A stretch of 64,000 nucleotides of DNA, from NCBI GenBank assembly GCA_017503725.1, contig JAFVSL010000003.1, forward strand, positions 6,236-70,235, written 5' to 3'. Below the pieces are notes generated by a model. It searched no databases. It saw only the letters and a list, made by a program, of their open reading frames with translations, and was not told the origin of the DNA. Shown in pieces: positions 1-64,000 of the stretch; positions within the stretch are counted from its first letter, which is position 1, and each line of letters starts with the position of its first letter. The DNA is from Alphaproteobacteria bacterium (GTDB lineage: Bacteria > Pseudomonadota > Alphaproteobacteria > Rs-D84). Both the position numbers and the translations under genes were made by a program.

Positions 1-398
1 GTGAACCACACGCCCGTATGATTAACCGGGCCAAGCGTGTAATTGCGGTGGGAACGACATCTATGCGCGTGCTGGAATCGGCGGCGGCCGAACACGCCCG
101 TCGTGCGGCGCGGAACAAGAATCTTAATCCAAAACATCGTGTGTGTCCATTTGGTCAGAATACGGATATATTTATCACACCGGGCTATAAATTCCGTGCG
201 GTTGATGTACTGCTGACAAACTTTCATTTGCCGAAATCGACATTGTTTATGTTGGTGTCTGCGTTTTCTGGGCTGGATGAGATGCGCGCGGCATATAAAC
301 ACGCCGTTGATGAAAAATACAGATTTTTCAGTTATGGCGACTGCTGTCTGTTATTCAAAAGGGGGATAAGCGATGAAATACAATCCGACCCTGCATAA
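1..398 (+). CDS. queA: S-adenosylmethionine:tRNA ribosyltransferase-isomerase QueA, C-terminal part (5' end outside window)
   Basis: Frame is open from the window edge. [34 protein letters not shown] and [12 protein letters not shown] match the conserved QueA C-terminal half. tgt lies 1.3 kb downstream. Confidence 0.85.
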
Positions 399-1650
399 AT
401 TATCAAATGGTGTGACGGTTATCCTGGACCCGATGGATATTGAAACGGTTGCCATCAAGGTTCTGTTTACCACGGGCGATCGTGACGAGTTGCCGCACGA
501 ATATGGTATAACACATTTCTGTGAACATATGTTGTGCAAGGGAACATCCCAGTTGCCAAATAAAAAGGCCATTGATGATTATATGGATTATTATGGTGCA
601 TCGCGTAACGCGGTAACTGGCAATGCATATATGGCACTGATTGGGCGTGTGTTGGCGGAAAATGTAAATATCTTGATTGATTTCTTTGGTGACCAATTAC
701 AGGATTCTCTGTTTGAACCGGATAAGATAGAAATTGAGCGTAATGTTATTTGTGACGAACGTCGTCGTATGTTGGACAACCCTGATCGTCAGTTCGGCGA
801 TTTTATATCAAAGCATTTATTTGACTATGCAACATTTTCTTTCCGTGGCATAGGGCCGGTCGAAAACATTATGTCATTTACGCGCGAACAAATGCTGGAA
901 TTTATATCGCGCCGTTTTTCGGCTAAAAATTGCATAATATGCCTGTCGGGGCGCTTGGATAATCCCGATGCAACCTTGGCGCACATTGAAAAGCGTTTTT
1001 CGTTTTTGCCAACACACGATGTGTCACAAAACACAGAAATACATTATACACCGGCGGTGGCACATAATTCTTTGCCGGATAAAAACAATGTTCGCCTGCG
1101 TATTTTGTTTCCAGAAATATGGTCAAACACGATTGAAAACGAATATAAACGCATTTGTGTGTCGCGTTTCAAGCGATTTATAACGAAAAAGTTATCCGAT
1201 GTTCTGCGCCAGGAAAATGGCTTGGTCTATGGATTTGGCGGCACCACCGCCGGTAACGAGGTCTTTTCGGTTAATGGTTTTAGCACAGAAACATCGGCGC
1301 AAAATCTGGGGACGGTTGTGGCGCTGATTGCGAAAACCGCATATCAGATTTATTCACACCCAGACATAACGTTTGATGATTTAGACAGATTTAATCGCAA
1401 AGACAGATTGTCTGATGCAAACTGGCTGGAATCTGCCACGGCACGCTGTGACGCATTGGTTGGTGAATATCGTGTGCATGGAATTTTATACGATTTTTAT
1501 GATGCTGTACGTAAATATGATTCTGTGACCCCGGCTGATGTTATAAAATATTCACGTGGATTTTTTGATGGGCCGATATCTATTCTGACCCAGGGTGCGG
1601 ATTTTGACGGCGACTTAAAGCAAATATGGATTGATAATTTTAAGGAATAG
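373..1650 (+). CDS. M16 (pitrilysin/insulinase) family zinc peptidase
   Basis: 425 aa. HFCEH (HxxEH) zinc-binding motif near the N-terminus and an L-x-NG-x-x-V start are typical of the M16 family. The start overlaps the queA end by 26 nt. Confidence 0.75.
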
Positions 1651-1661
1651 GGTGGATATAA

Positions 1662-3078
<1,417 letters not shown>

Positions 3079-3140
3079 TTTATTGAAATATCGCATTACA
3101 ATCGTCTAAACTCTTTTACATAAAGTAAAGGAGTTTTTTT

Positions 3141-4124
3141 ATGGCAAAAAAACAAGTCGCGGTAATTGATATGGGCGGTGCAAAAACCGTACAGAAGAAG
3201 CAATCTGTTATCACCTGGACAAAACGTACATTTGCAATTGTGACGATTGTATGGCTGGCGTTGGTTGCCTGGTTCCCATTGCATGTTAAAAACACATATT
3301 CCCAACCGATAAAGAAGTCGATTGTTGTATCGATGTTCTTTGACCTGCAAAAGGGGATAGTAAAGCAATACGAAGCATTGTTGTCTGGTGTGGCAAAATC
3401 TATTAACCTTGAAAAACCAATCGCCGCCGCGATAAAGGGTGTCAAAATGGCTGATAACACTGTTGACAAGGTGACAAATGCCACTGATAAAGCCAAAGAT
3501 GCCACCGCAGACGTATCTGAAAAAACATCGGGGGTAAAGAAATTAACGGGCATTGCCAATAAATTCGGCATTAAAACCGGTGGCGTTGACAAAGCCGTCG
3601 CCCAGGTCGACCAGGGTGTCGCCCGTGCAAATGATGCAATCGCATCGGTTGATAAAACGGCACAACTGGTAAATGAAAAGTTGGATAAAATTCAGGGGGA
3701 TTTAACCCGTGTTGCACAAACCGAAATTGATAAAGCATTGGATGCGGCGGTAAAATTTGCGCTGGATAAAAACAGTGGTGGATTGGGCACAACATTGCTG
3801 ACTAATTACGGTATTGAACACGTTTACGCGTGGCGTCCGTCATCGTGGCCGGTCGCGACCAAGATTTATGATGATTTATCTAAATCGGATGTGGATACCA
3901 TAACCGTAATCACCCGCACGGTTGACACGTACTTTGGCTATGTTGCGTGGGGCCTGGTTGTGGGTGCGTGGGCGATTGGATTGTATATTTGGTGGTTGGT
4001 ATCTAAGAAGGTAAAATCTATTTTGAAACCGTTTAATGTATGTCCACGCTGTGGCCACACATATGCTGATAAACGCACGGCACTGGGGTTGTTAAAAGTG
4101 TTCCAGCCCTGGACGTGGTTTTGA
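3141..4124 (+). CDS. hypothetical membrane protein with coiled-coil middle and C-terminal CxxC
   Basis: aaaggag SD 7 nt upstream of the ATG. Hydrophobic helices FAIVTIVWLALVAWF and VAWGLVVGAWAIGLYIWWLV flank an Ala/Lys/Asp-rich repetitive middle. CPRCGH near the C-terminus. No family recognised. Confidence 0.55.
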   Translation: MAKKQVAVIDMGGAKTVQKKQSVITWTKRTFAIVTIVWLALVAWFPLHVKNTYSQPIKKSIVVSMFFDLQKGIVKQYEALLSGVAKSINLEKPIAAAIKGVKMADNTVDKVTNATDKAKDATADVSEKTSGVKKLTGIANKFGIKTGGVDKAVAQVDQGVARANDAIASVDKTAQLVNEKLDKIQGDLTRVAQTEIDKALDAAVKFALDKNSGGLGTTLLTNYGIEHVYAWRPSSWPVATKIYDDLSKSDVDTITVITRTVDTYFGYVAWGLVVGAWAIGLYIWWLVSKKVKSILKPFNVCPRCGHTYADKRTALGLLKVFQPWTWF

Positions 4125-4210
4125 TAATGGGTTGAAAATAGGATGGAAAATAAAAAGCGAAAAAAATACTTGCAATGCGAAAAAATATATGTCAATATAT
4201 ACCACGCAAT

Positions 4211-4287
4211 GCGAGCGTAGCTCAGTTGGCTAGAGCGCAACCTTGCCAAGGTTGAGGTCGAGGGTTCGAGCCCCTTTGCTCGCACCA
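4211..4287 (+). tRNA. tRNA-Gly (anticodon GCC), CCA encoded
   Basis: Hand-folded cloverleaf: acceptor GCGAGCG/TGCTCGC, D arm GCTC..GAGC, anticodon stem CAACC/GGTTG with loop TTGCCAA, T arm GAGGG-TTCGAGC-CCCTT, then ACCA. TTGCAA-N17-CAATAT promoter at 4170-4198. Confidence 0.9.
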
Positions 4288-4294
4288 GGATTTA

Positions 4295-4324
4295 TAAGAC
4301 CGTCCTTGTGGGCGGTCTTATTTC
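4295..4324 (+). terminator. rho-independent terminator after tRNA-Gly
   Basis: taagaccg..cggtctta hairpin followed by a T-run. Confidence 0.7.
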
Positions 4325-4459
4325 AAATAAACAGGATGCATAGAATAATGAAATTGTTTATTAAACGTTTTAATTGATTGTGCGACCAACAGTAACAAAA
4401 CTGCGGGCGCACTTTGGTACGTCCGTTTTTTTATAAAAAAAGCCAAGGGAAAACAAAAA

Positions 4460-5935
4460 ATGTCAGAAAATACAACAAATACAGCGATTTCAACAAACGA
4501 ATTGACGGCACGTCTGCAAAAGGCTGAAAATATCCATGCCCGTGACGGCGTTGTATGGAAAGACAAATTTGATCGCACACACACGATTGAAGCGGCACGT
4601 GAATTAGCCGATGGTACGGCGGTGCGTCTGGCGGGTCGTGTGACTGCATTGCGTTGGCTGGGCAAATTGATGTTTGGTCGTATTTATGACATCAATGGTG
4701 AAATTCAGTTTTCTATGTCCCGCGAAGAATTGGGCGAAGAAAATTACAAATTTATGAAGGCTAATGTTGACCTGGGTGATTTTATTGGTATTACGGGCGA
4801 ATTGTATCACACAACCGCGGGCGAATTGACGGTCAAAGTGTCCGCGTATGAAATTCTGGCCAAGGCCCTGCGCCCATTGCCGGAAAAGTATCACGGCCTG
4901 ACCGATATGGAAACCAGATATCGCCAGCGTTATTTAGATATCATCTCGAATCCAGAGGCACGCAATGCCTTGCTGGGGCGTTTCAAGATGACACAGTACT
5001 GGCGTGATTATATGAACCGCAACGGTTTCTTGGAAATTGAAACACCAATTATGCAGAATATTGCATCTGGTGCGGCGGCGCGTCCATTTACAACACATCA
5101 CAATGCCCTGGATACAGATTTTCAGTTGCGTATTTCGCCTGAATTATTCTTGAAACAGGCCATTGGTGCCGGCTTTGACCGCGTGTATGAGGTTGCCAAA
5201 GACTTCCGCAACGAGGGTATGGATGCAATGCACCTGCAAGAATTCACAATGGTTGAATGGTACGCGGCATATTGGGACTTTAACGACAATATTAAATTTA
5301 CGTGGGAACTAATCCAGGAATTATTGATGAAATGTCGCGGTACACTGCAAATCGAATATCAGGGTACGGCATTGGATTTCAGCAAATATGAAATGATTGA
5401 CTATACGGCCAAGATGAACGAATTCTTTGGTTGCGATATTCTGGATTTTGATGATGTCGATGCCCTGCGCCAGAAATTGGTGGATAACGGTATGTTCCCG
5501 ATGGCGGAATTAGAAGATTTAAAATCAATCCCGACATTGGTTGACTATGTATACAAGCGCAAGATTCGTGGCGACATTGTAAATCCAACATTCTTGTATA
5601 ACTATCCTGCGTATATGGTTCCATTGGCCCGTCGCAGCGATGCCGACGAACGCAGAATCGATATGTATCAGTTATTGGTATGTGGTGCCGAAATTTGCAA
5701 GGGGTATTCTGAACTTGTAAACCCAATCCAGCAATTGGCCGCATTCGAAGAACAGGCCCGCAATATCGCCGACGGCGACGAAGAAGCCTTTAACCCTGAC
5801 AACGACTTTGTTCGTGCGATGGAACACGGTTTCCCACCGATTTCCGGTGTTGGAATGGGTGTTGACAGATTGGCCAGCATCATTTTCGATCAGCCAACCT
5901 TGCGCGATGTAATCTTGTTCCCGATAATGAAATAG
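4460..5935 (+). CDS. lysS: lysine--tRNA ligase, class II
   Basis: 491 aa. N-terminal OB-fold region, then class II motifs (KDFRNEGMDAMHLQEFTMVEWY, GVGMGVDRL) characteristic of LysS. Confidence 0.93.
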   Translation: MSENTTNTAISTNELTARLQKAENIHARDGVVWKDKFDRTHTIEAARELADGTAVRLAGRVTALRWLGKLMFGRIYDINGEIQFSMSREELGEENYKFMKANVDLGDFIGITGELYHTTAGELTVKVSAYEILAKALRPLPEKYHGLTDMETRYRQRYLDIISNPEARNALLGRFKMTQYWRDYMNRNGFLEIETPIMQNIASGAAARPFTTHHNALDTDFQLRISPELFLKQAIGAGFDRVYEVAKDFRNEGMDAMHLQEFTMVEWYAAYWDFNDNIKFTWELIQELLMKCRGTLQIEYQGTALDFSKYEMIDYTAKMNEFFGCDILDFDDVDALRQKLVDNGMFPMAELEDLKSIPTLVDYVYKRKIRGDIVNPTFLYNYPAYMVPLARRSDADERRIDMYQLLVCGAEICKGYSELVNPIQQLAAFEEQARNIADGDEEAFNPDNDFVRAMEHGFPPISGVGMGVDRLASIIFDQPTLRDVILFPIMK

Positions 5936-5946
5936 TGGTGGTGATT

Positions 5947-7347
5947 ATGAACGATGGTATGCCAGATGGCTATGCGGAAACATTAACCCTGGAACGGGAC
6001 AGAAAGAATTTATCTGCAATTGATAATGCTGTTGAATCCGGTCGCATTAACGAAGAGGCGGCCGAATACCTGCGCACACTGTACAGCGACAGTATGACCT
6101 GGTTCCGCGAAATATTTCATATCCTGGGCAAATCGTTTGGTGCGCCCAAGGCCCCCGTTATGAAATACGATTATGCGACGGATTCGGCGATTGATGAACC
6201 GATGAAGATTTCAGACATTCATCCATTGTCGCCATATGTTGTTCAGCATCGTCTGGACGCCGACCCAATGCGTAATCAGTTCTTTACCAGTGCCCCTGGT
6301 CATAAAATCGAATTGTCTGTGTCGTCAATTGTAACGGTTATCGTCGCGGCCCAGAAGAAAATAGAACGTGCCCTGGACAAGATTACGGGCAAATATTATC
6401 GTGACTATGTAAATGACGTTGCGCGTGCAGCGTCCCGCGTATTAAGTGCCGATGGCCGTGATGCATCTGCGCGTGCGATATCTGACAAAATCCATAAAAT
6501 TTTTGACGAGAAATATATCACGAATGCATCTGAAACGGTCCTGTCGATTATTGGCCGTGGACACGAAAAAATAGCGGTTGAAATGGTTCGCGCCCTGGAT
6601 AAAATTGAAAAGCCGCATCAACGATTACAAGATGTCTGGCGTGTAAAGTGTCTTTTTGATTTAATCCCCCAGGCACGGACATTTGTTGAGCGTCTTTATT
6701 CCGCAATGCCAGAGCGCATTTTGTCCAGCCGTGACAAGTTTTATGATATGACGAACCCGCGTAATTATCGTGATGCCAAGATTATATTAAACATCGGTCA
6801 CGGCAAGACGGTAATTCCAATGGAAATTATATGCCAGGTTCGTACGTTCTTTGAATTCGAGCGCAAAACACACGAAGTGTATGAAACAACACGTCGCGCC
6901 AAAAATGCCAAATCCGATAATATGGAAAGTAAATTAGCCACGTTCTTGGAAGATGGTGTAAAATCGTACAACCACGTGATTTGTCGCTGTTTGGAAGCCT
7001 TGTTTGAACGCGTCGGTTGGAATATTTTATATTCCCAGGACAATCGCATATCTATGTTCGAAGGATTCCCACACGAATGTAAATTGTATTATCCACAAAA
7101 GATATTGGATAACATCAATGAAAAACTGGACGACGCCATTGAAAACGAAGTTTTTCGTGTCGAAAATGCGCCGACAAAATTAAGCGCTAATCAACAGGCC
7201 AAGATTTTCCATTTTATGGCGCGTTTTGTCCTGGTATCTGCGATGCCATATATGCAACGTGACTGGGCATTTGCCCCAACGACCCAGGCAGAAAAGTTAT
7301 TTAACTTTGTAATGAACGAGGTCCAACGTTACTATAAGAAATCATAA
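5947..7347 (+). CDS. RelA/SpoT-like nucleotidyltransferase domain protein (divergent, function unknown)
   Basis: The central segment DVWRVKCL...RDKFYDMTNPRNYRDAKIIL...MEIICQVRTFFEFERKTHEVYE resembles RSH synthetase motifs (D-x-x-G-x-R-[IV], NGY-x-S-x-H, E-[IV]-Q-[IV]-RT...H..YK). The frame is open from GTG 5935, which overlaps the lysS stop. ATG 5947 has a ggtggtga SD. Confidence 0.5.
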   Translation: MNDGMPDGYAETLTLERDRKNLSAIDNAVESGRINEEAAEYLRTLYSDSMTWFREIFHILGKSFGAPKAPVMKYDYATDSAIDEPMKISDIHPLSPYVVQHRLDADPMRNQFFTSAPGHKIELSVSSIVTVIVAAQKKIERALDKITGKYYRDYVNDVARAASRVLSADGRDASARAISDKIHKIFDEKYITNASETVLSIIGRGHEKIAVEMVRALDKIEKPHQRLQDVWRVKCLFDLIPQARTFVERLYSAMPERILSSRDKFYDMTNPRNYRDAKIILNIGHGKTVIPMEIICQVRTFFEFERKTHEVYETTRRAKNAKSDNMESKLATFLEDGVKSYNHVICRCLEALFERVGWNILYSQDNRISMFEGFPHECKLYYPQKILDNINEKLDDAIENEVFRVENAPTKLSANQQAKIFHFMARFVLVSAMPYMQRDWAFAPTTQAEKLFNFVMNEVQRYYKKS

Positions 7348-7356
7348 ACTGATTTT

Positions 7357-7381
7357 GCCCGCCATATGGCGGGTATTTTTA
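7357..7381 (+). terminator. rho-independent terminator
   Basis: cccgcc-atat-ggcggg hairpin plus a T-run. Confidence 0.75.
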
Positions 7382-7474
7382 TTCCCCTTGCGTTAAATGG
7401 TCAAAAATGTAAAAATAGTATCAGGTTCTTGACTGTCTTGCAGAACCATAACAAGCATAACAAAGGATACGATT

Positions 7475-7816
7475 ATGCGTCAGGGAAAAGTAAAATGGTA
7501 CAACGGTAAAAAATGTTTTGGGTTTATTACCCCGGACACACCAAATGAAAATGGTAACACAGATGATGTATTTGTTCATTCCAGTTCGTTAAAGGCTGCG
7601 GGCATCCGCTTCTTGAATGAAAATGATATCGTAGAATTCGAAGAAGAGGTGCGCAATGATAAATTATCAGCCACAACAATTACATTGATTCAGCGTGACG
7701 AAGAATCCGCCCGCCGTTTCCAAGAACGTCGTGCCGAACGTCGTCGCGCGATAGAGGACAGAAAGCAACGCGAAGAAAAATCAACCCGTCGTGGATTTGC
7801 ATTCTGGAAAAAATAA
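7475..7816 (+). CDS. cold-shock domain protein with Arg/Glu-rich C-terminal tail
   Basis: GKVKWYNGKKCFGFITPD...DVFVHSSSL is a CspA-type cold-shock domain. It is followed by a charged RRFQERRAERRRAIEDRKQREEK tail. Confidence 0.85.
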   Translation: MRQGKVKWYNGKKCFGFITPDTPNENGNTDDVFVHSSSLKAAGIRFLNENDIVEFEEEVRNDKLSATTITLIQRDEESARRFQERRAERRRAIEDRKQREEKSTRRGFAFWKK

Positions 7817-7827
7817 TATTTATATCT

Positions 7828-7859
7828 AAAAAAAAATCCCCCGTTTGGGGGATTTTTTA
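7828..7859. terminator. bidirectional rho-independent terminator (csp / dnaK)
   Basis: aaaaaaatcccccgtttgggggatttttt: a perfect hairpin flanked by an A-run and a T-run. It overlaps the dnaK stop. Confidence 0.85.
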
Positions 7860-9752
7860 TTTCTTTTCAGAAAAATCTGCATCAACCGTGCCGTCGTCGT
7901 TTTTCGTGTCGTTGGCACCGGATGCGGCGGCTTGTTCCGCCTGGGCGGCTTTATAAACCGCTTCGCCCAATTTCATTGCCTTTTCAGACAATGCATCGGT
8001 CTTGGCTTTCAAAGATTCTGCGGTTGCGTCCGCCTTGGCCAATTCGTCTGCCAATTCTTTTTTGGCGTCTTCAATGGCTTTCTTTTCATCTTCGCTGATT
8101 TTATCGCCGTGTTCTTTCAGTGACTTTTCAATACTGAATATCGCTGTCTCGGCGGTGTTTTTCGCCTCGGCCAGTTCGCGTTTCAGTTTATCTGCCTCTG
8201 CATTGGCGGCGGCTTCATCAACCATACGTTTGATTTCATCTTCCGACAGGCCACCGTCTGATTTAATAGAAATCGCCTGTTCTTTGCCGGTGCCTTTGTC
8301 TTTGGCCGATACATGAACAATGCCGTTTGCGTCGATATCGAACGAAACCTCAATCTGTGGCATACCACGTGGGGCCGGGGCAATACCTTCCAGGTTAAAT
8401 TGACCCAATAACTTGTTGTCTGCGGCCATATCACGTTCACCCTGGAATACGCGAATTGTCACGGCCGATTGATTGTCTTCGGCTGTACTGAATACCTGTG
8501 ACTTTTTCGTTGGGATTGTGGTATTGCGGTCGATTAAGCGTGTAAATACGCCGCCCAACGTTTCAATACCCAATGACAATGGTGTAACGTCCAGCAACAG
8601 AACATCTTTTACATCACCTTTTAAAACACCACCTTGAATTGCGGCACCCATACCGACAACTTCGTCTGGGTTAACGCCTTTGTGTGGTTCGCGACCAAAG
8701 AATTCTTTGACCGTTTCTGCAACCTTTGGCATACGGGTTTGGCCACCGACCAAGATAACTTCGTTAATCTGTGATTTTTCCAAGCCGGCGTCTTTTAATG
8801 CCTTTTTGCACGGTTCGATTGTGCGTTCAATCAAATCACCCACCAAAGATTCCAACTTTGCACGTGTCAGTGTCGTGTTAAAGTGCTTCGGACCTGTTGC
8901 GTCCGCCGTCAAGAACGGCAGGTTGATGTCCGTCGACGTCTTCGAAGATAATTCGATTTTTGCCTTTTCTGCGGCCTCTTTCAAGCGTTGCAGGGCCAAT
9001 TTATCGCCCGACAAATCAATTCCGGTCTGGGATTTGAATTCCGCAATCAGGTGTTCCAAAATACGCGCGTCAAAGTCCGAACCACCCAATGCGGTATCGC
9101 CGTTGGTGGATTTTACTTCGAACACACCGTCGATAATTTCCAGGATGGATACGTCAAACGTACCACCCCCCAGGTCGTAGACCGCGATAATGCCGTCTTT
9201 ACCCTTGTCCAGGCCATATGCCAACGCGGCGGCGGTTGGTTCATTAACGATACGTAATACATTCAGGCCCGCAATACGACCGGCGTCTTTTGTTGCCTGG
9301 CGCTGGGAATCATTAAAGTACGCAGGTACCGTAATAACCGCATCTGTTACCGGTTCGCCTAAATAGCTTTCCGCATCTTTTTTCAGTTTACCTAAAATCA
9401 TAGCGGAAATCTGGGATGGGGCATATTTTTTGCCATCCATTTCAACCCAGGCGTCACCATTGTCACCCGCAACGATTTTGTATGGAACACGTGCGGCAAT
9501 TTCTTTGACGGCCGGGCTGTCAAAACGCAAGCCCATTAAACGTTTAATTTCATAGATAGTATTCTCGGGGTTTGTGACGGCCTGATTCTTGGCGGTAATA
9601 CCAACCAATTGTTCGCCGTTTGATGTCAGTGCCACAACCGATGGTGTTGTGCGCTGTCCCTCTGAATTTTCGATAATTTTTGGGTCCGTTCCGTCCATAA
9701 AAGCCATCGCGGAATTAGTCGTCCCCAGGTCAATACCAATTACTTTTCCCAT
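7857..9752 (-). CDS. dnaK: molecular chaperone DnaK (Hsp70)
   Basis: [14 protein letters not shown] start with an AAGGAG SD 8 nt upstream (the track ORF starts 3 codons earlier at a GTG inside the SD). Hsp70 signatures DLGGGTFD and [11 protein letters not shown]. No grpE or dnaJ adjacent. Confidence 0.97.
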
Positions 9753-9786
9753 TTTGTTCACTCCTTAAAATTTTCGCTTAACCACC

Positions 9787-9817
9787 ATATAGTTATGCAA
9801 AAAATGTTTTCAAGGGG
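9787..9817 (-). promoter_or_regulatory. candidate RpoH (sigma32)-type heat-shock promoter for dnaK
   Basis: The minus strand reads CCCCTTGAA-N16-CTATAT, about 35 nt upstream of the dnaK start. The -35 matches the sigma32 CCCTTGAA consensus; the -10 is only approximate. Confidence 0.45.
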
Positions 9818-9825
9818 CAACAGAC

Positions 9826-10743
9826 TTATTTTCTTAATTTTTTATTCAGTTCTGGGACGTGTTTTAATATCGCGGTATCTTCGATATCATTCATATCGTG
9901 TTTATCAAAATCGGCACGCTGAAAAGTATTTTCTGCAAACGTCTGTCCGTGCATAACATCACCACGTGATTTGCGCCGCTGATATTCCGCCCACGATTTA
10001 CAGTAATAGTGATTGGTACGAATCACATTTTTGTTTGGGTAAATCGTCTTTGATGCACAGACCCCGACGTGCACAAACGCATCAAAAATCAGGCGTGGGT
10101 TAATAATAGATTTTCTGTGCCAAATTTTTCGCGCAGATTTTGTATAACTTTCAATAACCAGGCCACTGGGTTTTTCAACGTGCCCATTTGAGCCAAAGAA
10201 TAACCACGGTGTTGAAACCTGGCCAACAGATTTTGGTAATGAACGCAGATAGTCCGCGATATTTCCGTGCTTGATTGGTAAAATAAATTCGTCTAAATCC
10301 ACAACCGCCAACCACGTCGTATCAAATTTATGCGTTTCGATACAGTGTCTGTATGCGGGCAACTGTTGTCGTTGTCCGGGCCAGTATTTATATTCAACAA
10401 ACCCAGAATCGATATATGGCTTCAAGATTTCCATCGTGTTATCATCGCTTTCATTATCATAGATGTATATCTTGTCAACACCCAACAAAGAATAGTATTC
10501 CAACCATTCTGGTAAATACGCAGACTCGTTCTTAATAATTGCCAACACGGACAAGAAATGTTTCTGGTGTGGGTGTGATTTGTCGATGTGTTTCATTTGG
10601 CGTGCTTGCTTTAAAAATGCCCGCCATCCTTCTGGATAATCCAGTGCGCTTGTGATTCTGTGACGCCACGAACGAACCGGGACAAAGGTTGAAATTAAAC
10701 GTCTAATGGTTTTTCTGTGTTTTTGATAAAAAGACATCGCCAC
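9826..10743 (-). CDS. glycosyltransferase, GT92/DUF23-like (GT-A fold)
   Basis: LSVLAIIKNESAYLPEWLEYYSLLGVDKIYIYDNESDD and VVDLDEF (DxD-like) follow the pattern of GT92-type transferases. Assignment is by recall only. Confidence 0.55.
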   Translation of the reverse strand: MAMSFYQKHRKTIRRLISTFVPVRSWRHRITSALDYPEGWRAFLKQARQMKHIDKSHPHQKHFLSVLAIIKNESAYLPEWLEYYSLLGVDKIYIYDNESDDNTMEILKPYIDSGFVEYKYWPGQRQQLPAYRHCIETHKFDTTWLAVVDLDEFILPIKHGNIADYLRSLPKSVGQVSTPWLFFGSNGHVEKPSGLVIESYTKSARKIWHRKSIINPRLIFDAFVHVGVCASKTIYPNKNVIRTNHYYCKSWAEYQRRKSRGDVMHGQTFAENTFQRADFDKHDMNDIEDTAILKHVPELNKKLRK

Positions 10744-10801
10744 CCCCGTGTGATTATTATTGCGATAATAATCCTAGCAAAGGGATGGCGAATGTACAAA
10801 T

Positions 10802-10833
10802 AAAAAATCCCGCCATTTGGCGGGGATTTTTTT
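10802..10833 (-). terminator. rho-independent terminator after rplY
   Basis: aaaaaatcccgccatttggcggggattttttt hairpin with flanking A and T runs. Confidence 0.8.
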
Positions 10834-11431
10834 ATTTTGCGGCTGCGGCTTTTTTGTCGTCTTCTTCGGCCGGCATTTTACCACCGATTGTCGCAAAGGC
10901 TAATTCTGCCTGGTGCAGGCCCAATTCAACGCCCGCCGGCAATACCAAATCAGTACCGTGAACCACGTCACCAATTGTCAGGTCAGACAAATCGATTGTG
11001 ATTTTTTCTGGAATTACATCAACCAAACCACGCAACGCAACCTTACGTACCGCAAAGTTCAACGTGCCACCCAATTTCAATCCCTTGGATGTTTCGACAT
11101 TGATAACTTCGACCGGAACAACCACGCTAACCGGCTTTTTAACGTCGATACGTTTAAAGTCTGCGTGAATTGCCATATCGGTCACCGGATGATATTGAAT
11201 ATCCATCAGCATAGCATCTTCGGTGCCGTTTGGTGTTGCGATTTGGAACAATTTTGTCCGCAATCCTGGTATTTTAATCAGCATTTCAAATTCACGACCG
11301 TTCAGAACGATTGAAACAGGGGCTTTCTTTTCGCCATAGATAACAGCCGGAATATTTTTGTTATTGCGGGTGCTACGTGCGGCCCCCTTGCCGGTACGTT
11401 CGCGAATTTCTGCGTTAATGTTAATTGCCAT
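10832..11431 (-). CDS. rplY: 50S ribosomal protein L25 / general stress protein Ctc
   Basis: MAININAEIRERTGKGAARSTRNNKNIPAVIYG matches the L25 N-terminus, and the long form carries the Ctc C-domain. The track ORF starts 11 codons upstream. Confidence 0.88.
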   Translation of the reverse strand: MAININAEIRERTGKGAARSTRNNKNIPAVIYGEKKAPVSIVLNGREFEMLIKIPGLRTKLFQIATPNGTEDAMLMDIQYHPVTDMAIHADFKRIDVKKPVSVVVPVEVINVETSKGLKLGGTLNFAVRKVALRGLVDVIPEKITIDLSDLTIGDVVHGTDLVLPAGVELGLHQAELAFATIGGKMPAEEDDKKAAAAK

Positions 11432-11534
11432 TTTTATATCCTTTTTATAGCATTTGTTATACATTGCCCAGCCTCCAAGGGTGCTGTGCGACGCGTATTA
11501 TTACCCAAAAGAACCGAAAAATCAAGTGATTTTA

Positions 11535-12095
11535 TTACTTTTTCTGTAAGATCAAGAATCTTGCCCGACCATATGTTTTGTCTCGCACAATGTTCCATTT
11601 TTTTTCGTTTGGGGCGACCGCGTTTTGTGCATCTTGTTCCCAGATAACAATCATTCCGCGCTTTGCCACGCGGGCCAGTCCCTTTAAAAAACCCAAGCCC
11701 ATTTCTGGGTGCGCATATGGCGGGTCCAAGAATACCAGGTCAACCATCCCCCCATATGTTGGAATTGCCATCATTGCATCCGTTTTGCGTATGCGTGCGA
11801 TTGCGCCAAGTCCCAACAGTGACAGATTTGACCGGATTGTCTGCAAAGACGTTGGTGAATTATCTGTAAATAAAACTTGGACCCCTTGGTATCGTGACAG
11901 GCATTCCAATCCAAACGCCCCTGATCCCGCAAATGCATCCCAGATTATTAGGTTTGGCCGCGCCTGAAATACGCCGGATTCCATCATATTAAAAAGCGCG
12001 ATTCGCGCACGATTTTGTGTTGGGCGCGCATCTGGGGGCAAAAATAACTTTCGCCCGCGGAAACGCCCTGAAATAATTTGCAAATTCGATTCCAT
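11535..12095 (-). CDS. rsmD: 16S rRNA (guanine966-N2)-methyltransferase RsmD
   Basis: RGRKL..P....RPT..R.R.ALFN start, DAFAGSGAFGLECLSR SAM motif and FLDPPY catalytic motif. Confidence 0.85.
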   Translation of the reverse strand: MESNLQIISGRFRGRKLFLPPDARPTQNRARIALFNMMESGVFQARPNLIIWDAFAGSGAFGLECLSRYQGVQVLFTDNSPTSLQTIRSNLSLLGLGAIARIRKTDAMMAIPTYGGMVDLVFLDPPYAHPEMGLGFLKGLARVAKRGMIVIWEQDAQNAVAPNEKKWNIVRDKTYGRARFLILQKK

Positions 12096-12112
12096 AATGT
12101 AAAGTATAACGT

Positions 12113-12562
12113 ATGAAGTTTATGAAACAAGCATTTATTTTGGCCAACCGTGCCAAATCCCACGACGATGTTCCAATCGGCGCCGTAATTGTGCGTGATG
12201 GAAAAATCATTGCACGTGGCGAAAACCAGGTTCAATATAAAAAGAATCCAACCCTGCACGCGGAAATAGTCGCAATAAATCGTGCGTGCAAGAAATTGGG
12301 AACAAAATTCTTGGACGATTGCGATATCTATGTGACACTGGAACCGTGTGCGATGTGTGCAACCGCGATATCGTTTGCCCGCATAAAAAACATATATTTT
12401 GCCGCAACCGATGAAAAGGGCGGTGGAATCACATCCAACGCACGTATTTATGAAACCGACCGCCACCTTTGGCGACCGTCTGTGCACCAGGTGCCCGAAT
12501 ATGCGGACGAATCTGCACAAATGTTGCGAGATTTTTTTGCATTGCGTCGTAAAAAACAATAA
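12113..12562 (+). CDS. tadA: tRNA-specific adenosine deaminase TadA
   Basis: CDA-fold zinc motifs HAEIVAI and PCAMCATAI. Size of 149 aa fits. Confidence 0.9.
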   Translation: MKFMKQAFILANRAKSHDDVPIGAVIVRDGKIIARGENQVQYKKNPTLHAEIVAINRACKKLGTKFLDDCDIYVTLEPCAMCATAISFARIKNIYFAATDEKGGGITSNARIYETDRHLWRPSVHQVPEYADESAQMLRDFFALRRKKQ

Positions 12563-12589
12563 AAAAACCGGCAATCGCCGGGTTTTTTA
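12561..12589. terminator. bidirectional terminator (tadA / gpmI)
   Basis: aaaaaaaccggcaatcgccggtttttt. Confidence 0.8.
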
Positions 12590-14062
12590 AATAAGTGGCT
12601 TTCCCGTCATATCATCGGGCTGTTTTATCCCCAGTATTTTCAGCATTGTCGGCGCAATATCACTTAGACCGCCGTCGTGCACCACGGCCGGCGGATTATT
12701 CGATACCACAATCAAATTTACCGGATTTGTTGTGTGTGCCGTCCACGGGGCACTGTTTTTAATGTCCCACATTTGTTCTGCATTACCGTGGTCTGCCGTA
12801 ATCAAGACTGTCCCATCCAACGCCAACACCGCCGGCACCAATCGCGCTAATTGCGCGTCCAATGTTTCCATTGCGCGCACCGCTGCATCAATATTGCCGG
12901 TATGCCCAACCATATCCCCATTGGCCCAGTTCAAAATTACAACATCGTAATCCCCCAGTACCGGCAACAGTGCGTCTGTGATTTCGATTGCGGACATTTC
13001 CGGCTTTAAATCAAATGTCGCAACATCGGGTGACGGGACCAGAATCTTTTTTTCACCCGCATAGTCAATATTGCGTTCCGCGTCCATAAAATATGTGACG
13101 TGGTTGTATTTTTCGGTTTCTGCAATGCGCAGTTGCGACAGTCCATTTTCAGCCAGCACATCCCCCAAAGTATTTTCAACAACTTCGTCATCAATAAGTG
13201 CGGGGCATACCTCATTTAGCCCCTCGCCATATTGGGAAAAGCACAACACGCGAACGCCTGTTTTAACTATCTCGCGCATAATTTGGCGGGCACGATCACT
13301 GCGATAATTCCCGAATATAAATCCGTCGCGCTTTGTAATTGGCACGTCGCCGTTTATAACGGTTGGTTTGATAAATTCATCCGTTTCGCCACGTGCATAT
13401 GCATCACGCAGCGCGTCGTCAATTGTCGCCGCGCGATATTCAGATTTTGCCATTGCAATTGCGTCAATGGCCAATTCCGTGCGGTCCATATTGTTGTTTC
13501 GATCCATTGCATAGTATCGCCCAGACAGTGTCCCCCAAAACGCGCGTCCATCCGCGAAATAGGGGGCCAAAGTATCCTTAATCAAATCGACATACTTTTT
13601 TGCAGACTGTGGTGGTGTGTCACGCCCGTCGGCGATAAAGTGAATACACACGCGTAACCCCGAATCCAATACGTATTTTGCGATTGTCATAATGTCACGG
13701 ATATCCGAATGAACGCGCCCGTCACTCATCAGACCTGCGATATGCACAATTCCGCCAGATACCTTGATGTCGGCGACAAATGCGTTCAGTGCAACGTTTT
13801 TATTCCAGTCTTCGACCTCGAACCGGCGCAAGAATTGATTCACAACACGTCCGGCACCGATTGTAATGTGTCCGACCTCTGAATTTCCCATTGTTCCCGC
13901 CGGCAGGCCCACCGCCACCCCGCTGGCGTCCAGTTTTGAATGTGGATATTTGCAAAGCAAACCACCAAAAAACGGCATCTTTGCCATTGTAACCGCATTG
14001 TTTGTGCGTTCTGGATTTATTCCAACGCCGTCCATAATACATAAAACAAGTGGTTTTTTCAT
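12587..14062 (-). CDS. gpmI: 2,3-bisphosphoglycerate-independent phosphoglycerate mutase
   Basis: MKKPLVLCIMDGVG start (18 codons inside the track ORF), NSEVGH and ITADHGNAE motifs. About 491 aa. Confidence 0.92.
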   Translation of the reverse strand: MKKPLVLCIMDGVGINPERTNNAVTMAKMPFFGGLLCKYPHSKLDASGVAVGLPAGTMGNSEVGHITIGAGRVVNQFLRRFEVEDWNKNVALNAFVADIKVSGGIVHIAGLMSDGRVHSDIRDIMTIAKYVLDSGLRVCIHFIADGRDTPPQSAKKYVDLIKDTLAPYFADGRAFWGTLSGRYYAMDRNNNMDRTELAIDAIAMAKSEYRAATIDDALRDAYARGETDEFIKPTVINGDVPITKRDGFIFGNYRSDRARQIMREIVKTGVRVLCFSQYGEGLNEVCPALIDDEVVENTLGDVLAENGLSQLRIAETEKYNHVTYFMDAERNIDYAGEKKILVPSPDVATFDLKPEMSAIEITDALLPVLGDYDVVILNWANGDMVGHTGNIDAAVRAMETLDAQLARLVPAVLALDGTVLITADHGNAEQMWDIKNSAPWTAHTTNPVNLIVVSNNPPAVVHDGGLSDIAPTMLKILGIKQPDDMTGKPLI

Positions 14063-14173
14063 ATCAACTCCGTATTTTATCGACATTATACACGTTTTTT
14101 GATTGCAAAATAACATAAAATTTATACAATTACAGGTTGTATAAGATATTGTTCATATCACAGGAGAAAACAT

Positions 14174-14596
14174 ATGGCAGGAAAACCATACATCCCAACA
14201 GTTGTTGACGAACACATTGGTCGTCGTATTCAGTTGCGTCGTAATATGCTGGGGCTGTCCCAGAAAGATTTGGCCGACGCCTGTGGCGTCACCTTTCAAC
14301 AGGTTCAGAAATATGAAACGGCGGGTAATCGCGTTGCGGCATCGCGCTTGTTTGAAATTGGTATTGCGATGGATACGCCGGTGTCTTTTTTCTTTATGGG
14401 GTTGCCGGGTAATTTGCCAGACGAAACCAAGACCACGCGTTCCCAGCCGGCGATGCGCGTATGTTCCAGCGCGGCCGATGATCCAATGGGAAAAAACGAA
14501 ACATTAGAATTGATAAAGTTGTATTGGAAATTGGGTGATAGCAACAAACGCGAAGCCGTCTTGAATCTATTAAAAACAATGAATGGAATCGAATAA
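14174..14596 (+). CDS. XRE-family helix-turn-helix transcriptional regulator
   Basis: RIQLRRNMLGLSQKDLADACGVTFQQVQKYETAGNRVAASRLFEI is a Cro/C1-type HTH. Confidence 0.8.
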   Translation: MAGKPYIPTVVDEHIGRRIQLRRNMLGLSQKDLADACGVTFQQVQKYETAGNRVAASRLFEIGIAMDTPVSFFFMGLPGNLPDETKTTRSQPAMRVCSSAADDPMGKNETLELIKLYWKLGDSNKREAVLNLLKTMNGIE

Positions 14597-14621
14597 AAAA
14601 CCGCCGATTGGCGGTTTTTTA
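14595..14621. terminator. bidirectional terminator (XRE gene / bamD)
   Basis: aaaaaaccgccgattggcggtttttt. Confidence 0.8.
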
Positions 14622-15347
14622 TTTTAATTTTTTTGTCCATTCGTTATCAGGAAAGTTTAATTTTAACATTTCGCTGTACCCATACGCCTGTTCCGGCAGG
14701 CCAATCGCCGTATAACATTCCGTCAGGCGATACATTGCCTCTGGTGTCATAACGGTTTCTTGGGCGCCCGACACAACCGATTGCAGGTGTGAAATCGCAC
14801 TGGGCCAATTTTCGCGTGCCATATCATTGCGTGCGGCATACATAATTTTTCCCGCGATATAGTTTTTAAGAATGTTAATCTTGTTTTCTGCATTTTTTGC
14901 ATATGGGCTTTTTGGGAAACGTTGTACCAGGTTTTGAAATTCTGCCAACGCATATGCAGACATCCCCGGTTCACGACGAACATCGCTGACCTGGCGGTAA
15001 TAGCACATTCCGCGCAAATACATCATATATGCCACGTCCCTGTGCCCGGGGTGAAAGCGCATATATCGGTCAATCGCCAAAATCGCAGATGCAAAATCAC
15101 CGTCCATATAGTATGAATATGCACTCATCACCAATGCATCCGCGGCCCAGGGACTGGATGGATATTGTGTTTCAGCCTTTTGAAATTCCAGTGCCGCCAT
15201 TTCGTAATTTTCATCATTAAATTCCGCGTATGCGGTCTTGTATATTTCGTCCAATGGCATCTGTGCGACAATTTCGTTATCAGACGCGCCCGCGCACGCC
15301 CCCAGGATTCCCGTACACGCCAATAGCATAAATAATTTTTTCATCAC
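14619..15347 (-). CDS. bamD: outer membrane protein assembly factor BamD (TPR lipoprotein)
   Basis: Lipoprotein signal with lipobox LGAC, TPR-like repeats, and YPSSPWA / FPKSPYA motifs typical of YfiO/BamD. Confidence 0.85.
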   Translation of the reverse strand: MMKKLFMLLACTGILGACAGASDNEIVAQMPLDEIYKTAYAEFNDENYEMAALEFQKAETQYPSSPWAADALVMSAYSYYMDGDFASAILAIDRYMRFHPGHRDVAYMMYLRGMCYYRQVSDVRREPGMSAYALAEFQNLVQRFPKSPYAKNAENKINILKNYIAGKIMYAARNDMARENWPSAISHLQSVVSGAQETVMTPEAMYRLTECYTAIGLPEQAYGYSEMLKLNFPDNEWTKKLK

Positions 15348-15397
15348 GTATATTCCTGCCTTGATTTTAGTTTGATGAACGCAGTATAATCCAAACT

Positions 15398-16861
15398 ATG
15401 AAACTAGGCAAACATATTTTCGGTGTCGGCGCAATGACCGGCATCAGTCGTATTTTCGGATTTATTCGCGATATGCTTATCGCGCGCGTATTGGGGGCGG
15501 GGCGCCTGTCCGACGTGTTCCTGGCGGCGTTCAAGTTGCCGAATTTGTTCCGTGACCTGTTGGGCGAAGGGGCATTGTCTGCGATATTTATCCCAATGTA
15601 TACCGATTTAAAGAAAGATGATTCTTTTGCCAAGAATGTGTTTTCCTGGCTGATGGTTGTGCTGCTTGGGATAACAATCCTGTTTGAAATATTTATGCCG
15701 GTGGTTATATGGATTTTGGCGCCTGGGTTTGATGCAGACCCGGGCAAGATTGATTTAACCATCACAATTGCGCGCATAATGTTTGTATATGTAATATTTG
15801 TGTGTGGTGCGGCGTTTTTATCGGCGATTTTGAACGCTTTTTCGCGGTTTTTGTTGGCGGCATTTATGCCGGTGTTGCTAAACATTATGTTAATTGGTGC
15901 ATTGGTGTGCGCGATTGTATTCGGCTCGGAAAATGTACTGTATCTTATGGCGAGCACGGTTGTCTTGTCCGGGGTAATTCAGTTTGGAATTTTATGGTCG
16001 CGCATACGTCGTCGGCACTTTGGATTGCGCCTGGTGGTACCACGCTGGACCCCGGGGATAAAGAATCTGTTTAAACGCCTGGGGGTCAGTATCGTTGGCA
16101 CCGGCTTTTATCAGATAACGATGATAATCGGTACCTTTGTCGCCAGTTTCCAAAGCGGGGCCGTATCGTGGCTTTATTATTCGGACAGAATTGTTCAGTT
16201 ACCGTTTGCGATGATTGGCCTGGCGGTGGGGACGGTTTTAATGTCTTCGATATCAAATGCCCTGGCGGATAAAAATATGCGCAGTGTTTATTTACAGCAA
16301 AATTCATCAATGCGCCGTTCGCTTATGTTGATATTGCCGTGCGTTGTGGGACTGGTTGTCTTGGCGGAACCGATAATAAGATATTTGTTTGAATATGGTG
16401 CGTGGACATCTGCATCAACAACGGCGGTTGCGAATGCGATAATGATTCAGGTCTTGGTCCTGCCTGCGATGCTGGTCAGCCAGATTTACAGTAAAACTCT
16501 TTACGCGTCCCAGGACGTTAAAACCCCGGTCAAGACCAGTATGGTATCATTGGGGGTGGCGGCGGTGCTTTATTTGGCGCTGTTCCCGGTTGTTGGATAC
16601 TTGGCAATACCGATTGGTGTTGTGGTCAGTGGTTATTTGAAAAATTATTTACTGGGGCGGGCGTGCCGTCGGCGCGGATTGGTGCATCACGATGGCCGAA
16701 CCATACGTGCGATTGTCGCGTTTGGTCTGTGGGCGACGATTGTTGGTATGGGCCTGTATTTAGTGCCGGTACACAGTATTTGGATGTTGGCACTTGCAAT
16801 TGTTGGCTATGGAATTGTATATTTGCCGGTGGCATATATAATCGACCGCAAATTAAAGTAA
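15398..16861 (+). CDS. murJ: lipid II flippase MurJ (MviN)
   Basis: GISRIFGFIRDMLIARVLGAG...DVFLAAFKLPNLFRDLLGEGALSAIFIP matches the MurJ N-terminus. Polytopic membrane protein of 487 aa. Confidence 0.9.
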   Translation: MKLGKHIFGVGAMTGISRIFGFIRDMLIARVLGAGRLSDVFLAAFKLPNLFRDLLGEGALSAIFIPMYTDLKKDDSFAKNVFSWLMVVLLGITILFEIFMPVVIWILAPGFDADPGKIDLTITIARIMFVYVIFVCGAAFLSAILNAFSRFLLAAFMPVLLNIMLIGALVCAIVFGSENVLYLMASTVVLSGVIQFGILWSRIRRRHFGLRLVVPRWTPGIKNLFKRLGVSIVGTGFYQITMIIGTFVASFQSGAVSWLYYSDRIVQLPFAMIGLAVGTVLMSSISNALADKNMRSVYLQQNSSMRRSLMLILPCVVGLVVLAEPIIRYLFEYGAWTSASTTAVANAIMIQVLVLPAMLVSQIYSKTLYASQDVKTPVKTSMVSLGVAAVLYLALFPVVGYLAIPIGVVVSGYLKNYLLGRACRRRGLVHHDGRTIRAIVAFGLWATIVGMGLYLVPVHSIWMLALAIVGYGIVYLPVAYIIDRKLK

Positions 16862-16931
16862 AAATAAATTTGAATACGTCCCTGTTTTGTGATAAAATAC
16901 AATCATAAAAGAATGTAAGGAGTCACAAAAT

Positions 16932-17837
16932 ATGAAAAAAATAGTTTCCTTGGCGGTATTAACTGCATTGGTGTCCGCGTGTGCGGATTTAAGTACAACA
17001 TCTCAGCCTGCGGGTTATGGCGCGGATGGCTTTGGCGAAGAAACCTTGGTTGCGGCACCTGCGGCCGAACAATCATTGAATACGGATGCGTATTTGTTGG
17101 CGCCGGCACCAAAATATTACATTGGCACCGCGTACAAGGTCGAAGATGTTCAATACATCCCGGTCGAAGATATGTCTTATAACCAGACGGGTGTTGCGGG
17201 CATCATTCCAACTGAATTAAATGGCACCAAGACCAGCAATGGTGAAACATTTGATGCCGGTCAATTATTGGCGACCAGCAAAACATTACCATTGCCAACA
17301 ATTGCACGTGTGACAAATCTGGATAATGGTCAGTCTGTTGTTGTGCGTGTAAATAATCGTGGTCCATTTGTAAATACACGTATTATGGACTTGTCACCGG
17401 CGGCTGCACAAAAAATCGGTCTGAATGGCCAGGGCAAGGTCCAGGTCCAAGTTATGGTTAATGAATCCAACGCGGTCAAGGCCGCAACCCTGGGTGCAAA
17501 TACACCGGCCCAACCGGCGGTTGTTGCGGCCCCGGTTGTAACCGAGACGGTTGCCGTTGCCACGACCCCGGTTGAAACACCGGCACCCGTTGCCACCGGC
17601 GATTACAGTGTACAGGTTGCCGCATTCTATGCCGAAGATAGTGCAACAACATTGGCAAATCGTATGAAAACATACGGCGATGCGGTTGTTGTTAACGAGG
17701 GCGATATGTACAAGGTTCGCATTATCAACCTGGATGCAACCCAGGCACGTGGTGTAATTGATGCCCTGCGTAATAACGAGGGTATGGCCCCCGGCTTATT
17801 AAAATCCGGTCGTTGGGTCAACGCCGACAGCATTTAA
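16932..17837 (+). CDS. rlpA: septal ring lytic transglycosylase RlpA family lipoprotein with SPOR domain
   Basis: Lipobox VSAC. DPBB core TSNGETFD...TLPLPTIARVTNLDNGQSVVVRVNNRGPF. C-terminal SPOR domain (YSVQVAAFYAEDSATTLANRM). Confidence 0.88.
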   Translation: MKKIVSLAVLTALVSACADLSTTSQPAGYGADGFGEETLVAAPAAEQSLNTDAYLLAPAPKYYIGTAYKVEDVQYIPVEDMSYNQTGVAGIIPTELNGTKTSNGETFDAGQLLATSKTLPLPTIARVTNLDNGQSVVVRVNNRGPFVNTRIMDLSPAAAQKIGLNGQGKVQVQVMVNESNAVKAATLGANTPAQPAVVAAPVVTETVAVATTPVETPAPVATGDYSVQVAAFYAEDSATTLANRMKTYGDAVVVNEGDMYKVRIINLDATQARGVIDALRNNEGMAPGLLKSGRWVNADSI

Positions 17838-17869
17838 AAAAATCCCCGCCAAATGGCGGGATTTTTTTT
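17836..17869 (+). terminator. rho-independent terminator after rlpA
   Basis: aaaaaaatccccgccaaatggcgggatttttttt. Confidence 0.85.
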
Positions 17870-17959
17870 CAAAGTTCAAAGTGCATAGTGCAAAGTTCAA
17901 TTAATGAATACATAATACTTAGATAAATAAAAGTTTATTTAACAAAAACGTTTCAGATT

Positions 17960-18118
17960 TTTGTCATTCCGGGGCGTATCGGGCCCCGAAAAATTCAAAT
18001 GAATTTTTTGGGTGATGGTGCCCCCGGAATCCAGGTGTAGGCAAATAAAAAGGAAATATGACCTGGGTCCCGTGGTCAAGCCACGGGATGACAGAATTTT
18101 TTTTGCAAAAAATTCTGT
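17960..18118. repeat. small palindromic MITE/REP-like elements (gtcattccgggg...ccccggaat and cccgtggtcaagccacggg types)
   Basis: Hairpin-forming GC-rich palindromes. Spurious ORFs across them translate to 'VVKPRDD' and 'WIPGSSPGMT'-type peptides, as known for short palindromic repeats of intracellular proteobacteria. Copy 1 carries an extra nested palindrome (ccccgaaaaattcaaatgaattttttggg) that copy 2 lacks. Confidence 0.7.
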
Positions 18119-18155
18119 TGTACTTCCTGCGATAAACTTTTATTTATATAAGCAA

Positions 18156-18184
18156 TTGCGCAAATGGAAACAATCGGTTATAAT
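18156..18184 (+). promoter_or_regulatory. sigma70-type promoter TTGCGC-N17-TATAAT of cassette 1
   Basis: -35 at 18156-18161 and -10 at 18179-18184 with 17-nt spacing. The same geometry (TTGCGT-N17-TATAAT) sits at the equivalent position of copy 2. Confidence 0.7.
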
Positions 18185-18190
18185 AATCGT

Positions 18191-18422
18191 GTTATGGTGA
18201 TTTTGCCATAATGAGGTGTAGTGACCTCTGTACTGGTGTCGGAATACAAAACTATGCCCATAGCGGTGTCGGTGGCGTATTCTGATAAATAGCTCCTGAT
18301 ATTGACGTCAGGAGGGTTGCGAATATATTGAATAAGCACACAATTCCAGTAATTGTCACTAACCTCCTGGCCACTCGTGAGAACGCGTGGTTTTTTCTTG
18401 TTAAAAAAAGGAGAAAAAGACA
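18191..18422 (+). promoter_or_regulatory. conserved ~230-nt 5' leader (candidate cis-regulatory RNA) of cassette 1
   Basis: Elements in order:
- +1 palindrome TTATGGTGATTTTGCCATAA (18192-18211)
- 24-codon uORF (18211-18285)
- helix CTCCTGA/TCAGGAG (18293-18299 / 18308-18314)
- alternative partner AACCTCCTG (18361-18369)
- hairpin plus T-run (18371-18396)
- SD aggag and ATG 18423
All are mirrored in copy 2. Confidence 0.6.
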
Positions 18423-18902
18423 ATGAAAAAAATATTGTTTGCGTTATTGCTTTTTGGAACGACTACCCATAGTAATGCAGCGACAGATTCCCAACAACTA
18501 TGTCATCCGTATGCAAACACCAGCCTTGCCGCAGAGTGCACTGTAATAAAAACAAATGCAATTGGTGCAGACGTATCTTGTTCACATCCGCTACTTGACA
18601 AGCCAGTAATGATCCATATTGTATCCAGATGCACATCGGATAGATTGGACTGTGTCGCACCTGGCTGTTCTAGCACTTTAGGGTTAACCTCTTTTAGACA
18701 AAAATATACTGCAGAATATCCTTTGCGATATTGTTGGTGCCAACGAACCGAACCGACAATGTCAGGTTTTGTCTACGCAACTGATGATGGGGATGTAGAC
18801 CGCTGTTCAAAAAACTGCGCAGAAACCTGTGCGGACATTTTAACAACCAAGAACCTTACAACCGTTCGTCGTAATCTACTTCAAGGTGTAGTAGTTTTTT
18901 AA
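18423..18902 (+). CDS. secreted cysteine-rich protein, 'YC[WF]C' family (159 aa)
   Basis: Signal peptide MKKILFALLLFGTTTHSNA. 14 Cys in the mature part. Core motif RYCWCQRTEPTMSGFVYA...CSKNCAETCA is shared with the ORFs at 18921 and 35467. Confidence 0.75.
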   Translation: MKKILFALLLFGTTTHSNAATDSQQLCHPYANTSLAAECTVIKTNAIGADVSCSHPLLDKPVMIHIVSRCTSDRLDCVAPGCSSTLGLTSFRQKYTAEYPLRYCWCQRTEPTMSGFVYATDDGDVDRCSKNCAETCADILTTKNLTTVRRNLLQGVVVF

Positions 18903-18920
18903 ATAACAAGAGGCAGAATT

Positions 18921-19724
18921 ATGAATAAGAAATTTATAAACGCTTTTATATTTGTTTTATGCGCAAACACAGCGATAGCACGTTCTGTGACCCTGTGTGT
19001 CAATCCAGACATACTTAACACATCTGTGACAAATTGGACCATTGGCACGGGCATAATCCAAAATTCAGGGAGTGGATACATCAATTTTAAAGCAAGAGTT
19101 ACAATCAACGACGGTGCCAATTATTTTATGTATACTAACGTATTGATTGATTCAAGATGCGGCAAAGTTTTAGATACGAACGTGTACAATAAGGCTTTTA
19201 ATGAGGACGATTTCTTAAACGATGCACATACAGGCAACAGCTATTGTTTCTGTAAAATGGTACGCCCATTCGTAACCCCATATTTTGCAGCCACATATGG
19301 ACCGCAAACTTCGATCCCCTATGATAATTGCGTTAATAACTGCGCTTATTATTGTGCGCATACTGTTCCAAGAGACGGTTTTCCAAACTTCATACTGGGT
19401 CAGCTTTTCAATATGCCAAATTTTGGAACTGACTATATTTCTACAGATGCTGTAACGAGAGGCCAATGCCCAACGAATTATTTGCCTATCGAAAAGGACG
19501 GCGTTGGTTTTGAAACTGATTGTACAGACACCGGTGGCACAGTATACACTAACTCCGTATTTGACTATGCCACGGCAGTAACCAGTTGCTTTTCCTCCGA
19601 TTTAGTTCCTGGCGAACCTTGTGCGATGTTTTATTGGGGCGGATATGAAGGCTCTGACGCAAGTGGCTACTTTTCTATAAAATCTAAAATATGCAATGAA
19701 TTCCCAGCAGAAGGGCTGTTTTAA
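18921..19724 (+). CDS. secreted cysteine-rich protein, 'YC[WF]C' family with C-terminal G-x-Y-x-x-D-x-SG module (267 aa)
   Basis: Signal peptide MNKKFINAFIFVLCANTAIA. Core SYCFCKMVRPFVTPYFA...CVNNCAYYCA. The C-terminus CAMFYWGGYEGSDASGYFSIKSKIC resembles the C-termini of the 34976 ORF and the giant protein. Confidence 0.75.
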   Translation: MNKKFINAFIFVLCANTAIARSVTLCVNPDILNTSVTNWTIGTGIIQNSGSGYINFKARVTINDGANYFMYTNVLIDSRCGKVLDTNVYNKAFNEDDFLNDAHTGNSYCFCKMVRPFVTPYFAATYGPQTSIPYDNCVNNCAYYCAHTVPRDGFPNFILGQLFNMPNFGTDYISTDAVTRGQCPTNYLPIEKDGVGFETDCTDTGGTVYTNSVFDYATAVTSCFSSDLVPGEPCAMFYWGGYEGSDASGYFSIKSKICNEFPAEGLF

Positions 19725-19751
19725 AAAATCCCCCGTTTGGGGGATTTTTTA
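19723..19751. terminator. bidirectional terminator (cassette 1 / rnj)
   Basis: aaaaaatcccccgtttgggggatttttt; the hairpin core matches the one at 7828-7859. Confidence 0.85.
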
Positions 19752-21518
19752 TTTCTGAATGAAATGCACACTGTATTGTGGTTTCTTGTCCGCCCCCAGG
19801 GACGCACGCACAACCTTGTTAGATGCAATTTGGACCGCACGGACCAGATTATCACGGTCTTTGCGTTCGGCCTTGCTTAACGCGTCAATCGCCTTGGTTA
19901 TTTCAATCTGAATCTGGCGTTTCATAAATCCGGTTGTGTCGGTTTCAAAGATTCCGGCACTGGAAACCTCTGGTACGCCCTTTAAAAATCCGCGCTTGTC
20001 AACCGGCAATGTTACGAATACCGCACCGTTGGACGCAATTTTGCGACGGTTCTTATAAACCTGGTCATCGGCACTGCGTTCGGTTTCACCCTCCATCACG
20101 ACATAGGATGTCTCGATTGTTTCGGCAACATATGGTTCTTCGCCATCGCGCAGGGCGACCATTTCACCATTATGCACAACCATCATATGTTTTGCGCCAC
20201 CACGTTCCATCGCCATTTTACCATTCAGCATTTCGTTGATATAGTCGCCGTGCATTGGAATTGATACCTGGGGGTGAACCATATCATAAAAGCGTTCCAA
20301 TTCTGGACGGCCGGCGTGACCACTGGCGTGAAGGTTATCGGTATCAAAGATTGTGTGTGTTTTAATCCCCATACGCGCCAATTTATTGTACAGGAATGAA
20401 ACATCTTGTTCGCGCCCCGGGATAATAATAGAACTGAATATAACCGTGTCGGTTGGCATCAGTTTCATTTCTTTTACCTGGCCACGGCACAGACGCGTCA
20501 GCATTGCGAATTTTTCGCCCTGGGATCCGGTCAAGAATATAGCCTGTTTTTCCGCTGGCAAATCCTTGATTTCGCCGTGGGTGTAAACTTCGTCTTTGCC
20601 GATATATCCAAATTCGATTCCCATTTCACGAAATTCCGGCAGGCCCACATAAGGCACCGGATTTGGATTTGTGCGCTCTTTGATTGCGGCAATGCGTCCG
20701 GCGGCACGTGCGGCCTCTGCAAACATTTTGATACGGGCCAGACTGCGTGAATATCCCGTCACGATAACGCGCCCCGGGGCATTTTTCATAATTTCAGTTA
20801 ACGTGTCACGAACCTGGGTTTCGGTAACTTGTTTTGTCTGGCGTGATGAATTTGTTGAATCGCACATACACGCCAATAATTTCGGGTCGGAACCAATTTC
20901 GCGCAAACGTGCGAAATCAGTTGGCGCTTCGATTGGAATATCGTCGTTGAATGTCCAGTCACCCGTATGCAAGATTTTACCCGCATCGGTTGAAATAATC
21001 AGCATCTGTGCCTCTGGCACGGAATGGGTAACGTGGAATGTTTCGACCGTGAACGGTGCCAAATCCAGTGTCGCACCATTGTGATCAAATTCAACAATAT
21101 CCGTTTTTTCGTTGAAATCTAATTCAATACCACGGAATGTGCGGCGCAGAATTTCCGCCGGGAATCGTGTGCAGTAAATCGGCTTTCTGAATTTTGGCCA
21201 AATGTACTTTAATGCGCCAATATGGTCTTCGTGACCGTGTGTGATGACAAAGCCAACAACATCTTTGCGGCGTTTTTCAAGCCACGTTGTGTCACAGTAT
21301 TGAACGTCGCCGGCACCGATTTCTTCTTCCAGGAAACCCATACCACAATCAACGATTAAATATTTACCCTGGTACTTATAGACATACATATTCTGGCCGA
21401 TGTGTTCCAATCCGCCCAATGCCATAAAGTACATTTTATCATCATTTTTGTCACTTTCGTGTTTTGTTTTACCGGTAATTTTTGCCGGCAAATTTTTCTT
21501 TTCTTTTACTTTTACCAT
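19749..21518 (-). CDS. rnj: ribonuclease J (metallo-beta-lactamase/beta-CASP RNase)
   Basis: 589 aa with the HGHEDHIG motif, a beta-CASP region and a C-terminal domain. aaagga SD before ATG 21518. Lys-rich N-terminal extension. Confidence 0.88.
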   Translation of the reverse strand: MVKVKEKKNLPAKITGKTKHESDKNDDKMYFMALGGLEHIGQNMYVYKYQGKYLIVDCGMGFLEEEIGAGDVQYCDTTWLEKRRKDVVGFVITHGHEDHIGALKYIWPKFRKPIYCTRFPAEILRRTFRGIELDFNEKTDIVEFDHNGATLDLAPFTVETFHVTHSVPEAQMLIISTDAGKILHTGDWTFNDDIPIEAPTDFARLREIGSDPKLLACMCDSTNSSRQTKQVTETQVRDTLTEIMKNAPGRVIVTGYSRSLARIKMFAEAARAAGRIAAIKERTNPNPVPYVGLPEFREMGIEFGYIGKDEVYTHGEIKDLPAEKQAIFLTGSQGEKFAMLTRLCRGQVKEMKLMPTDTVIFSSIIIPGREQDVSFLYNKLARMGIKTHTIFDTDNLHASGHAGRPELERFYDMVHPQVSIPMHGDYINEMLNGKMAMERGGAKHMMVVHNGEMVALRDGEEPYVAETIETSYVVMEGETERSADDQVYKNRRKIASNGAVFVTLPVDKRGFLKGVPEVSSAGIFETDTTGFMKRQIQIEITKAIDALSKAERKDRDNLVRAVQIASNKVVRASLGADKKPQYSVHFIQK

Positions 21519-21649
21519 TTATAAATAATCCTTTGTTATAATTAACCTTTTCGCGACCAACCCGCAGTTTATTGCCAATAAAGACGTATCTTTATTTGTA
21601 GTAAACCTGGGGGTCGCGTACCATCCCCCGGATGTTTTATTCGCCGATA

Positions 21650-21822
21650 AAATACAAAAGGGGGTTATTTTGTCGGAATTTTTCCACCGACGGAACCGAT
21701 TGTACTATTTTCTTTACAGATATGCAAGTTTATTTATCAAAACGATTGCACCACTCGGTATATCGTATACCGACGACACAGGAACATACGAATTTACAGA
21801 TGCGTGTACGATGAGCAACTAA
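21650..21822 (+). pseudogene. frameshifted relic of a cysteine-rich family gene (C-terminal module only)
   Basis: Frame 1 reads ...APLGISYTDDTGTYEFTDACTMSN*, against APAGESYTDDTGIYEFTDACAME* for the 34976 ORF. Upstream similarity (STDGTDCTIFF vs SSPSGDCIMYA) lies in a different frame. There is no start codon or signal peptide. Confidence 0.55.
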
Positions 21823-21848
21823 AAATCCCCCAATTGGGGGATTTTTTT
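21821..21848. terminator. bidirectional terminator
   Basis: aaaaatcccccaattgggggattttttt. Confidence 0.85.
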
Positions 21849-21852
21849 GTAT

Positions 21853-22323
21853 TTATTCTGCGACGGGCGCTTCTGGTGCCGGCGTCGGTTTACGCATTTT
21901 ATGTTTAAATGCTTTAAATTCAGACTTATCCACACAGCCATCGTTATTCACATCGATTTGTGGTAACATTTCAACCATCTTTGGGCATTTTACAACCAGG
22001 CATCCATTATCATCGAACTGTGGACGTGGCATCTTGGCGTGTTTTTTGCACGGCATAACCTTTGCCGCCGCGAATCCCAGTGCAAAAAATACCAATACAA
22101 CAATGAATTTTTTCCAGAAACCACAGTGATGCTTTTTGCATTCACAATTTCCACCGCACGGACAACCCTTGTCACATCCGCACGCGTGTGTTTCTACGAC
22201 CGGCGCGACAACTTTTAATTCAGGGGCCTTTTTTGCGACGGTTTTCTTAACAGGGGTCTTTTTTGCGACTGTCTTCTTAGTAGTTGTTTTCTTTACAACT
22301 TTTTTTGTTGTTTTTTCTGCCAT
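21853..22323 (-). CDS. membrane protein with Lys-rich repeat N-terminus, Cys/His cluster and EF-hand
   Basis: The N-terminus is a KK[TV]xxKK repeat (KKVVKKTTTKKTVAKKTPVKKTVAKKAP). It is followed by HACGCDKGCPCGGNCECKKHHCG, the TM helix FIVVLVFFALGFAAA and a canonical EF-hand loop DVNNDGCVDKSE. Confidence 0.6.
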   Translation of the reverse strand: MAEKTTKKVVKKTTTKKTVAKKTPVKKTVAKKAPELKVVAPVVETHACGCDKGCPCGGNCECKKHHCGFWKKFIVVLVFFALGFAAAKVMPCKKHAKMPRPQFDDNGCLVVKCPKMVEMLPQIDVNNDGCVDKSEFKAFKHKMRKPTPAPEAPVAE

Positions 22324-22396
22324 TTGTCCTTTCCTTTGGTTGTTGACGCTTTGATTGTATTCAATAATTTTTTTGTTGTAAAGATTTTTTTTGAAC

Positions 22397-23920
22397 TTAT
22401 TTCACACCGTATTTGCCACGGTTAATTGGCCGATACGACAGGGCCTCTGCCAAATCAGACATTTCAATATCCGTCGCCCCGCGCAGGTCCGCAATCGTTC
22501 GCGCCAGCCGCTTTATACGATTGTATCCACGTGCCGACATTCCCATTTTTTCTGCGGCGGCGTTCAAGAAATTTGTTAATTCATCCGTCAAAGGCGCAAA
22601 TTGTTCCAGTTCTGGCCCGTCCAGGGTTGCATTAACGTGCCCCTGACGCGCAATTTGTCGATTGCGTGCGGCAACGACACGCGCGCGAATTTGCGCACTG
22701 GTTTCACGTGGCGTGCCATTATCTTTGTTCATTTCCCATGGATTTACCGCATCGACATCAACGTGCAAATCAATTCGGTCCAGTAATGGGCCGGAAATTT
22801 TATTTTGATATGCCTCGGCACAGCGTGGGGCGCGCGAACACGACAGCGTCGCATTCCCCAGGTGCCCGCACGGACACGGATTCATTGCCGCAATTAGTTG
22901 AAAGCGCGCCGGATATGTCGCATTGCGACGTGCACGTGAAATTAAAATTTTGCCGCTTTCCATTGGCTGGCGCAGGATTTCCAGTGTCGCACGATTAAAT
23001 TCTGGCAATTCGTCCAGGAACAACACCCCATTATGCGCCAGGGATATTTCACCGGGTCTGGCATCTGAACTGCCCCCGGCCAGGGCGACCGGACTGGACG
23101 TATGGTGAACGCTGCGGAATGGGCGCGATGACATCAGGCTTTTGTTATCCAATTGGCCCGCAATAGAATAAATAATAGACGTTTCCAAGATTTCTTCGGC
23201 GGTCATTTCCGGCATAATTGTCGGCAACCGTGACGCCAACATAGTTTTGCCCGACCCCGGGGGACCAACCATAAGCATTGCGTGCCCACCCGCCGCCGCA
23301 ATTTCCAACGCACGTTTAGCCGCGGCCTGGCCGTGAACATCAGACATATCAATTGTATGCTGCTGTGGGCCATCGGTCCCAGATACGGCATCGGGTAATG
23401 TCAAAGGCGACGTGCCATTAAAATGATTTATCAATTCCAAGACGTGAAATGGCGCCAAAATGTCATCGTGCCCGGACAGGCGTGCCTCGCCCCCTTGGGG
23501 GCCGGGACAAATTAAACCCAAATCATTTCGTTTTGCCCATACGCCCGCGGGTAAAACCGCATCGGTCTTTACGATTGCACCGTTTAAGCCAACCTCGCCC
23601 AGGATAAGGTATTGTGACAATTTTTCTTCGGGTAAAATTCCGATTGCACATAAAATTCCGCACAGTATCGGCAAATCAAAATGCGAACCACTTTTTTCAA
23701 CGTCCGCCGGCGATAAATTCACCGTCAGTTTTTTTGGTGGCAACGCAATATTCAGTGCCGCCAACACATTCAGTATACGTTCGGCGGATTCTTTGACCGC
23801 ACGGTCCGCCAGGCCGATAATATTAAACTCTGATTTTGCAAAGCCACTGGACAATTGCACCTGAACATCAATGCGTGTGGCGTCCATTCCGTTAAAAATT
23901 ATTGAATTTAATGATATCAT
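22397..23920 (-). CDS. comM: YifB/ComM family Mg-chelatase-like AAA+ ATPase
   Basis: 507 aa. Lon-like N-terminal domain, Walker A GPPGSGKTMLA, Walker B VLFLDELPEF, and the AAMNPCPCG zinc motif typical of ComM/YifB. Confidence 0.9.
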   Translation of the reverse strand: MISLNSIIFNGMDATRIDVQVQLSSGFAKSEFNIIGLADRAVKESAERILNVLAALNIALPPKKLTVNLSPADVEKSGSHFDLPILCGILCAIGILPEEKLSQYLILGEVGLNGAIVKTDAVLPAGVWAKRNDLGLICPGPQGGEARLSGHDDILAPFHVLELINHFNGTSPLTLPDAVSGTDGPQQHTIDMSDVHGQAAAKRALEIAAAGGHAMLMVGPPGSGKTMLASRLPTIMPEMTAEEILETSIIYSIAGQLDNKSLMSSRPFRSVHHTSSPVALAGGSSDARPGEISLAHNGVLFLDELPEFNRATLEILRQPMESGKILISRARRNATYPARFQLIAAMNPCPCGHLGNATLSCSRAPRCAEAYQNKISGPLLDRIDLHVDVDAVNPWEMNKDNGTPRETSAQIRARVVAARNRQIARQGHVNATLDGPELEQFAPLTDELTNFLNAAAEKMGMSARGYNRIKRLARTIADLRGATDIEMSDLAEALSYRPINRGKYGVK

Positions 23921-23990
23921 ACGCGCATATTATAACTTGCTTTAATAGATTTCAAGGTCTAAAATACCCCACATCAAGAAAGGATATATA

Positions 23991-24944
23991 ATGCCCGCAA
24001 AAAGTAAAAATGTCGCACGTGAATGGTTTAATACAATATTCTATGGGGCACTAATCGCAATCGTTTTCCGCAGTTTGTTATTGGAACCGTTTAATATTCC
24101 ATCCGGTTCTATGATTCCGACATTGCACGTGGGCGATCATATATTTGTGACCAAATGGTCGTATGGATATTCGCGATATTCATTTCCATTTGGTTCGTGG
24201 AAATTATGGAACGGGCGTTTCTGGGCAACGGAACCGGAAATTGGCGATGTTATCGTTTTCAGAAACCCGGTCGATGAATCCCAGGATTATGTCAAGCGCC
24301 TGATTGGCAAACCCGGTGACAAGATTCAGATGATAAACGGACGCCTGCACATCAACGGCGAACAGGTTAAACGCGAAAACCCACGTCCGTATGTTTGGGC
24401 GACATTGCCAACCGAACCAAAGCGCGGCAAATATCAAAATGGCAAATTTGAAATAGACGGCAATAAAATCTTTATTGATAATAAACCGGCCGAATTTAAC
24501 TATACAATTCAATACAATCCGATGTGCAGCAACCAATACAAACGTGTGATAAACCTGTATGATGGGCCAAATGGCGAAAACCTGCCGGTATCCGAGGGGA
24601 ACTGGAAACCATCGGATGTTCCGTGTGGCATATTTATTATGACCGAATACACCGAAACATTGCCCAACGGCATCACGCACAGCATAATTGAAACATCTGA
24701 TAATGAACATTATTCAGATAATACACCGGTCTATACCGTACCGGAAAATCATTTCTTCTTTATGGGCGATAACCGCGACAACAGCGGGGACAGCCGTATG
24801 CATATTGGCTTTGTATCGCGTGACAATGTGTTAGGGCGCGTTTGGTTTACGTGGTATTCGCATAACTATTATGCGCCAATGTTGGCAATATGGTCGTGGG
24901 GCGACAAAATGCGCTGGGGCCGATTTGGAATGGGTGTAAACTAA
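23991..24944 (+). CDS. lepB: signal peptidase I
   Basis: SGSMIPTL (catalytic Ser), VKRLIG (catalytic Lys) and GDNRDNSGDSR boxes. N-terminal TM helix. Confidence 0.93.
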   Translation: MPAKSKNVAREWFNTIFYGALIAIVFRSLLLEPFNIPSGSMIPTLHVGDHIFVTKWSYGYSRYSFPFGSWKLWNGRFWATEPEIGDVIVFRNPVDESQDYVKRLIGKPGDKIQMINGRLHINGEQVKRENPRPYVWATLPTEPKRGKYQNGKFEIDGNKIFIDNKPAEFNYTIQYNPMCSNQYKRVINLYDGPNGENLPVSEGNWKPSDVPCGIFIMTEYTETLPNGITHSIIETSDNEHYSDNTPVYTVPENHFFFMGDNRDNSGDSRMHIGFVSRDNVLGRVWFTWYSHNYYAPMLAIWSWGDKMRWGRFGMGVN

Positions 24945-24945
24945 G

Positions 24946-25581
24946 ATGGAAAAATTAAACTATACTTTTAAAAATCAACTGTTGTTGGATTTGGCATTGA
25001 CCCAAAGTGGGGCGGATGCCACAAATAATAATGAACGCTTGGAATTTATCGGCGATCGCGTGTTGGGTCTGGTTGTGGCGGAATTACTGTATAAAATGTT
25101 CCCGACCGAGCCCGAGGGCCACCTTGCACGACGTCACGCATTGCTGGTGTCGGCAAAGACGTTGGCAAATGTCGCAATGCGCCTGGGCTTGCATAAACAA
25201 ATTCGTCACGGTCATTTAACAGGGGGGCGCCTGCAACATATCTTGGCCGACGCGATGGAAGCGGTTCTGGGGGCAATATTTATCGACAGCGGTTGGCGTG
25301 CCGCGCGTGCGGTTGTAACAGAAATATGGACCGAATTGGCACGTGAAAATGTCGTTGCGCCCAAGGATCCAAAAACCAAATTACAAGAATATGTTCAGAA
25401 AAACGATAACGGTGCATTGCCGATATATAATTACCTGACGCCACGTGGGGAATCGCATTGTCCAGAATTTGTTGTACGCGTTACCGCAATGGGCAAAACG
25501 ACCGAGGGTCGCGGGCAATCTAAAAAAGCGGCCAGTATTGCCGCCGCGGACGAAATGCTGAAAGTCCTTGCAATTTCTTGA
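24946..25581 (+). CDS. rnc: ribonuclease III
   Basis: NERLEFIGDRVLG signature, a catalytic domain and a C-terminal dsRBD. Sits immediately after lepB, the usual lepB-rnc order; era is not adjacent. Confidence 0.93.
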   Translation: MEKLNYTFKNQLLLDLALTQSGADATNNNERLEFIGDRVLGLVVAELLYKMFPTEPEGHLARRHALLVSAKTLANVAMRLGLHKQIRHGHLTGGRLQHILADAMEAVLGAIFIDSGWRAARAVVTEIWTELARENVVAPKDPKTKLQEYVQKNDNGALPIYNYLTPRGESHCPEFVVRVTAMGKTTEGRGQSKKAASIAAADEMLKVLAIS

Positions 25582-25624
25582 AACGCCCTATAAAATCAAC
25601 ACAATACAAGACAAAGGATAAAGT

Positions 25625-25954
25625 ATGTTTTCAATTTTACTGGTTTTATTGATAATCGTTGCGGTATTTATGATTGGGATTATCTTGTTACAGAAATCCG
25701 AGGGGTCTGGGATGTCTGGATCATCTGCGGCATCTATGTTTGGTGGCGCATTGACGGGCGCGGCGGCGGGGAATTTCTTGACCCGTGCGACGGCGTGGTT
25801 GGCAACATTGTTCTTTATATTGTGCGCGGCATTGGCGTTGGTCGCGGCCAAGACGGATATGACAACACAACAAAGTCACCTGCGCCAGGAAATCATAGAG
25901 CAGGGCGCGACCGCCCCGGCGCAGACACCGGCCGAAACCCCATCCGAGAAATAA
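25625..25954 (+). CDS. secG: preprotein translocase subunit SecG
   Basis: LLVLLIIVAVFMIGIILLQKSEGSG start and two TM helices, 109 aa. Confidence 0.85.
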   Translation: MFSILLVLLIIVAVFMIGIILLQKSEGSGMSGSSAASMFGGALTGAAAGNFLTRATAWLATLFFILCAALALVAAKTDMTTQQSHLRQEIIEQGATAPAQTPAETPSEK

Positions 25955-25984
25955 AAATTACCCGCCATCCGGCGGGTTTTTTTA
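25953..25984. terminator. bidirectional terminator (secG / flavoprotein gene)
   Basis: aaaaattacccgccatccggcgggttttttt. Confidence 0.8.
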
Positions 25985-27139
25985 TGCATATCTGCCGGCA
26001 ATACGCCCACTGGCCCACGCCCAGTGCAGGTTGAATCCCCCCAAGTCGCCCGATATATCCAACACTTCGCCCGCAAAGAACAGCCCCGGGCACAGTTTTG
26101 ATTCCATTGTCTTGGATGAAATGTGTTCGGTTGATATGCCACCGCGAACAATTTCTGCGCTTTGCATATTATATAATTTTATATCCGACGACTGAATTTG
26201 TGTTTTGTTAATGCGGTCGGCAATTGCACGAATTTCTGAATCGCGCCAATCTGCAATATTTCGCACGTCATTATTTGAAAAATATTTGGCAATACGTACC
26301 GGTAAATATTCGGACAGTATGCTTGATATGTTGCGCTTGCCGTTTTTCTGTTTTGCATTTTTAAGCGCGCCAAACATATCCGCGCCCGGACACAGATTGA
26401 TTGTTATGCCATTTGATATGTCACGAACACTGGCGCGATAAACGGCCGGACCGCCGATACCAAAGTGTGTAAACAGCAAATTGTCTTGAATTTTCTCGCG
26501 TGCCACCGTAATTTCAACCGGCACTGAAATACCCGCCAAATCCGGCCCAAACATCGATGTCGCCATTGCGCACAGGGCCGGGCGCACCGGTATAATCTTG
26601 TGCCCGAATGATTTGGCGATTTTATACCCCACGTCAGACACCCCCAACGTCCCAAAAGACGTCCCACCCGTTGCAACAATCACAGAATTTGCACAAAATT
26701 TGGTGCCGTTTGCGGCAACAATAAATTGGTCGTCGTGCCGTGTCACAGATTCCACCGCGTGATTATATTTTATATCCGCCCCCATTGCATCGTGAATCAG
26801 CGCATCAACCACCACGCCCGCGCCATCTGTACAGAAATATCGGCCGGGTTCTTTTTCGTACAGTTTGATTTTGTGCCTGTTGCACCATTGCAAGATGTCG
26901 GTCGGCCCAATGCGACTTAGCGCGCCACGTACAAAGTTTGGATTTTCGCCAAAGTATCGTGTGACATCGGCGGCCATATTTGTAATGTTGCATTTGCCAC
27001 CACCGGATACGGCCACCTTGCGCGCGGGTGTGTTTCCCATATCCAGCGCCAGCACACGTTTCCCACGTGTCACCAGTTCCCCCGTCGCGCTCAGGCCCGC
27101 CGCCCCCGCACCAATAATAATTACGTCATATTGTTTCAT
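25982..27139 (-). CDS. NAD(P)/FAD-dependent oxidoreductase, HI0933/BaiN (YhiN) family
   Basis: MKQYDVIIIGAGAAGL dinucleotide-binding start (the track ORF begins 12 codons earlier at TTG). GGGKCNITN and the C-terminal GGFNL motif are typical of the family. Confidence 0.8.
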   Translation of the reverse strand: MKQYDVIIIGAGAAGLSATGELVTRGKRVLALDMGNTPARKVAVSGGGKCNITNMAADVTRYFGENPNFVRGALSRIGPTDILQWCNRHKIKLYEKEPGRYFCTDGAGVVVDALIHDAMGADIKYNHAVESVTRHDDQFIVAANGTKFCANSVIVATGGTSFGTLGVSDVGYKIAKSFGHKIIPVRPALCAMATSMFGPDLAGISVPVEITVAREKIQDNLLFTHFGIGGPAVYRASVRDISNGITINLCPGADMFGALKNAKQKNGKRNISSILSEYLPVRIAKYFSNNDVRNIADWRDSEIRAIADRINKTQIQSSDIKLYNMQSAEIVRGGISTEHISSKTMESKLCPGLFFAGEVLDISGDLGGFNLHWAWASGRIAGRYA

Positions 27140-27201
27140 AGAAATAATTCTATATGACGGCACTGTATTTTGCAAATTTCAAAAAAGATAATTTTTCCCA
27201 C

Positions 27202-27230
27202 TTGCAATTAAATTTATGATTCTATATAAT
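27202..27230 (+). promoter_or_regulatory. sigma70 promoter TTGCAA-N17-TATAAT for tRNA-Ser
   Basis: The consensus -10 ends about 17 nt upstream of the tRNA 5' end. Confidence 0.65.
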
Positions 27231-27247
27231 ACGCAACGCAACCACAC

Positions 27248-27335
27248 GGAGCGTTGGCAGAGTGGTAATGCAGCAGATTGCTAATCTGTGACCGGTATTA
27301 TCGGTCCATAGGTTCGAGTCCTATACGCTCCGCCA
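27248..27335 (+). tRNA. tRNA-Ser (anticodon GCT), long variable arm, CCA encoded
   Basis: Acceptor GGAGCGT/ACGCTCC, anticodon loop TTGCTAA, extra arm ACCGGTATTATCGGTCC, T arm ATAGG-TTCGAGT-CCTAT, then GCCA. Confidence 0.9.
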
Positions 27336-27344
27336 TAAAAATTC

Positions 27345-27370
27345 AACCGACCATCTGGTCGGTTTTTCTT
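27345..27370 (+). terminator. rho-independent terminator after tRNA-Ser
   Basis: aaccgacc-atct-ggtcggtt hairpin plus a T-run. Confidence 0.75.
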
Positions 27371-27542
27371 TGTCTTGACTTTGCGGTGTATGTTGTGCCA
27401 CAATCACGATGATATGACAATACGTTTTATTAACTTTTACTGTTGTTGTTAAGTGTTGCATTTTTCGCAAACTGATTTTGTTTGCATTTAAATAACCTGT
27501 TTACTAAACTCTACACATAAAATTAACAAAGGAAGAACGCAT

Positions 27543-28961
27543 ATGACAATCAGACTGTATAACACGATGAGTCGCAAAATAGAAGAATTTAAACCGCTGG
27601 TTCCAGGCAAGATGGGCTTTTATTCGTGTGGTCCAACGGTCTATTGGGATGCCCATATTGGCAATATGCGTACATTTGTTAACAATGATATTATCAAGCG
27701 TGTGTTTATTGAAAACGGTTACGATGTCACACACGTAACAAATATCACAGACGTTGGTCACCTGACCAGTGACGAAGACGACGGCGACGACAAAATGGAA
27801 AAGGGGGCCGCCCGTGAAAATGTCTCTGTTTGGGATATTGCAAAGAAGTACACGGATGCGTTTTTAAATGATGCAGACCTGTTGAATATTATTCGTCCGA
27901 CGTTTTTGCCACGTGCAACGGACCATATCGCGGAACAAATCGCCCTGGTCCAGGAATTGGAAAAAATGGGCTATACATACGAAATTCCGGGTAATGGAAT
28001 TTACTATGACACGTCACGTTTTGCGGCCTATGGCGCATTGGGTGGACAAAATTTATCGGAATTACGGGGTGGGGCACGTATTGATGATACCGGCAAGCGT
28101 AATCCAACCGATTTCGCATTATGGAAATTTTCCCCAACCGATGCCAAGCGCGCAATGGAATGGGACAGTCCCTGGGGTGTCGGATTCCCGGGCTGGCATA
28201 TCGAATGCAGCGCGATGAGTATGAAATACCTGGGACCTCATTTTGATATTCATACCGGCGGCCAAGAACATACCAAGGTTCATCATACAAATGAAATTGC
28301 CCAGGCGGAACCAATTGTTGGCAATCCGTGGGTGTCATATTGGGTGCATTATGCGTGGCTGTTGCTAAAAGATGGCAAAATGTCAAAATCGGCGGGTACG
28401 GCGTATACTGTGCGTAATCTTATAGAGCGTGGCTATGATCCAATGGCGTTCAGATATCTGTTGCTACAGGGGCACTATCGCCAACCATTAGAATTTTCAT
28501 TTGAATCCTTGGATGCGGCGGCAAATGGATACAAAAATATCGTTCGTCGTGTCGCAGATATTTTGAATACAGAAAATCGTGGCGATGTTGATACTGCGGT
28601 TTATGATGTGTGGCACGATAAAATTCTGGCACCGGCATCTGATAACTTTAAAACGGCGGAATCGCTGGTTGTTGTCCAAGAATTGTTAAAGGATGCAACC
28701 GTAAATCCGGCGACCAAGATTGCGCTGTTTGAATTTATTGATCGCCTGTTGGGGGCCCAGTTTATTGATCGCGCAAAGAAACTGATTGCGCTGGAATCAG
28801 AAACGGCGCCGGCTGAAATTGTGGCAATGGCCGAATCCCGTGCAGCTGCCAAGGCATCCAAGGATTGGGCAACCGCGGACGCGTTGCGATCTGAAATTGA
28901 TGCGGCGGGTTGGACGGTTCTGGATTCCAAGGACGGATATAAAATCGTCAAAAAGGCATAA
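27543..28961 (+). CDS. cysS: cysteine--tRNA ligase
   Basis: Class I motifs DAHIGNMR (HIGH-type) and KMSKS. The WGVGFPGWHIECSAM zinc/cysteine-binding region is characteristic of CysRS. Confidence 0.93.
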   Translation: MTIRLYNTMSRKIEEFKPLVPGKMGFYSCGPTVYWDAHIGNMRTFVNNDIIKRVFIENGYDVTHVTNITDVGHLTSDEDDGDDKMEKGAARENVSVWDIAKKYTDAFLNDADLLNIIRPTFLPRATDHIAEQIALVQELEKMGYTYEIPGNGIYYDTSRFAAYGALGGQNLSELRGGARIDDTGKRNPTDFALWKFSPTDAKRAMEWDSPWGVGFPGWHIECSAMSMKYLGPHFDIHTGGQEHTKVHHTNEIAQAEPIVGNPWVSYWVHYAWLLLKDGKMSKSAGTAYTVRNLIERGYDPMAFRYLLLQGHYRQPLEFSFESLDAAANGYKNIVRRVADILNTENRGDVDTAVYDVWHDKILAPASDNFKTAESLVVVQELLKDATVNPATKIALFEFIDRLLGAQFIDRAKKLIALESETAPAEIVAMAESRAAAKASKDWATADALRSEIDAAGWTVLDSKDGYKIVKKA

Positions 28962-29050
28962 ATTGCCAAAATAAAAAAATAATAAAAATCGGTTGAAATT
29001 GGGGTAATATTGGTGTATATTACCCCGCGTAATTACAAGAGGAATTTTCC

Positions 29051-29602
29051 ATGAACTATCCATATATGCCAAAATCGACCGCCCTGTGGTTAATTGAAAA
29101 TACAGCATTGACATTTGAACAAATTGCGGATTTCTGCGGTCTGCACGAACTTGAGGTTAAAAGTATCGCCGACGCAGAAACATATAAAATTCAACCATTA
29201 AACCCAATTTTAAGCGGTCAATTAACGCGCGAAGATATCGAAAAGTGCGAGGCTGATGCGTCTGCGCGCCTGACATTGCGTGATGAAATTGTTGCCGCCC
29301 AGAACAAACAGAACAAACGTGGCGTTGGCTATACCCCAAAATTGCATCGTCAAAATCGTTTGGGTGGAATATTGTGGATTTTGAAAAATTATCCAGAATT
29401 ATCAGACGGCCAGGTTGCACGCCTGATGCGCAGTACAAACCCAACGGTTGCATCTGTTCGTAACAAAACGCATAATTCATATTCTTTGATTCAAATTCAG
29501 AGTCCGATTGTATTGGGTTTGGTTTCTGAATCTGCGATTCACGATGCCGTGGCCAAGGCGCAAAAAGCTGCCAGCAAACCCGCAAAAAAGAAGAAAAAAT
29601 AA
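29051..29602 (+). CDS. DUF1013 (TrcR-like) alphaproteobacterial conserved protein
   Basis: The N-terminus PYMPKSTALWLIENTALTFEQIADFCGLHELEVKSIAD matches the conserved DUF1013 start seen across Alphaproteobacteria. Promoter TTGAAA-N17-TATATT at 28993-29021. Confidence 0.7.
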   Translation: MNYPYMPKSTALWLIENTALTFEQIADFCGLHELEVKSIADAETYKIQPLNPILSGQLTREDIEKCEADASARLTLRDEIVAAQNKQNKRGVGYTPKLHRQNRLGGILWILKNYPELSDGQVARLMRSTNPTVASVRNKTHNSYSLIQIQSPIVLGLVSESAIHDAVAKAQKAASKPAKKKKK

Positions 29603-29638
29603 TAAAATCAACCCATTAACACACGCAAAGGTTAATTG

Positions 29639-31720
29639 ATGGTAAAAAAACTGGACGACGCAACAAGACTTTTAATCGAGTCTTTGCCAGAAAATTTGCA
29701 AAAATTGGCTGAATCCGCGATTGAGGTTGGATATATGTCCCAAATGGATTTTGCCAACGCCACCGCCGCTGACGAGGTCCCAGACGAAGAACAAGACGAA
29801 GTCTTGGATTTCTTTCAACAGGATTTGGGGCTAGAGGTCTTGGAATCAGACACATATGCACGCGATTTGGGCAAATACTATGACGACGATGATTCAGACG
29901 AACCACGTGATAAAACGCGTAATCTGTTAAATGCCGACGCCGAACAGGTTGACGTCAGTGACGATGACTATGAACATTATGCTAAACAGTTAGAACGCAG
30001 TCAGACTGGCTCGCTGGTACTGGGGGTCCAGGATTCTGTCCAATCTTATTTAAAACAAATTGGCACGGTCCAATTACTGACCGCCGCCGGCGAGGTTGCA
30101 ATCGCCCAACGTATAGAGGCGGCGTCCCGCTTGATGGTCTATGGTCTGTGTGAAAGCCCAATGACAATCCAGGCTATGCTTGATTGGTATCAACAGTTGT
30201 TAAACGAAGACATTCGCCTGCGCTATATCGTTAACCTGGAAGTAATGTATTCCAGTGAATCTGAACAAAAATCCCTGGCGGCATTGTCCGAGGCCCTGAA
30301 ATCCAAGGGGGTCGAGCACGTTGATGAATTGGACGATGATGACCTGGACGATTTAGCAGATGCCACCGTCGACGAAGAGGAAGAAGAAGATCTTGATGAC
30401 GATGAAGATGGTATCAAAAAAGAAGATACCCCACGCAGTACGTCTGGTGTTCCAATCCCCGTGATGGAAGAATCTTTGATGCCAATGGTGACGGAATTAT
30501 TTGCCAAGATAAAGCGCATCTTTAACAGTATGCAAAAATTACAGGCAAAACGCTTGGAAAATCTGTTGGTGTCCGATACACCGGATGCGGCCCTGGAAAA
30601 GAAATATAACAAAATGCGCCTGGAATTGTTCGAACACGTCAGCAAGATTCGCCTGAATGACGACCGTGTTGCGGAAATTCTGGAACAATTAACCAAACGC
30701 GACCAGTTGTTGATGGGACTGGAAGGTAAATTGTTGCGTCTGGCGATGGCTAACAAGGTTAAACGCGAAGATTTCTTGGCTGAATACGCCGGCAATGAAT
30801 TAAATCGCAACTGGGTTAAAAAGTTGGCCAAGCATAAAAATGCAGTATGGTCTAATTTTGCCAAAAAGCACGAAAAAGATATCTTGAAGATTCAAGAAGA
30901 CATCACCGCAATCGCAACCGAAACCGGCCAACCAACAACAGAATATAAAAAGGTTGTTGAACTGGTTCGTCGTGGCCAGGCCGAGGCCGCCCGCGCCAAA
31001 CGCGAAATGATAGAGGCCAACTTACGTTTGGTTATCAAGTTCGCGAAAAAGTCCAGTAATCGTGGTCTGGGATTGGATTTCTCGGACCTGGTCCAGGATG
31101 GAAATATCGGTTTGATGAAGGCGGTTGATAAATTTGATTATCGTTTGGGGAACAAGTTCTCTACGTATGCCACCAACTGGATTCAACAGGGGATCTCGCG
31201 CAGTATTGCCGACCAGGCACGTACAATCCGCATCCCGGTTCATATGATTGATAACATTCACAAGATTCAGCGTGCCACGCGCCAGTTTATGCATAAATAT
31301 GGCCGTCAGCCAACCGCCGAAGAATTGTCCAAGATTATCTATCTGCCGGTGGATAAAATTCACAAGGCGATGAAGGTTAACCTGAAACCTATATCCCTCG
31401 AAGCGCCCGTTGGCACCGAGGATGACAGTTCACGTATCGAAATCATCGCGGACGAAACGGCCAAGAATCCGTTTACATCGGCTGCGCAAAAGAATCTGCG
31501 TAAAATTGTTACCCAGATTCTGTCTGAACTGGACCCCAAAGAGGAAACAGTTCTGCGTCAACGCTTTGGTATGTCAACAAATAAAACCAGCACCCTGGAA
31601 GAGGTTGGTGAATACATCGGCGTTACCCGCGAACGTATCCGCCAGATTGAACAAAAGGCGTTGAATAAATTGAAACATCCAACACGTGCACGTAAATTGC
31701 GCAGTTTCTTGGAAGATTAA
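29639..31720 (+). CDS. rpoD: RNA polymerase sigma factor RpoD (sigma70)
   Basis: Acidic region 1.1 and a non-conserved spacer (DELDDDDLDDL...). Region 2 GNIGLMKAVDKFDYRLGNKFSTYATNWIQQ. Region 4.2 TLEEVGEYIGVTRERIRQIEQKAL. Confidence 0.95.
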   Translation: MVKKLDDATRLLIESLPENLQKLAESAIEVGYMSQMDFANATAADEVPDEEQDEVLDFFQQDLGLEVLESDTYARDLGKYYDDDDSDEPRDKTRNLLNADAEQVDVSDDDYEHYAKQLERSQTGSLVLGVQDSVQSYLKQIGTVQLLTAAGEVAIAQRIEAASRLMVYGLCESPMTIQAMLDWYQQLLNEDIRLRYIVNLEVMYSSESEQKSLAALSEALKSKGVEHVDELDDDDLDDLADATVDEEEEEDLDDDEDGIKKEDTPRSTSGVPIPVMEESLMPMVTELFAKIKRIFNSMQKLQAKRLENLLVSDTPDAALEKKYNKMRLELFEHVSKIRLNDDRVAEILEQLTKRDQLLMGLEGKLLRLAMANKVKREDFLAEYAGNELNRNWVKKLAKHKNAVWSNFAKKHEKDILKIQEDITAIATETGQPTTEYKKVVELVRRGQAEAARAKREMIEANLRLVIKFAKKSSNRGLGLDFSDLVQDGNIGLMKAVDKFDYRLGNKFSTYATNWIQQGISRSIADQARTIRIPVHMIDNIHKIQRATRQFMHKYGRQPTAEELSKIIYLPVDKIHKAMKVNLKPISLEAPVGTEDDSSRIEIIADETAKNPFTSAAQKNLRKIVTQILSELDPKEETVLRQRFGMSTNKTSTLEEVGEYIGVTRERIRQIEQKALNKLKHPTRARKLRSFLED

Positions 31721-31725
31721 ACCCG

Positions 31726-31749
31726 GCCCACATTTTGTGGGTCTTTTTA
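31726..31749 (+). terminator. rho-independent terminator after rpoD
   Basis: gcccaca-ttt-tgtgggt hairpin plus ctttttat. Confidence 0.65.
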
Positions 31750-31771
31750 TATAAACAAAAAGGAAAAACAT

Positions 31772-32455
31772 ATGCCATCTGGAAAACTTATCGCCGTCGA
31801 AGGGGCCGACAAGGCCGGAAAACACACCCAGGTTATGAATATTGTAAATTATTTAAAATCACTTGGAATTCCGGTGCAGACACTGGATTTCCCCCAGTAC
31901 AAGGCATTCTTTGGCCGTCTTACGCGTGATTATTTGAATGGCAAATTTGGCGCGACACGTGATTTGCCGGCCGAATATACTATGTTGCCATATGCGCTTG
32001 ACCGGCAACAGCATATGCCACTTATCAAAGGTTGGCTGGATTCTGGTAATTGGGTGATTCTGGACAGATATACATACAGCAACGCTTTTTCTATTGCTAA
32101 AACACCGCGCGAACAATGGGATTCAAAAATAAACTTTCTAGAAGACCTGGAATTTACAAATATGGGCATATTGCGTCCAGACTATAATATATATTTGTAT
32201 CTGGATCCGCGTGTGGCATACGAAATGCGCAACACCGGCCTGAAAGAATACCAAAATGGCAAGCCTGATATTCACGAGTCTGATTTTCAGTTGTTGTATG
32301 ACGTATCAAATGTTTATCGTCATATTGCGTCGCGCAATCCGGGGCAGTGGACAATTGTGGATGAAATGCGTGCGGATGGCACACGTATGAACATAGACCA
32401 GGTCTTTGATGTTATACGCCCAACAATCGATGGTATGCTGCAAAAGAAAAGATAA
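31772..32455 (+). CDS. tmk: thymidylate kinase family protein
   Basis: P-loop IAVEGADKAGKHTQ and LDRYTYSN (DRY/H-like) motif. Lid region less canonical. Confidence 0.7.
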   Translation: MPSGKLIAVEGADKAGKHTQVMNIVNYLKSLGIPVQTLDFPQYKAFFGRLTRDYLNGKFGATRDLPAEYTMLPYALDRQQHMPLIKGWLDSGNWVILDRYTYSNAFSIAKTPREQWDSKINFLEDLEFTNMGILRPDYNIYLYLDPRVAYEMRNTGLKEYQNGKPDIHESDFQLLYDVSNVYRHIASRNPGQWTIVDEMRADGTRMNIDQVFDVIRPTIDGMLQKKR

Positions 32456-32489
32456 AAGCGGCGGTATAATAATACCGTATTGATTTTTC

Positions 32490-32518
32490 TTGACATTTCT
32501 GGGGCGTTGCGTCATAAT
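32490..32518 (+). promoter_or_regulatory. sigma70 promoter TTGACA-N17-CATAAT for rplM-rpsI
   Basis: Perfect -35 at 32490-32495 and -10 at 32513-32518. Confidence 0.7.
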
Positions 32519-32556
32519 ATGCGCGCTATAACAAAATAAACAAGGGAAAAACAAAA

Positions 32557-33030
32557 ATGGCAGCGACAAAATCGTTAAAAAAGTGCGAATTAGATGCCAA
32601 ATGGTATCTGATTGACGCAACTGATTGCACGTTGGGTCGTTTGGCGGCATATACCGCAAACATCTTGCGTGGCAAGAACAAGCCAACATGGACACCAAAT
32701 ATGGATTGTGGTGACCACGTTATCATTATCAACGCGGACAAGGTTGCTTTGTCTGGCCACAAGGCTGACAAGGATCGTTTCTTCTGGCATTCTTTGTGGA
32801 CTGGGTCATTGAAATCACGTACCCTGGGCCAGATGCGCGAAGAAAAACCTGAAAAATTGGTTACAAACGCGGTAAAACGTATGATGGGTCGTCGTACGGC
32901 GGTTGCATTGGCAAACAAACGTTTGACAAAACTGCACGTATATGCGGGCGCTGAACACAAACACGCGGCCCAGAACCCAATCGTTATTGATTTCGCATCA
33001 TTAAATCGTAAAAACAAAAGGGGCGAATAA
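32557..33030 (+). CDS. rplM: 50S ribosomal protein L13
   Basis: [44 protein letters not shown] matches the L13 consensus. Confidence 0.95.
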
Positions 33031-33515
33031 TGGCAGAAGCAAAAAAGACAGCCACAAAAGCTACAACTAAGAAGGCTGCAACGGCAAAAACAACTGCCAA
33101 GAAGGCACCTGTTGTTGCACCAAAATTAAACGACGCGACATATGCAACCGGCAAGCGCAAAGATTCTGTTGCGCGCGTATATCTGATGCCGGGCAAGGGC
33201 AACATCATCGTTAACGGCAAGGCATCTGCGGAATACTTCCGTCGTGCGGTATTACAGATGATTATTGCACAGCCATTCGGTGTTACAAATCGCGAAACTG
33301 CATACGACATTGTTGCCTTCGTAGAAGGTGGCGGTTTATCCGGCCAGGCGGGTGCCGTTAAACACGGTATTTCCAAGGCCCTGGAAAAGAAAGAACCAGA
33401 ATTACGCGCCACATTAAAGGCTGCTGGATTCTTGACCCGCGACAGCCGTGTTGTTGAACGTAAACACTACGGTTTCCGCAAGGCACGTCGTTCTACTCAG
33501 TTCAGCAAACGTTAA
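33030..33515 (+). CDS. rpsI: 30S ribosomal protein S9
   Basis: [10 protein letters not shown]...[19 protein letters not shown]...[25 protein letters not shown]. Lys/Ala-rich N-terminal extension. The start overlaps the rplM stop. Confidence 0.95.
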
Positions 33516-33528
33516 TACGTTTCTGGAA

Positions 33529-33560
33529 CAAAAAATTCCCGCTTCGGCGGGATTTTTTTA
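33529..33560 (+). terminator. rho-independent terminator after rpsI
   Basis: aaaaaattcccgcttcggcgggattttttt. Confidence 0.85.
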
Positions 33561-33625
33561 TTATTGCTTTCATATAAAAACAGTGTATAATCACCTGGCA
33601 ATTCTAATTAATTAGGGGAAAACAT

Positions 33626-34933
33626 ATGTTCAAAAAAGAAAAAATCAAAGATTTACATTATTCTGTAAATGGCGTAATTTCTGCGGACGAATTGCAGAAA
33701 TCGGCCGACGAAATTCTGTTGGAATACGGTAAAAAGGTTAAAATGCCGGGATTCCGCACGGGCAAGGTTCCATTAAGCATCCTGCGCCAGAAATACAACG
33801 CATCCGCATACGGCGAGGCAATCGATAAATTGATGAACCGTGATCTGGAAACATATGTCGCAGACAAGAAAATTCGCCTGGCTGGCGCGCCAAAGGTTGA
33901 CCTGTCGGGCTGGACCGTTGGTCAAGATGCCGAATATTCAATGGAATTCGATATTTTGCCAACTTTGCCGGCAATTGATTTGGAAAAAATCACTGTAACC
34001 AAGAAGGTCGCAAAACTGGACGAGAAAGAAGTCGAAACCGCACTGGAAAACATTCGCAAATCTCGCAGCACGGCCGAAAAACAGGATGCAGAATACAAGG
34101 CCGCCGACGGTGACACCGCTGTTATCGACTTTACTGGTTTTATTGGAGACGAAGCATTCGAAGGTGGCGCAGCAACAAAGCATCACTTGATTTTGGGCTC
34201 TGGTTCGTTCATCCCGGGATTTGAAGATCAAATTATTGGTCACAAGGTTGGCGATGAATTTGATGTAAATGTCAAATTCCCAGAAAACTATCACGCTGAA
34301 AACTTGGCGGGCAAAGACGCACGTTTCGCGGTAAAAATCCACGAAATCCGTAAACATATCTTGCCGGAATTGAATGATGATTTGGCAAAACAGGTCGGCC
34401 AAGAATCTGTCGAGGCTTTGCGTGAACACATCCGCAAAATCATCAACGAACAGTATGACGAAGCGGCCAAACGCGATATGCGTAACGAATTGCTGGACGC
34501 CCTGGCGGATAAAGTCAAACTGGATTTGCCAGAAACATTGGTTGAACAAGAATACAATATGGCGAAATCTGAATTTGAACATCAGCATTCCCATTGTCAC
34601 GATGAAAAATGCGACCACAAATGGGATGAAAAACAAGAACACAAAGACGCCGAACGCCGCGTTAAATTAGGCCTGATATTGGCGGAATGGGGCACCCAGA
34701 ACAAGGTAGAGGTCACACGTGAAGACCTGCAACAGGCCATCTGGGCCGAGGCCGCACGCTATCCAGATCCAAAACAGGTTTTTGAATTCTATAACAAGAA
34801 TCAGAATGCTTTGGCAATGTTGCGCGGAATGATTTTCGAACGCAAGGCCCTGGATGCAATGTTGACACACGTCAAGACCAAAGAAAAAACGGTCCCAGCG
34901 GACGAATTGTTCAAACAGGCATCTGTAAGATAA
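33626..34933 (+). CDS. tig: trigger factor
   Basis: N-terminal ribosome-binding GFRTGKVP motif, central FKBP-type PPIase (FIPGFEDQIIGHKVGDEF) and a C-terminal arm domain. Promoter TTGCTT-N16-TATAAT about 50 nt upstream. Confidence 0.92.
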   Translation: MFKKEKIKDLHYSVNGVISADELQKSADEILLEYGKKVKMPGFRTGKVPLSILRQKYNASAYGEAIDKLMNRDLETYVADKKIRLAGAPKVDLSGWTVGQDAEYSMEFDILPTLPAIDLEKITVTKKVAKLDEKEVETALENIRKSRSTAEKQDAEYKAADGDTAVIDFTGFIGDEAFEGGAATKHHLILGSGSFIPGFEDQIIGHKVGDEFDVNVKFPENYHAENLAGKDARFAVKIHEIRKHILPELNDDLAKQVGQESVEALREHIRKIINEQYDEAAKRDMRNELLDALADKVKLDLPETLVEQEYNMAKSEFEHQHSHCHDEKCDHKWDEKQEHKDAERRVKLGLILAEWGTQNKVEVTREDLQQAIWAEAARYPDPKQVFEFYNKNQNALAMLRGMIFERKALDAMLTHVKTKEKTVPADELFKQASVR

Positions 34934-34941
34934 ATATAAAG

Positions 34942-34968
34942 AAAACGCGCCACATGGCGCGTTTTTTC
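34942..34968. terminator. bidirectional terminator (tig / cassette 2)
   Basis: aaaacgcgccacatggcgcgtttttt. Confidence 0.85.
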
Positions 34969-34975
34969 TTGCTCT

Positions 34976-35455
34976 TTATTCCATCGCACACGCATCTGTA
35001 AATTCATATATGCCGGTGTCATCGGTATACGACTCGCCCGCGGGCGCGTACATTATGCAATCCCCGGATGGGCTTGACACCAAACACGATTCCGCCGTGC
35101 CAATGGCGATTGTGCCACTGGGGCAACTGGTTGCAAGGGTGATATATGGCCTGTCAATCGCGATATATCCCGCTGGACAATCCGTACTGGGCACATTACC
35201 CAAAATACACACACCGGCGTCACCGCATTTGAATCCACTGGCACAGGGTGGCACACCGGTGTAAACCGTCAGTGTGCTACTGGTACAGGTCTGTCCCAGT
35301 GTTGCCGCCGCCACACAGGTTGCCAGTGATAGACTACTCGTTCGCAAACATACCCCAGAATCACATTGCGTACTGTATAAACAATTTTGACCATTTGCGA
35401 GCCCTGCAATCGCGGATAACGGCGCCAGAGACATTAAAAATATCAATCGCTTCAT
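34976..35455 (-). CDS. secreted cysteine-rich protein with C-terminal G-E-x-Y-x-D-D-T-G...C module (159 aa)
   Basis: ATG 35455 with an aaggg SD 8 nt upstream (the track ORF begins at GTG 35464). Signal peptide MKRLIFLMSLAPLSAIAG. 15 Cys in the mature part. C-terminus CIMYAPAGESYTDDTGIYEFTDACAME. Starts 11 nt after the stop of the upstream gene. Confidence 0.75.
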   Translation of the reverse strand: MKRLIFLMSLAPLSAIAGLANGQNCLYSTQCDSGVCLRTSSLSLATCVAAATLGQTCTSSTLTVYTGVPPCASGFKCGDAGVCILGNVPSTDCPAGYIAIDRPYITLATSCPSGTIAIGTAESCLVSSPSGDCIMYAPAGESYTDDTGIYEFTDACAME

Positions 35456-35466
35456 TCGCGCCACCC

Positions 35467-35916
35467 TTAGTTTGATATTGAGCTAAACAGCGCGGACCGG
35501 AACTCGGGATAGTACTGAGCGTGCGTCGCACAATTGCCCGAACAGTAGAACGCGCAATTACTGGCGGGCGTGTATATGTTGGTGTATACCCAAGACGAAA
35601 CGGCCGGTTCAACCATCTTGCACCAGCAATAAAAATTGACTTCACTTGAGGCGTCGCTTAGCGTTGGTAATGCGCCGTCTGAATATATTGCATAATCCGT
35701 ATCGCCCTTTACATTAGAACACGCCGAAACTCCCTTAATCGGGACGTTGGTACCATCGGTGGTACAAGTTACCTCCCATTCGGCCGTACCATTCCAGTTG
35801 ACTGGCGTTGATGTACACGTGGTGGTTGATGAATCCAATGCCACGCATTGTTGTACCGCCATTGCGGGCACGGCAAGCAACGTGCCGACTGCGGTTAAGG
35901 TTAAAAGTTTTTTCAT
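35467..35916 (-). CDS. secreted cysteine-rich protein, 'YC[WF]C' family (149 aa)
   Basis: ATG 35916 with a gggag SD (the track ORF begins 13 codons upstream). Signal peptide MKKLLTLTAVGTLLAVPAMA. Core FYCWCKMVEPAVSSWVYT...CAFYCSGNCA. Confidence 0.75.
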   Translation of the reverse strand: MKKLLTLTAVGTLLAVPAMAVQQCVALDSSTTTCTSTPVNWNGTAEWEVTCTTDGTNVPIKGVSACSNVKGDTDYAIYSDGALPTLSDASSEVNFYCWCKMVEPAVSSWVYTNIYTPASNCAFYCSGNCATHAQYYPEFRSALFSSISN

Positions 35917-36161
35917 ATGTATCACTCCCTTTCTTTGTTCTTCGCGAAAAAACAAAAACCACCGAAAACTTTCGAGTGGTCAGGAGGTTAGAAACAATCT
36001 TGTGAATTGTGTGCTTATTCAATATATTCGCAACCCTCCTGACACTAATGTGCTCAGGAGTTTTATTTCATCAAAACACGACACGCCGGCAATTTACCAT
36101 TGCGTCATCTTTTAATGCACAAGTCGGGTTTCTACACCCCATTATGGCAAATCGCCATAAC
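35917..36161 (-). promoter_or_regulatory. conserved ~245-nt 5' leader (candidate cis-regulatory RNA) of cassette 2
   Basis: Mirror of 18191-18422:
- palindrome TTATGGCGATTTGCCATAA (36142-36160)
- 23-codon uORF (36071-36142)
- CTCCTGA/TCAGGAG helix with a different loop
- the same 40-nt invariant core
- AACCTCCTG
- hairpin plus T-run (about 35949-35980). Confidence 0.6.
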
Positions 36162-36167
36162 ACACCA

Positions 36168-36196
36168 ATTATAACTAAATCTTTCCCCTTACGCAA
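36168..36196 (-). promoter_or_regulatory. sigma70-type promoter TTGCGT-N17-TATAAT of cassette 2
   Basis: -35 at 36191-36196 and -10 at 36168-36173 on the minus strand. Same spacing and position as in copy 1. Confidence 0.7.
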
Positions 36197-36454
36197 TTGC
36201 AATGATAAATAAAAGTTTATCGCAGGAAGTACGAACAGAATTTTTTGCAAAAAAATTCTGTCATCCCGTGGCTTGACCACGGGACCCAGGTCATATTTCT
36301 TTTTTTATTTGCTTTCACCTGGATTCCGGGGTCAAGCCCCGGAATGACAAAAACGTTAAACGTTTTTGTAAACTGATTACCCCACTAAACTTTTATTTAA
36401 CGAAGTAATATTATGTATGCCAACACTAATCACTAACCACTTACGGCTCACCAC

Positions 36455-36480
36455 TAAAAAATCCCCCAAACGGGGGATTT
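36455..36480 (-). terminator. rho-independent terminator after the giant gene
   Basis: The minus strand reads aaatcccccgtttgggggatttttt directly after the stop at 36484. Confidence 0.85.
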
Positions 36481-36483
36481 CCC

Positions 36484-39400
36484 TTACCAAGACATATATC
36501 CGGGGTTACATTTACGTTCGCACTTTTTCGTGTCTGGATTCCATATCATTGTTCCGGTTTCGTCTTCGTATTCTTCACCAACTGGACAAATTGGAACGCA
36601 CTCATTATTTTCAAGGTTATACAATTCTCCCTGGTACATACAGGCCGCAATCGTACATCCTTCAATATAACTGCTTGCCGCGTCTTGCCCCAGTACGCTT
36701 TTGGCATTGCGACAGCGTCCACATTGTTTGTTTGGTTCGTCTGATTCATATGAATCATTTGTATATCCGGGTTCGCACGACGTTGCGATACATTCGCCCC
36801 ACGTGCCGCGATTTTCATCCCATTCACGTGTTCCCGTACCGTGTTCAACCGAGCACACCTCTACATCCGGGACACAGGCATTTGATGAAACGTGATATCC
36901 ATCAACGCATTCTGTAATCTTGCAGATTCCAAATGCGCCCAACTTGTTGTCCCACGTCTGACTGGCCGCATATGCGTTTGGTGCCGTGCAAGTTTTTACG
37001 TCATCTGCGCACTGGTCGCCCTCTGGATGGAATCCTGTATGACATTTCGCCACCAGACAGTTTCCATTTGGTTTGTACGCGGTTGCATTGGCGCGTTCAC
37101 ATCTCTGACAACGACCATCAATCAATTCATAGTCTGGATTACAAGATGTTTCAACGCACGTCTCGTATCCCTTGATTGTCTGAATTTCGCACGGATTTCC
37201 CGTCTCAGACATTCCCTTGAATGTACAAACATTGTCGTACTGTACGGTGTCACTGTCGCGTATTGCCATACCGCCCAAGATTTCGTAATCTTCACACGTT
37301 GTATAGCATTGTTCAATCTTGGTTGAACCCGCACCGGACAATTTATGTGTGCCACCCGTTAATTCATCACAGGTCATTGGTACGCCATCTGGGGTACCGT
37401 CTAAATCAATATCCGACCCAGACATTGCATCACAAACACTGTTTTCTGGGCACAATTCACATTGTGATTTATCCCCCGCCAGATAGTATCTTGTATCACA
37501 TACCTGAATTTCACAAGTGTCTGTCATATCCGCACCCTGATAGTCGCGGCCAACCATTGTTGTGACGTTGATCGGCGCATCACAGTCGCCAAAGCATTGT
37601 CCCACATTGGTCGAACCCGCATCTGATTCTGGGTAACGCCCATCAAACAGCGCGCTACACACCTGTGGTTCAGCATTCGCGACACCGTCAAATCCTGTAC
37701 GTGTGGATTCATCACAAATACTGCCGGCTGGACAAATATCACACTGATTATTATTGATGTAATATTTTTCATCACACGTATCCAACATACACGCCGTGCA
37801 ATCGGACGAATAATCTTCTGCATTCGTGTTGTATCCACAGGTCTTAATTCCGCCACCGTGTGCAACAGAGCAGGGCATTTCAGTCATAAAGCACGCGGAT
37901 GCATCACTGCTGGTGTCTGATTCTGTTTGTCCCGCGCGACCGTCAAATGTTGCACAACCCTGGCGTGCTGTTGGGCGTCCCTCGTTACCCGCATCTGCAA
38001 CCGGCCCAAAGAAGCCATAGCCAACCTTGGTACAATCCGTATCGCCAATCGCATTCCAATAGTATCCTGGGTCACACTTCTGGAACATACGCGCACGACA
38101 TTCCGTGTATCCTTTGTTCTCGGGCGAATAGATACAGTATTGGAATCCAGAACCGTGATCTGATGTGAATGGATTTTCCGCCTTGAAGCACGATGTAGAT
38201 TCCGCAGCATTATCGACGTTTGTGTCACCACCGTCTGGACATGGCGTTCTGTTCAAACTGCCTGGTTCACTGTACGCATCATATCCAACCGCCGTACAAT
38301 CAATTGCCGCCGCATTTTCACGATAGTATCCACCCTGGCACGTTGTTATATACTTGTCACGACAATTGGTCGCATACTTCGCACTGCCGTCTGCATTGTC
38401 GGACGTGTAATTACATACCTGGGTACCCGCGCCGTATGTCGCGTTGTATTCAACGGTCTTGTAACATTCACCGGCATCATCTGCGGTCGTCAGTGTGCCC
38501 GTCAACCCATTTTCTGGACACTCATAACGTTTCAGGTCATCTGTACCACTGTAATGGTTTATACCAACCTCGACACAGTCTATACCAGATACATAATAGT
38601 ATCCCGCAACACATTTCTTGACCGAATGGTCGCGACAGGAGGCATCATATGCCTTTGTGTCTTCATCATAGTTACACGTTTGTGTCCCACTGGCCTTGCC
38701 GGTTGTGGACGTGTATGCCAACCCTTGCTTATAGCATACACCACTGTTGGTCGCGCTTGCGCCACCGGCCGATATGCCACCATCTGGGCAAATTTCGTGA
38801 CCGCCAACGACACCCGTATCTGTTGGGTATGTTCCGCCCGGACACCAGTGATCGGCTGCACAAACAACACAATCTCCGCCCCGGCCTGGGTAATAATATC
38901 CAGCCTCACAGACCGTGTCGCCTTCGGACCAAACAACATTTGCGGTTGTATCGTTTGTTGTCACACGCAGGGCCGCATTTGTATTTTGCAAAGTACCCGC
39001 CGCATCAATAATCATAACGTCGCCGACGCTGTAACCCGCAAAGTTGTATCCAGATTTACCGGGCAGGGCACTCGTATCTATTGTTGTTAATGCCTTGTTT
39101 GCCGCTACATCTTCGAACCAGCCCACCGTGTATTTCAAATATACTGGTTTTTGTGTTGCGTTTTCTGTGGCATCACTTGCCACCAATTCAATTTTGAATA
39201 CATCTGGTTCCCAAATGGCGTACAGTTTTGTATCGCTACCGTTGGCCGAGATGTTTTCAGATGTTGCGACATTCGCGGCATAGCACGCACCCGAACCGTT
39301 CGCATTGGTGCACCATTTGTTCGCAGACACATATCCCGCACGTGCCAGTCCATCCGTCGCTGGTAACTTACAGGCGCCACTGTCAAATGTGCATTCGACA

Positions 39401-42400
39401 TATGCTGTAACATCGCCTGTGCCCTGGTTTTTATCCAGCGTAACCGTATATTTATTCGCGACACATTGCGGATTTGTGCCGTTTTTCGCAGTATAACCCG
39501 CATTGCACGTAATTGTATAAGAACAGGCTGCGTATTCAGCACTGGCCGTGTTGTATGGCGCGTTGGCTTCGTCTGGTGTTACAGTCTTGCTGTTTGTGAT
39601 GTCTGACGTTGTCAAAGAACAGGCACTGTAACAATCCGCCTCTGTTGCACGTGGCGCATTAGAACCGATTCCGTCATTTGCCGCACCGGTTTCGCCTGGA
39701 CAGGCGTGCGCGGCCATACTTTCTGTGTCCTCGGTCCCGTTTTCTACAACCGGTGCCGGACTGTAATATCCATCTGTTACCGGCGTACATGCGTTGCCAA
39801 CACCGCTATAGTAATAGCCCGCATCACACGTCAGCGCAATAGAGTCACAGTTTGTTGTGTATATTGCACTATTACCGCTACCACTTGTATACCAACAATC
39901 CCACTTTGCGGTACCAAAGTTGAATGTCATATCACCCCCATCGGTTGTAACCTTGCGACAGTCTGATATGCTGTCCGCACCAGCGGTGGTTGTTGCACCA
40001 TTCGCCGGACAAGTTTCCATACAACCGGTCGAGCCTTCGTTAATTTCGCCACTGCCCGGGCAATATTTTCCCAATTCACAGCGTGTACGCACACCGTTGT
40101 TGTAATAATATCCGGCCTCGCACGCAACCATATTCTGGTCCCAAATCGCATACAGGGTAATTTCACCACCATCCGACAGCAGGTTTTTAATACTGCCGTT
40201 TGCGACAATGGTTTTTCCTTTGCCGTCTTTCTGGGTATTCCAGACACTGAATGTCTTGTTCGGCATTTCAATTGTATCAGCGGCTGCACATTCCATATCA
40301 TACACGCATGTAACATCCGCAACATTCAGGCTTCCTGCATCTGTCGGATCAAAATGCACCGTAAATGTTGTTGGTGTCCAGTTTGCAACAACGGTTATGT
40401 GACCTGTTGTGCCCGCAACAATTTCATTGTTTTCAACCTTGTCACCGGTCCAACCATCAAAGATATAGCCCGTTTTTACAGGATCCTTTAATGCAATTGG
40501 CGTATCTGATATTGTATAAGCATCCGGATTTTCGGCATTGTTGGTACCGCCGTCCAAATCATATGTAATCACATACGAATCAGAAGTCCAGTTCGCAGTC
40601 AGAACCATATCGCCGATTGAACCATTTATAATCTGTGTAACCGTATTGCCATTTGCGTCGGTCCACTTGCTGAAAGTAAACCCTGTTTTTTCTGGTTTCT
40701 TTAAAACGATAGTGTTTGTTTCAACAGTGTACTCATCTGGGTTAGATTCACCGGTCTTATAAGTCCCGCCATTAAGATTGTATGTAATCTTATAGGTAAC
40801 AGGTGTCCACTTTGCCCAGAATTCTTTGTTGCCGATTGTGCCTGCTGAAATCTCGGTAACACTTGTGTTGAAACCGCTGTCGCTGAACCAGCCACCAAAA
40901 TCATAACCACGTTTTGTTGGATTGGATAACACAAATGCATCTTCAATTGTATATGTTTCTGGGTTTGAATTGCCCGCATAATATCCGCCATTCAAGTTGT
41001 ATTTGATGGTATACGAATTTGGCGTCCACTGTGCAACAAGCGTTATGTCTGCCGTATACGTGTTATTTGCAGGCAACAGACCATCTGTGCCGATAACAAG
41101 TGTACCCTTGCTATCATAATAGCCCATAAATGTATAACCATTGCGTGTAGGCAATACAATCGATTCCAAGGACGCACCACCGGCGGCATTGTCATACCAG
41201 CCAACCGTATATGTTTGATAAACGGTGCCCTGACCACCAACGCCGTTATTATCATTCAGCGTAACCGCATATGTGCCCGGTGTACATGATGCAACATCCG
41301 ATGCCGTCATTGGTGAACCATACAATGTTTTTCTATAACCATATTGAACCGCAGACGTCGTATTTGCAACATATCCAGCATCACAAACAAATGTAAACGA
41401 ACAGAAAGAGGTTGGTGTACAAACCGTCTGTGGATACCAACGATATCCCTTGTTAGGCAATGTACCTTCTGTACACGTGGCGTGTTCTGGACAGTGGTTT
41501 ATATTGCCAGACACTTCTCCTTGCTCATTTATAACATAATCGTTCGCATAATCACACGTTGGTGCACAGGCATCATAACAAGCATTTGGACCATTCTGTA
41601 TCGAAGCCATAGAAGAATAGTTATAAAAGTCAACGGGTTCCAAACTCTCGCACGTTGCGCTGCAGGTTGGATATTCTTCAGACATGTAATAGCCCGATTT
41701 ACACACGGTTTGTGAAGAATATAAATCAACCGGACACGCTGTGCTAGATACAACACACTCTTCTGAATCGTAATACTGTACGCCGGACAACTTTGTGTCA
41801 GAAAGAAATTCGCATTTTAAGAAATTTCCTGGACAACTGCTTGGTACTACACAGCTTATCTCACAAGTCTTGTAACACTGTTGTTCGGCGTCGCCGGCAA
41901 CACAAATATTGTAAGTGCCCTGATATTCGGCGCCCAGCGCAGAACACGACGTTGTACAACTTGAGCATACGCCATTGCTTGGGTATGTGCCACTTGCGCA
42001 ACCACAGGCACCATCTTCAGTGCTGTTGCACGCATTCCATTGTGCGGTAAAGGTCAGACTGGCCGTACAGGTGCCCTTTGTGACTGATGTGACCGTCGCA
42101 CCCGTGTCATCCTTCCATCCTGCAAATGTATAACCCGCGCGTGCAATGTTATCAGCCGTCGGCAGGGCAAACGTATCCGTATCCGCATTACACGACAACA
42201 TATAGTCACCGCTCCATTTTGTGTCGTCTGGGGTTACGTATGTGATGGTCTTTGCCCCTTCGGCAACATATTCTGCGGTAAATGTTTTTCCACTTGTATA
42301 AGTCCATAGAAAATCTGTTCCCGCGGTGTGAATTGTTGTCCCGTCATTCCAGTGGCTGAAATCATAACCAACTGGTTCGGTGCAAGTATTTGTCGCCGGT

Positions 42401-45400
42401 GCAAAGCCCGTATTATAGATTGCCGTTGCATTTGCCGGTGCGGTACCCGTTCCGTCGCCACAATTGTATGTAACGGTATAGGACTTTGGAGTACATACAC
42501 AGGACAAGCCGGTGCATTTTGGTGTTTCGTAACCCGTGGCGCATTCCGCACTTGCCACACAGGTGTTATTAGAAACACTGACCGAACACGTTGATACACC
42601 GGTACCCTTGGTGCAATCTGCACACTTGGTCCATTTTGCGGTGAACGACATTTCGGATACACACGTGCCCGCCGCAACAGATGTTGCCTTTTCCCCCGTT
42701 GCGTCGTTGTACCATCCATCAAATGTATGACCAGCGCGTGTAATTGTTGGCAATGTGATATCGCCCGACATAACGTTACATTCTGTGTCACTGACCGTTG
42801 TTCCACCGTTTTCATTAAATGTAACATTGTTCATACCGCCAACAGCCCACTGGGCATATAGTGTCGTTGCCTTTGCAATATCCCAGGTGCGTGCCGATTG
42901 ACCCACCGCAGTATAGTACTGTGTGCCACCCGTCTTGGCATCAAACCAACCTGTGAACACGTATCCAGCCTTTGTTGGTGCGGTCGCACTGATTGCCGGC
43001 ATTGTGCTGTCATACGTTGCTAAAACATCTGCTGACTGACCGCCTGTACCACCATTTGCGTCAAACGATATTGTGTACTGGTTCGCCGTCTTACAGGCAT
43101 AGTATGTGCTGTTTGACGGTGTTGTAAACGTGCTTACCTTAGCGGTACAGGATTGGGATGTTCCCCAACCGCCTGTAAATGTATATCCGGTCTGTGTCAG
43201 GACAGATGCATCACCAAAATTACAATCTGCACCCTGGTAACAGGTCACAGATGCGCCAAGCGAACCGGCCCCGCCATTTTTATCCAGCGTTATCACGCGA
43301 TAACAGTCGGATGATGAATCGTGGTCTGCCGCTGTTGTGCCGGTGATGGTATATCCAGTCGTACAACTGTTTGCGCAACTGGTTGCAGACGAACCGTTTG
43401 TGATCTGGTATTTACCTGTTCCACATACAACGCACGACAGGGTTGCGCCATTCACATATGCACCGGCTTTGGCTGTAACAGATGTAACAGTTGGCACACA
43501 CGCGGTCTCGGTTGTAATGCCATAAAAGTCTTTATAATTGCAAGACGCCCATGTCGCACTGTGACAGTTTGTTGGGATATTGCCCTTGGTAACCGTTACA
43601 AGATTATAACAATCTTCTTTTGCATCAGCCCCCAGTTCACTGTCCGGATATTCCGTCGGACAGGTCCCAGTAATCCCCTGATTAACAGAGGTGCTATATG
43701 TGTATTCACCACCACCACAGTAACTGTCTTCTGGACAGGATTCACACTGTGTTTTTAACATTGGCAAATATTCGCCTTTGTCACACGTATATTTGTTGGC
43801 GGTCCATTGTGCGGCCAGTGTCGTGTTCCCCACCGTTGTATAGGTGTATTCGGTGTTCGCCTTTGGGTACTTGCCGTTCCAACCCGTAAATGTATATCCC
43901 GTACGGGCACACATAGCCCCTGGCTGGGTTGTGAATTTATCGTCAAATGTCACCGTTTGTGTATTGCTGTATGGGGTTTGAGTATTGCCACCATTACAAT
44001 TATAAGTGACTGTATATTCATTTGGGGTTAATTTACCATAGACCGTGATATTTCCCGTGCCAGATGTCTTTGTAATTCTGTTGTTGTATGCGGCATCATT
44101 AAACCAACCGCCAAACGTATATCCGGCTTTGGATGCGTCTGTGAACGTCACAGGCGATTCGACCGTATAGGTTGTAGCATTGCTGTGTGTCGCACCATCA
44201 GCGATTTTATATGTAATTGTATATGATACTGCATCACCCCAAATTGCATATAGCGAAACGCTGCCATTATTATTGGTTGTCAGGTTGGAAACGCTTTCTT
44301 TGTCTGAATATTCAACATTGCCATCACTGCTGCGTGCCCATCCCTGGAATTTTAGACCGTCTTTTGTAAACTTGTTTTCGCTCAGATTTTGTGCAACACC
44401 ATATGTAAATGACTGGCTGCTCATTGTGCCCGAACCGGTATTTGCATTAAACGTAACCGTATATTTATTTGGTGTAGCGGAACATTTGCTTACGTTGTTA
44501 CTGGACGTGCCACAGGTTGCTGTATTATATCCTGCCGACGCGGTTGCTGTTGCGGTACCACAGATGCCCAACGGTGCACTTGGTGTACAGGATGCAACAC
44601 CTGTTCCCCGGTCACAGGTACACTCTGCGCCCCAGACTGCGTACAAATTAACCTTGGCGCCGTCTACACTGCTCAGGTTTGATACACTTTGTTTGTTGGC
44701 GTATTTGGCACTGCTTGCGCCACTGGTTTCGGCCCAACCCAAGAACTGTTTCGCGCCATTTGTGAATCCATTTGTGGACAAGGTGTCCGACTTGTTGTAT
44801 GTGTGCGTGCTGGTTGCGGTTGTTCCAGAACCACCATTTGCATTATATACAATCGTATATGTAATCGGATCACAACTTGGGTTATACGCTCCGGAATTTG
44901 AGATGTCCTTGTACCCGGTTGCACAGTTGGTTGCATAAGAACACTGGTTATTCACGACACTTAACACACAGGTCGCACCCGTTCCCTCTGCACACGCTGT
45001 ACAGGCGCTCCACACCGCATACAGTGTCTTTTCACCACTTGTGATAATATTTTTGATACTTGCGCCCGGCGCGTATTCGGCCACCGTTGCATTGTTTGTC
45101 GATGCCCAACCTTGGAAAGTACTGTTGGTCTTCAACATTGTACCCTGGCTTGTCGCCAAACAGGTCCCATTATAAGAACAGTTCTGCGAACTGACCGCTG
45201 GTACGCCAGAGGTTGCGCCGTTTGTATCATATTTAATGGTTATCGAATTTGCAGAACACGCATAATTATAAGATGTAGAACCAACCGTGCCCGTGTATGT
45301 CCCGCTGGTCCCATAGCCATTGTTACAAGTAACTGTACATTTTGGTGCGTTTGTCGTTGTGTTCGCTGGTTTCGCGGTTCCATTATCAGCACTGCAAGTT

Positions 45401-46608
45401 GGTGTTTCCCAAACTGCGTATACAGTTGTGGTCGCCTTGAATGTCAAAGCAGTGCTGCCACTTGTGGCGTCGTTTGATGTGGCCCATCCTTTGAATATCT
45501 TTGCGCCATTGCTAAGCCCGCAAGAAGATGCGTTCCACGATGGTAATGTGCAGGCCTTATTATAGTAACACGTTGCCGAACCATCAGATGTGCTGGATGT
45601 ACCACCACAGGTGCCCGACCCACCATTTTTATTTAATGTAATTGTGAAATAACAGTCATTTTCTGTTTTTGCGCTTGTTGCACTGGTACCCGCCGGACAT
45701 ATTGTCAGACCCGCATCAACACCGCTGTTTGACCCGGCTACGCCCTTGCAATAATTGCCGGCCGTACACTGTGCACATTTCGCTGTATCTGCATCCCAAT
45801 ATGTACCGGCCTCACAATCATATGTGCTACCACCCCAAATCGCATAAAGTTTTACATTGTCTGCCGGTGTGTATTCGCCGGTGCTGCCGCTTGTGGCGGT
45901 GCTTGATGTGGCCCAGCCATTAAAGATATATCCGGCGCGTTCAGGGGTTGGCATTGTTACGGGTACTCCCGTCCATTGGGCATACAACGTTAAATTTTTT
46001 GAGGTTGCTTTGATTTGTGTTGTTCCGGCGTCTGTTATATATCCAGTTGCACCAACAAGTTGTGTGCCACCCGTTGCCGCAGTGAAATATCCATTAAATG
46101 TGTACGTGGCAGTTTGGGATGTTGTGGCAACTGTACCACCGTTTGCATCATATGTAATTGTATATGAACGCTTTGGTACGGTAATTGGGTTCGCAGATGT
46201 GGTCATAACCTTTGTGCGCGCGGCGTCCAAATACACATTTGTTCCATATTTCCCATAGATTTTAGTTGTGCCGGCGGTTGTCGCACTTGTGTTATTCAAA
46301 GTAATAGTTGTTTCAATTAGCGAACAAGCTGTTGTTGTGGTAGTGGTTGCCCCCGTTGTGGTGCCACCAACACTGTATCCGGTTGAACACGTACAGGCCG
46401 ACGCCGAATTTTCATCGGTCGTAGAGGAATTTTCTGGACACGCCACACAGGAATTTCCGACCTCGGTTCCATTCAGATAATACCCTGCATTACAGGACGT
46501 ATACATCTTGATATCGTCACAGATGTATCCCGCCGCAAACGAATTCGTTGTGAAAACGACACCCGCAAATAATACAAAAAACCTCAGGAAACAGCGTATT
46601 TTTCCCAT
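36484..46608 (-). CDS. giant secreted cysteine-rich mosaic protein (3,374 aa): Listeria/Bacteroides-type B-repeat modules plus CxxGYY cysteine-rich repeats; putative surface adhesin/host-interaction protein
   Basis: Uninterrupted 10.1-kb frame. ATG 46608 with a gagaggaag SD. Signal peptide MGKIRCFLRFFVLFAGVVFTTNSFA.
- About 19 modules resemble YT[VI]T[FY]xxNGG....GY.F.GW......[LF][YT]A.W (Flg_new/InlB B-repeat-like), spanning roughly 40140-46100.
- A Cys-rich insert lies at about 41350-42030.
- The C-terminal region 36484-40140 is dominated by C-x-[AGP]-G-Y-Y...C...G-x-Y repeats resembling ephrin-receptor-like/GCC2_GCC3/VSP-type modules. Confidence 0.85.
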   Translation of the reverse strand: MGKIRCFLRFFVLFAGVVFTTNSFAAGYICDDIKMYTSCNAGYYLNGTEVGNSCVACPENSSTTDENSASACTCSTGYSVGGTTTGATTTTTTACSLIETTITLNNTSATTAGTTKIYGKYGTNVYLDAARTKVMTTSANPITVPKRSYTITYDANGGTVATTSQTATYTFNGYFTAATGGTQLVGATGYITDAGTTQIKATSKNLTLYAQWTGVPVTMPTPERAGYIFNGWATSSTATSGSTGEYTPADNVKLYAIWGGSTYDCEAGTYWDADTAKCAQCTAGNYCKGVAGSNSGVDAGLTICPAGTSATSAKTENDCYFTITLNKNGGSGTCGGTSSTSDGSATCYYNKACTLPSWNASSCGLSNGAKIFKGWATSNDATSGSTALTFKATTTVYAVWETPTCSADNGTAKPANTTTNAPKCTVTCNNGYGTSGTYTGTVGSTSYNYACSANSITIKYDTNGATSGVPAVSSQNCSYNGTCLATSQGTMLKTNSTFQGWASTNNATVAEYAPGASIKNIITSGEKTLYAVWSACTACAEGTGATCVLSVVNNQCSYATNCATGYKDISNSGAYNPSCDPITYTIVYNANGGSGTTATSTHTYNKSDTLSTNGFTNGAKQFLGWAETSGASSAKYANKQSVSNLSSVDGAKVNLYAVWGAECTCDRGTGVASCTPSAPLGICGTATATASAGYNTATCGTSSNNVSKCSATPNKYTVTFNANTGSGTMSSQSFTYGVAQNLSENKFTKDGLKFQGWARSSDGNVEYSDKESVSNLTTNNNGSVSLYAIWGDAVSYTITYKIADGATHSNATTYTVESPVTFTDASKAGYTFGGWFNDAAYNNRITKTSGTGNITVYGKLTPNEYTVTYNCNGGNTQTPYSNTQTVTFDDKFTTQPGAMCARTGYTFTGWNGKYPKANTEYTYTTVGNTTLAAQWTANKYTCDKGEYLPMLKTQCESCPEDSYCGGGEYTYSTSVNQGITGTCPTEYPDSELGADAKEDCYNLVTVTKGNIPTNCHSATWASCNYKDFYGITTETACVPTVTSVTAKAGAYVNGATLSCVVCGTGKYQITNGSSATSCANSCTTGYTITGTTAADHDSSSDCYRVITLDKNGGAGSLGASVTCYQGADCNFGDASVLTQTGYTFTGGWGTSQSCTAKVSTFTTPSNSTYYACKTANQYTISFDANGGTGGQSADVLATYDSTMPAISATAPTKAGYVFTGWFDAKTGGTQYYTAVGQSARTWDIAKATTLYAQWAVGGMNNVTFNENGGTTVSDTECNVMSGDITLPTITRAGHTFDGWYNDATGEKATSVAAGTCVSEMSFTAKWTKCADCTKGTGVSTCSVSVSNNTCVASAECATGYETPKCTGLSCVCTPKSYTVTYNCGDGTGTAPANATAIYNTGFAPATNTCTEPVGYDFSHWNDGTTIHTAGTDFLWTYTSGKTFTAEYVAEGAKTITYVTPDDTKWSGDYMLSCNADTDTFALPTADNIARAGYTFAGWKDDTGATVTSVTKGTCTASLTFTAQWNACNSTEDGACGCASGTYPSNGVCSSCTTSCSALGAEYQGTYNICVAGDAEQQCYKTCEISCVVPSSCPGNFLKCEFLSDTKLSGVQYYDSEECVVSSTACPVDLYSSQTVCKSGYYMSEEYPTCSATCESLEPVDFYNYSSMASIQNGPNACYDACAPTCDYANDYVINEQGEVSGNINHCPEHATCTEGTLPNKGYRWYPQTVCTPTSFCSFTFVCDAGYVANTTSAVQYGYRKTLYGSPMTASDVASCTPGTYAVTLNDNNGVGGQGTVYQTYTVGWYDNAAGGASLESIVLPTRNGYTFMGYYDSKGTLVIGTDGLLPANNTYTADITLVAQWTPNSYTIKYNLNGGYYAGNSNPETYTIEDAFVLSNPTKRGYDFGGWFSDSGFNTSVTEISAGTIGNKEFWAKWTPVTYKITYNLNGGTYKTGESNPDEYTVETNTIVLKKPEKTGFTFSKWTDANGNTVTQIINGSIGDMVLTANWTSDSYVITYDLDGGTNNAENPDAYTISDTPIALKDPVKTGYIFDGWTGDKVENNEIVAGTTGHITVVANWTPTTFTVHFDPTDAGSLNVADVTCVYDMECAAADTIEMPNKTFSVWNTQKDGKGKTIVANGSIKNLLSDGGEITLYAIWDQNMVACEAGYYYNNGVRTRCELGKYCPGSGEINEGSTGCMETCPANGATTTAGADSISDCRKVTTDGGDMTFNFGTAKWDCWYTSGSGNSAIYTTNCDSIALTCDAGYYYSGVGNACTPVTDGYYSPAPVVENGTEDTESMAAHACPGETGAANDGIGSNAPRATEADCYSACSLTTSDITNSKTVTPDEANAPYNTASAEYAACSYTITCNAGYTAKNGTNPQCVANKYTVTLDKNQGTGDVTAYVECTFDSGACKLPATDGLARAGYVSANKWCTNANGSGACYAANVATSENISANGSDTKLYAIWEPDVFKIELVASDATENATQKPVYLKYTVGWFEDVAANKALTTIDTSALPGKSGYNFAGYSVGDVMIIDAAGTLQNTNAALRVTTNDTTANVVWSEGDTVCEAGYYYPGRGGDCVVCAADHWCPGGTYPTDTGVVGGHEICPDGGISAGGASATNSGVCYKQGLAYTSTTGKASGTQTCNYDEDTKAYDASCRDHSVKKCVAGYYYVSGIDCVEVGINHYSGTDDLKRYECPENGLTGTLTTADDAGECYKTVEYNATYGAGTQVCNYTSDNADGSAKYATNCRDKYITTCQGGYYRENAAAIDCTAVGYDAYSEPGSLNRTPCPDGGDTNVDNAAESTSCFKAENPFTSDHGSGFQYCIYSPENKGYTECRARMFQKCDPGYYWNAIGDTDCTKVGYGFFGPVADAGNEGRPTARQGCATFDGRAGQTESDTSSDASACFMTEMPCSVAHGGGIKTCGYNTNAEDYSSDCTACMLDTCDEKYYINNNQCDICPAGSICDESTRTGFDGVANAEPQVCSALFDGRYPESDAGSTNVGQCFGDCDAPINVTTMVGRDYQGADMTDTCEIQVCDTRYYLAGDKSQCELCPENSVCDAMSGSDIDLDGTPDGVPMTCDELTGGTHKLSGAGSTKIEQCYTTCEDYEILGGMAIRDSDTVQYDNVCTFKGMSETGNPCEIQTIKGYETCVETSCNPDYELIDGRCQRCERANATAYKPNGNCLVAKCHTGFHPEGDQCADDVKTCTAPNAYAASQTWDNKLGAFGICKITECVDGYHVSSNACVPDVEVCSVEHGTGTREWDENRGTWGECIATSCEPGYTNDSYESDEPNKQCGRCRNAKSVLGQDAASSYIEGCTIAACMYQGELYNLENNECVPICPVGEEYEDETGTMIWNPDTKKCERKCNPGYMSW

Positions 46609-46741
46609 ATCTTCCTCTCTTTTGTCTTTTATGGTAGTAAAAATGCGCCATATCGCGCAAGGGGAAATATTAAAAATCAATTTAAAAAATATATTTGACG
46701 CATTTTTGGTGCTTGACTTTTTATAAAAGTGTATTTTTTTG

Positions 46742-46772
46742 TAAAAAAAGTCCCAGCCGGATGGCTGGGACT
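46742..46772 (-). terminator. rho-independent terminator after tRNA-Met
   Basis: gtcccagcc-ggat-ggctgggac hairpin followed (minus strand) by a T-run. Confidence 0.8.
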
Positions 46773-46777
46773 AATCC

Positions 46778-46853
46778 TGGTGGGTTAGGTAGGACTTGAA
46801 CCCACGACCAAAGCGTTATGAGCGCTCCGCTCTAACCACTGAGCTACTAACCC
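46778..46853 (-). tRNA. tRNA with CAT anticodon (elongator Met or Ile2-lysidine type), CCA encoded
   Basis: Minus strand: acceptor GGGTTAG/CTAACCC, D arm TAGC..., anticodon stem GAGCG/CGCTT with loop CTCATAA, T arm GTGGG-TTCAAGT-CCTAC, then ACCA. It lacks the three G-C pairs of initiator tRNA. TTGCAC-N16-TATAAT promoter just upstream (about 46865-46893). Confidence 0.85.
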
Positions 46854-46937
46854 ACGGCGCCCATTATATATTATTTATAATTTCGTGCAAGACAATTTTT
46901 TGTTCTATTTAATGAATTTTTATGTAATGATGCGCGT

Positions 46938-48221
46938 ATGGGTCTGATTGCACCGATTTTAAATGATGTTCAGATATCTGCGTTTAATGCGATTGAACGC
47001 ACAAATTCTAATATTCTTATCCTGGGCCAGGCGGGAACGGGCAAATCTACATTTGTGAATTATTTAAAGTCTGCATCGAAAAAACGTATCGTTTGTGCGT
47101 GTCCAACGGCGGTGTCGGCGTTAAATATCGGTGGCCAAACGATTCATTCCCTGTTTCAGATTCAGCCACGCGATTTCATTATGCCCGAATTGTTAAAATT
47201 AAAGGCAAAGCCACGCAATATCCTAAATGCCACGGATGTGTTAATTATAGACGAGATTTCAATGGTTGCGCCCGATTTACTGGACGCAATTGATATCTTG
47301 GCACGTATGGCGCGTCACAACAATGCCCCCTTTGGCGGGATTCAGGTTGTTGCCATCGGGGATTTGTTCCAATTACCCCCGGTTATAACGCGTGAAGCAA
47401 TGTCTTACTATGAATCCGCGTACGAACATCCAAATTCTTATTTCTTTGACAGCAACGTTTATAAGCGTGCTAATTTTATTCGGTTCAGTTTTGATATGGT
47501 TTATCGTCAAAATGATGGGGCGCTATTGGAAAATCTGACCAGGCTGCGTAATCGCAATATCGATGCACTAAATTTCTTTAACGATTGCAAGATAGAAGAT
47601 GCCGAACGTCGTGCAAATGCTGTTTTAATAACACCGTTTCGTGACACGGCCGAACGAATAAATTCGTCGCGCCTGGCCCAAATTGATGCGCCGGAAATAG
47701 TATATACCGGAACATTGTCTGGAACATTTTCAGAACGCGATGTCCCTGCGCCATTGAACCTTACGTTAAAGGTTGGTGCGTTGGTTGTTTTTGTGAAAAA
47801 TGGCGACAAATGGCACAATGGTTCAATGGGGATTGTGCGCGCAATGTCTGCGCGTGACATAACCGTACAATTGTTGTCTGATAATCGTGAAATTGTATCG
47901 GTAAAACCTGAAAAGTGGGAAAAGATAGAATATTCCCGTGATGAAAACGATAGAATTGTCGAAAACGAAGTAGGGGGATATAAACAATTTCCGCTGAATC
48001 TGGGGTATGCAATGACCATACACAAGGCCCAGGGAAAAACACTGGATGCGGTTGTTGTAGATATGTCGCGTGGCGCATTCGCCCACGGTCAGACTTATGT
48101 TGCGTTGTCCCGCACACGTGCGGCCACCGATATGCATATTTCGTCGCCCCTGCGACCACGCGATGTTATTTTTGATGATCGTGTACTTGAATTTGTGGGG
48201 ATCGATATGCCACACGCATAA
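46938..48221 (+). CDS. PIF1/RecD-like superfamily 1 DNA helicase
   Basis: Walker A GQAGTGKST, Walker B LIIDEISMV, then GDLFQLPPV, TIHKAQGKTLD and YVALSRTR motifs in the order typical of Pif1-family helicases. Confidence 0.8.
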   Translation: MGLIAPILNDVQISAFNAIERTNSNILILGQAGTGKSTFVNYLKSASKKRIVCACPTAVSALNIGGQTIHSLFQIQPRDFIMPELLKLKAKPRNILNATDVLIIDEISMVAPDLLDAIDILARMARHNNAPFGGIQVVAIGDLFQLPPVITREAMSYYESAYEHPNSYFFDSNVYKRANFIRFSFDMVYRQNDGALLENLTRLRNRNIDALNFFNDCKIEDAERRANAVLITPFRDTAERINSSRLAQIDAPEIVYTGTLSGTFSERDVPAPLNLTLKVGALVVFVKNGDKWHNGSMGIVRAMSARDITVQLLSDNREIVSVKPEKWEKIEYSRDENDRIVENEVGGYKQFPLNLGYAMTIHKAQGKTLDAVVVDMSRGAFAHGQTYVALSRTRAATDMHISSPLRPRDVIFDDRVLEFVGIDMPHA

Positions 48222-49230
48222 AATCTTGTGCATTTTGTGTCAAATCGGAAAACTTAACGCCACGACCTGTAATTAGATTGGTTGGGATTGGTTTACGCTC
48301 AATCGCCGCCAATACAGATTTAACAACTGCATTTCGTTCGGCGGCGAACAAGATTTTACCCGATTTGCTGATTTTATATGGGCTTTTTTCACCCAGGTCA
48401 AATGTTGAATGTTCGTCCGTTTCGGCATCGGGCATTTCGTTCCGAACGTTTGGAACAATCAATGTGCGCGTATTTTCTATGTACATTGGGTTAACCCTTT
48501 CGGCATTTTCCAGAAAAACCGCATCTATCATATTGTTATTGCGCAGGACCGCATCGTGTATCGACATAAAAGATACGCTGGTTGTCTTCAATTGCGATAA
48601 TGGCGCCAACGGTTCGTGATTTATCGTAACAATATTCTTCAAGAATAAATCAATTTCCGCCTGCGTATAACCCGCGTTTAGCATCGCCTGTTGCAGCATA
48701 CGCTGCAACATCAACAATGTTGATGTGCCTTGGCAATGCGTAAAGAAAATCGCATTGCGCGCATATTGGATGGCGGTGTTTATATCGTGACGACGACCGT
48801 ATTGATTGACGATGCGTGGCTTAAATATGTGTTCAAACAAAATTTGTACGAAAACAGGTTTTGTTTCAAATTTATCAACGGTTGCGATTTGCTGGGCACG
48901 CTTTGTGTTATCTGCGTCCAGTTCTATAACATTGCGTCCCGCCGCGCGAAACAGTTCCGCCCGATCGTGCGATGGCACACGTGAACCAAATGCATAGAAC
49001 GTCGAATATAAATCAATGCCTTTGATGTCATTTTGTCTTAAAATCTCGCGAATATATCGTCCGTAGAATCGTGCTTTGTATTCGTCAATTGTTTCTTCGC
49101 CGCCCAGTGCAAATATAGCCAGTTTACCAACCGGTATTTGCGATGGGTTGCGAATAAACTCGTTGTCATTTACCGATTTAGGAACAATTTTTATAATCTG
49201 CGCGCTGCTGCGCTGAAAAGACTGATTCAT
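48166..49230 (-). CDS. hypothetical protein, paralogue A of a tandem pair (HC-x-G motif)
   Basis: 354 aa, alignable with the 49244-50266 product: ALGGEETIDEYKARFYG / ILGGGVTTDEKRASGYI; IFFTHCQGTSTL / IFYNHCHGAVAL; NHEPLAPL / QHNPVGPL; both end ..HQK. The 3' end overlaps the helicase 3' end by 56 nt (convergent). Confidence 0.65.
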   Translation of the reverse strand: MNQSFQRSSAQIIKIVPKSVNDNEFIRNPSQIPVGKLAIFALGGEETIDEYKARFYGRYIREILRQNDIKGIDLYSTFYAFGSRVPSHDRAELFRAAGRNVIELDADNTKRAQQIATVDKFETKPVFVQILFEHIFKPRIVNQYGRRHDINTAIQYARNAIFFTHCQGTSTLLMLQRMLQQAMLNAGYTQAEIDLFLKNIVTINHEPLAPLSQLKTTSVSFMSIHDAVLRNNNMIDAVFLENAERVNPMYIENTRTLIVPNVRNEMPDAETDEHSTFDLGEKSPYKISKSGKILFAAERNAVVKSVLAAIERKPIPTNLITGRGVKFSDLTQNAQDFMRVAYRSPQIQVHDHQK

Positions 49231-49243
49231 ATCTATGCCTTTA

Positions 49244-50266
49244 TCATTTTTGATGATTGTTTTTCGACATTTGTCTTATGCCCATCATAGCATTACTTAG
49301 TTTGTCACCGCCAGATTTCATTGCGTTAAAATCAACTATGTCATCAGATACACATTGTTCGATATTTGGTATTGGTGCTTTGTCTTGTGCGGCGATAATC
49401 ACATTTCTTAATGCGTTTTGTTCGGCGCGGAATATGATTTGTCCGTTTTTTGTAAGACGTGCCCCAGAATCGCTTTTATAACCATCACTGAAACCGTGTT
49501 CTGCGCCTTGCTGTACGTTCAGTTTCCCTGCAACAAAAACGTTGCCATATGTTTCGCCAAAGAAAGACGGTTCCAGATTGTGAACACCCATAACGTGATC
49601 AGAAAACGGATTGTGGTATTCCAGAACATCATCGGACGCAGATAAAAAATTGATAGTCGTGACACCTGGTTTTTCCAACGGCCCAACAGGATTGTGTTGA
49701 ATTGCTATGATGCTTTTAAGAATTGCGCTAACGGATTTGTCATCAAATCCCGCATTTTTTAATTCTTTGTGTGTAACTTCTGATAACAACCGCAATGCGA
49801 CCGCGCCGTGACAGTGATTATAAAATATTAAATTGCGCATATTCTGGATTGTGGTTGCCACATCACCAATAACAATACGCGGTTCAATTATTTCATCATA
49901 AAGGTCCAACACATATTCGGGCACAGGTTCGTTTTCGTTTATTTGATTCAGTTTTTGTTCTTGTTGAATCGCATTTTTAATTTTACGTCCCGCGCGACGA
50001 AATAAATTTATTTTTAACAAATCTGAATCCAGCGAACCGAAAGAATAAACCGCACTGTATATATTCACATCTTTTATATTGGAATTTTTAAGTACGGGTT
50101 CAATGTGTTCAATATATCCAGATGCGCGTTTCTCGTCTGTGGTGACGCCACCACCCAGTATGACCAGCGCAACCTTGTCCAATGGGATATTGTCCGCCAT
50201 TGAATATCCCATATTATTCGGCATCATACGAATTAAACAAGAACGACTGGGCACATATTTATTCAT
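49244..50266 (-). CDS. hypothetical protein, paralogue B of a tandem pair (HC-x-G motif)
   Basis: 340 aa; see paralogue A. The start ATG overlaps the rimI stop (ATGA), implying co-transcription. Confidence 0.65.
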   Translation of the reverse strand: MNKYVPSRSCLIRMMPNNMGYSMADNIPLDKVALVILGGGVTTDEKRASGYIEHIEPVLKNSNIKDVNIYSAVYSFGSLDSDLLKINLFRRAGRKIKNAIQQEQKLNQINENEPVPEYVLDLYDEIIEPRIVIGDVATTIQNMRNLIFYNHCHGAVALRLLSEVTHKELKNAGFDDKSVSAILKSIIAIQHNPVGPLEKPGVTTINFLSASDDVLEYHNPFSDHVMGVHNLEPSFFGETYGNVFVAGKLNVQQGAEHGFSDGYKSDSGARLTKNGQIIFRAEQNALRNVIIAAQDKAPIPNIEQCVSDDIVDFNAMKSGGDKLSNAMMGIRQMSKNNHQK

Positions 50267-50664
50267 ATATCCTTCCTCATCATTATGGCATCTACGCCGT
50301 CATAGTACTTTGGGCGTACGCCGATTTGCTTGTACCCGTTACCGGTATACAGGCTTCGCGCCGGCGCGTTGTCCGCCGCCACCTCTAAGAATATATGTTT
50401 TATGCCACGTTTTTTCAAGTCACCTTCAATAATCCCCAACATTGCCGCCGCAATTCCACCGCGACGCGCATCAGGTGCAACGCCGATGGTGATTATCTCG
50501 GCTTCATCACAGGTCGCGCGATAAACGATAAAGCCATTTTGACTGGCGATGATTTCGCACCCAGATTTTTGCAAGTCTGCAAAGTCCGCCGTCCCCCACG
50601 GTTTGTGTGGGAAACATTTGGCGTGTAATTCAGCCAGGTTGCCAAGTAAGTTTTCGTTCGGCAA
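50263..50664 (-). CDS. rimI: ribosomal-protein-alanine N-acetyltransferase RimI (GNAT)
   Basis: GNAT motif A (VAPDARRGGIAAAMLG), LEVAADNAPARSLYTGNGYKQIGVRPKYY. Position downstream of tsaB. Confidence 0.8.
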   Translation of the reverse strand: MPNENLLGNLAELHAKCFPHKPWGTADFADLQKSGCEIIASQNGFIVYRATCDEAEIITIGVAPDARRGGIAAAMLGIIEGDLKKRGIKHIFLEVAADNAPARSLYTGNGYKQIGVRPKYYDGVDAIMMRKDI

Positions 50665-50685
50665 TGTGCATCCCCCTGTGATAGA

Positions 50686-51033
50686 TTAACGTTTGCGTAC
50701 AAATGCGCGATTGTGAAAGTTTTTCTTTAACTGTGTTCTGGCAATTTGTGCCTCGTGTTTTGCGGACAGGGTGTTATACATAGTCTGTGCCACATTACCG
50801 GTGATTTCCTGTGCATTACCATCAGTTTTTATTTTCAGAATATATTTTGATACAGCGTGTGTCTTTTTATTCTTTACCGCATACACGCATATACTAACCT
50901 TTTTCGAATCTATGTAATAGCAATGTACGACGATATTTTCGCTTTTGCCTGAACTGTTTGTGTATATAACAGTGTTGCGTTTTATCGCTTTATCAATTAA
51001 ATCGTTATGTTCTTTTATTAAGTCTTTTATCAT
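50686..51033 (-). CDS. hypothetical protein (ORFan between tsaB and rimI)
   Basis: 115-aa ORF filling the tsaB-rimI gap with short spacers. No motif recognised. Confidence 0.45.
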   Translation of the reverse strand: MIKDLIKEHNDLIDKAIKRNTVIYTNSSGKSENIVVHCYYIDSKKVSICVYAVKNKKTHAVSKYILKIKTDGNAQEITGNVAQTMYNTLSAKHEAQIARTQLKKNFHNRAFVRKR

Positions 51034-51044
51034 AATGTTCTTCT

Positions 51045-51584
51045 TTATTGTTTGTTTTGTTCAGCATAGCTGGGGCGCAGGTACATTGGTACAACCGGTT
51101 CTAAATCACCGTTTGCAATTTTTTGTGCAACAATTTGCGTTCCCAATTTTAAATCAAATGGCTTGTGCCCAACGGTGCGTGGCCACGCCATCTGTTTAGT
51201 TTCTAATTCTTCGATTTCCATTGTGCACGGGGCCAGGCCCGGTGCCGCCACAAAGAAATCACCACGACCCGAATCCAGGGCAACAAACGCATCCGGTGTC
51301 GCCGCCAGATACAGGTCGAATAAACTTATCCCCACAACGGGAATTTTTAATCCAATCCCCAGCCCCTTGGCATACGCGATGCCTAGGCGGATGCCGGTAA
51401 AACTGCCCGGTCCAACAACAATCCCAATGGCGGATAAATCAGACCATTTTGCGCCACATTCGGATATGAATTTTTCACATTCGACGGGCAGGGCGACAGA
51501 TTGTTTTTCCACCGCAACAGATTTGTATTTATCGCCCAATACAAATTCCAGATTTCCGCCCGATGTATTGATAATTAAAATCAT
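51045..51584 (-). CDS. tsaB: tRNA threonylcarbamoyladenosine biosynthesis protein TsaB (YeaZ)
   Basis: MILIINTSGG start (12 codons inside the track ORF; ATGA overlap with the upstream gene). The GPGSFTGIRLGIAYAKGL motif is typical of TsaB. Confidence 0.85.
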   Translation of the reverse strand: MILIINTSGGNLEFVLGDKYKSVAVEKQSVALPVECEKFISECGAKWSDLSAIGIVVGPGSFTGIRLGIAYAKGLGIGLKIPVVGISLFDLYLAATPDAFVALDSGRGDFFVAAPGLAPCTMEIEELETKQMAWPRTVGHKPFDLKLGTQIVAQKIANGDLEPVVPMYLRPSYAEQNKQ

Positions 51585-51943
51585 TTTTGTTTGTCCTTTA
51601 ATTCGTGCAACAAATCCCAAAAACAGTGTGAAATCGTTCCGTAATCTATTTTACTTTTAGATGTTTCGTTATCAAAGACATACGATTGATACTGTTTAAA
51701 GGGCGGATAAGACTTAGGCATTTTGGTTTCTATAACACGTATTGTATACTTTTTACTGCGTGCTATAACAACGGTTTCTAGCATACCTGGAAGTTGCGAG
51801 TTCTGTATGCGTGTAAAAAAATGCCATTTATTGGCGTTGGCATAGTCCGCCACAGAATTAAAGAAATCAATCTGCTCTTGCCCGTTGCCAAACACGACGG
51901 CTTCAATTGGTCTGCCGTTAAGTATTACCATATCTGTTTTCAT
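51581..51943 (-). CDS. hypothetical protein (ORFan following the Lon-like gene)
   Basis: 120-aa ORF, 4-nt overlapped at both ends with its neighbours. No similarity to a Lon protease domain. Confidence 0.45.
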   Translation of the reverse strand: MKTDMVILNGRPIEAVVFGNGQEQIDFFNSVADYANANKWHFFTRIQNSQLPGMLETVVIARSKKYTIRVIETKMPKSYPPFKQYQSYVFDNETSKSKIDYGTISHCFWDLLHELKDKQK

Positions 51944-53697
51944 ATGCGTACCCCAAATCCAATTTTCTTTGAAAATCCGGCCGTCTGACGTACAGATAAT
52001 AATTCATCAATTTTATCACACGTAAATTCGGTACGCACATCTTCGGCATTGTTTTCCAATAATGCACGACGCAGGATTGCGGTTATTTCACGCTGTAATT
52101 GGCGTACCCCTTGTTCAGATGTGTATTTTTGAATGATATGACGAATCGCATCATCCGACAGAATGATATGTTCCATATCCCATCCGGTGTCACGCGCGGC
52201 GCGTTTGATTAAATGCTCGCGTGCAATCTGAACTTTTTCTTCGATTGAATATCCCGGTATCTCGATAATTTCCATACGGTCTTTTAATGCGTTCGACATA
52301 TTCAGCGAATTTGCGGTCGCAATGAACAAGACATTTGATAAATCAAAATCGACTTCCAAATAATGGTCACGGAAGGCCTTGTTCTGTTCCGGGTCCAGAA
52401 TTTCCAGCAACGCAGATTCCGGGTCACCACGCCAGTCACGGCCCATCTTGTCGATTTCGTCCAAAACAATAACCGGATTATTTGACTTGCATCGTTTTAA
52501 TGCGTCCATAATGCGACCCGTCTGTGCACCTATATATGTTTTACGGTGGCCTCGGAAATGTGCCTCGTCCGATACCCCGCCCAGGGATATACGCTGATAC
52601 TTACGCCCCAGTGCCGTTGCGATTGATTTGCCCAGTGATGTTTTTCCAACACCCGGCGCACCAACAAAGCACAAAATCGACCCCTGGTTAGATTTGGTCT
52701 TTTTCATCACCGCAATATGTTCCAAGATGCGTTCTTTGACACCACGCATACCTGAATGTTCGGAATCCAGCACACTGCGTGCCATATTTAAATCAATCTG
52801 TGATTTATCAGATTTATTCCACGGCATCGCCAACAATTCATCCAGATATGTTTTAAGCAATCCGCCTTCGTTCGACATCGGTGACAGGGATTTCATACGT
52901 TTCCATTCACTTATTGCTTTTTCTTTTGCCTCGCGTGGCAGGTGTGCATTCTCGATCCGCTTGCGAATGTTTTCTGTATCCATTTCCAGGTCGTCGTCAC
53001 CCATTTCGCGCTGAATGGCGCGCATTTTTTCTTGCAAGATTGCCTCGCGTCGACCTTTTTCCATTTGCTGATGAATACGCTTGTTAATAGATTCTTCGAT
53101 TTTTGCGGTTTCAGCCATTAAATTAACCTGTTCCAACAGGATGATTAACTTTTCCCGCCACGATGACGCAGACAGTATTTTCAGTGCCGGCTCAACATCC
53201 ATTTCGATTGTCTGAACGACAAAGTCAATGAATGCCGGCAATGGATAGTTGGTCGCAACATTGCGCAACTTTTCCATTTTAAATCTTTTTACATTTGCCA
53301 AGAATTGCATATTTTCGGCAATTTTATCACGCAACGCCAATGTTTGTTCGTGGCTGGTGTCGTCTTGGATTGCGATTGGTTCCACGTTTCCGACAAATAT
53401 ACCGTCTTCGATAACGACATCACTGACGCGCACCGCATCGGTTGTGCGAACAATGGCGTGCAGACTGCCATCGGGCATACGTAAAATCTGAACAATATCA
53501 CCGATTGTGCCAACATTGTAAATATCGTCGGGATTGGATGGATAGTTCCACGTGCGCTGCGCCACCAAGACCAGGCGCTGTCCCGTCTTTGCCGCGGATT
53601 CAATGCACGCAATAGATGTTTTATTATCAATGTACACCGGCACCGTCAGCCCCGGATGCACCACAAAATCCCGAAATGGTAAAATATATTCTTTCAT
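51940..53697 (-). CDS. Lon-like AAA+ protein lacking the S16 protease domain (LON N-domain + AAA+ module only)
   Basis: The N-terminus ILPFRDFVVHPGLTVPVYI and DIYNVGTIGDIVQ form a LON substrate-binding domain. Walker A GAPGVGKTSLGKSIA, Walker B VIVLDEIDKM, sensor FIATAN and DRMEIIEIPGYS are present. The ORF stops after the AAA+ lid, where canonical Lon continues with about 200 aa of protease domain. Confidence 0.8.
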   Translation of the reverse strand: MKEYILPFRDFVVHPGLTVPVYIDNKTSIACIESAAKTGQRLVLVAQRTWNYPSNPDDIYNVGTIGDIVQILRMPDGSLHAIVRTTDAVRVSDVVIEDGIFVGNVEPIAIQDDTSHEQTLALRDKIAENMQFLANVKRFKMEKLRNVATNYPLPAFIDFVVQTIEMDVEPALKILSASSWREKLIILLEQVNLMAETAKIEESINKRIHQQMEKGRREAILQEKMRAIQREMGDDDLEMDTENIRKRIENAHLPREAKEKAISEWKRMKSLSPMSNEGGLLKTYLDELLAMPWNKSDKSQIDLNMARSVLDSEHSGMRGVKERILEHIAVMKKTKSNQGSILCFVGAPGVGKTSLGKSIATALGRKYQRISLGGVSDEAHFRGHRKTYIGAQTGRIMDALKRCKSNNPVIVLDEIDKMGRDWRGDPESALLEILDPEQNKAFRDHYLEVDFDLSNVLFIATANSLNMSNALKDRMEIIEIPGYSIEEKVQIAREHLIKRAARDTGWDMEHIILSDDAIRHIIQKYTSEQGVRQLQREITAILRRALLENNAEDVRTEFTCDKIDELLSVRQTAGFSKKIGFGVRI

Positions 53698-53780
53698 AGT
53701 GGATTAAATATAATACATTTTGCGAATATTTCAAGCACTATGAAATCCCAATGTTATGATAAACTACGCGATTTGGTAAT

Positions 53781-53808
53781 AAAAAACCCGGCATTTGCCG
53801 GGATTTTA
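53781..53808 (-). terminator. rho-independent terminator
   Basis: aaaaaacccggcatttgccgggatttt. Confidence 0.8.
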
Positions 53809-54045
53809 TTAACGACGACGATTGTGCCCGCCGAAACTGCCGTGTTGGGCACTGTTGCTGGAACGCTTTGATAAATAGCGTGCCGCAATCAGGACCAGCC
53901 ATTCCAATGACAGCATTGCCAAGCCAATCAATTTATTTTCAATACCATTCATCCAACCCAATACATAAACCAACTGGGCAACAAAAGAAATGTATAAAAC
54001 ACCGAATACGCCGGTAAAGAATACTTTTTTAATTTTTCCAAACAT
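53809..54045 (-). CDS. small hypothetical membrane protein
   Basis: 78 aa with two hydrophobic helices and a basic C-terminus. aaggacag SD-like sequence upstream. Confidence 0.5.
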   Translation of the reverse strand: MFGKIKKVFFTGVFGVLYISFVAQLVYVLGWMNGIENKLIGLAMLSLEWLVLIAARYLSKRSSNSAQHGSFGGHNRRR

Positions 54046-54071
54046 TTTCTGTCCTTATGTTCCATTTTTAT

Positions 54072-54424
54072 AATAAATTAAGAATGCCGGGTTTCTGGTG
54101 CCATGTACCCGGCGAACACCGCAATTGCTTAAACGAATACGGTCAACAATCGCCAACCATATTCAACGCCATATTTAGGCAGCCATTGCAAGGCGAACAT
54201 TGTCGTTCGCAGCGATTCTATCGCCATTCAGTTTTTATTTGGCTTTTAACGACACCACGTCGGATTCACCCAGTTTGTCTTTCATCATCTGTCGAATCTA
54301 TGTCAGCCCCATAACCAAATACGACCATAAATCGTATCAAGTAATGGTGGAGCTGTGGGGTACCGCCCCCCAGTCCATAATGACTATTTCACAACGGATT
54401 CAGAATCATCATCGTTTGCACGAC
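54072..54424 (-). ncRNA. ssrA: tmRNA gene, circularly permuted two-piece type (acceptor piece, spacer, coding piece)
   Basis: Reading the minus strand:
- Acceptor piece ends ...GGGG-GGCGGTA-CCCC-ACAGCTCC-ACCA at 54345.
- The coding piece starts 35 nt later (54310) with GGGGCTGACATAGATTCGAC, which pairs with CAGCTCC and includes the G3:U70 Ala identity pair.
- Tag frame gct gcg aac gac aat gtt cgc ctt gca atg gct gcc taa gives (A)ANDNVRLAMAA*, with its stop at 54175-54177.
- Terminator hairpin gccgggt...acccggc at about 54086-54113. Confidence 0.9.
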
Positions 54425-54430
54425 CCCAAG

Positions 54431-54459
54431 ATTATAGTCTTTTACACTGGAAATTGCAA
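54431..54459 (-). promoter_or_regulatory. sigma70 promoter TTGCAA-N17-TATAAT for ssrA
   Basis: -35 at 54454-54459 and -10 at 54431-54436 on the minus strand. Confidence 0.75.
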
Positions 54460-54467
54460 GTTTTTAG

Positions 54468-55989
<1,522 letters not shown>

Positions 55990-56075
55990 CCAAGAAAATA
56001 ATTTTTTGATTTTTAGTACATTCTCTGCTAAGATTTTCTTACGAACAAAACCAAAAACAGAAGGAGAAGTACACA

Positions 56076-56699
56076 ATGGTATCATTAAAAGGTACACAGA
56101 CAGAAAAAAATCTGTTAATCGCGTTTGCTGGCGAATCCCAGGCACGTAATCGCTATACATTCTTTGCGTCTGCCGCAAAGAAAGAGGGGTATCAGGCAAT
56201 TTCTAAAATTTTCCTGGAAACCGCAGATCAGGAAAAAGAACACGCATCACGTTTGTTCAAGTTCTTGGAGGGTGGTGACTTGGAAATCACGGCATCTTTC
56301 CCAGCTGGCAAAATCGGCACAACATTGGAAAATTTACAGGCCGCCGCATACGGTGAACACGAAGAAAATACTGAAATGTATCCAAAGTTTGCACAGATTG
56401 CCGCCCAAGAAGGCTTCCCTGCAATCGCTGAAATTCTGAAAAACATCGGTTTGGCGGAACGTTATCACGAATCTCGTTTCCGTGCGCTGGCCGAAGCCCT
56501 GGAAGATGGCACATTGTTCAAACAAGATAACATTGTTATGTGGCGCTGCACAAATTGTGGTATGTGGCACATTGGAACAGATGCACCAAAAGTTTGTCCC
56601 GCGTGCCTGCACGAACAGGGCTACTTTATCAGCGAGGGCACAACATCCCGCTGTGACACGAACGAAGGGTTTTGTGAATACGCGGTCATTGATGACTAA
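56076..56699 (+). CDS. rubrerythrin
   Basis: N-terminal ferritin-like diiron domain (AGESQARNRY, EKEHA, EHEENTEMYP, ERYHESRF) and a C-terminal rubredoxin-like CTNCG...CPAC. ggagaag SD upstream. Confidence 0.88.
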   Translation: MVSLKGTQTEKNLLIAFAGESQARNRYTFFASAAKKEGYQAISKIFLETADQEKEHASRLFKFLEGGDLEITASFPAGKIGTTLENLQAAAYGEHEENTEMYPKFAQIAAQEGFPAIAEILKNIGLAERYHESRFRALAEALEDGTLFKQDNIVMWRCTNCGMWHIGTDAPKVCPACLHEQGYFISEGTTSRCDTNEGFCEYAVIDD

Positions 56700-56702
56700 T
56701 AC

Positions 56703-56731
56703 AAAAATCCCGCAAACGCGGGATTTTTTAT
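56703..56731. terminator. bidirectional terminator (rubrerythrin / lipoprotein gene)
   Basis: aaaaatcccgcaaacgcgggatttttt. Confidence 0.85.
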
Positions 56732-57183
56732 TTTTCTAGCGTGTCCAGAATTTTATCCAATTTACGCAACGAACTGTTTGCACATCCCCGCCCGCGCCAC
56801 GTTAAAATTTCCTCGCCAGACTGCTGATTTACAATGGATATATTAAAATTCCACCACCAAAATCCGTTAAGTGCGCACCAGATTGGACGAAATTTTTCCT
56901 CGCGTTCCGATATAGTTAATAAATAATGTGCATTTGCCGGAATTTCAAAGCGTTCATAGTCTGCAATATCTGTTTCAATAATGTTGTTGGTGCTTTTAAC
57001 TTTTCCAATTTTTAGTGTATATCCACGCTGTTGCAGACGTTCTTTTGTTGCCTGACGCATATTATATCCCCCACGTGTAGTATATATATCTTGCGTTTTA
57101 TCCAACGTTCCGGGTTTCATATGTACGTGATTACACGCGCCCAACATCCCAATCATCATAAATAAAATCAAATTGCGAAACAT
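56728..57183 (-). CDS. hypothetical lipoprotein
   Basis: Signal peptide with lipobox MLGAC, 151 aa. No family recognised. Confidence 0.55.
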   Translation of the reverse strand: MFRNLILFMMIGMLGACNHVHMKPGTLDKTQDIYTTRGGYNMRQATKERLQQRGYTLKIGKVKSTNNIIETDIADYERFEIPANAHYLLTISEREEKFRPIWCALNGFWWWNFNISIVNQQSGEEILTWRGRGCANSSLRKLDKILDTLEK

Positions 57184-57297
57184 TTCCCAGGTCCTTTTTC
57201 TTGTATTCTATGTCTGGACATTAAATAACACAAGATAAAAATAACTTGATAAAAAATATTTGCTTCTGTACGATTTGGAAAACAAACGGGGGTACAG

Positions 57298-57972
57298 ATG
57301 CTGTTTTTTAAAAAGATACACAGAATTAAATATCGCGACAAATCAAATCACTTTATTTTGCATCGGGCTGATGGCACAACCGTAACCAACCCCAGATATG
57401 TGCGTGGATATATTATCCGTTTCAAGGGCAAGAACAGCACGCTTGAAATATATGAACCTTGCCATCTTAATAGTTCCAGAATAGTTTTATTTGATGGTGA
57501 TCACTTTATAATCAAAAAGTCCAGCGGACCAATCTTTGTAATGGGTGGGATTTCGTCCAGACTGTTCATAGACGAAGGGTGTACGCTAAATCATACACAT
57601 TTTTATTTAAATTCTTGCCCGAATGCATTTGTTCGTTTGGGGTGCGACTGTATGTTTTCCACAGATGTTGCCCTTTGGGCCAGTGATACGCATCAAATAC
57701 TGGATAATCATAGTCGTGAAATTTTAAATAATCGCTATGGCATTACAATTGGCGATCATGTTTGGTGTGGTACCAGATGCACAATTTTAAAAGGGACCAA
57801 GGTCTCTAATAATTCCATTATTGGCGCGGCCAGTGTGGTTAGTGGTACATTTGATACACCAAATATAATTATTGCGGGTAATCCGGCCCGACAAATCAAA
57901 ACGAATACAGATTGGTTACGTGATTCCTTGCCCGGCCATAATGATAAAAATAACTTGCAAACGGGAAATTAA
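57298..57972 (+). CDS. hexapeptide-repeat (LbH) acetyltransferase
   Basis: The C-terminal half ITIGDHVWCGTRCTILKGTKVSNNSIIGAASVVSGTF..IIAGNPARQI is a left-handed beta-helix acyltransferase signature. TTGATA-N17-TACGAT promoter upstream. Confidence 0.8.
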   Translation: MLFFKKIHRIKYRDKSNHFILHRADGTTVTNPRYVRGYIIRFKGKNSTLEIYEPCHLNSSRIVLFDGDHFIIKKSSGPIFVMGGISSRLFIDEGCTLNHTHFYLNSCPNAFVRLGCDCMFSTDVALWASDTHQILDNHSREILNNRYGITIGDHVWCGTRCTILKGTKVSNNSIIGAASVVSGTFDTPNIIIAGNPARQIKTNTDWLRDSLPGHNDKNNLQTGN

Positions 57973-58007
57973 TTCTGTATGATAAGCATTGAACTTAATG
58001 GGAATTG

Positions 58008-58214
58008 GGTTCGCGGGCCGTAAGAAAGCCCAACCTACGTGGCGCAGATTGCGCTGTATCCGTTTAAATGGGTTGCGCGCAGTTTGCGCCGTTTCTCGGT
58101 CTTTTTGACTGGGAAGCCGCCGGTTATAAAACAGGTTTTCAACCGAAGGCCGTCGGGGGCGACTCGTAGGTAGCTTTTCTTAACTTCCCGGTCACTTTTT
58201 AGTGGCTTTTTTTT
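58008..58214 (+). other. GC-rich structured non-coding element (unclassified RNA candidate)
   Basis: Features seen:
- long-range helix aagaaagc..cctacg (58022-58039) with cgtagg..gcttttctt (58165-58180)
- twin hairpins gcgca-gat-tgcgc and gcgca-gtt-tgcgc
- GACTGGGAAG (58107-58116), complementary to CTTCCCGGTC (58184-58193)
- that second arm overlaps a weak GTCAC/GTGGC hairpin plus T8 (58191-58214)
The class was not recognised. Confidence 0.4.
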
Positions 58215-58355
58215 ATTTCCATTTTCCGTATTAAGTTTCCATAAAACGTGGGTGGGTGTGGCGCATCGCAAGACCGCCAAATTGGAACCTTATATACTAT
58301 AAGTCACCCCAGTTGTTTGAACCCCACCCGTTCAAAAGGTAACGAAGGGGAAAAT

Positions 58356-59195
58356 ATGCCACGTGTATCTGTACTGACTCCGCTTTATAACACCAATCCG
58401 GTGCATTTGCGTGAAATGATAGAATCCATTTTAAATCAAACATTTACAGATTTTGAGTTTTTGATTTTAAATGATTCGCCAAACAATACCGAAATCGAAG
58501 AAGTTGTGAAGTCTTACAAGGACAAGCGCATCAAATATGCCAAGAATGAACAAAATATGGGTATCACGCCATCGCGTAACAAGTTGCTTAAAATGGCACG
58601 CGGAGAATACGTTGCAATATTCGATCACGATGACATCTCTGTGCCGGAACGATTGGCATTGTGCGTGGAATACCTGGATAAAAATCCGCGCGTTGGTGTG
58701 GTTTCTGGCTGGTTACAGTTTTTTGGAACGGATGATAACCTGGTTAAGAATCCGGAAAGTGATACCGATATCAAGATTTATACGACCGTAAATTGCTATG
58801 TTGCGCACACGGCGGCGATGATACGCAAAAGTGTCCTAACCGACAATAATATTGAATACGAAGAATATTACACCCCGGCCGAAGACTATCGTCTGTGGGC
58901 ACGCCTGATGGATGTGACGCACTTTCATAATTTACAGACGGTATTGGTGAAATATCGTTGGTTTGGCAATAATACATCTGCGACATTTGCCGATCGGACA
59001 GAGGCCGCACGTCGTTCAATCAGTCTGCAATTACAGAACAAATATCCGGCATATTATCGTGAATATTGCCGTCGCTTTGAACCAAAAACGCGTATCAAGG
59101 TACGCCTGTTTGGTTTTATCCCGTTGTTCAAGATAAAACACAATTGGTTCTATTTGTTTGAATGTATACCAGTTTGCAAAATTTATTGGGGGTAA
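58356..59195 (+). CDS. family 2 glycosyltransferase
   Basis: MPRVSVLTPLYNTNPVHLREMIESILNQTFTDFEFLILNDSP and a DHDD motif. gaagggg SD before ATG 58356. The track ORF extends 36 codons upstream from a GTG. Confidence 0.85.
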   Translation: MPRVSVLTPLYNTNPVHLREMIESILNQTFTDFEFLILNDSPNNTEIEEVVKSYKDKRIKYAKNEQNMGITPSRNKLLKMARGEYVAIFDHDDISVPERLALCVEYLDKNPRVGVVSGWLQFFGTDDNLVKNPESDTDIKIYTTVNCYVAHTAAMIRKSVLTDNNIEYEEYYTPAEDYRLWARLMDVTHFHNLQTVLVKYRWFGNNTSATFADRTEAARRSISLQLQNKYPAYYREYCRRFEPKTRIKVRLFGFIPLFKIKHNWFYLFECIPVCKIYWG

Positions 59196-59196
59196 T

Positions 59197-60333
59197 ATGG
59201 CTATCAATTTTAATTCACCGACATACAATGATGATACGATTGCGAACATTCTGGACGCGTTAAATGGCAGGCATGTATCAGGGGATGGGAAATACACAAA
59301 ACTGGTACATAGTTGGTTTCAGAATAATATGGGGGTTGCGTCGGCGTTGCTGGTTCATTCCGGTACGGCGGCGTTGGAATTGGCAGCGGTATTGGCCAGC
59401 TTGCACCCCGGAGACGAGGTTATTATGCCGTCCTACACATTTTGTTCAACAGCAAATGCGTTTGTTATGGCGGGTGCGGTACCTGTATTTGTTGATATCC
59501 GCGCCGATACATTAAATATTGATGAAAATTTAATAGAATCTGCAATCACCCCCAAAACGCGTGCAATCGTTCCGGTGCATTATGCGGGTGTGGCGTGCGA
59601 GATGGACAAAATCATGGATATTGCGCGTCGTCATAACTTGCTGGTTATTGAAGATGCCGCCCAGGCATTTGATTCGTCTTATCGTGGGCAGAAACTGGGG
59701 ACAATTGGTGATATGGGGTGTTTCAGCTTTCATGAAACAAAAAATATTATGTCGGGCGAGGGTGGTTTGTTCGTTACAAATAATCCGGCATATGCTGAGC
59801 GCGCAGAAATTGTTCGCGAAAAGGGTACCAATCGCAGTAAATTCTTTCGTGGCCAGGTTGACAAGTATACATGGGTTGATAAAGGCTCGTCATATTTGCC
59901 CAGTGATATTATTGCAGCATATCTGTATTCTATCTTAAATGTTGCGCCAGATATTCAAGCGCGCCGTAAAGAGATTTGGAATAAATATAATGATGCATTT
60001 GCAGAATTTGAAACACGTGGTATAATCCGTCGTCCAATAATTCCAGATGAATGCACAAATAATGCACATATGTTTTATGTGTTGTTTAATGATCTGGATA
60101 CACGTACACGTTTTATCGCGCATATGCGTGCGCATGAAATTGGTACACCATTTCATTATATCCCGTTGCATTCTGCGCCCGCGGGCATGTCATATTGTCG
60201 TACGGGGTCTGATATGTCTGTGACAAATCGTGTATCTGATACATTGGTGCGTTTGCCACTGTACTATGATATGTCTGATACAGATGTTCAGCGTGTAATT
60301 GATACCGCGTGTGAATTTTTACAGGGGTTATAG
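59197..60333 (+). CDS. DegT/DnrJ/EryC1 family aminotransferase, WecE-like (dTDP-4-amino-4,6-dideoxyhexose synthesis)
   Basis: MAINFNSPTYNDD...HVSGDGKYTKLVHSWF resembles the WecE N-terminus. FHETKNIMSGEGG carries the PLP lysine motif. The start lies 13 codons inside the track ORF. Confidence 0.8.
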   Translation: MAINFNSPTYNDDTIANILDALNGRHVSGDGKYTKLVHSWFQNNMGVASALLVHSGTAALELAAVLASLHPGDEVIMPSYTFCSTANAFVMAGAVPVFVDIRADTLNIDENLIESAITPKTRAIVPVHYAGVACEMDKIMDIARRHNLLVIEDAAQAFDSSYRGQKLGTIGDMGCFSFHETKNIMSGEGGLFVTNNPAYAERAEIVREKGTNRSKFFRGQVDKYTWVDKGSSYLPSDIIAAYLYSILNVAPDIQARRKEIWNKYNDAFAEFETRGIIRRPIIPDECTNNAHMFYVLFNDLDTRTRFIAHMRAHEIGTPFHYIPLHSAPAGMSYCRTGSDMSVTNRVSDTLVRLPLYYDMSDTDVQRVIDTACEFLQGL

Positions 60334-61631
60334 TGTTAAATTTTTTGTACCAGTTTAAGTATAAAAAAATTCGTCGGTCATTTAACCGTCATTATGACCG
60401 TCGTATCTTTGATGTGTCTTGGCATGACGATGCAATATGCAGGCTGGCGGAAAAAATTTATGAAACTAATCATCACAAGTTCAAGGATTTTACGGGGTTT
60501 GGTGTTGATGTTGGGTTTTTTGCGACCATGCTTTACAAGACGGGTGGTCATACCCCATGTTTGGTAAATCTGTTAAAATCAATTTCGTCCGATGTTACGA
60601 CGTATGTATTCTTGTCGCAATTGCGTGATACAATGGATGCGGCCCCGGGTGTTGTGACCAATATTTGTGATATTTCAAGCATTGGTGGCATCACATTAAA
60701 TCACAAGAATTTTGTTAACGATGTTATAAGTTTGTATAATCAGATTATATCTAATTGTCCCCGTGTCGCGCTTGTATACATTCATATGTGGGATTTATTG
60801 TTTGTTGCGGTTATGCACCTGTTAAGGCAGCACGCCGGCATTAAAATAATATTCTTTAATCATGCCAGTCATTTTCCGAATGTTGGTATGACGATATCAG
60901 ATTTGATTTTAGAGGGTATGCCCACAACCCAGAAAAAAACAGAAAATGAAAGACACCTGCACAACTGTAAAATTATTGGTTTGCAGTCTGTTGGGGCACA
61001 TGACACAAAATATTACACCAAATCAGAATTAAATGCTAAAAGGTTAGAATTAGGTATTCCAAAAAATTCGCCATTAACGGTCAGTGGTGGTACCGGATAT
61101 AAATTTTTTGACGTTGATTCCAGTCCGTATTTTGAAATGATACGTGATTTGTTGGTCCGTAATCCTAAATTGCATCATATGGTGATAACAAATCTGGATG
61201 AAAAACAATGGGCGGTGGTTAAGAATCTATTCGATAGGCATCCGGACATACTTAATCGGTTACACATTGTGCCAATGACCCCAGATTTTGATGTGCTGTT
61301 TCAATGTGCTGATGTATTCATTGACAGTTTTCCGGTTTCCGCCGCTTTGACCCAGGTTGATTTGATGCGTATGCGTGTTGCGTCTGTGGTAAAAATCAAT
61401 CGTGTTACACCGGAATATTCTTTTCATGAATATATGCCATCTAATTATCCATACATGTACGAAACGGTATCTGATATGCGTGATGGCATTGAATTTTTGC
61501 TGGGCAATGTGGTTGCGCGCACAAAAATTATAAACAGTCAGTATGAATATTGGCTAAAAACGTATGAATGCAACGTGGTAAAGGATAAATATATTGCTAT
61601 AATCAAAGAGGTTTTAGATGCTAAAAACTAA
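60333..61631 (+). CDS. hypothetical protein, possibly a GT-B fold glycosyltransferase
   Basis: 432 aa. GTG start overlaps the stop of the upstream gene. The N-terminal ..KTGGHTP.. and C-terminal ..CADVFIDSFPVSAALTQVDLMRM.. loosely resemble GT-B donor-binding regions. Weak assignment. Confidence 0.35.
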   Translation: MLNFLYQFKYKKIRRSFNRHYDRRIFDVSWHDDAICRLAEKIYETNHHKFKDFTGFGVDVGFFATMLYKTGGHTPCLVNLLKSISSDVTTYVFLSQLRDTMDAAPGVVTNICDISSIGGITLNHKNFVNDVISLYNQIISNCPRVALVYIHMWDLLFVAVMHLLRQHAGIKIIFFNHASHFPNVGMTISDLILEGMPTTQKKTENERHLHNCKIIGLQSVGAHDTKYYTKSELNAKRLELGIPKNSPLTVSGGTGYKFFDVDSSPYFEMIRDLLVRNPKLHHMVITNLDEKQWAVVKNLFDRHPDILNRLHIVPMTPDFDVLFQCADVFIDSFPVSAALTQVDLMRMRVASVVKINRVTPEYSFHEYMPSNYPYMYETVSDMRDGIEFLLGNVVARTKIINSQYEYWLKTYECNVVKDKYIAIIKEVLDAKN

Positions 61632-62367
61632 TGCCACATGGGAACGCAGAAACTTTGGTTGCGACGCCTATGAATTTAAGTTAGATGCAAATGATTGTGT
61701 TGATGTGACGTCGACGATAAATGAAATGAATCTGGCTAATATGGATAATTGTTTTGTGACGGTTAAAATGCCGGCCGGACAGATAAAAATGTTGCACGCA
61801 TTGGAATCCAATGGTTTTAATTTTATGGAAAATCAGTTTCGCATAACGCGTTCATTAAAAAATTATCAAAGCCCAGATTTAATCAAGCGTTTGGGCACCG
61901 GTTGTACCCAGCAAGAGGTGGCAAAGACGTCATCTCAATGGCGTGCCGTTGCAGATATGTTAACGGATAATATTTTTACAACAGACAGGGTTTACCTGGA
62001 TCCATTGCTGCCATCTGGGACATCGGCTACACGGTACAGGAATTGGATAATGGATTTAGTGGATAATCCGGCGGCGCATTTATTCTTGTATTACAAAGAC
62101 AATGTCGCCATCGGCTTCAGTTTAGCGTTATATAAAGATGGTTATATTGATGACTTGCTAGCGGGTGTTTTTGAGGCCTTTTTATCATCTGGTTATGGTT
62201 TTTTACTGTTTGATGCGGCGTTGAAAAATTATTCAGGGCTTGGTTTTACTAAGATAGAAACCAGCATTTCATCAAATAATTTTTCAATTATGAAATTGTA
62301 TCAATTTTTTGATTATGAAATAATATCACAACATTATGTTCTGCGGAAATACAAAGGTGTAAAATAA
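61618..62367 (+). CDS. GNAT acyltransferase, WecD (dTDP-fucosamine acetyltransferase)-like
   Basis: The N-terminal TWERRNFGCDAYEF resembles the WecD start (TWENAFFG). C-terminal GNAT-like region. Context next to the WecE-like gene. Confidence 0.5.
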   Translation: MLKTNATWERRNFGCDAYEFKLDANDCVDVTSTINEMNLANMDNCFVTVKMPAGQIKMLHALESNGFNFMENQFRITRSLKNYQSPDLIKRLGTGCTQQEVAKTSSQWRAVADMLTDNIFTTDRVYLDPLLPSGTSATRYRNWIMDLVDNPAAHLFLYYKDNVAIGFSLALYKDGYIDDLLAGVFEAFLSSGYGFLLFDAALKNYSGLGFTKIETSISSNNFSIMKLYQFFDYEIISQHYVLRKYKGVK

Positions 62368-63434
62368 TGGCAAAATTATTATTTAATCATTCCAAAATTA
62401 CTGGTGTTTGCACGGTCGTCCCACAAGAGCGGATTTTATTAGACAACGAAGCATCATTTTATGATGATGTGGCGAAATTACAGCGATTAAAGATGGTCGT
62501 TGGTTTAAATTCACGCACGGTTGCACCCCATAATGTAACGCCGTCTGATTTGATGTATGATGCGGCCGTCCGCATAATGTCGGGAATGAATTTAGGGACT
62601 GATGACATAGATGCATTGGTTTGTGTTTTGGATAATCCAGACTATAAATGTCCGCCGACAGCGTGTGTCTTGCATGGACGTTTGGGTTTGGTTGAATCAT
62701 GTATGTCATTTGACGTAACGCATGGATGCGCGGGATATGTATATGGATTAAGTGTTGCACATTCATTGATAGAAAGTGGTTTGAAGCGCGTTTTGTTATT
62801 GGTGGGCGATACAAAAACACATACAATCAATATCCAAGACCGTGTGTCTGCACCAATCTTTGGTGACGGTGCGGCCGCAACCGTTATTGAACGCACAGAA
62901 CAACCAAATCCTGCATACTTTGTATTGGGCACCGTTGGCAGTTTGTACGAAAATATTATGATACCTGCGGGTGGCGCACGTATCCCATATTCTGCGGAAA
63001 CATCTGTGGATGTAGCGGATGAATATGGCAACATCAGAAATCAAAATCAATTCCGTATGAACGGCAAGAATGTGTTTGATTTTACAATGACTTATGTTCC
63101 CAAAAATATCCAAGAAGTCTTGGAATATTCAAACAAAAGCATTGATGATATAGACTACTTTATTTTGCACCAGGCAAACAAAAGTATTATCCGAAATATC
63201 ACCAGTCGCGCCGGTGTTTCAGATACGGCCAAGGTCCCAACGCGCGCTTTATCTGAATATGGAAATCTGGCGGTTGCATCCATTCCCAGTGCCATATCAA
63301 ACCAACTGTTTGATTGTGCAAATAATAAAACAATGCTATTATCCGGATTTGGTGTGGGATTGGCATATGCTACCGCAATTATTAACACGGATAACATATA
63401 TACCCCAGAAACCTTTATTTACCAAGGAGAATAA
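62367..63434 (+). CDS. 3-oxoacyl-ACP synthase III (FabH-like KAS III)
   Basis: Catalytic triad contexts HGCAGYVYGL (Cys), ILHQANKSII (His) and YGNLAVASIP (Asn). Confidence 0.85.
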   Translation: MAKLLFNHSKITGVCTVVPQERILLDNEASFYDDVAKLQRLKMVVGLNSRTVAPHNVTPSDLMYDAAVRIMSGMNLGTDDIDALVCVLDNPDYKCPPTACVLHGRLGLVESCMSFDVTHGCAGYVYGLSVAHSLIESGLKRVLLLVGDTKTHTINIQDRVSAPIFGDGAAATVIERTEQPNPAYFVLGTVGSLYENIMIPAGGARIPYSAETSVDVADEYGNIRNQNQFRMNGKNVFDFTMTYVPKNIQEVLEYSNKSIDDIDYFILHQANKSIIRNITSRAGVSDTAKVPTRALSEYGNLAVASIPSAISNQLFDCANNKTMLLSGFGVGLAYATAIINTDNIYTPETFIYQGE

Positions 63435-63436
63435 AT

Positions 63437-63658
63437 ATGACAACACAGGAACTTTTATCTGAATTAAAAACCGCAATAAATTGTGAGGCTGATTTAACGC
63501 CGGAAATGATTTTAAAAGATATCCCTCAGTGGGATTCGTTGGCAATTATATGTGTTATTACACTATTCGAAGAAAAGTTACAAAAACACACATCTTTTGA
63601 ACAATTGCAAGATGTTAAAAGTGTTCAAGATTTAATTAGCCTGGCGGGATTAAACTGA
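63437..63658 (+). CDS. acyl carrier protein
   Basis: 73 aa. The DSL phosphopantetheine attachment motif (QWDSLAIICVI) sits at the expected position. Confidence 0.8.
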   Translation: MTTQELLSELKTAINCEADLTPEMILKDIPQWDSLAIICVITLFEEKLQKHTSFEQLQDVKSVQDLISLAGLN

Positions 63659-63688
63659 TACCCGATATAACCATATCGGGTATGTCTT
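63657..63688. terminator. hairpin between convergent genes (possible terminator)
   Basis: atacccgatat-aacc-atatcgggtat perfect 11-bp stem. T-run weak. Confidence 0.5.
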
Positions 63689-63691
63689 GTC

Positions 63692-63985
63692 TTATTGATT
63701 TTGTTCGCAGATACATGGATAGAATTTAATATACTGGTCCGCTGCGGCGCGTGAAAATACGACCTTGTAAGTTGTGTTCCGTGGAATTGGTATAAAGGTA
63801 TGTGATGCGCTAATCTGGTTCGATGACGTTCCGTTAATGGCGTGGGCTGTACCGTTAATAAACATATATGCGTATGTGTTATCTGTGCTAAAACAGGTTG
63901 AAAATATTTCCAGCCATCCTGCTACATCTGTTGTATATTCGGTGGCACCTTGTTTTTGGATGCCGTTATCATAGTCTGGCATCAT
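63692..63985 (-). CDS. hypothetical protein
   Basis: 97-aa ORF near the window end. No motif recognised. Confidence 0.35.
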   Translation of the reverse strand: MMPDYDNGIQKQGATEYTTDVAGWLEIFSTCFSTDNTYAYMFINGTAHAINGTSSNQISASHTFIPIPRNTTYKVVFSRAAADQYIKFYPCICEQNQ

Positions 63986-64000
63986 ATTGCAAATAAATTG

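Follow-up and report, generated by a model that had tools for sequence, protein, structure and literature searches.

The 64,000-nt stretch of alphaproteobacterial DNA that we analysed (hereafter the window) belongs to the uncultured order Rs-D84, whose genomes measure about 0.9 Mb (PMC12306168). It contains two copies of a repeat, inverted and 17.5 kb apart, each of which stops at the start codon of a small secreted Cys-rich gene (ATG at 18423 and 35916), as had been stated in the original prediction. These two genes, A1 and A2, are followed by B1 and B2, respectively; B2 also encodes a secreted Cys-rich protein, and at 21763-21813 the end of a B2-like gene is present as a fragment. The 17.5 kb between the copies encode RNase J, RNase III, CysRS, RpoD, and other housekeeping proteins. 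The features of both copies are listed in Table 1.

Table 1. Genes, repeat copies, and leader elements in the window
Feature	Position	Strand	Remarks
Gene A1, secreted Cys-rich orphan	18423-18902	+	No Pfam family; only one homologue cluster besides itself
Gene B1, next after A1	18921-19724	+	
Gene A2, secreted Cys-rich	35916-35467	-	ORF with signal peptide
Gene B2, secreted Cys-rich	35455-34976	-	
Repeat block, copy 1	17908-18422	+	76% identity between copies (aligned bases)
5' hairpin segment			95% identity between copies
Internal hairpin P3 segment	18233-18288		46% identity between copies
3' domain	18289-18375		84% identity between copies
Terminator/Shine-Dalgarno stretch			53% identity between copies
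Coding sequences behind the leaders			41% identity, about the level of a forced alignment of unrelated sequence
Lineage-specific upstream block	17922-18147	.	About 230 bp; equivalent in copy 2 at 36399-36204
AT-rich quasi-palindrome GATAAA-N6-TTTATC	18131-18147		Inverted copy at 17922-17937
Five hairpins between the inverted AT-rich ends	17942-17964, 17966-18030, 18031-18066, 18068-18088, 18091-18118		
Copy 1 promoter	18156-18184	+	-35 TTGCGC 18156-18161, 17-nt spacer, -10 TATAAT 18179-18184
P0, 5'-terminal hairpin	18192-18211	+	Begins 6-7 nt after the -10; 7/7 pairs compensated, 96-98% of cells paired
S1, 5' strand of P1	18213-18225	+	Upstream "anti-sensor" strand
S2, 5' strand of P2	18231-18236	+	Upstream "anti-sensor" strand
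P3, long hairpin of variable sequence and length	18237-18288	+	Stem base covaries at 4/5 and 5/5 pairs
Strand a, CUCCUGA	18293-18299	+	5' side of P4
Strand b, GUCAGGAGGG	18307-18316	+	3' side of hairpin P4; 4/7 P4 pairs covary in the metagenome set
PJ hairpin	18317-18339	+	Stem UUGC/GCAC; 15-nt loop GAAUAUAUUGAAUAA at 18321-18335
P5 hairpin, ACAAU/AUUGU	18340-18356	+	Its loop (18346-18351) serves as 3' strand of P2
3' strand of P1	18355-18366	+	Overlaps strand c
Strand c, CCUCCUGGCC	18363-18372	+	
Intrinsic terminator	18371-18396	+	Predicted hairpin CCACUCG..CGCGUGG and U tract; stem covaries at 4/6 and 6/6 pairs
Shine-Dalgarno AGGAG	18409-18413	+	
Copy 2, whole unit	35944-36196	-	Same fold architecture as copy 1
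Copy 2 promoter	36196-36168	-	
Copy 2 P0	36160-36142	-	
Copy 2 S1	36140-36128	-	
Copy 2 S2	36123-36118	-	
Copy 2 P3	36117-36062	-	
Copy 2 strand a	36060-36054	-	
Copy 2 strand b	36043-36034	-	
Copy 2 PJ	36033-36011	-	
Copy 2 P5	36010-35994	-	
Copy 2 strand c	35987-35978	-	
Copy 2 terminator	35979-35954	-	

The two copies were aligned using MAFFT, with 17840-18900(+) and the reverse complement of 35470-36480 as the input, and identity was scored segment by segment. Between 17908-18422(+) and the reverse complement of 35917-36418, 76% of the aligned bases were identical, or 67% when gap columns were counted. The proposed end-to-end alignment of the blocks is therefore real, but it is patchy: a 42-nt indel lies at 17976-18017, and the identity of individual segments falls to 46% and 53%. 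A run of 40 nt is exact in both copies (18307-18346(+) and 36004-36043(-)); it is unique to these two sites in the window, and no such run is expected by chance. The leader is better conserved than the gene behind it, as had been claimed, with 76% identity in the block against 41% in the coding sequence. The products were also correctly described as related only at the motif level, since BLASTP aligned them at a single 35-residue stretch with 13 identities, around YCWC..EP...C..C..CA.

A recent duplication of uniformly high identity, which had been set beforehand as one outcome that would speak against a selected leader, was not observed, since the identity is patchy and the coding sequences are unrelated apart from one motif. 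Recent duplication and gene conversion were both rejected as explanations on the basis of the copy alignment and the segment identities. Gene conversion is also unnecessary, because the same segments are kept across approximately 45 species and compensatory changes separate the two window copies in their variable segments. Of the two explanations offered originally, selection acting on a regulatory leader is supported by the patchy identity, by more than 230 homologous leaders elsewhere, and by very strong covariation.

These homologues were found by several searches. An exact 23-mer from the core occurred at 104 loci in approximately 45 species of gut Alphaproteobacteria represented by metagenome-assembled genomes (MAGs), namely Candidatus Enterousia and its relatives, in a scan that took one genome per species. 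The SIG48 genome contained up to 13 exact copies of the 23-mer, and at least 13-15 leader copies occur in one genome of approximately 0.9 Mb. A covariance model trained on 47 non-redundant copies hit the window only twice, at 185 bits for copy 1 (18184-18405) and 199 bits for copy 2 (35944-36168); no further or degenerate copies were found there, the next best score being 13 bits with the filters off. On the genome loci, the model gave 128 hits, 26 of which lack the exact 23-mer. A metagenome scan with a looser pattern matched at least 120 contigs, with 111 model hits in the first 100 of the contigs listed. Genome loci and the metagenome matches listed comprise at least 227 distinct leader sequences.

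The original prediction had placed the leader outside every known class, and our searches agree. Rfam 15, run on the whole window at the gathering threshold, returned only tRNAs and the tmRNA, which is of the permuted, alpha type. Nothing credible fell on 18184-18405 when 17800-18500 was searched at E<=10, and eight diverse family members searched at E<=1 gave no match on the leaders. Literature searches on the lineage names and on the sequences themselves returned no description of such an RNA or of an RNA motif in this lineage. Comparative sequence analysis thus indicates that the repeats are not a private duplication, but copies of a widespread, multi-copy family of structured leader RNAs that appears to be previously undescribed.

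Each copy begins with a promoter of the predicted form, TTGCG[CT]-N17-TATAAT, which can be read directly in both sequences. Throughout the family, the TATAAT is exact in 67 of 94 copies at a fixed distance of 33-34 nt upstream of S1, and the -35 region shows TTG at 17-nt spacing with base frequencies of 0.89, 0.85, and 0.75. A simple promoter scan misses the window promoters because their -35 hexamer agrees with TTGACA at only three of six positions. The palindrome noted at the expected transcription start is present in both copies, but it is the covarying 5' hairpin P0 of the RNA and not a shared operator, which we rejected because paralogues within a single genome differ in the P0 sequence but retain the P0 pairing. 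Similarly, the 40-nt run is no single-stranded core; it consists of strand b, the PJ hairpin, and the 5' arm of P5. The P3 segments of the window copies are only 46% identical, yet a long hairpin is predicted in both. The fold of the leader is stable (z = -6.0 for both window copies). In every copy, strand c ends with the two basal C residues of the terminator stem. A simple terminator scan misses both window terminators because of a bulge in their stems. A hairpin of a U tract and an A tract 3' of the terminator was also spotted by eye in many copies.

Our analysis revealed covariation for a first fold, termed State 1, which comprises P0, P1 (S1 with its 3' partner S1'), P2 (S2 with the P5 loop), P3, the pairing of strands a and b, and the terminator. 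When 47 copies were aligned using MAFFT, 95.8% of the cells were paired, compared with 79.3% in shuffled and 36-53% in slid controls; 27 of 44 pairs had changed on both sides, and the covariation score of 0.473 (0.162 in the shuffled alignments) was matched by none of 500 shuffles. The covarying pairs were distributed over the helices P0 (7/7), P1 (6/12), P2 (6/7), the base of P3 (4/5), and the terminator (4/6), and the pairing level reached 99.3% in P1 and 95.9% in P2. The variable 6-mer of P1 occurs as 25 different sequences, and its exact reverse complement is found upstream in 96 of 106 copies. In the independent metagenome copies, for which the alignment was fitted to the model and hence leans towards the structure, 95.5% of the cells were paired compared with 70.2% after shuffling, 37 of 43 pairs had changed on both sides, and the score was 0.599 compared with 0.168. 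A lack of homologues or covariation, the second adverse outcome set beforehand, was not observed either, and the leader contains a conserved structured domain of the kind expected for a riboswitch-like attenuator.

Several of these strands can also form a second fold, State 2, a three-way junction of the b:c helix, the PJ hairpin with its loop GAAUAUAUUGAAUAA, and P5, which takes the base of the terminator. The predicted duplex energies are -17 to -21 kcal/mol for b:c and -10 to -14 kcal/mol for a:b. Strands a, b, and c co-vary across subfamilies (CUCCUGA/UCAGGAG/CUCCUGA, CUCCAAC/GUUGGAG/CUCCAAC, and AUCCAAC/GUUGGAU/AUCCAAC), and both a/b/c "codes" are found together inside single genomes. A subfamily that lacks strand a has GUGGAUGG/CAUCCAC as strands b and c, and a sister subfamily with GGUCGGG/CCCGACC keeps P1, P2, P5, and b:c with wholly different sequences. 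The core of b:c is 96% paired, with six of eight pairs compensated, on an alignment that was fitted to State 1. In 20 sequences, an A-U pair of P5 is replaced by U-A; P5 reads CCAGU/ACUGG at one locus (L079), and the PJ stem is compensated, with 41 distinct complementary stems round one loop. The conservation of this loop is partly imposed by the search patterns; copies found by the model only still keep GAAUAU..RAAUA. P5 and P2 cannot coexist because P2 occupies the whole P5 loop, and P1 overlaps two bases of the 3' arm of P5 and four bases of strand c. Two mutually exclusive pairings are therefore both conserved, also in the divergent sister subfamily.

An intrinsic terminator, a covarying GC-rich hairpin followed by a U tract, lies between this domain and the ORF. 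Unconstrained folding gave State 1 with the complete terminator in 108 of 113 copies, and a fold forced to contain b:c was 9.2 +/- 4.4 kcal/mol less stable than State 1. When b:c was enforced, the mean number of terminator pairs decreased from 7.0 to 3.3, and the basal GG beside the U tract was unpaired in 68 of 103 copies. These results fit an attenuator that is off by default and switched on by a signal. The connection with the terminator is the least secure part of this argument, because b:c and the terminator overlap by only 1-2 nt, the terminator was still complete in 49 of 113 copies when the upstream strands were masked, and no upstream segment was found to covary with the variable terminator arms. 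No classical antiterminator that pairs with these arms was found.

The leaders are followed by a characteristic set of genes. An ORF preceded by a Shine-Dalgarno sequence begins 43-121 nt downstream of strand c in 98 of 107 copies, which leaves no room for a separate promoter. Most of these ORFs encode 110-440 residues with a signal peptide and 7-24 cysteines. Among 91 downstream proteins, Pfam recognised seven small XRE-type HTH proteins, three with Flg_new repeats, and three with ephrin-receptor-like Cys-rich repeats; at least 78 of the 91 had no Pfam family. The 189 homologues of A2 are all unnamed and all come from Alphaproteobacteria MAGs, the best non-self match being 60% identical, and a search of the PDB with the AF2 model of A2 (pLDDT 79.8) found no structural neighbour (best E = 0.83).

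Taken together, the repeats are probably complete cis-regulatory units that belong to a new RNA family, and the leader itself is rather likely to be a bistable, riboswitch-like attenuator that controls a regulon of secreted Cys-rich orphans. The unit consists of a sigma-70-type promoter, then a leader of approximately 215 nt that opens with a protective P0, the terminator, and, after 10-30 nt, the ribosome-binding site of the secreted Cys-rich gene. In State 1, the computed ground state, S1 forms P1 with the linker and the beginning of strand c, S2 forms P2 with the P5 loop, and strand a sequesters strand b in P4; the terminator would then form fully, and transcription would stop. In State 2, strand b pairs with strand c and closes the three-way junction with PJ and P5, and the b:c helix would enter the two conserved basal C residues of the terminator, which would be weakened and permit read-through into the gene. 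A putative effector, either a small molecule or an RNA-binding protein, may recognise the junction or the PJ loop and shift the balance to State 2; it would co-regulate at least 13 leader-bearing genes per genome. The comparisons establish the family and its promoter, every helix in the two folds, the terminator, and the link to the genes that follow; we infer that read-through is the regulated step, that it proceeds in this direction, and that such an effector exists. A more specific proposal, which we offer only tentatively, is that these bistable leaders respond to a ligand or a protein and form a class of their own in genome-reduced gut Alphaproteobacteria, in which b:c, PJ, and P5 would constitute the sensor, the three upstream strands an anti-sensor that keeps it off by default, the fast-evolving secreted Cys-rich proteins with orphan folds and the small HTH regulators the regulon, and the gene-less tandem copies decoys that tune the response.

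The tandem copies also raise the question of whether the RNA acts in trans. At one locus (L120), four units follow one another in tandem without intervening ORFs, and each unit has a promoter and a terminator of its own; another locus (L081) contains two adjacent units. Such gene-less units go beyond what pure cis regulation needs or explains and suggest that the RNA may also act alone, perhaps by titrating, as a decoy, some factor bound by the PJ loop. If this were its main role, the unit would be a small-RNA gene of approximately 200 nt whose product acts as a decoy or sponge of that factor, and read-through into the gene would be secondary. The -35 and -10 elements and terminators of the gene-less units, the strict conservation of the PJ loop, which exceeds that of any other part of the element, and the complete ground-state terminator in nearly all copies would suit such a gene. 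However, the close same-strand ORFs with a Shine-Dalgarno sequence leave no space for another promoter, and S1 and S2 are the most variable strands and pair only with their own 3' partners, unlike seeds for common targets. The complement of the PJ loop is not enriched in downstream mRNAs either, with no trend over approximately 100 copies compared with the antisense control. Moreover, one of the units at L120 lacks the P1 and P2 pairing, as expected of a decaying copy. We therefore regard a mainly trans-acting small RNA as unlikely. The coding sequence of A2 contains, at 35681-35695, a stretch complementary to the PJ loop at 14 of 15 positions.

Conservation could alternatively act on the DNA, with the repeats serving as substrates of gene conversion or inversion in the shuffling or phase variation of genes for surface and secreted proteins, or as a mobile promoter cassette, and with the RNA folds incidental. 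A multi-copy element before fast-evolving genes for secreted proteins, the inverted arrangement of the window copies, the B2-like gene-end fragment, and an upstream palindrome block that is polymorphic for presence or absence are all compatible with this. On the other hand, dozens of compensatory changes, including G-U pairs, maintain RNA-type pairing in long-range helices, and the same bases are conserved over approximately 45 species. The window copies differ at P1, P2, and P3, which indicates that they are not being homogenised. In addition, housekeeping genes lie between the copies, and no recombinase domain was detected in ten ORFs scanned there. We rejected a mobile island bounded by the inverted copies on these last two grounds, and an invertible promoter or shufflon because each copy has its own outward-facing promoter and the ten intervening ORFs contain no recombinase domain. 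Conservation at the DNA level is thus a very improbable explanation.

Attenuation through a leader peptide that starts at an AUG just after P0 (AUGGGGUGU...), where a ribosome on S1 and S2 would free the 3' domain, is hardly credible: an AUG occurs there in 75 of 113 copies and P0 has a purine-rich apex, but 20-30% of copies have non-start codons at this site, the ORFs are between 6 and 66 codons long and stop at scattered positions, frame 0 is not more open than frame 1, and the apparent conservation of a peptide follows from that of the RNA strand S1. There is no conserved short ORF with a fixed stop, and a trp/his-type attenuator was rejected.

The bistable attenuator that we favour can be compared with known leader systems. 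Purine riboswitches, including the ON-type pbuE adenine switch, are terminator-type riboswitches with a three-way junction. By description only, our leader resembles them in a closing helix (here b:c) round two hairpins, in a 3' strand that abuts or overlaps the terminator, and in two mutually exclusive folds. In contrast, the leader has its competing strands (S1, S2, and a) on the upstream side of the sensor, its overlap with the terminator is only 1-2 nt, its best conserved part is a 15-nt AU-rich hairpin loop and not the junction nucleotides, and it has no Rfam match. The c-di-GMP riboswitches (GEMM-I and c-di-GMP-II) occur in many copies per genome before secreted or surface genes of unknown function. 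Our leader shares this behaviour, with its 13-15 or more copies in a genome of approximately 0.9 Mb before secreted orphan genes, but it did not match either Rfam model at the thresholds tried and has a different architecture.

Protein-dependent antitermination leaders and decoy RNAs are known from the ANTAR/EutV system with EutX (Rli55) and from the RAT elements of BglG/LicT. As in these systems, one motif is common to many terminator-adjacent leaders, and the stand-alone copies at L120 and L081 could titrate a factor. However, the motif here is a 15-nt loop on a stem of 3-7 bp, and neither two hexaloop hairpins nor a RAT that overlaps the terminator; the DNA examined here showed no protein with an ANTAR or CAT domain. 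Like T-box leaders, the new leaders exceed 200 nt, contain several helices, end in a terminator, and occur in several copies per genome. They differ from T-boxes in matching no T-box model, in having no specifier loop or T-box sequence, and in preceding secreted orphans and small HTH proteins and not genes for aminoacyl-tRNA synthetases or amino acids. By analogy, the leader would resemble three-way-junction terminator riboswitches in its mechanism and both c-di-GMP riboswitches and the protein-dependent antitermination regulons that have decoy RNAs in its genomic behaviour, while belonging to none of these families.

This study also provides insights into the biology of an uncultured lineage. 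The leaders front its most rapidly evolving secreted proteins, which points to one signal switching on a whole set of surface or secreted factors that is probably the main interface of the organism with host or partner cells. As an orphan class of regulatory RNA, the family offers hundreds of examples, covariation for two folds, and an unusual arrangement of upstream competing strands. The ratio of terminated to read-through transcripts in metatranscriptomes may serve as a handle on the signal and on the physiology of these bacteria.

The palindromic region upstream of the promoter was part of the original prediction. It is present in both copies, but it is a lineage-specific addition that lies outside the family-wide element. 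Its DNA folds with z scores of -6.2 and -7.0, and six loci in at least five genomes have kept it, with insertions in the loops only. Set against repeats of the REP/MITE type, the block has inverted AT-rich ends and is missing from the orthologue of copy 2 in the SIG48 genome (L075); yet its markers occur in only 5 of 227 loci among the matches listed, window copy 1 (L001) included, and always beside the leader. The Wolbachia small RNA WsnRNA46 (RF02625) scored 20.4 bits on the block (E = 0.28), compared with a gathering score of 65.3, and the likeness is limited to palindrome ends of the GUCAU...AUGAC type. The AT-rich site alone adjoins the -35 region in many related leaders in either orientation, and the right "end" of the block is also found at sites without the block. 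This AT-rich site could be a UP element or an operator.

The leader family has a sister subfamily in the same genomes that differs in sequence and keeps its architecture. This subfamily, five members of which are placed in the table, retains the long-range helices P1 and P2, the hairpin P5 and the b:c helix that closes the three-way junction, with b:c formed by GGUCGGG/CCCGACC. The loop of its hairpin PJ reads UUAUAUAUUGAAAG or carries an inserted hairpin. A divergent variant was found at two loci, L079 and L091, in MAGs that carry the label 'uncultured Azospirillum sp.'; strand a, the State 1 partner of b, is missing from it, and no obvious terminator was seen. The three-way junction (State 2) is the predicted minimum-energy fold of this variant.

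Some leaders occur as arrays of complete units, in which every unit has a promoter and a terminator to itself and no gene lies in between. Four such units stand in tandem at L120, the second of which has lost the P1/P2 pairing. At L081, two adjacent units are followed by an HTH gene and then by a third unit. A contig under the label Bacteroides fragilis (L093), which is probably mis-binned, holds two copies of the leader that are almost the same as copies in alphaproteobacterial MAGs.

The DNA 5' of the promoters of copies 1 and 2 contains a conserved cluster of five hairpins. Among 227 related loci, only 5 have the cluster, and it is absent at the orthologue of copy 2 in SIG48, a MAG with 13 exact copies of a 23-mer from the leader core. 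One of its loops carries a 42-nt nested palindromic insertion in copy 1 and L018. Two inverted copies of an AT-rich quasi-palindrome, GATAAA-N6-TTTATC, flank the cluster in the window, and this quasi-palindrome adjoins the -35 element in many related leaders, in either orientation. This element could be an UP element or an operator for a dimeric DNA-binding protein. Short irregular repeats of the CACTA/TAGTG type (e.g. CACTATCCACTATCCACTAGCCACTAAC) were observed in the window and upstream of the leaders at L013, L016 and L074; at several loci they lie between the terminator of the upstream gene and the leader promoter.

Within the coding sequence of A2, the first secreted Cys-rich gene behind copy 2, UUAUGCAAUAUAUUC complements the 15-base PJ loop of the gene's own leader at 14 positions. 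The match is probably due to chance, since downstream coding sequences showed no such trend across approximately 100 other leader copies. The Cys-rich N-terminal part of the second gene, B2, scores 29.7 bits against the model of a eukaryotic domain, Colipase N-terminal (PF01114), for which the cut-off is 27. A decayed ORF and B2 share an inverted repeat of 51 nt with 88% complementarity: the arm at the C-terminal end of the decayed ORF (..YTDDTGTYEFTDACTMSN) matches the end of B2 (..YTDDTGIYEFTDACAME) and is followed by a terminator; the decayed ORF appears to be the remnant of another Cys-rich gene. A gene for a secreted, Cys-rich and repeat-rich protein of 3398 residues ends just upstream of copy 2, and is preceded by a tRNA-Met gene instead of a leader of this family.

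Judged by eye only, the A tract just 5' of the Shine-Dalgarno sequence can pair with the U tract of the terminator in copy 1 and at equivalent positions of many loci, with G/C interruptions that match between the strands (e.g. UUUUGUUUU...AAAACAAAA).

Positions of the features described (window coordinates unless a locus is named)
Feature	Position	Strand	Remark
Five-hairpin cluster	17942-18118; 36365-36235		copy 1; copy 2
42-nt insertion	17976-18017
GATAAA-N6-TTTATC	18131-18147 and 17922-17937; 36221-36204 and 36399-36386		first of each pair adjoins -35
CACTA/TAGTG-type repeats	36417-36460
PJ-loop complement in A2	35681-35695	-
B2	34979-35455	-
51-nt inverted repeat	21763-21813; 34982-35032	+; -	decayed ORF; B2
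3398-residue protein gene	36484-46680	-
U tract/A tract	18391-18413
Sister subfamily	L046:2618-2832; L050:2779-3033; L028:7695-7926; L004:3756-3979; L084:2562-2768
Divergent variant	L079:1779-1988; L091:305-514
Tandem units	L120:150-1009	+
Units with HTH gene	L081:5031-6061	-
Bacteroides-labelled contig	L093:546-972

Follow-up and report, generated by a model that had tools for sequence, protein, structure and literature searches.

A candidate two-state leader RNA, distantly related to sRNA-Xcc1, in front of secreted-protein genes of gut Alphaproteobacteria

We showed that two genes for secreted cysteine-rich proteins in the window (the whole 64,000-nt stretch of Rs-D84 DNA that was analysed) are each preceded by a copy of a structured leader RNA, which has two alternative folds, a terminator-like hairpin and an element, d, complementary to the real RBS of the downstream gene (Table 1). 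The leader is a distant relative of sRNA-Xcc1 (RF02221). We give an even chance to the reading that it is a ~205-nt two-state leader, whose closed fold would be the default state of low expression and whose open fold would raise expression. We infer the cis control of terminator read-through and of RBS access, together with its direction, its trigger and regulation itself.

Table 1. Positions of the two leader copies, their elements and the neighbouring genes in the window.
Feature	Position	Strand	Description
Copy 1 promoter	18156-18184	+	sigma-70 type, read from sequence; -35 TTGCGC 18156-18161, 17-nt spacer, -10 TATAAT 18179-18184
Copy 1 whole leader RNA	18191-18396	+	5' hairpin to end of U-run, ~205 nt
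P0	18191-18212	+	5'-terminal hairpin (GUUAUGGU / GCCAUAAU); directly before GRGG element in homologues
P1 5' strand	18213-18225	+	element a (GAGGU), bulged G, 7-nt distal part (UAGUGAC)
Px	18225-18228	+	possible local hairpin, CCUC (at this position) with GAGG
P2 5' strand	18231-18236	+	UACUGG; pairs with 18346-18351
P3	18237-18287	+	insert hairpin, variable and optional; homologues have 0-98 nt
Element b	18293-18300	+	CUCCUGAU; P4 5' strand; first 'anti-SD'
Element c	18307-18315	+	GUCAGGAGG; RBS mimic; pairs with b (P4) or d (open fold)
P6 hairpin	18318-18338	+	stem UGC/GCA closes 15-nt loop GAAUAUAUUGAAUAA (18321-18335); sRNA-Xcc1 hairpin 1
P5 hairpin	18340-18356	+	open fold, ACAAUU / AAUUGU; sRNA-Xcc1 hairpin 2
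P2 3' strand	18346-18351	+	CCAGUA
P1 3' strand	18355-18366	+	GUCACUA + ACCUC
Element d	18363-18371	+	CCUCCUGGC; second 'anti-SD'; partners a (closed), c (open), real RBS
Terminator-like hairpin	18370-18391	+	read from sequence and fold
U-run (T6)	18391-18396	+	read from sequence and fold
Copy 1 real RBS	18409-18413	+	AGGAG
Copy 1 gene start codon	18423-18425	+	ATG
ORF downstream of copy 1	18423-18902	+	159-aa secreted cysteine-rich protein
ORF downstream of copy 2	35467-35916	-	149-aa secreted cysteine-rich paralogue
Copy 2 RBS	35925-35929	-	GGGAG
Copy 2 whole leader RNA	35954-36162	-	same architecture as copy 1
Copy 2 U-run	35954-35958	-	
Copy 2 terminator hairpin	35959-35980	-	
Copy 2 element d	35979-35987	-	
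Copy 2 P6 loop	36015-36029	-	
Copy 2 core	36020-36042	-	
Copy 2 element c	36035-36043	-	
Copy 2 element b	36054-36060	-	
Copy 2 promoter	36168-36196	-	read from sequence; -35 TTGCGT 36191-36196, 17-nt spacer, -10 TATAAT 36168-36173

The first-pass annotation had described an SD-like element, TCAGGAGGG (18308-18316), able to pair either with CTCCTGA (18293-18299) or with AACCTCCTG (18361-18369), upstream of the real AGGAG (18409-18413), and these positions are right. The three matching elements, CUCCUGA (b), UCAGGAGG (c) and CCUCCUG (d), are present and are followed by a hairpin, a U-run and the real RBS. The two helices of the SD-like element are indeed mutually exclusive, but they are not of 7 bp each as had been thought: in copy 1, b:c has 8 bp (CUCCUGAU/GUCAGGAG) and c:d has 9 bp (GUCAGGAGG/CCUCCUGGC, one G-U). 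The complementary elements and the terminator-like hairpin of the expression platform or attenuator envisaged there are real, whereas the free-standing 104-nt platform is not, being the 3' part of an RNA of ~205 nt. Overall, that interpretation is partly supported. The minimum free energy of the leader is -80.5 kcal/mol in copy 1 (z = -5.35 against shuffled sequence) and -81.6 kcal/mol in copy 2 (z = -5.04), and a 45-nt invariant block is common to both copies, the rest of the leader having diverged.

More than 50 gut MAGs of Candidatus Enterousia (order Rs-D84) yielded at least 135 relatives (114 with the full 27-nt core and 21 divergent), at least 12 of them in one genome of ~0.9 Mb. The MAG contigs that carry the Enterousia copies are long and chromosomal. 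The copies always read in the same direction as the gene that follows, and nearly every one lies directly 5' of a co-oriented ORF, across a promoter-free gap of 25-45 nt. The homologues carry TTGCNN-N17-TATAAT 6-9 nt upstream of the first hairpin, as does copy 1, whose promoter a generic promoter scan did not report. The leader is placed between a sigma-70-type promoter and the ORF, and another promoter would not fit. The copies fall into two subtypes: the genes downstream of subtype 1 encode secreted cysteine-rich proteins with few Pfam matches (no Pfam family was found for the 159-aa protein of copy 1), and at least 20 of the 43 downstream of subtype 2 encode XRE-type HTH proteins. The real RBS partly follows the subtype, CAGGAG being found in 27 of 62 subtype-1 copies versus 1 of 43 subtype-2 copies. 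The motif had no match in the searchable supplements (200 of 408 files) of Fremin and Bhatt 2021.

The closed fold is a four-way junction made of P1 (a:d), P2, P4 (b:c) and P6. It is the MFE structure in 44 of 60 subtype-1 copies; in the MFE fold, d pairs with the upstream GRGG in the junction-closing helix, and with neither c nor the RBS. Anchor-based parsing of the Enterousia homologues revealed co-variation in P1, P2, P4 and P6. The strands of P1a, P2 and P5 were located by complementarity, and the real test for P2 and P5 lies in the non-cognate controls: a P2 of at least 6 bp is formed by every cognate pair versus 31% of the non-cognate pairs, with 71 different 6-mers among 89 copies. For P1, which was tested by column shuffles and slid registers only, 95% of the 12 pairs are standard in 89 unique copies, 8 pairs are changed on both sides and the distal part occurs as 33 different 7-mers. 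Compensatory changes also separate the two window copies, from GUGAC/GUCAC to GAAAC/GUUUC in P1 and from UACUGG/CCAGUA to CUUGUG/CACAAG in P2. In divergent copies, the P6 stem co-varies (GUUGU/ACAAC, GCUGU/ACAGC, GAUGU/ACAUC, GUGUG/CACAC, ACGGU/ACCGU) and two GAAUA-like repeats are retained in its loop.

In the open fold, a c:d helix of 9-13 bp encloses the hairpins P6 and P5. We found at least nine contiguous c:d pairs in all 111 scorable homologues, and this helix stays perfectly Watson-Crick across copies, whereas G-U pairs are tolerated in b:c. Elements b, c and d change together between the two subtypes: b passes from CUCCUGA to CUCCAAC jointly with c, c:d undergoes a three-position compensatory change, and its cross-subtype complementarity falls to 5 bp. 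The three complementary elements noticed in copy 1 are kept in homologues, where they co-vary so that both b:c and c:d stay possible; as b/c/d come in two variants only, very few evolutionary events may lie behind this three-way co-variation. In one copy (L102), the inner end of c:d has changed from G-C to U-A, a change matched in c but not in a. P5 reaches at least 5 bp in 93 of 98 parsed copies with varying pair types (A-U to U-A, A-U to G-C), and its complementarity averages 3.9 bp across subtypes against 5.6 bp for cognate strands. Because P5 overlaps P2, whose 3' strand is contained in the P5 loop and 3' arm, and also P1, the closed and open folds exclude each other. Compared with the closed fold, the open fold is less stable by 7 kcal/mol on average, and in the full-length RNA it is thermodynamically disfavoured; instead of a regulated switch, the alternative helices could represent intermediates of co-transcriptional folding.

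The terminator-like hairpin that had been pointed out downstream of the second CUCCU is present with its U-run 3' of d in 104 of 110 copies (95%), in 88 different sequences, with a mean of 8.8 pairs and -10.2 kcal/mol and with 5-7 U in the next 8 nt. Its stem begins 5-7 nt into d, so that c:d takes the lowest 2-4 nt of the stem, of which only 1-3 are strong; antitermination by c:d would therefore be weak. The complementarity of d to the real SD, which had also been recognized, is borne out by a mean predicted RBS:d pairing of 0.44 in subtype 1; the value is 0.27 in subtype 2. Besides the RBS, the competing partners of d are a and c, and with P1a blocked the predicted pairing rises to 0.71 in subtype 1 and 0.54 in subtype 2.

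The relationship with sRNA-Xcc1, an integron-cassette sRNA of Xanthomonas campestris that is also carried by transposons, plasmids and prophages, resides in the open fold, which matches the RF02221 consensus: c, P6, P5 and d align over model positions 1-87 (cmscan). Three relatives score full-length and below the cut-off (L005, 35.1 bits; L027, 36.5; L031, 43.0; curated gathering score, 53 bits). The window copies gave no match to RF02221 at E <= 10 and none at gathering, no copy reaches 53 bits, and four viral loci taken as a control score 65-84 bits. Both RNAs have a 9-bp G-rich outer helix around two hairpins (a three-way junction) and a CaCC tail; in both, hairpin 1 carries an A/U-rich AAUA...AAUA motif, and the loop of hairpin 2 and a single-stranded linker find their partners in upstream strands (P2 and P1). 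Both are multi-copy and stand directly 5' of small genes, often for nucleic-acid-binding proteins. Hairpin 1 reads AAUACAAuA ... GAAuaa around an inner hairpin in sRNA-Xcc1 and GAAUAU...GAAUAA with a 15-nt loop in the leader; the inner hairpin is absent from the window copies and most relatives and present in L049:6122-6222 (Enterousia clade). Unlike sRNA-Xcc1, the leader has c and d of the form GGAGG/CCUCC, resembling an RBS and its complement, has an intrinsic-terminator-like hairpin after d, is chromosomal in reduced-genome gut Alphaproteobacteria with at least 12 copies per genome, and lies in most copies 5' of genes for secreted cysteine-rich proteins. The RBS look of c (GGAGG) goes back to the G-rich outer helix of sRNA-Xcc1 (family consensus GgCcGGggGG).

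We then considered the surroundings of sRNA-Xcc1 itself. Five loci, four above the Rfam cut-off and one look-alike, all have upstream strands whose partners are the hairpin-2 loop and the "single-stranded" linker. The canonical loci have 5' strands of P1 and P2 further upstream, which differ in a compensatory way, and their MFE structure is the closed fold; RF02221 thus seems to represent the 3' half of a longer, switch-like leader. No d-to-RBS complementarity was found at canonical loci, some of which have no U-run after the 3' hairpin, so that the translational part may be lineage-specific. Genes downstream of canonical relatives are phage Bro-N/KilA-N-like or SymE (10.1101/2025.06.18.660453; PMC7313666). 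Plasmids gave no BLAST match to the consensus-derived 3' half of sRNA-Xcc1. The published accounts that we found treat sRNA-Xcc1 as an 88-nt trans-acting sRNA and describe neither a 5' half nor a closed fold. A tentative and somewhat doubtful extension of these comparisons takes in the whole superfamily: rather than an 88-nt trans-acting sRNA, it would form the 3' half of a two-state leader of ~200 nt, which would sense its signal through the AAUA...AAUA loop of hairpin 1, control mobile-element regulators and act as a regulon-wide secreted-protein switch in Rs-D84.

Under the two-state reading, the leader would be transcribed from its own strong promoter, and an intrinsic-terminator-like hairpin would lie about 25 nt 5' of the RBS of the secreted-protein gene. 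In the closed fold, the default state of low expression, the terminator would form unhindered, and in transcripts that read through it d could clamp the real RBS. Should the 5' half be prevented from pairing or removed, c would be freed and would sequester d; the RBS would then be exposed, the base of the terminator loosened and expression increased. The agent could be a factor that recognizes the P6 loop with its conserved GAAUA...GAAUA, or else a cut just 5' of c, where the 88-nt Xanthomonas RNA has its mapped 5' end. If the extension to the whole superfamily is true, the sensor could be a protein, possibly one of the small DNA-binding proteins whose genes lie downstream, or it could be a second RNA. 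Translation of an upstream ORF, which the first-pass annotation had listed among possible signals, loses its basis, since no conserved upstream ORF was found: the TTG frame is variable in length and its phase with the main ORF is not fixed, and the mini-ORFs inside the core are lost in divergent copies.

Several other candidates were examined and discarded. For a promoter inside the core (TTGACG-N16-TATATT), the -35 part falls within the P4 loop, a variable region, and lacks conservation. Dimerisation via the loop palindrome AAUAUAUU was set aside, the palindrome being lost in divergent copies that keep the two GAAUA repeats. A 14/15 complement of the P6 loop at 35681-35695, in the ORF of copy 2, was taken as a coincidence, and no such target was seen within 1.5 kb at other loci. 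Cognate and non-cognate pairs extend equally from c:d into the terminator, leaving no copy-specific extension, and kissing of the P0 and terminator loops was found in a subtype-2 subgroup only, which is not the subtype of the window.

The leader shares with attenuators and expression platforms of the trp leader, T-box and SAM-I type a middle segment that pairs with either neighbour, a terminator hairpin and U-run after the third segment and a 5' leader position. Unlike them, it has no leader peptide, no tRNA-binding features and no known aptamer, its presumed antiterminator overlaps the terminator stem by 1-3 strong nucleotides only, and its third segment has a further partner, a, which closes the four-way junction. 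In phage P1, the c4 RNA is released by processing. The c4 RNA of P1/P7 immI (RF01695; upstream a1/b1, downstream a2/b2; c4-a1b1 motif, PMC2864571) and the related IsrK are likewise sRNAs embedded in the leader of a mobile-element regulator, of the antirepressor type in c4/immI, with duplicated complementary sites upstream and downstream, the latter covering the RBS. The topology of the elements is nevertheless different, and neither the window leader nor L005 matched the C4 (RF01695) or isrK (RF01394) model at E <= 10. ROSE and fourU thermometers and STAB-SD stabilisers, like the leader, combine a pyrimidine-rich element complementary to the real RBS with an RBS-like leader sequence that no conserved start codon follows. 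The leader is, however, much larger in architecture than ROSE and fourU, its hosts live at constant gut temperature, and the window leader gave no match to the ROSE and fourU models.

The two-state reading has to be weighed against other explanations. In one, which we consider rather unlikely, the leader is mainly the precursor of a stand-alone trans-acting sRNA, acting through its P6 loop on RNA targets or by protein titration, with the downstream gene expressed by incidental read-through. On this reading, a stop at the terminator or a cut 5' of c would leave a stable c:d-closed RNA, as in Xanthomonas. An own promoter, a strong terminator-like hairpin and many near-identical loops per genome would suit such a precursor, as would the discrete ~88-100-nt RNA whose mapped ends start at c, detected on Northern blots in Xanthomonas (PMC2996969), and the seven expressed copies of Xylella (PMC12189769). 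However, nearly all copies lie 25-45 nt from a same-strand ORF with a promoter-free gap, and co-variation links the 5' half (P1a, P2a) to the 3' half and would be needless for an sRNA made of the 3' half only; in addition, no recurrent target complementary to the loop was found downstream. A constitutive structured 5' UTR, protecting a highly expressed mRNA from 5'-end-dependent decay and passing through Px, P5 and c:d as folding intermediates, would explain why P0 sits at the very 5' end and why the closed fold is clearly the most stable, and an RNase J is encoded in the window (19749-21518). Stabilisers of 5' ends with an RBS-like sequence exist, such as the STAB-SD of cryIIIA, and provide a precedent. 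We nonetheless judge this explanation improbable: it would be counter-productive for an mRNA to carry a hairpin and U-run in its middle, the strict Watson-Crick pairing of c:d contrasts with the tolerance of b:c for G-U, and the open fold is the RNA that accumulates in Xanthomonas (PMC2996969).

A classical small-molecule riboswitch, with the four-way junction and P6 loop as aptamer and b/c/d plus the terminator as expression platform, is very unlikely. Its multi-stem junction, conserved unpaired nucleotides, alternative helices and terminator are all there, and no Rfam riboswitch matched at gathering or at E <= 10, so that it would be a new class. Against it, the conserved nucleotides lie in a large hairpin or internal loop of two repeats, which better resembles a site where a protein or RNA binds, the family is carried by mobile elements, and among the downstream genes (secreted cysteine-rich, XRE, Bro-N/KilA-N-like or SymE) there are no enzymes or transporters. 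The ligand proposed among the signals in the first-pass annotation fares poorly as well, the secreted cysteine-rich proteins and XRE regulators downstream not pointing to a metabolite. Finally, conservation at the DNA level, as an operator for XRE-type proteins or a recombination site shuffling secreted-protein cassettes, could account for an invariant multi-copy core beside variable secreted-protein genes and XRE genes and for the inverted repeat that the P6 stem arms form in DNA. It is highly improbable: P1, P2, P4, P6 and the terminator keep their pairing despite sequence change, with G-U pairs that are possible on one strand only, the P6 stem varies around a conserved non-palindromic loop, and the element invariably has the same orientation as the gene that follows it.

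sRNA-Xcc1 is annotated in many Proteobacteria, in integron cassettes and in prophages, and is poorly understood. The evidence suggests that the annotated RNA is half of an element which has a second, more stable fold, and an orphan small RNA would thus become a testable cis-acting switch. If the extension to the whole superfamily is true, the leader governs mobile-element regulators, and the at least 12 copies per ~0.9 Mb in Rs-D84 would form a regulon-wide switch for secreted cysteine-rich, eukaryote-like proteins. The downstream genes are probably means of dealing with hosts or neighbouring microbes, and the element has undergone a large expansion in uncultured, genome-reduced gut Alphaproteobacteria, in front of secreted cysteine-rich and small XRE genes.

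An SD mimic (c) able to pair with either of two anti-SD elements (b upstream, d downstream), followed by a terminator-like hairpin and T6, had been described in the first-pass annotation, and all these elements, with the real AGGAG, were found in the sequence where it had placed them. The window holds two such leaders, each with a TTGCNN-N17-TATAAT promoter on its 5' side and a small signal-peptide cysteine-rich ORF on its 3' side; they have a 45-nt invariant block in common, the remaining leader sequence having diverged. Over the stretch from promoter to U-run, each copy gives a much more stable fold than shuffled sequence does (z = -5.35 and -5.04), and the architecture is the same despite different variable parts. 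Both leaders have the same REP-like palindrome pair (GTCATTCCGGGGC...CCCCGGAATCCAGGTG and GGGTCCCGTGGTCAAGCCACGGGATGACA) on their 5' side, the first pair scoring weakly against the Rfam model of Wolbachia WsnRNA46 (20.4 bits versus a cut-off of 65.3), and the conserved block has 83% identity between the two copies.

Positions of leader elements and neighbouring features in the window (b, c, d, hairpin, T6, ribosome-binding site and ATG of copy 1 from the sequence of 17700-18800)
Feature	Sequence	Positions	Strand
Leader copy 1		18191-18396	+
b, first anti-SD	CTCCTGA	18293-18299	+
c, SD mimic	TCAGGAGGG	18308-18316	+
d, second anti-SD	AACCTCCTG	18361-18369	+
Hairpin		18370-18391	+
T6	T6	18391-18396	+
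Real ribosome-binding site	AGGAG	18409-18413	+
Start codon	ATG	18423	+
Leader copy 2		35954-36162	-
Copy 2 core		36020-36042	-
P3 insert		18237-18287
U-run/A-run pairing, copy 1		18392-18418
U-run/A-run pairing, copy 2		35925-35958	-
REP-like palindromes		17945-18111	+
REP-like palindromes		about 36240-36345	-
Block, 83% identity		18047-18203 / 36149-36305
Cysteine-rich family		18423-18902, 18921-19724, 34976-35464, 35467-35916
Repeat, 88%		21763-21813 / 34982-35032
P6 loop complement	UUAUGCAAUAUAUUC	35681-35695	-
HC2-like/EF-hand protein		21853-22323	-
3398-aa ORF		36484-46680	-
tmRNA		54083-54463	-

The predicted closed fold comprises a 5' hairpin (P0), a long-range closing helix (P1, GAGGU-G-UAGUGAC with GUCACUA-ACCUC), P2 (UACUGG/CCAGUA in copy 1, CUUGUG/CACAAG in copy 2), a long variable hairpin (P3), the b:c hairpin (P4), a short hairpin (P6) around the invariant 15-nt loop GAAUAUAUUGAAUAA and, last, the terminator-like hairpin. 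Here d is paired to element a, a GRGG lying upstream, and to neither c nor the ribosome-binding site; the 104-nt region first annotated is a portion of a larger RNA.

An exact-match scan for GGAGGGTTGCGAATATATTG, with one genome per species, returned at least 114 stretches, and nearly all those listed come from MAGs of gut or rumen origin that carry the label Candidatus Enterousia or uncultured Alphaproteobacteria/Rickettsiales; one MAG (SIG48) carries at least 12 loci. The full 27-nt core is present in 114 of the 117 matches listed; of the other three, two are chance hits and one is a degenerate copy. Enterousia belongs to the order Rs-D84, with genomes of about 0.75-1.0 Mb (PMC12306168). A further 21 divergent copies, at the same loci and with the same folding, came from a search with an nhmmer profile built on the 3' domain. 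Homologues were parsed by anchors and pairs counted directly. P1 shows 95% standard pairs over 12 positions, with both sides changing at eight, and 33 different distal 7-mers (89 unique copies listed), the controls being column shuffles and slid registers only. P1a, P2 and P5 were found by complementarity, and for P2 and P5 only non-cognate controls count: P2, with 71 different 6-mers, forms at least 6 bp in every cognate pair versus 31% of non-cognate pairs. P4 is 96% paired, its three outer positions switching jointly between two subtypes. The P6 stem seems invariant among the 114 copies as an artefact of the exact-match search; in divergent copies it co-varies richly (GUUGU/ACAAC, GCUGU/ACAGC, GAUGU/ACAUC, GUGUG/CACAC, ACGGU/ACCGU), and two GAAUA-like repeats are kept in its loop. 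At several loci the leader occurs two or three times within 1 kb, some copies being convergent or tandem (L060:4841-4924 and a copy at ~4645; L102:5060-5145, 5905-5987 and ~5700; L034:1332-1412 and 1744-1828), an arrangement like that reported for sRNA-Xcc1 in a Xylella genomic island, where five copies stand in tandem.

The alternative, open fold combines c:d with P6 and P5. Elements b, c and d read CUCCUGA, GUCAGGAGG and CCUCCUGAC in subtype 1, and CUCCAAC, GGUUGGAGG and CCUCCAACC in subtype 2; each changes at three positions, so that b:c and c:d both remain complementary. At least 9 contiguous c:d pairs form in 111/111 copies listed, against only 5 across subtypes. Since the copies listed hold only two b/c/d variants, this three-way co-variation may reflect few events. 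In divergent copies b:c often pairs through G-U while d is perfectly Watson-Crick, and at L102:5060-5145 (GGAGU/ACUCC) the inner-end c:d change is matched in c, not in a. Of 98 parsed copies, 93 have a P5 of 5 bp or more (ACAAUU/GAUUGU, ACUGU/ACAGU, GCUAUU/AAUAGU and others); P5 excludes the closed fold, because it takes up the P2 3' strand together with the two leading bases of the P1 3' strand. Across homologous leaders b, c and d are conserved and change together with both pairings retained; the three-element switch of the leader is genuine and conserved, but within the larger RNA, with its two folds, it forms only one layer.

No Rfam family was matched by the window's leader copies. Three relatives match sRNA-Xcc1 (RF02221) over the full model, below threshold (35.1, 36.5 and 43.0 bits versus a 53-bit cut-off). 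The RF02221 consensus has an outer 9-bp helix (GgCcGGggG/CccCCgGcC) around two hairpins, which cmscan aligns to c:d, P6 and P5, so it is the open fold that Rfam records. L049, an Enterousia-clade variant, has a P6 loop with an inner hairpin, like canonical members. The canonical members, taken from viral contigs (four above cut-off, 65-84 bits), have in their upstream flanks a GGG-N-7mer-CCC element whose 7-mer complements the "single-stranded" linker ahead of d (CUCAAAA/UUUUGAG, CUAGCAA/UUGCUAG, UUGGAAA/UUUCCAA), and a second upstream strand complementary to the hairpin 2 loop (CGAACAG, UCGAAAC, CAAGAAG, CACAAAG, CUAGCGA); three loci, folded with their flank, have the closed fold as MFE. The two folds therefore appear common to the whole family, with the Rfam entry covering only the 3' half of the element. 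The 5' half is not described in reports of the Xanthomonas RNA (88 nt, with mapped ends; PMC2996969), of integron cassettes with sRNA-Xcc1 upstream of symE (10.1101/2025.06.18.660453), of APSE phages with it upstream of an ORF6N protein (PMC7313666) or of seven Xylella copies (PMC12189769). The leader is a new sub-threshold sRNA-Xcc1 variant, greatly expanded in Rs-D84 gut bacteria.

The terminator-like hairpin claimed after the second CUCCU element recurs with its U-run in 104 of 110 copies listed, as 88 different hairpin sequences. Its stem begins 5-7 nt into d, and hence c:d overlaps only its lowest 2-4 nucleotides. In modelled read-through transcripts, d pairs with the ribosome-binding site with mean probability 0.44 (subtype 1) or 0.27 (subtype 2), and blocking the upstream partner of d raises these values to 0.71 and 0.54. 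The site partly tracks subtype: CAGGAG occurs in 27/62 subtype-1 versus 1/43 subtype-2 copies, and U-GGAGG in 17/43 subtype-2 copies. Often the U-run pairs with an A-run directly 5' of the site (both copies and many loci), interrupting G/C bases being matched (UUUUGUUUU/AAAACAAAA, UUUGUUU/AAACAAA); such pairing would place d beside the site in read-through RNA. The claimed complementarity of d to the real SD holds in the window lineage. As canonical members lack this pairing, and c owes its GGAGG to the G-rich helix of the family, translational control may be a lineage-specific addition. The suggestion that uORF translation is sensed fell away, no conserved upstream ORF being found in the leader copies. 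In a subtype-2 subgroup before XRE genes (L008, L009, L006, L022, L075, L090), the P0 loop is complementary to the terminator-hairpin loop, with compensatory variants (GUGAUAA/UUAUCAC, UGAUGA/UCAUCA, GUGACA/UGUCAU, UGACG/CGUCA), making a contact possible; this was not seen in the window's subtype. The optional P3 insert (also in L024 and L086, for example) often contains a G+C-rich hairpin with an A-run before and a U-run after, and canonical loci (L166, L157) have a hairpin, CCGCGCCCGACAGUCUUGCGG, plus U7 at this place; it could be an internal terminator or a mid-leader pause site.

Modelling and co-variation indicate that the leader is a real, unusually well-supported structured RNA, which may regulate expression of the downstream gene; that the conserved element is instead a DNA-level site we judge very improbable. 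We give about even chances to a closed-default leader in which c takes d to free the site and loosen the terminator base. By default c would be locked by b and d by a, with the terminator formed; in read-through RNA d could mask the ribosome-binding site. The 5' half may then be barred from pairing or removed, candidate triggers being a factor that binds the GAAUA...GAAUA loop and cleavage immediately 5' of c, where the Xanthomonas RNA has its start, and c would capture d into the sRNA-Xcc1 fold, freeing the site and loosening the terminator base.

That start also bears on the leader as precursor of a trans-acting small RNA, a possible but doubtful reading. The closed fold is thermodynamically ahead (MFE in 44 of 60 subtype-1 copies), forcing c:d costing ~7 kcal/mol on average; a constitutive stabilising 5' region, with alternative helices as mere folding intermediates, nevertheless seems unlikely to us. 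Genes 3' of subtype 1 encode signal-peptide, cysteine-rich proteins that seldom match Pfam (Ephrin_rec_like, TNFR-like), and those 3' of subtype 2 mostly XRE-type HTH proteins of 70-110 aa (at least 20/43 matching HTH_31, HTH_19 or HTH_3). Judged by annotation, this context does not look like a metabolic regulon, and we hold a metabolite riboswitch to be improbable.

Inside the ORF after copy 2, and on the same strand, is a 14/15 complement of the P6 loop; the expected number of matches as good in the window is about 0.005, and we dismissed this one as coincidence because no other locus has its like. The window's secreted cysteine-rich family has a common YCWCxxxEP...C...C...C motif and is almost without homologues among 5.8 billion proteins (the query itself and one 92%-identical relative); the paralogue at 34976-35464 matches the colipase N-terminal domain, and the 88% repeat ties in a further locus. 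Immediately 5' of copy 2, on the same strand, lies a single 3398-aa ORF, very large for a ~0.9 Mb genome. A small protein combines, oddly, weak matches to histone H1-like HC2 (N-terminus) and EF-hand (C-terminus). That the window is of alphaproteobacterial origin is confirmed by its two-piece (permuted) tmRNA, which is of the alphaproteobacterial type and has the tag AANDNVRLAMAA.

Follow-up and report, generated by a model that had tools for sequence, protein, structure and literature searches.

Secreted cysteine-rich proteins of Rs-D84 Alphaproteobacteria belong to a family that elsewhere supplies the variable proteins of a diversity-generating retroelement

Cysteine-rich genes and leader RNAs of the window

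The stretch of DNA analysed here (64 kb, referred to below as the window) carries two operons encoding small secreted proteins rich in cysteine. Three of the genes, designated A, B and C, were listed in an earlier note, and their coordinates, strands and peptide strings are all exact as given there; a fourth, D, lies 2 nt after C and was overlooked. In the list that follows, VP denotes the variable-protein type of a diversity-generating retroelement (DGR).

18110..18422, + strand: leader of the A-B operon, conserved (20 leaders aligned; RNAalifold and pair counts)
18156-18184, + strand: promoter-like TTGC-N17-TATAAT of the A-B leader
18191-18212, + strand: hairpin P1 of the A-B leader
18369-18402, + strand: terminator of the A-B leader
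18423..18902, + strand: gene A, divergent VP-domain paralogue, 159 aa, profile E=5.4e-14
18921..19724, + strand: gene B, divergent VP-like N-domain (about aa 1-170) fused to a D-like C-domain (about aa 171-267)
19729..19743, + strand: intrinsic terminator of the A-B operon, bidirectional and common to RNase J
21748..21820, + strand: remnant of a third D-like gene, its 3' 22 codons and stop followed by a terminator, E=4e-8
34942..34965, - strand: intrinsic terminator of the C-D operon
34976..35464, - strand: gene D, secreted Cys-rich partner
35467..35916, - strand: gene C, canonical family member of VP type, 149 aa, with signal peptide and 9 Cys in the mature part
35917..36230, - strand: leader of the C-D operon, conserved, showing covariation and sharing 80-83% identity with the leader of A
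36168-36196, 36141-36161, 36029-36043, 35979-35989 and 35947-35981, - strand: promoter-like element, P1, S2, S3 and terminator, respectively, of the C-D leader

The proposal that A, B and C are paralogues holds, their homology being far stronger than chance would give. We made a profile solely from database relatives of C (alignment A2, with A and B left out) and ran it against all six-frame ORFs of the window; it recovers C at E=6.6e-59, A at 5.4e-14 and B, through its N-domain, at 7e-10, with no further family member among those ORFs; profile searches also find the family domain absent from the neighbouring 3,398-aa protein. All three proteins were said to have Sec leaders and many cysteines, and both points are borne out: each starts with MKK, continues with a hydrophobic core and then shows an A-x-A site as judged by eye (SNA/A in A, AIA/R in B and AMA/V in C), and the mature parts contain 7-10 Cys. 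Judging from these sequence features A, B and C are probably exported and disulfide-rich, and for their family we infer export, localisation and a binding function. The divergence of the three from one another is ordinary old paralogy.

The description of the family as unrecognised also stands, in that A, B and C have no match above cut-off in Pfam, NCBIfam or PHROGs and a profile search of PDB sequences gives no family match. At the level of the protein there is thus no clear match to a characterised family, whereas at the level of the system there is one, to a DGR, as described below. The family to which A, B and C belong is unannotated; its exported, disulfide-rich domains measure ~120 aa and fall into ~1,500 clusters at 50% identity, so that for annotation these clusters of 'hypothetical protein' become one defined domain family. 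Named members all come from MAGs of uncultured gut Alphaproteobacteria (Ca. Enterousia, order Rs-D84, and relatives), and Enterousia genomes, at less than 1 Mb, hold 12-14 copies each. Gene C has 189 full-length homologues, every one a 'hypothetical protein' from Alphaproteobacteria/Enterousia MAGs, and homologues of gene A form one cluster only (87-92% identity). Proteins of 650-6,200 aa also carry the domain, in tandem repeats that do not vary.

Gene D is a conserved operon partner of the family. Its C-terminal 72 aa form a domain with 5 invariant Cys (profile E=3.6e-34), which we refer to as D-like, and a D-like gene follows a VP gene in more than 60 loci; the gap is usually between a few and ~30 nt, but 100-320 nt in ~10 of them. 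The remnant at 21748..21820 is what is left of a decayed VP/D-like locus. In B, the last 100 aa appear to resemble D, although the homology is weak for the B of the window itself: by hhalign the D-like profile matches the C-terminus of a B-like protein at another locus (L080) with E=9e-7 and probability 91%, and that of the window B with E=8e-4 and probability 24%. The N-terminal extension of D scores 29.6 bits against the Pfam Colipase model (PF01114; cut-off 27) through a weak colipase-type Cys pattern. The likeness lies in the Cys spacing of the N-terminal 35 aa of D, which A, B and C do not share, and it is probably a convergence of Cys pattern in a lineage-specific extension from which no function should be read. 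A VP would probably work together with its co-transcribed D-like partner, the two being fused in B; from the odd Cys counts (9 + 5) a single disulfide between molecules would be expected.

Within the A-B leader the helices S1, S2 and S3 are mutually exclusive, and more than 50 loci have a conserved leader of the C-D type ahead of their VP gene. An Rfam scan of both leaders gives nothing above threshold. Outside the C-D leader, a sub-threshold Rfam match to WsnRNA46 at 36242-36366 corresponds to a palindrome in a distal repeat.

Retroelement cassettes in related and conspecific genomes

In related and conspecific loci the canonical family members are DGR variable proteins, encoded in cassettes with the order VP (containing the VR), template repeat (TR), a 108-aa ORF, the partner gene and a reverse transcriptase (RT). 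Over the 132-nt core, TR and VR differ at 15, 16 and 18 adenines in L005, L078 and L079 respectively and at no other base in any of the three; the corresponding figures for L062 are 13 A and 2 non-A differences, and in a further cassette (L085), compared by eye, TR and VR differ chiefly at A sites and at about 3 non-A sites. L078 and L079 come from different samples and have an identical RT and the same TR, but different VRs. Remote copies on other contigs (L009, L003 and L006) fit the TR at non-A sites as far as an 18-nt element, with a single G>A in L003 as the sole exception, and an arrangement with remote targets is accepted for DGRs (PMC5758913). Family members with near-identical N-termini carry unrelated residues at ~14 fixed positions.

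The cassette RT has the motifs IGNLTSQ and YCDD and matches RVT_1 at 38-47 bits (Pfam cut-off 29.6) and PHROG 1423 at 1.9e-94. Its best PDB match (E=2.5e-45) is 8ub7, a 328-aa 'reverse transcriptase' which we take to be the DGR RT (bRT) of Bordetella phage BPP-1. The accessory genes Avd, HRDC and MSL were not detected in the cassette, and searches of Pfam, PHROGs and PDB yield no match for the 108-aa ORF between TR and RT. An avd gene is likewise missing from about 26% of catalogued DGRs (PMC5758913). We found no published account of Enterousia, RF32 or Rs-D84 together with a DGR.

A MAG that is conspecific with the window (IJD41; 96-98% nucleotide identity in RlpA and RNase J) encodes this cassette RT, and the species of the window therefore has the RT. 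Within the 64-kb window itself a tblastn search with the Enterousia RT finds no RT, and blastn finds no TR, the 3' parts of A, B, C and D giving self matches only. The window carries target-type genes only.

The cassettes account for the motif by which the family had been recognised. The earlier note described a core, 'YC[WF]C-x3-P ... C-x2-NC-x3-CA', and placed the divergence outside it. A stable scaffold with diversified residues is indeed seen, but the hypervariable positions lie inside the second half of the core, between the invariant Cys and Ala: entropy reaches 2.85-3.7 bits at positions 112-116, 120, 123-124, 127-128, 131-132 and 134-136, and is 0 bits at C121, C125 and C129. In the DGR mechanism the RT copies the 132-nt TR with misincorporation opposite template adenines, and the resulting cDNA replaces the 3' end of the gene, the VR, in adjacent and remote copies. 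Codons without adenine, TGY (Cys) and GCN (Ala), remain fixed while the intervening AAY codons are randomised. Because TR and VR differ at TR adenines only, 'C-x2-NC-x3-CA' consists of fixed adenine-free Cys/Ala codons set among randomised AAY, and the motif is the footprint of the TR. Diversifying selection had been proposed as the source of the variation; diversification itself is upheld, but in canonical members it is made by the retroelement and not by selection alone.

Genes C, A and B as targets

Two features within gene C bear on its relationship to the template repeats:

35485..35604, - strand: VR-homologous segment of C, codons A105-F144, in gapless alignment with related template repeats
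35485..35502, - strand: 18-nt GC-rich element TTCCGGTCCGCGCTGTTT at the 3' edge of the TR/VR homology, candidate IMH-type homing element

The entropy peaks of the family fall within the first of these. Compared with the conspecific TR (L078), the segment differs at 10 of 25 A sites and at 14 of 95 non-A sites (OR 3.9, p=0.0097), and compared with the L005 TR at 11 of 26 A sites. The 18-nt element matches TR5/TR78 and the verified adjacent and remote targets exactly (18/18; targets compared, L003-L006, L009 and L010), and the homology of remote targets to the TR stops immediately after it. In C this element may act in homing.

These observations argue against the view that no DGR ever acted on the window genes, which would then be ordinary lineage-specific secreted Cys-rich paralogues, related only by descent to the domain that the DGR uses elsewhere and varying through positive selection and recombination between paralogues. 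Not only does C keep the exact junction element and show mismatches biased towards A sites, but its VR segment is collinear with the TR, shares the fixed Cys/Ala codons and has NNY codons at most TR AAY positions. In favour of that view are the existence of the domain as non-variable tandem repeats and the lack of TR similarity in A and B. Furthermore the whole C gene, beyond the VR, differs between strains while its flanks are conserved, which suggests replacement by a paralogue, and the low pS at A-B (in gene A, pN=0.05-0.06 and pS=0.014 between strains) suggests recent recombination. On balance we consider it unlikely that these genes were never targets.

Whether C is still being rewritten is a separate matter. 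None of the TRs of L078, L079 and L085 matches C at all non-A sites, and the 14 non-A mismatches to the conspecific TR mean that C is not a fresh TR copy. In a sister strain the C orthologue carries a 3-nt deletion together with, by eye, about 10 mismatches at non-A sites, and 4 samples share one sequence for it. Since C has these mismatches, and its orthologue has both drifted and stayed invariant across samples, current diversification of C is doubtful. We propose that C, with D, would be a VR-bearing copy that has drifted from the TR of its species, and so a former or at best infrequent target.

A check of diversification among orthologues had been suggested, and in both A and B pN greatly exceeds pS between strains. 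In gene A 13 codons are changed; the third base is kept in all of them, 6 are double changes at positions 1 and 2, and Asn is a frequent allele. However, the codons altered in A and B are spread over 315-435 nt and in B reach into the signal peptide, a range wider than the 132-nt TR/VR homology of the family. The span also exceeds the usual size of a DGR VR. No IMH-like element is present in A, where the best match to the 18-mer has 8 mismatches, and none resembling it is seen in B by eye; neither the window nor ~1.3 Mb of Enterousia DNA contains a copy of A or B resembling a TR. The DNA of A and B is identical in 6 samples of the conspecific lineage, one of which has the active cassette. A and B are divergent paralogues of older date; they are not rewritten at present, and their amino-acid diversification between strains is extreme.

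A possible alternative is that a DGR elsewhere in the genome, possibly with more TRs, currently rewrites in trans every copy in the window, C and perhaps A and B too. The RT is present in the species and sister genomes do diversify remote targets, C retains the 18-nt element, and the codon changes in A, with spared third bases, double changes and Asn, have the appearance expected from such a process. Against this must be set the non-A mismatches of C, the invariance of the C orthologue and of A and B across samples, the width of the A/B changes and the lack of any TR-like A/B copy in the DNA searched, and we regard continuing rewriting as improbable, if slightly less so than the view that the genes were never targets at all. 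Our preferred reading, to which we assign a probability of roughly 0.78, is that this unannotated secreted family comprises DGR variable proteins elsewhere, and that in the window C is a drifted VR copy and A and B are older paralogues not now being rewritten.

Predicted scaffold and comparison with known systems

An AlphaFold (AF2) model of C (pLDDT 82.5, pTM 0.75) shows a beta-sheet and two C-terminal helices, 118-135 and 137-145; it was computed from a 31-sequence alignment. The VR helices have pLDDT 92-94. In a separate model the N-domain of B has the same order of strands and then two helices (pLDDT 70-84); the C-domain of B is left unmodelled (pLDDT ~33) and does not inform the packing of VP against D-like. 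The variability moment peaks at 90-100 degrees, with variable and fixed residues on opposite faces (p=0.012). The model, together with the periodicity of the variable positions, predicts an alpha-helical VR with a randomised exposed face, the other face being pinned to the small beta-sheet by the three invariant Cys. Such a helix face would be a ligand-binding surface on a scaffold other than a C-type lectin.

This prediction runs counter to the working rule of the field, that DGRs write onto C-type-lectin folds, as all annotated VRs do, with VRs of unknown type expected to be new variants of that fold (Roux et al. 2021, PMC8144416). In keeping with that expectation the VR domain could be a cryptic C-type-lectin variant and the helical model, built on 31 sequences only, could be wrong. 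Foldseek comparison of the C model with the PDB gives no significant match, to a C-type lectin or otherwise (best E 0.9, TM <0.25), and BFVD yields nothing (best E 0.7). The confidence of the VR helices and the agreement of the B model argue in the same direction as the PDB result, and the 3.6-4-residue periodicity and the i/i+4/i+8 Cys spacing are facts of sequence independent of AF2. We therefore think it quite improbable that a lectin fold has been missed.

As to function, the best guess by analogy is that the family consists of ligand-binding proteins. The earlier note had offered toxins and effectors as candidates, for which we find no supporting context. The proteins are small, secreted and disulfide-rich, and come from an organism whose genome is reduced and which probably depends on a host (PMC12306168), as would suit secreted toxins or bacteriocin-like effectors; but each genome has 12-14 of them, all paired with a partner gene, and the DGR targets known so far are binding proteins, making this the least probable of the alternatives considered. 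A toxin or bacteriocin identity was rejected, there being no adjoining immunity, dedicated transporter or processing gene.

DGRs are, to our knowledge, the only prokaryotic machines for targeted protein hypervariation. A more far-reaching reading, which we hold tentatively and at somewhat less than even odds, is that here the DGR randomises the face of a disulfide-stapled helix in a new ~120-aa fold, the first DGR scaffold that is neither C-type lectin nor Ig-associated, present in 12-14 partner-paired copies behind a shared attenuator-type leader, and that a new accessory ORF replaces Avd. If true, a helical, disulfide-pinned scaffold randomised at ~14 positions would break the C-type-lectin rule and would constitute a new minimal natural library scaffold. 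A host-dependent gut bacterium of less than 1 Mb would then devote a substantial part of its coding capacity to 12-14 variable binders and their partners, and the family offers a concrete handle on the attachment partners of Enterousia.

The closest points of reference are Mtd (BPP-1), TvpA (Treponema denticola) and LdtA (Legionella). As in those systems, the target carries its VR at the C-terminus, a nearby TR of AAY design differs from the VR at adenines only, the RT is of the DGR clade and the targets are exported or at the surface; the Treponema and Legionella DGRs also have remote targets, found here on other contigs (PMC5758913). In Mtd, TvpA, TaqVP and AvpA the VR is carried on a C-type-lectin fold, whereas the prediction for the present family is an alpha-helical VR with three invariant Cys as staples, and a C-type-lectin fold was not detected. 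Relative to Mtd, TvpA and LdtA the protein is tiny (~120 aa when mature) and has an obligate small partner gene, there are 12-14 paralogues in a sub-1-Mb genome, and Avd, HRDC and MSL were not detected, an unannotated 108-aa ORF being present between TR and RT instead. The multi-target DGRs of CPR bacteria and DPANN archaea, which are episymbionts, likewise occur in very small genomes of host-dependent organisms and diversify exported proteins, presumably for attachment, but the CPR targets are of C-Lec/DUF1566 type, whereas the present cassette, VP-TR-108aa-partner-RT, belongs to Alphaproteobacteria (Rs-D84). A final analogy, and only that, is to affibody-type libraries, in which residues on one helix face are randomised over a fixed core. 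The Enterousia scaffold is evolutionarily unrelated to these, and is natural, disulfide-stapled by prediction and diversified in vivo by reverse transcription.

A family of secreted, cysteine-rich proteins

The earlier note proposed that three small secreted, cysteine-rich ORFs in the window are paralogues of an unrecognised family. Their positions stand as described there, and the peptides quoted match exactly:

18423-18902, plus strand: gene A, 159 aa
18921-19724, plus strand: gene B, 267 aa
35467-35916, minus strand: gene C, 149 aa

By eye, all three start with a Sec-type leader. A profile built from database relatives of C only and searched against all six-frame ORFs of the window recovers C (6.6e-59), A (5.4e-14) and B (7e-10) and no further member, so the paralogy is real and the set is complete in the window. 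The family is indeed unrecognised, in that A, B and C have no match above cut-off in Pfam, NCBIfam or PHROGs, and a profile search of PDB sequences with the family returned nothing.

Full-length relatives of C number 189 in a 90%-clustered database, all 'hypothetical protein' from uncultured Alphaproteobacteria MAGs. An exhaustive profile search yields 1,527 clusters at 50% identity (696 of them at E<=1e-10), including proteins of 650-6,200 aa with the domain in 3-6 tandem copies; its named members are again Alphaproteobacteria or Ca. Enterousia. Scanning species-representative genomes gave 74 loci, by far most of them titled as animal or human gut MAGs of Ca. Enterousia or Alphaproteobacteria; individual MAGs, SIG48 and BRZ_KL bin36 among them, carry 12-14 copies. 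Enterousia (order Rs-D84) have genomes mostly below 1 Mb, without TCA cycle or respiration (PMC12306168).

Diversification by a retroelement in related loci

We conclude that this unannotated domain family is a real target of a diversity-generating retroelement (DGR), the mechanism itself being of an already known kind, on a scaffold predicted to be new. In many family proteins the N-terminal 100 residues are identical while the last 35 differ at about 14 fixed positions, with invariant Cys, Ala and Ser between them; positions 112-116, 120, 123-124, 127-128, 131-132 and 134-136 have an entropy of 2.85-3.7 bits, and C121, C125 and C129 one of 0 bits. At L005, a locus from another genome, a 132-nt copy of the 3' end of the variable protein (VP) gene lies about 220 nt downstream of it and has AAC or AAT at every site where the gene varies, all 15 core differences falling at adenines of the copy. 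On the 3' side of this template repeat (TR) come ORFs for a 108-aa protein, a small Cys-rich protein and a reverse transcriptase (RT) of 341 aa. The RT matches RVT_1 above the Pfam cut-off and PHROG 1423 at 1.9e-94, and carries the motifs IGNLTSQ and YCDD; its best PDB match is 8ub7, a 328-aa 'reverse transcriptase' (E=2.5e-45) that we take to be the Bordetella phage DGR RT. The cassette is a DGR.

Cassettes of this type are also present in L062, L078, L079 and L085, and decayed ones, with TR or RT truncated, in L054 and L045. L078 and L079 come from separate samples and share one TR and one RT protein sequence; their variable regions (VRs) depart from the TR at 16 and 18 A sites respectively, and at no non-A site in either. 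Three loci on other contigs (L009, L003 and L006) agree with the TR at non-A sites as far as TTCCGGTCCGCGCTGTTT and diverge beyond, the single exception being one G>A in L003; the DGR therefore rewrites remote targets as well. The 'C-x2-NC-x3-CA' core singled out in the earlier note consists of adenine-free codons (TGY, GCN), unchangeable by the DGR mechanism, alternating with randomised AAY codons. We found no paper pairing Enterousia, Rs-D84 or RF32 with DGRs, and large DGR catalogues may list the cassettes with their target undescribed.

Every cassette has a conserved basic 108-aa ORF between the TR and the gene for the conserved VP partner (D-like):

L005:9049-9375, 108-aa ORF
L062:11171-11497, 108-aa ORF
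L054:10942-11268, 108-aa ORF
L078:2657-2983, 108-aa ORF
L085:5113-5439, 108-aa ORF

It has no match in Pfam, PHROG or PDB, the cassettes contain no Avd, and it is a candidate for a new DGR accessory protein. At L080 an A-like (151 aa) and B-like (271 aa) pair stands back-to-back with a DGR RT copy (283-1573, minus; 2090-3115, plus). There is no TR between gene pair and RT, and the surroundings are unlike those of L078/L079 despite the identical RT protein; possible explanations are a rearrangement and an assembly chimera formed at the shared repeat.

Status of the copies in the window

Neither TR nor RT is found within the 64-kb window. The IJD41 MAG (GCA_017420805.1) is conspecific with it, at nucleotide identities of ~98% for RlpA and ~96.5% for RNase J (pS=0.15, pN=0.001 in RNase J). 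As this MAG encodes RT P0131, whose cassette is that of L078/L079, the window's species has the DGR. Gene C keeps the exact 18-nt junction element, a candidate homing-type stretch at the 3' edge of TR/VR homology, and differs from the TR of L078/L079 at 10/25 A sites and 14/95 non-A sites (OR 3.9, p=0.0097); its VR thus seems TR-derived, yet not a fresh copy. In a sister strain the orthologous VR carries a deletion of 3 nt as well as some 10 non-A mismatches by eye count, and it does not vary across four samples. From this orthologue and the mismatch spectrum we judge that C was once a target or is one only rarely. Neither TR-like DNA nor a junction element is present in A and B, whose DNA is identical in six IJD41-lineage samples, one of which also holds the active cassette; these genes are not currently rewritten. 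The window copies are non-active or doubtfully active only.

Divergence between conspecific strains
Gene A: pN 0.050-0.061, pS 0.014
B N-domain: pN 0.037, pS 0.009
B D-like domain: pN 0
RNase J (adjoins A-B): pN 0-0.001, pS 0.12-0.15

Between conspecific strains, A-B (18423-19430) shows roughly ten times fewer synonymous and fifty times more non-synonymous changes than RNase J (19749-21518). Many changes at the locus are double, at codon positions 1 and 2. In A the third base is kept in all 13 changed codons, six of which carry both of these changes, and Asn is a common allele. The locus may have spread recently by recombination and then been subject to diversifying selection of great strength; alternatively, an unseen TR may on rare occasions act as a source of retrohoming.

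Partner gene, leader RNA and predicted scaffold

A gene for a ~95-aa secreted protein with five invariant Cys, the D-like partner, comes next after the VP gene at over 60 loci, usually within a few to ~30 nt but 100-320 nt away in about ten loci; the DGR cassette has the TR and 108-aa ORF placed between VP and D-like genes. In the window this partner is:

34976-35464, minus strand: gene D, D-like partner of C

B appears to be a VP-like domain fused with a D-like domain (hhalign of D-like against B itself, E=8e-4, probability 24%; against the B-like protein of L080, E=9e-7, probability 91%). Mature VP has 9 Cys and D-like 5, both odd, and the fusion 12, which suggests one intermolecular disulfide. 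The N-terminal 35 aa of mature D (35360-35464, minus) exceed the cut-off of the Pfam Colipase N-terminal domain (29.6 vs 27 bits, E=5e-7), probably through convergent Cys spacing in a lineage-specific extension. What remains of a third VP/D-like locus lies at 21748-21820 (plus): the last 22 codons of a D-like gene (ISYTDDTGTYEFTDACTMSN*), with a terminator behind them. Directly upstream of the C-D operon (36484-46680, minus) is a 3,398-aa secreted Cys-/Thr-rich protein with Flg_new (Listeria-Bacteroides repeat) domains, in which VP and D-like domains are absent.

The 5' regions of A and C are 80-83% identical, and the proximal ~300 nt of this leader is conserved upstream of VP genes at more than 50 loci:

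18110-18422, plus strand: conserved leader upstream of A
35917-36230, minus strand: conserved leader upstream of C

In an alignment of 20 leaders, the 5' part has a promoter-like site (TTGC-N17-TATAAT) followed by a hairpin with compensatory changes in 7/9 pairs. There are then two mutually exclusive helices (CUCCUGA / GUCAGGAGG / CCUCCUGAC), paired at 95.5% (S1:S2) and 97.7% (S2:S3) with double-sided changes in both, against 25-67% in slid controls, and an intrinsic terminator in the 3' part overlaps S3 right before the RBS. The leaders of A and C match no Rfam family and look like a candidate undescribed attenuator or riboswitch-like RNA. Upstream of family leaders is a ~195-nt distal repeat with a palindromic core:

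Window 17930-18110 (plus) and 36204-36399 (minus), distal repeat
L078:3345-3538, L083:98-291, L082:1-158 and L080:1877-2043, distal repeat

Across genomes, identity reaches 97-99% among the copies upstream of C and of RT genes, in the latter case by roughly 45 nt. The repeat scores 48.8 bits against Rfam WsnRNA46, below the gathering score of 65.3; it may be MITE-like or else serve as a shared regulatory module. Near-identical bidirectional terminators (AAAAATCCCCCnnnnGGGGGATTTTT) form a family that recurs between convergent genes throughout the window (7831-7864, 19723-19756, 21820-21853, 36456-36489 and others).

An AlphaFold2 model from a 31-sequence alignment (pLDDT 82.5, pTM 0.75) has five beta-strands and then helices 118-135 and 137-145, on which the VR sits (pLDDT 92-94 there), and the model of the B N-domain repeats the order of strands and two helices. 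Without reference to the model, variability shows a periodicity of 90-100 degrees; variable and fixed residues centre on faces at 148 and 310 degrees respectively (p=0.012), and Cys in the VR are spaced i, i+4, i+8. The scaffold is apparently new, a structural novelty that is itself predicted. Mtd, TvpA and related proteins have the C-type-lectin fold, whereas no likeness to it is detected in the Enterousia family, as Foldseek finds no neighbour of the model in PDB (best E 0.9, TM <0.25) or BFVD. Annotated VRs are systematically C-Lec, the remainder being expected to be C-Lec variants (Roux et al. 2021), and on the predicted model this family is a candidate exception to that rule.

What the first reader, a model, noticed from the sequence alone, without database searches (positions are those of the whole stretch)
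34976..46853. Candidate new system: a giant cysteine-rich secreted protein genetically and sequence-linked to leader-controlled small cysteine-rich partner proteins
An accessory block sits between two housekeeping anchors, tig and a CAT-anticodon tRNA. It holds a 3,374-aa secreted Cys-rich gene, its terminator, and then a promoter plus long conserved leader driving two small secreted Cys-rich genes (149 and 159 aa).

A second copy of the same leader-plus-two-gene cassette lies inverted 17.5 kb away (18156-19724). A decayed third member lies at 21650-21822.

The small proteins and the giant protein end with a related module:
- giant: CPVGEEYEDETGTMIWNPDTKKC
- 159-aa: APAGESYTDDTGIYEFTDAC
- 267-aa: WGGYEGSDASGYFSIKSKIC

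The combination points to one functional unit, such as surface or host-interaction machinery, or a scaffold with cognate accessory subunits. The elements are a shared module, shared secretion signals, a shared dedicated regulatory leader and physical linkage. I do not recognise it as any described system.
Basis: partly seen in the sequence, partly recalled or inferred. Interest (0 to 1): 0.88.

Follow-up and report, generated by a model that had tools for sequence, protein, structure and literature searches.

The report
New multicopy leader RNA for secreted proteins
The giant protein and the small cysteine-rich proteins are probably not one machine; the shared 'leader' is an undescribed, strongly structured RNA switch placed in front of many secreted-protein genes in tiny-genome gut bacteria (Candidatus Enterousia).

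Summary
The sequence features are real, except that the claimed shared C-terminal module is not significant.

**Giant gene.** It encodes a 3,374-aa secreted protein with 15 Listeria-Bacteroides (Flg_new) repeat matches and 185 cysteines. It has its own terminator and no leader.

**Leader.** The conserved leader has two parts:
- The distal part is a palindromic, MITE-like repeat.
- The proximal ~220 nt is a sigma-70-like promoter plus a structured RNA that ends in an intrinsic terminator about 35 nt before the start codon.

**Distribution.** An exact-core scan found this RNA in 46 assemblies, nearly all Enterousia-type Alphaproteobacteria MAGs. A covariance model found 131 copies, at least 15 in one genome.

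**Structure.** 97.7% of cells pair and 30 of 38 pairs show compensatory change. No Rfam family matches.

**Cargo.** Downstream genes vary: the S1+S2 pair (29 operons), other cysteine-rich secreted proteins, XRE regulators and outer-membrane barrels.

**Link to the giant.**
- The S2 profile scores 2.2 bits on the giant.
- None of 37 loci with relatives of the giant's C-terminal domain has S1 or S2, and only one has a leader within 4 kb.
- Adjacency to a cassette recurs in three lineages.

**Verdict.** This is a new cis-regulatory RNA family, probably a terminator/antiterminator switch with an unknown signal. The giant-plus-partner "system" is not supported.

The parts
36484..46608 (-). Giant gene: 3,374-aa secreted protein with Listeria-Bacteroides (Flg_new) repeats, cysteine-rich modules and a conserved ~340-aa C-terminal domain
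   Evidence: ORF and translation. Pfam PF09479, 15 matched stretches, E 3e-101. NCBIfam TIGR02543, E 2e-55. 185 Cys. The C-terminal domain is 43-55% identical in L030 and L103.
36463..36477 (-). Intrinsic-terminator-like hairpin (TCCCCCGTTTGGGGG followed by a T-run) after the giant gene; a generic genome-wide terminator type
36242..36366 (.). Palindromic MITE-like repeat upstream of the cassette promoter. It is not part of the conserved leader RNA.
   Evidence: It gives a sub-threshold match to Rfam WsnRNA46 on both strands (48.8 and 40.9 bits; gathering score 65.3). The same element lies about 100 nt upstream of leaders in L020, L034 and L060.
36168..36196 (-). Sigma-70-like promoter of cassette B: -35 TTGCGT (36191-36196), 17-nt spacer, -10 TATAAT (36168-36173)
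   Evidence: Sequence. The TTGC..TATAAT positions are conserved across 92 leaders.
35949..36167 (-). Structured leader RNA, copy B. Elements: P1 36142-36160; 'barcode' helix 36129-36134 with 35989-35994; P3 36113-36117 with 36069-36073; P4 36054-36060 with the central strand 36035-36044; invariant core 36011-36036; P5 35995-36009; 3' copy CCUCCUGACC 35978-35987; terminator 35957-35981 plus U-tail
   Evidence: Covariance-model hit, 185 bits, E 6e-52. Element coordinates. MFE -77.3 kcal/mol, z -7.2. Covariation.
35467..35916 (-). S1: 149-aa secreted cysteine-rich protein (YCWCKM domain)
   Evidence: 189 homologs, those named by a source all hypothetical proteins of Alphaproteobacteria MAGs. AlphaFold2 pLDDT 81.5 with no PDB fold match. 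No Pfam or NCBIfam family.
34976..35455 (-). S2: 159-aa secreted protein with a colipase-N-like domain and a ~65-aa C-terminal cysteine module; its start is 11 nt after the S1 stop
   Evidence: 84 homologs, mostly the 90-aa module-only form. PF01114 at 29.7 bits against a cut-off of 27.
34940..34967 (.). Bidirectional terminator hairpin between tig and S2
17939..18184 (+). Copy A upstream region: palindromic repeat followed by the promoter (-35 18156-18161, -10 18179-18184)
18185..18400 (+). Structured leader RNA, copy A
   Evidence: Covariance-model hit, 171 bits, E 6e-48.
18423..19724 (+). Copy A cargo: a 159-aa S1-family protein (18423-18902) and a 267-aa protein whose N-terminal half is S1-like (18921-19724)
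   Evidence: S1 profile E 5e-12 and 2e-9. Pairwise comparisons.
21751..21846 (+). Decayed S2-module 3' end (..APLGISYTDDTGTYEFTDACTMSN*) with a terminator; no leader is present
33626..34933 (+). tig (trigger factor), flanking anchor
46778..46853 (-). tRNA-Met (CAT), flanking anchor, 170 nt upstream of the giant gene's ATG

Best explanation
The interval holds two separate transcription units.

**Unit 1: the giant gene.** It encodes a secreted or surface protein of the adhesin type, with Listeria-Bacteroides repeats and cysteine-rich modules. It has its own terminator.

**Unit 2: the cassette.** It consists of a sigma-70-like promoter, a ~210-nt structured leader RNA, and the S1-S2 gene pair.

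**The leader family.** The leader belongs to an undescribed RNA family confined, as far as sampled, to Candidatus Enterousia and its Rs-D84 relatives. These are gut Alphaproteobacteria with genomes under 1 Mb. The RNA occurs many times per genome, always in the same orientation, 25-45 nt upstream of the ribosome-binding site of genes for mostly secreted, disulfide-rich proteins.

**Shown**
- The fold: P1, a long-range 'barcode' helix, P3, P4, P5 and a terminator, all with compensatory changes.
- An invariant 26-nt unpaired core.
- Promoter and U-tract conservation.
- Diverse cargo genes.

**Inferred**
- The RNA acts as a transcription attenuator. The thermodynamically favoured fold contains the terminator, so the default state is OFF.
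- The central strand GGUCAGGAGG can pair with the upstream CUCCUGA (P4). It can also pair with the downstream CCUCCUGACC, which overlaps the terminator's 5' strand and would act as an antiterminator.
- An unknown signal (a small ligand, protein or RNA) would shift this balance. That would switch on the whole set of secreted-protein genes together.

S1 and S2 are a conserved co-translated pair of unknown biochemical function. The giant protein is a neighbour, not a component.
For: **Family size and distribution**
- 99 exact-core loci in 46 species-level assemblies. All but one are labelled Alphaproteobacteria, Enterousia, 'uncultured Rickettsiales' or 'uncultured proteobacterium'.
- 131 covariance-model hits in 831 kb.

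**Structure**
- On a MAFFT alignment not fitted to the structure, 94.6% of cells pair against 80.5% in shuffles. There are 257 double-change cells against 79. Slid controls give 30-62%.
- On the model-fitted alignment, 97.7% of cells pair, 30 of 38 pairs show compensatory change, and 921 cells changed on both sides. The barcode helix is 99.9% paired, and four of its six positions carry three to five pair types.
- RNAalifold found the same helices independently.
- The single-sequence MFE reproduces them, with z -7.2.

**Promoter and cis arrangement**
- The -35/-10 consensus is conserved.
- 119 of 131 leaders have an ORF of at least 50 aa starting within about 130 nt downstream on the same strand. 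Of these, 88 of 119 look like they have signal peptides. 81 of 112 complete ones have at least 6 Cys.
- The cargo falls into distinct families.

**Switch**
- The terminator fold is the MFE in 96 of 100 leaders.
- The alternative central:3' helix is at least 9 contiguous bp in 97 of 98 leaders. P4 is at least 7 bp in 95 of 98. Both are preserved across the two sequence types, UCAGGAG and UUGGAG.

**No known family**
- Rfam E-value scan of the window leader and Rfam gathering scans of the window and 18 loci give nothing.
- No paper holds both 'Rs-D84' and 'riboswitch'.

**Independence of the giant**
-.
Against: - There are no transcript data, so the promoter, terminator and read-through are all inferred from sequence.
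- The antiterminator conformer is a median 10 kcal/mol less stable than the terminator fold. It needs a strong effector or kinetic control, or it may not be the operating switch.
- The support for the alternative helix rests largely on two sequence types. That may represent only one or a few evolutionary events.
- The model-fitted alignment leans towards the structure, although the MAFFT alignment agrees.
- About ten leaders precede XRE regulators that lack signal peptides, so the regulon is not purely a secretome.
- Giant-cassette adjacency recurs in three lineages.
- The organisms behind the 37 reverse-test loci are unidentified. Some may lack the RNA altogether.
Confidence: 0.7

Rival explanations
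1. One reading: the giant protein and the leader-controlled small cysteine-rich proteins form one functional unit, such as a scaffold with cognate accessory subunits or a surface/host-interaction machine.
For: - A giant-like 3' end lies directly next to a leader cassette in the window and L074, in L030 and in L103. The flanking genes and orientations differ between these loci.
- Leader-driven proteins L083, L010 and L045 share the giant's ~70-aa cysteine module (BLASTP E 5e-12 for L083). L083 and L010 also align to its Flg_new repeat region, and the L083 protein reaches Pfam's Flg_new threshold. L083 also carries an S1 domain, seen in its sequence.
- A C-terminal motif [DN]xxGx[YFM]x[FIVW] is enriched in leader-driven cysteine-rich proteins (21 of 131 against 6 of 530 control ORFs). 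The giant has a look-alike, DETGTMIW.
Against: - The giant has no leader and has its own terminator.
- The S2 profile scores 2.2 bits on the giant.
- Of 37 loci with relatives of the giant's C-terminal domain, none has S1 or S2, and one has a leader 3.5 kb away.
- L001, L003 and about 100 other leader loci have no giant.
- L015 (tig 91% identical) and L088 carry cassettes beside tig without a giant in view.
Confidence: 0.12
2. The ~210-nt RNA is mainly a stand-alone multicopy small RNA that is promoter-driven, terminated and acts in trans, for example through its CCUCC anti-Shine-Dalgarno-like strand. It would not be a cis-acting switch. The downstream genes would be expressed only by leak-through.
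For: - It has its own promoter and a strong terminator.
- The terminator fold is the MFE in 96 of 100 copies, and the antiterminator costs about 10 kcal/mol.
- From general knowledge, CCUCC-type motifs are typical of alphaproteobacterial trans-acting sRNAs.
Against: - Orientation and spacing to the next start codon are fixed in 119 of 131 copies.
- Only about 25-45 A-rich nt separate the U-tract from the ribosome-binding site, which leaves no room for another promoter.
- The CCUCC strand is base-paired in the conserved fold.
Confidence: 0.13
3. The conservation is at the DNA level. The leader would be a mobile or recombining promoter cassette, or a protein operator, spread by duplication or gene conversion among paralogous surface-protein genes as in antigenic-variation families. 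It would have no RNA-structure function.
For: - The element is multicopy and portable, and sits in front of unrelated cargo.
- Cassettes differ at the same tig-adjacent site in relatives.
- A MITE-like palindrome accompanies several copies.
- The 26-nt core is invariant.
Against: - Hundreds of compensatory double changes preserve six helices, while sequence identity in those helices is low.
- Gene conversion would homogenise the helices rather than produce covariation.
Confidence: 0.05

Closest known systems
Terminator/antiterminator riboswitches that occur in many copies per genome in front of surface and secreted-protein genes, such as c-di-GMP-I (GEMM) (comparison from general knowledge)
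   Same: - A promoter-proximal structured 5' leader that ends in an intrinsic terminator.
- A three-strand alternative pairing.
- Many copies per genome, in front of diverse surface, secreted and regulator genes.
   Different: - No sequence or structure match to any of the 4,227 Rfam families.
- The fold is larger, about 200 nt with 5-6 helices.
- The ligand is unknown.
- It is confined to Enterousia-type (Rs-D84) MAGs as sampled.
Protein- or RNA-dependent antitermination leaders: ops/JUMPstart-RfaH, LoaP leaders, EAR and put RNAs (from general knowledge)
   Same: A conserved leader element shared by many surface and secretion operons, with a terminator to be overcome.
   Different: - The cargo operons here are only 1-2 short genes, so processive antitermination is not obviously needed.
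- No dedicated NusG paralog or other factor was looked for or found.
Listeria-Bacteroides repeat (Flg_new / TIGR02543, InlB B-repeat) giant surface proteins
   Same: The giant protein has 15 Pfam Flg_new matches and a signal peptide. Homologs are named 'InlB B-repeat-containing protein'.
   Different: - It has additional ~70-aa cysteine-rich modules and a conserved 340-aa cysteine-rich C-terminal domain with no family assignment.
- It has no LRR internalin domain. The InlA and InlH models score far below their cut-offs.
Colipase / Dickkopf-type small disulfide-rich domains
   Same: S2 residues 17-51 match PF01114 (Colipase N-terminal domain) at 29.7 bits, just above the 27-bit cut-off. Some homologs also hit PF02740.
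   Different: - The context is bacterial and periplasmic or secreted.
- The match is short.
- The AlphaFold2 model of S2 is poor (pLDDT 47).
- Most family members lack this domain entirely and are the 90-aa form.
WsnRNA46 (Wolbachia sRNA 46) and rickettsial palindromic repeats
   Same: The distal 'leader' segment 36242-36366 is a long palindrome that matches this model on both strands.
   Different: - The match is below the gathering score (48.8 against 65.3 bits).
- It is a separate repeat upstream of the promoter, absent from most leader loci.

Membership tests
Any Rfam 15 RNA family (for the leader) | Covariance-model score at or above the family gathering threshold | tested here: not met
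   The gathering scan of the window gives only tmRNA and tRNAs. The E-value scan of 35900-36500 gives only noise over 35949-36167. The gathering scan of 18 leader loci gives only tRNAs.
Structured cis-regulatory leader (attenuator or riboswitch-like) | Conserved secondary structure supported by compensatory base changes | tested here: met
   94.6% of cells pair on the MAFFT alignment and 97.7% on the model alignment. 30 of 38 pairs show double changes. Shuffle and slide controls are far lower.
Structured cis-regulatory leader (attenuator or riboswitch-like) | Fixed position and orientation between a promoter and the regulated ORF | tested here: met
   TTGC..TATAAT is conserved directly upstream of P1. 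119 of 131 leaders have an ORF starting within about 130 nt downstream on the same strand.
Structured cis-regulatory leader (attenuator or riboswitch-like) | Intrinsic terminator with a mutually exclusive alternative pairing | tested here: met
   The terminator stem covaries (CCAC/GUGG, CCGU/ACGG, CCGC/GCGG) and carries a U-run. The alternative helix of at least 9 bp overlaps the terminator's 5' strand in 97 of 98 leaders. The alternative conformer costs a median 10 kcal/mol.
Riboswitch (strict sense) | Direct, selective binding of a small-molecule ligand that changes the fold | not testable with these tools
   This needs in-line probing or ITC with candidate ligands. Only the invariant unpaired 26-nt core hints at a binding site.
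Listeria-Bacteroides repeat proteins (PF09479 / TIGR02543) | Repeat matches above the curated cut-off | tested here: met
   The giant scores 331.9 bits against a cut-off of 27, with 15 stretches. For TIGR02543 it scores 184.6 bits against 20.95.
Class 1 internalins (InlA, InlH) | Whole-protein score above the NCBIfam cut-off (LRR domain plus B-repeats) | tested here: not met
   58-73 bits against cut-offs of 1,050-1,600. Only the repeat region matches.
   None of 37 loci with relatives of the giant's C-terminal domain has S1 or S2, and one has a leader. 4 of 104 S1- or leader-core-anchored loci hold a giant-like C-terminus.
   The S2-module HMM against the giant gives a best domain of 2.2 bits and a full-sequence score of -118.
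Colipase N-terminal domain (PF01114), for S2 | Score above the gathering threshold | tested here: met
   29.7 bits against 27, E 5e-7, residues 17-51. The match is marginal, and the fold is not confirmed (pLDDT 47).

The most novel reading that the evidence does not exclude
The leader is a new riboswitch class. It could instead be the target of a dedicated RNA-binding regulator. It would sense a host- or partner-derived signal and switch on, in one step, the whole repertoire of disulfide-rich secreted and surface proteins of an obligately partner-dependent gut bacterium with a genome under 1 Mb. In effect it would be a single RNA 'master switch' for a symbiont's effector set. The hypervariable barcode helix might tune each copy.
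Probability: 0.3. Interest if true: 0.85.

Novelty: new variant of a known kind. Interest (0 to 1): 0.68.

Why it matters
Candidatus Enterousia (order Rs-D84) is widespread in animal and human guts. Its genomes are 0.75-1.0 Mb, and it is thought to live off other cells, yet nothing is known about how it interacts with partners (PMC12306168).

A 220-nt RNA repeated at least 15 times in such a small genome marks out a coherent, co-regulated set of secreted cysteine-rich proteins, outer-membrane proteins and small regulators. That set is a ready-made list of candidate interaction factors, and the RNA is a concrete, testable regulatory element.

For RNA biology it adds a large, well-supported orphan leader family with a clear expression platform and an invariant core. 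That makes it a good candidate for ligand hunting.

It also corrects the original idea. The giant adhesin-like protein should be studied separately from the S1/S2 pair.

Tried and rejected
- **S2-module profile against the giant.** Not significant. The BLASTP hits of 90-aa S2 proteins to giant 2589-2645 (E about 2e-4 per query, 206 queries, no SEG) were not reproduced by the profile (-2.2 bits) and were dropped.
- **Leader peptide.** A small ORF beginning at the ATG of AUGGGGUGU was rejected. The ATG is not conserved (GUG, UUG or GCG in other copies), and downstream changes are compensatory at the RNA level.
- **Distal 'leader' as part of the RNA.** Rejected. It is a palindromic repeat absent from L001 and L003.
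- **Shared terminator hairpin as a system-specific element.** Rejected. It is generic.
- **AlphaFold2 of S2.** pLDDT 47, unusable, so no fold search was run.
- **Foldseek of the confident S1 model against the PDB.** No match (best E 0.76, TM below 0.25).
- **NCBIfam for all the small proteins.** Nothing above cut-off. A weak MerP hit on S1 falls on the signal peptide only.
- **Column-based counting of the alternative helix.** Abandoned because the two sequence types differ by a 1-nt deletion on each strand. Replaced by per-sequence helix-length counts.
- **Locus-tag adjacency test for giant homologs.** Failed because nearly all database hits are unnamed fragments.
- **First MAFFT run.** Timed out.
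Full report
**1. What is in the interval**

The window comes from an alphaproteobacterium. It carries a permuted alpha-type tmRNA at 54083-54463 and has about 45% GC.

- tig (33626-34933, +) and tRNA-Met(CAT) (46778-46853, -) bracket the block.
- On the minus strand lies a 3,374-aa ORF (36484-46608). It has a signal-peptide-like start and 185 cysteines.
  - Pfam finds 15 Flg_new (Listeria-Bacteroides repeat) stretches, E 3e-101.
  - NCBIfam finds TIGR02543. The internalin models fall far below their cut-offs.
- A hairpin plus T-run follows 7 nt after the stop codon.
- Downstream on the same strand come an upstream region of about 460 nt, then S1 (149 aa, 35467-35916) and S2 (159 aa, 34976-35455), separated by 11 nt.
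- A bidirectional terminator then abuts tig.

**2. The 'leader' has two unrelated parts**

The two upstream regions are 79% identical overall. The cargo proteins are far less alike:

| Comparison | Result |
|---|---|
| S1 vs the 159-aa copy-A protein | 37% identity over 35 aa |
| S2 vs the 267-aa protein | E 0.013 |

- *Distal part (36242-36366).* This is a long palindrome. It matches Rfam WsnRNA46 below threshold on both strands. It is missing from homologous cassettes elsewhere.
- *Proximal part (about 220 nt).* This is conserved across genomes even where the S1 proteins are only about 59% identical. It contains:
  - a TTGCGT-17-TATAAT promoter;
  - a structured segment;
  - a CCAC..GUGG hairpin with a U-run, about 35 nt before the GGGAG ribosome-binding site.

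**3. The proximal part is a large, new RNA family**

- Scanning one genome per species (185,579 species) for the 25-nt core gave 99 loci in 46 assemblies.
  - Nearly all are labelled Alphaproteobacteria, Candidatus Enterousia or 'uncultured Rickettsiales'. Two are labelled 'uncultured proteobacterium'.
  - One is labelled Bacteroides fragilis and is probably a mis-binned contig.
- A covariance model (R1, 222 positions, 38 pairs) was built from 44 diverse copies.
  - It finds exactly two copies in the window and none upstream of the giant gene.
  - It finds 131 copies in 831 kb of fetched loci.
  - At least 15 of these are in MAG SIG48, which is nearly identical to the window (tig 99%, giant C-terminus 97%).
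- Enterousia genomes are 0.75-1.0 Mb (PMC12306168).

**4. Structure**

| Measure | MAFFT alignment, not structure-fitted | Model-fitted alignment, 131 sequences |
|---|---|---|
| Cells that pair | 94.6% (80.5% in shuffles; 30-62% when partners are slid) | 97.7% |
| Cells changed on both sides | 257 (79 in shuffles) | 921 |
| Pairs with compensatory change | 23 of 38 | 30 of 38 |

The helices are:
- P1, a hairpin directly after the start site, with four to six pair types per position;
- a 6-bp long-range 'barcode' helix (UnnnnA with UnnnnA), 99.9% paired, in which four of the six positions carry three to five pair types;
- P3, which often encloses a GC hairpin followed by a U-run;
- P4 (CUCCUGA/UCAGGAG);
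- P5 (CAAU/AUUG);
- the terminator.

An invariant GGGUUGCGAAUAUAUUGAAUAAGCAC lies unpaired between P4 and P5.

- RNAalifold finds the same helices unaided.
- The window copy alone folds into them: -77.3 kcal/mol, z -7.2.
- A short local stem (GGGG/CCCN) may make the barcode helix a pseudoknot. GAGG always co-occurs with CCU (12 of 12 copies).
- No Rfam family matches. No paper links Rs-D84 with a riboswitch.

**5. How it probably works (inferred)**

- The terminator-containing fold is the MFE in 96 of 100 leaders.
- The 3' strand of P4 (GGUCAGGAGG) is also perfectly complementary to a downstream CCUCCUGACC. The last four bases of that strand begin the terminator stem.
  - This alternative helix is at least 9 contiguous bp in 97 of 98 leaders.
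  - It is preserved in both sequence types: UCAGGAG with CUCCUGA, and UUGGAG with CUCCAA. Both partner strands carry the same change.
- This is the classic three-strand terminator/antiterminator layout.
- The antiterminator costs a median 10 kcal/mol. The default state is therefore OFF, and an effector or kinetic control is needed.
- Nothing here identifies the signal.

**6. What it controls**

- 119 of 131 leaders have an ORF on the same strand starting within about 130 nt.
- 88 of 119 look like they have signal peptides. 81 of 112 complete ones have at least 6 Cys.
- The first genes fall into these groups:

| Group | Number of first genes |
|---|---|
| S1 family (29 followed by an S2-module gene) | 42 |
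| Second cysteine-rich family (143-272 aa, 11-24 Cys) | 29 |
| XRE HTH regulators | 10 |
| Small cysteine-rich proteins | 8 |
| ~300-aa secreted proteins | 6 |
| OMP beta-barrels | 2 |
| Eighteen smaller clusters (four pairs, fourteen singletons) | 22 |

- The XRE regulators checked by eye sit behind short 'type II' leaders.
- S1 has a confident AlphaFold2 model (pLDDT 81.5) with no PDB fold match.
- S2 is mostly a 90-aa form: a signal peptide plus a ~65-aa module. The window's S2 adds a marginal colipase-N-like domain.

**7. Is the giant part of it?**

*Against*
- The giant has no leader and has its own terminator.
- The S2-module profile scores 2.2 bits on the flagged C-terminal segment.
- Among 104 S1- or leader-core-anchored loci, only L074, L030 and L103 hold a giant-like C-terminus.
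- Among 37 metagenome loci encoding relatives of the giant's conserved 340-aa C-terminal domain (36-55% identity), none has S1 or S2. One has a leader, 3.5 kb away.
- L015 (tig 91% identical) has a cassette divergent from tig and no giant within 8 kb. L088 has a different cargo at the tig site.

*For some relationship*
- The three adjacencies occur in different gene contexts and orientations.
- Leader-driven proteins L083, L010 and L045 carry the giant's ~70-aa cysteine module. L083 and L010 also align to its Flg_new repeat region. L083 also has an S1 domain.
- An S2-like C-terminal motif is enriched among leader cargo: 21 of 131 against 6 of 530 controls.

The simplest reading is a shared pool of shuffled secreted-protein modules, with cassette turnover at certain sites. 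It does not look like a dedicated giant-plus-partner system.

A proper within-clade denominator is therefore missing.

**8. Verdict**

The module similarity to the giant is not.
It is wrong, on present evidence, about the giant.
- The notable result is the leader itself: a new, strongly supported, multicopy cis-regulatory RNA family of reduced-genome gut symbionts. It is most likely a default-off transcription attenuator for a secreted-protein regulon, and its signal is unknown.

Noticed in passing
window 36242-36366 and 17939-18100; L020 6185-6204, L034 6449-6468, L060 5494-5513: A palindromic MITE-like element (sub-threshold WsnRNA46 match on both strands) lies about 100 nt upstream of a leader promoter in all five places where its 20-nt core was found. 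It may act as an insulator or terminator, or mark the mobile boundary of cassettes.
   Followed up: partly
L084, L079, L091, L099, L027, L092, L058, L052, L094, L102 (leaders of the short 'type II' form GGUUGGAGG / CCUCCAACC): A shorter leader variant without the P3 insert precedes small XRE-family HTH regulators (PF01381 in the one tested, L084; 72-114 aa, no signal peptide) rather than secreted proteins. A few other type II leaders (e.g. L007, L009, L062) instead precede ~300-aa secreted proteins.
   Followed up: partly
Leader P3 loop, e.g. L017 4812-5022, L033 6034-6250; the window copy B equivalent lies within 36074-36112: Many leaders carry an internal GC-rich hairpin followed by a U-run (GGCGCGCC..GGCGUGUUUUUU) inside P3. 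It looks like a second, upstream terminator or a pause site.
   Followed up: no
L083 (439-aa ORF downstream of the leader at 2147-2370, -) and L010 (407-aa ORF downstream of the leader at 1264-1488, -): These leader-driven proteins align both to the giant's ~70-aa cysteine module and to its Flg_new repeat region. L083 also has an S1-type domain and reaches Pfam's Flg_new threshold. This is evidence of domain shuffling among the secreted proteins.
   Followed up: partly
L015 3610-6300; L088 2827-5053; window 33626-36167: The tig-adjacent site carries a leader cassette in three relatives, but the cargo and orientation differ. This suggests cassette turnover at a preferred site.
   Followed up: partly
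window 21853-22323 (-): A 156-aa ORF next to the S2 remnant has a lysine-rich repeat N-terminus and a metallothionein-like CGCDKGCPCGGNCECKK stretch. It also has an EF-hand-like DVNNDGCVDKSEF motif. It was not analysed.
   Followed up: no
window 7835-7854, 19727-19746, 21824-21843, 36460-36479; 25 matches in 23 fetched loci: The bidirectional terminator hairpin AATCCCCC-N4-GGGGGATT is reused genome-wide, including between a cold-shock-like gene and a DnaK/Hsp70-like ORF. It is not specific to the cassettes.
   Followed up: yes
L091 (CAVGNU010000007.1): A contig labelled Bacteroides fragilis carries two leaders and an XRE gene like those of the Enterousia MAGs. It is probably a mis-binned contig.
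   Followed up: no
window 54083-54463 (-) and 46938-48221 (+): The window holds a permuted alphaproteobacterial tmRNA with tag AANDNVRLAMAA. It also holds a PIF1-like helicase gene directly beyond the tRNA-Met anchor.
   Followed up: no
P0208, P0209, P0217, P0221, P0227 (339-345 aa): The giant's conserved 340-aa C-terminal cysteine-rich domain appears in databases as proteins of about 340 aa that cover the whole query. These could be stand-alone genes or gene-call fragments of giant genes.
   Followed up: no
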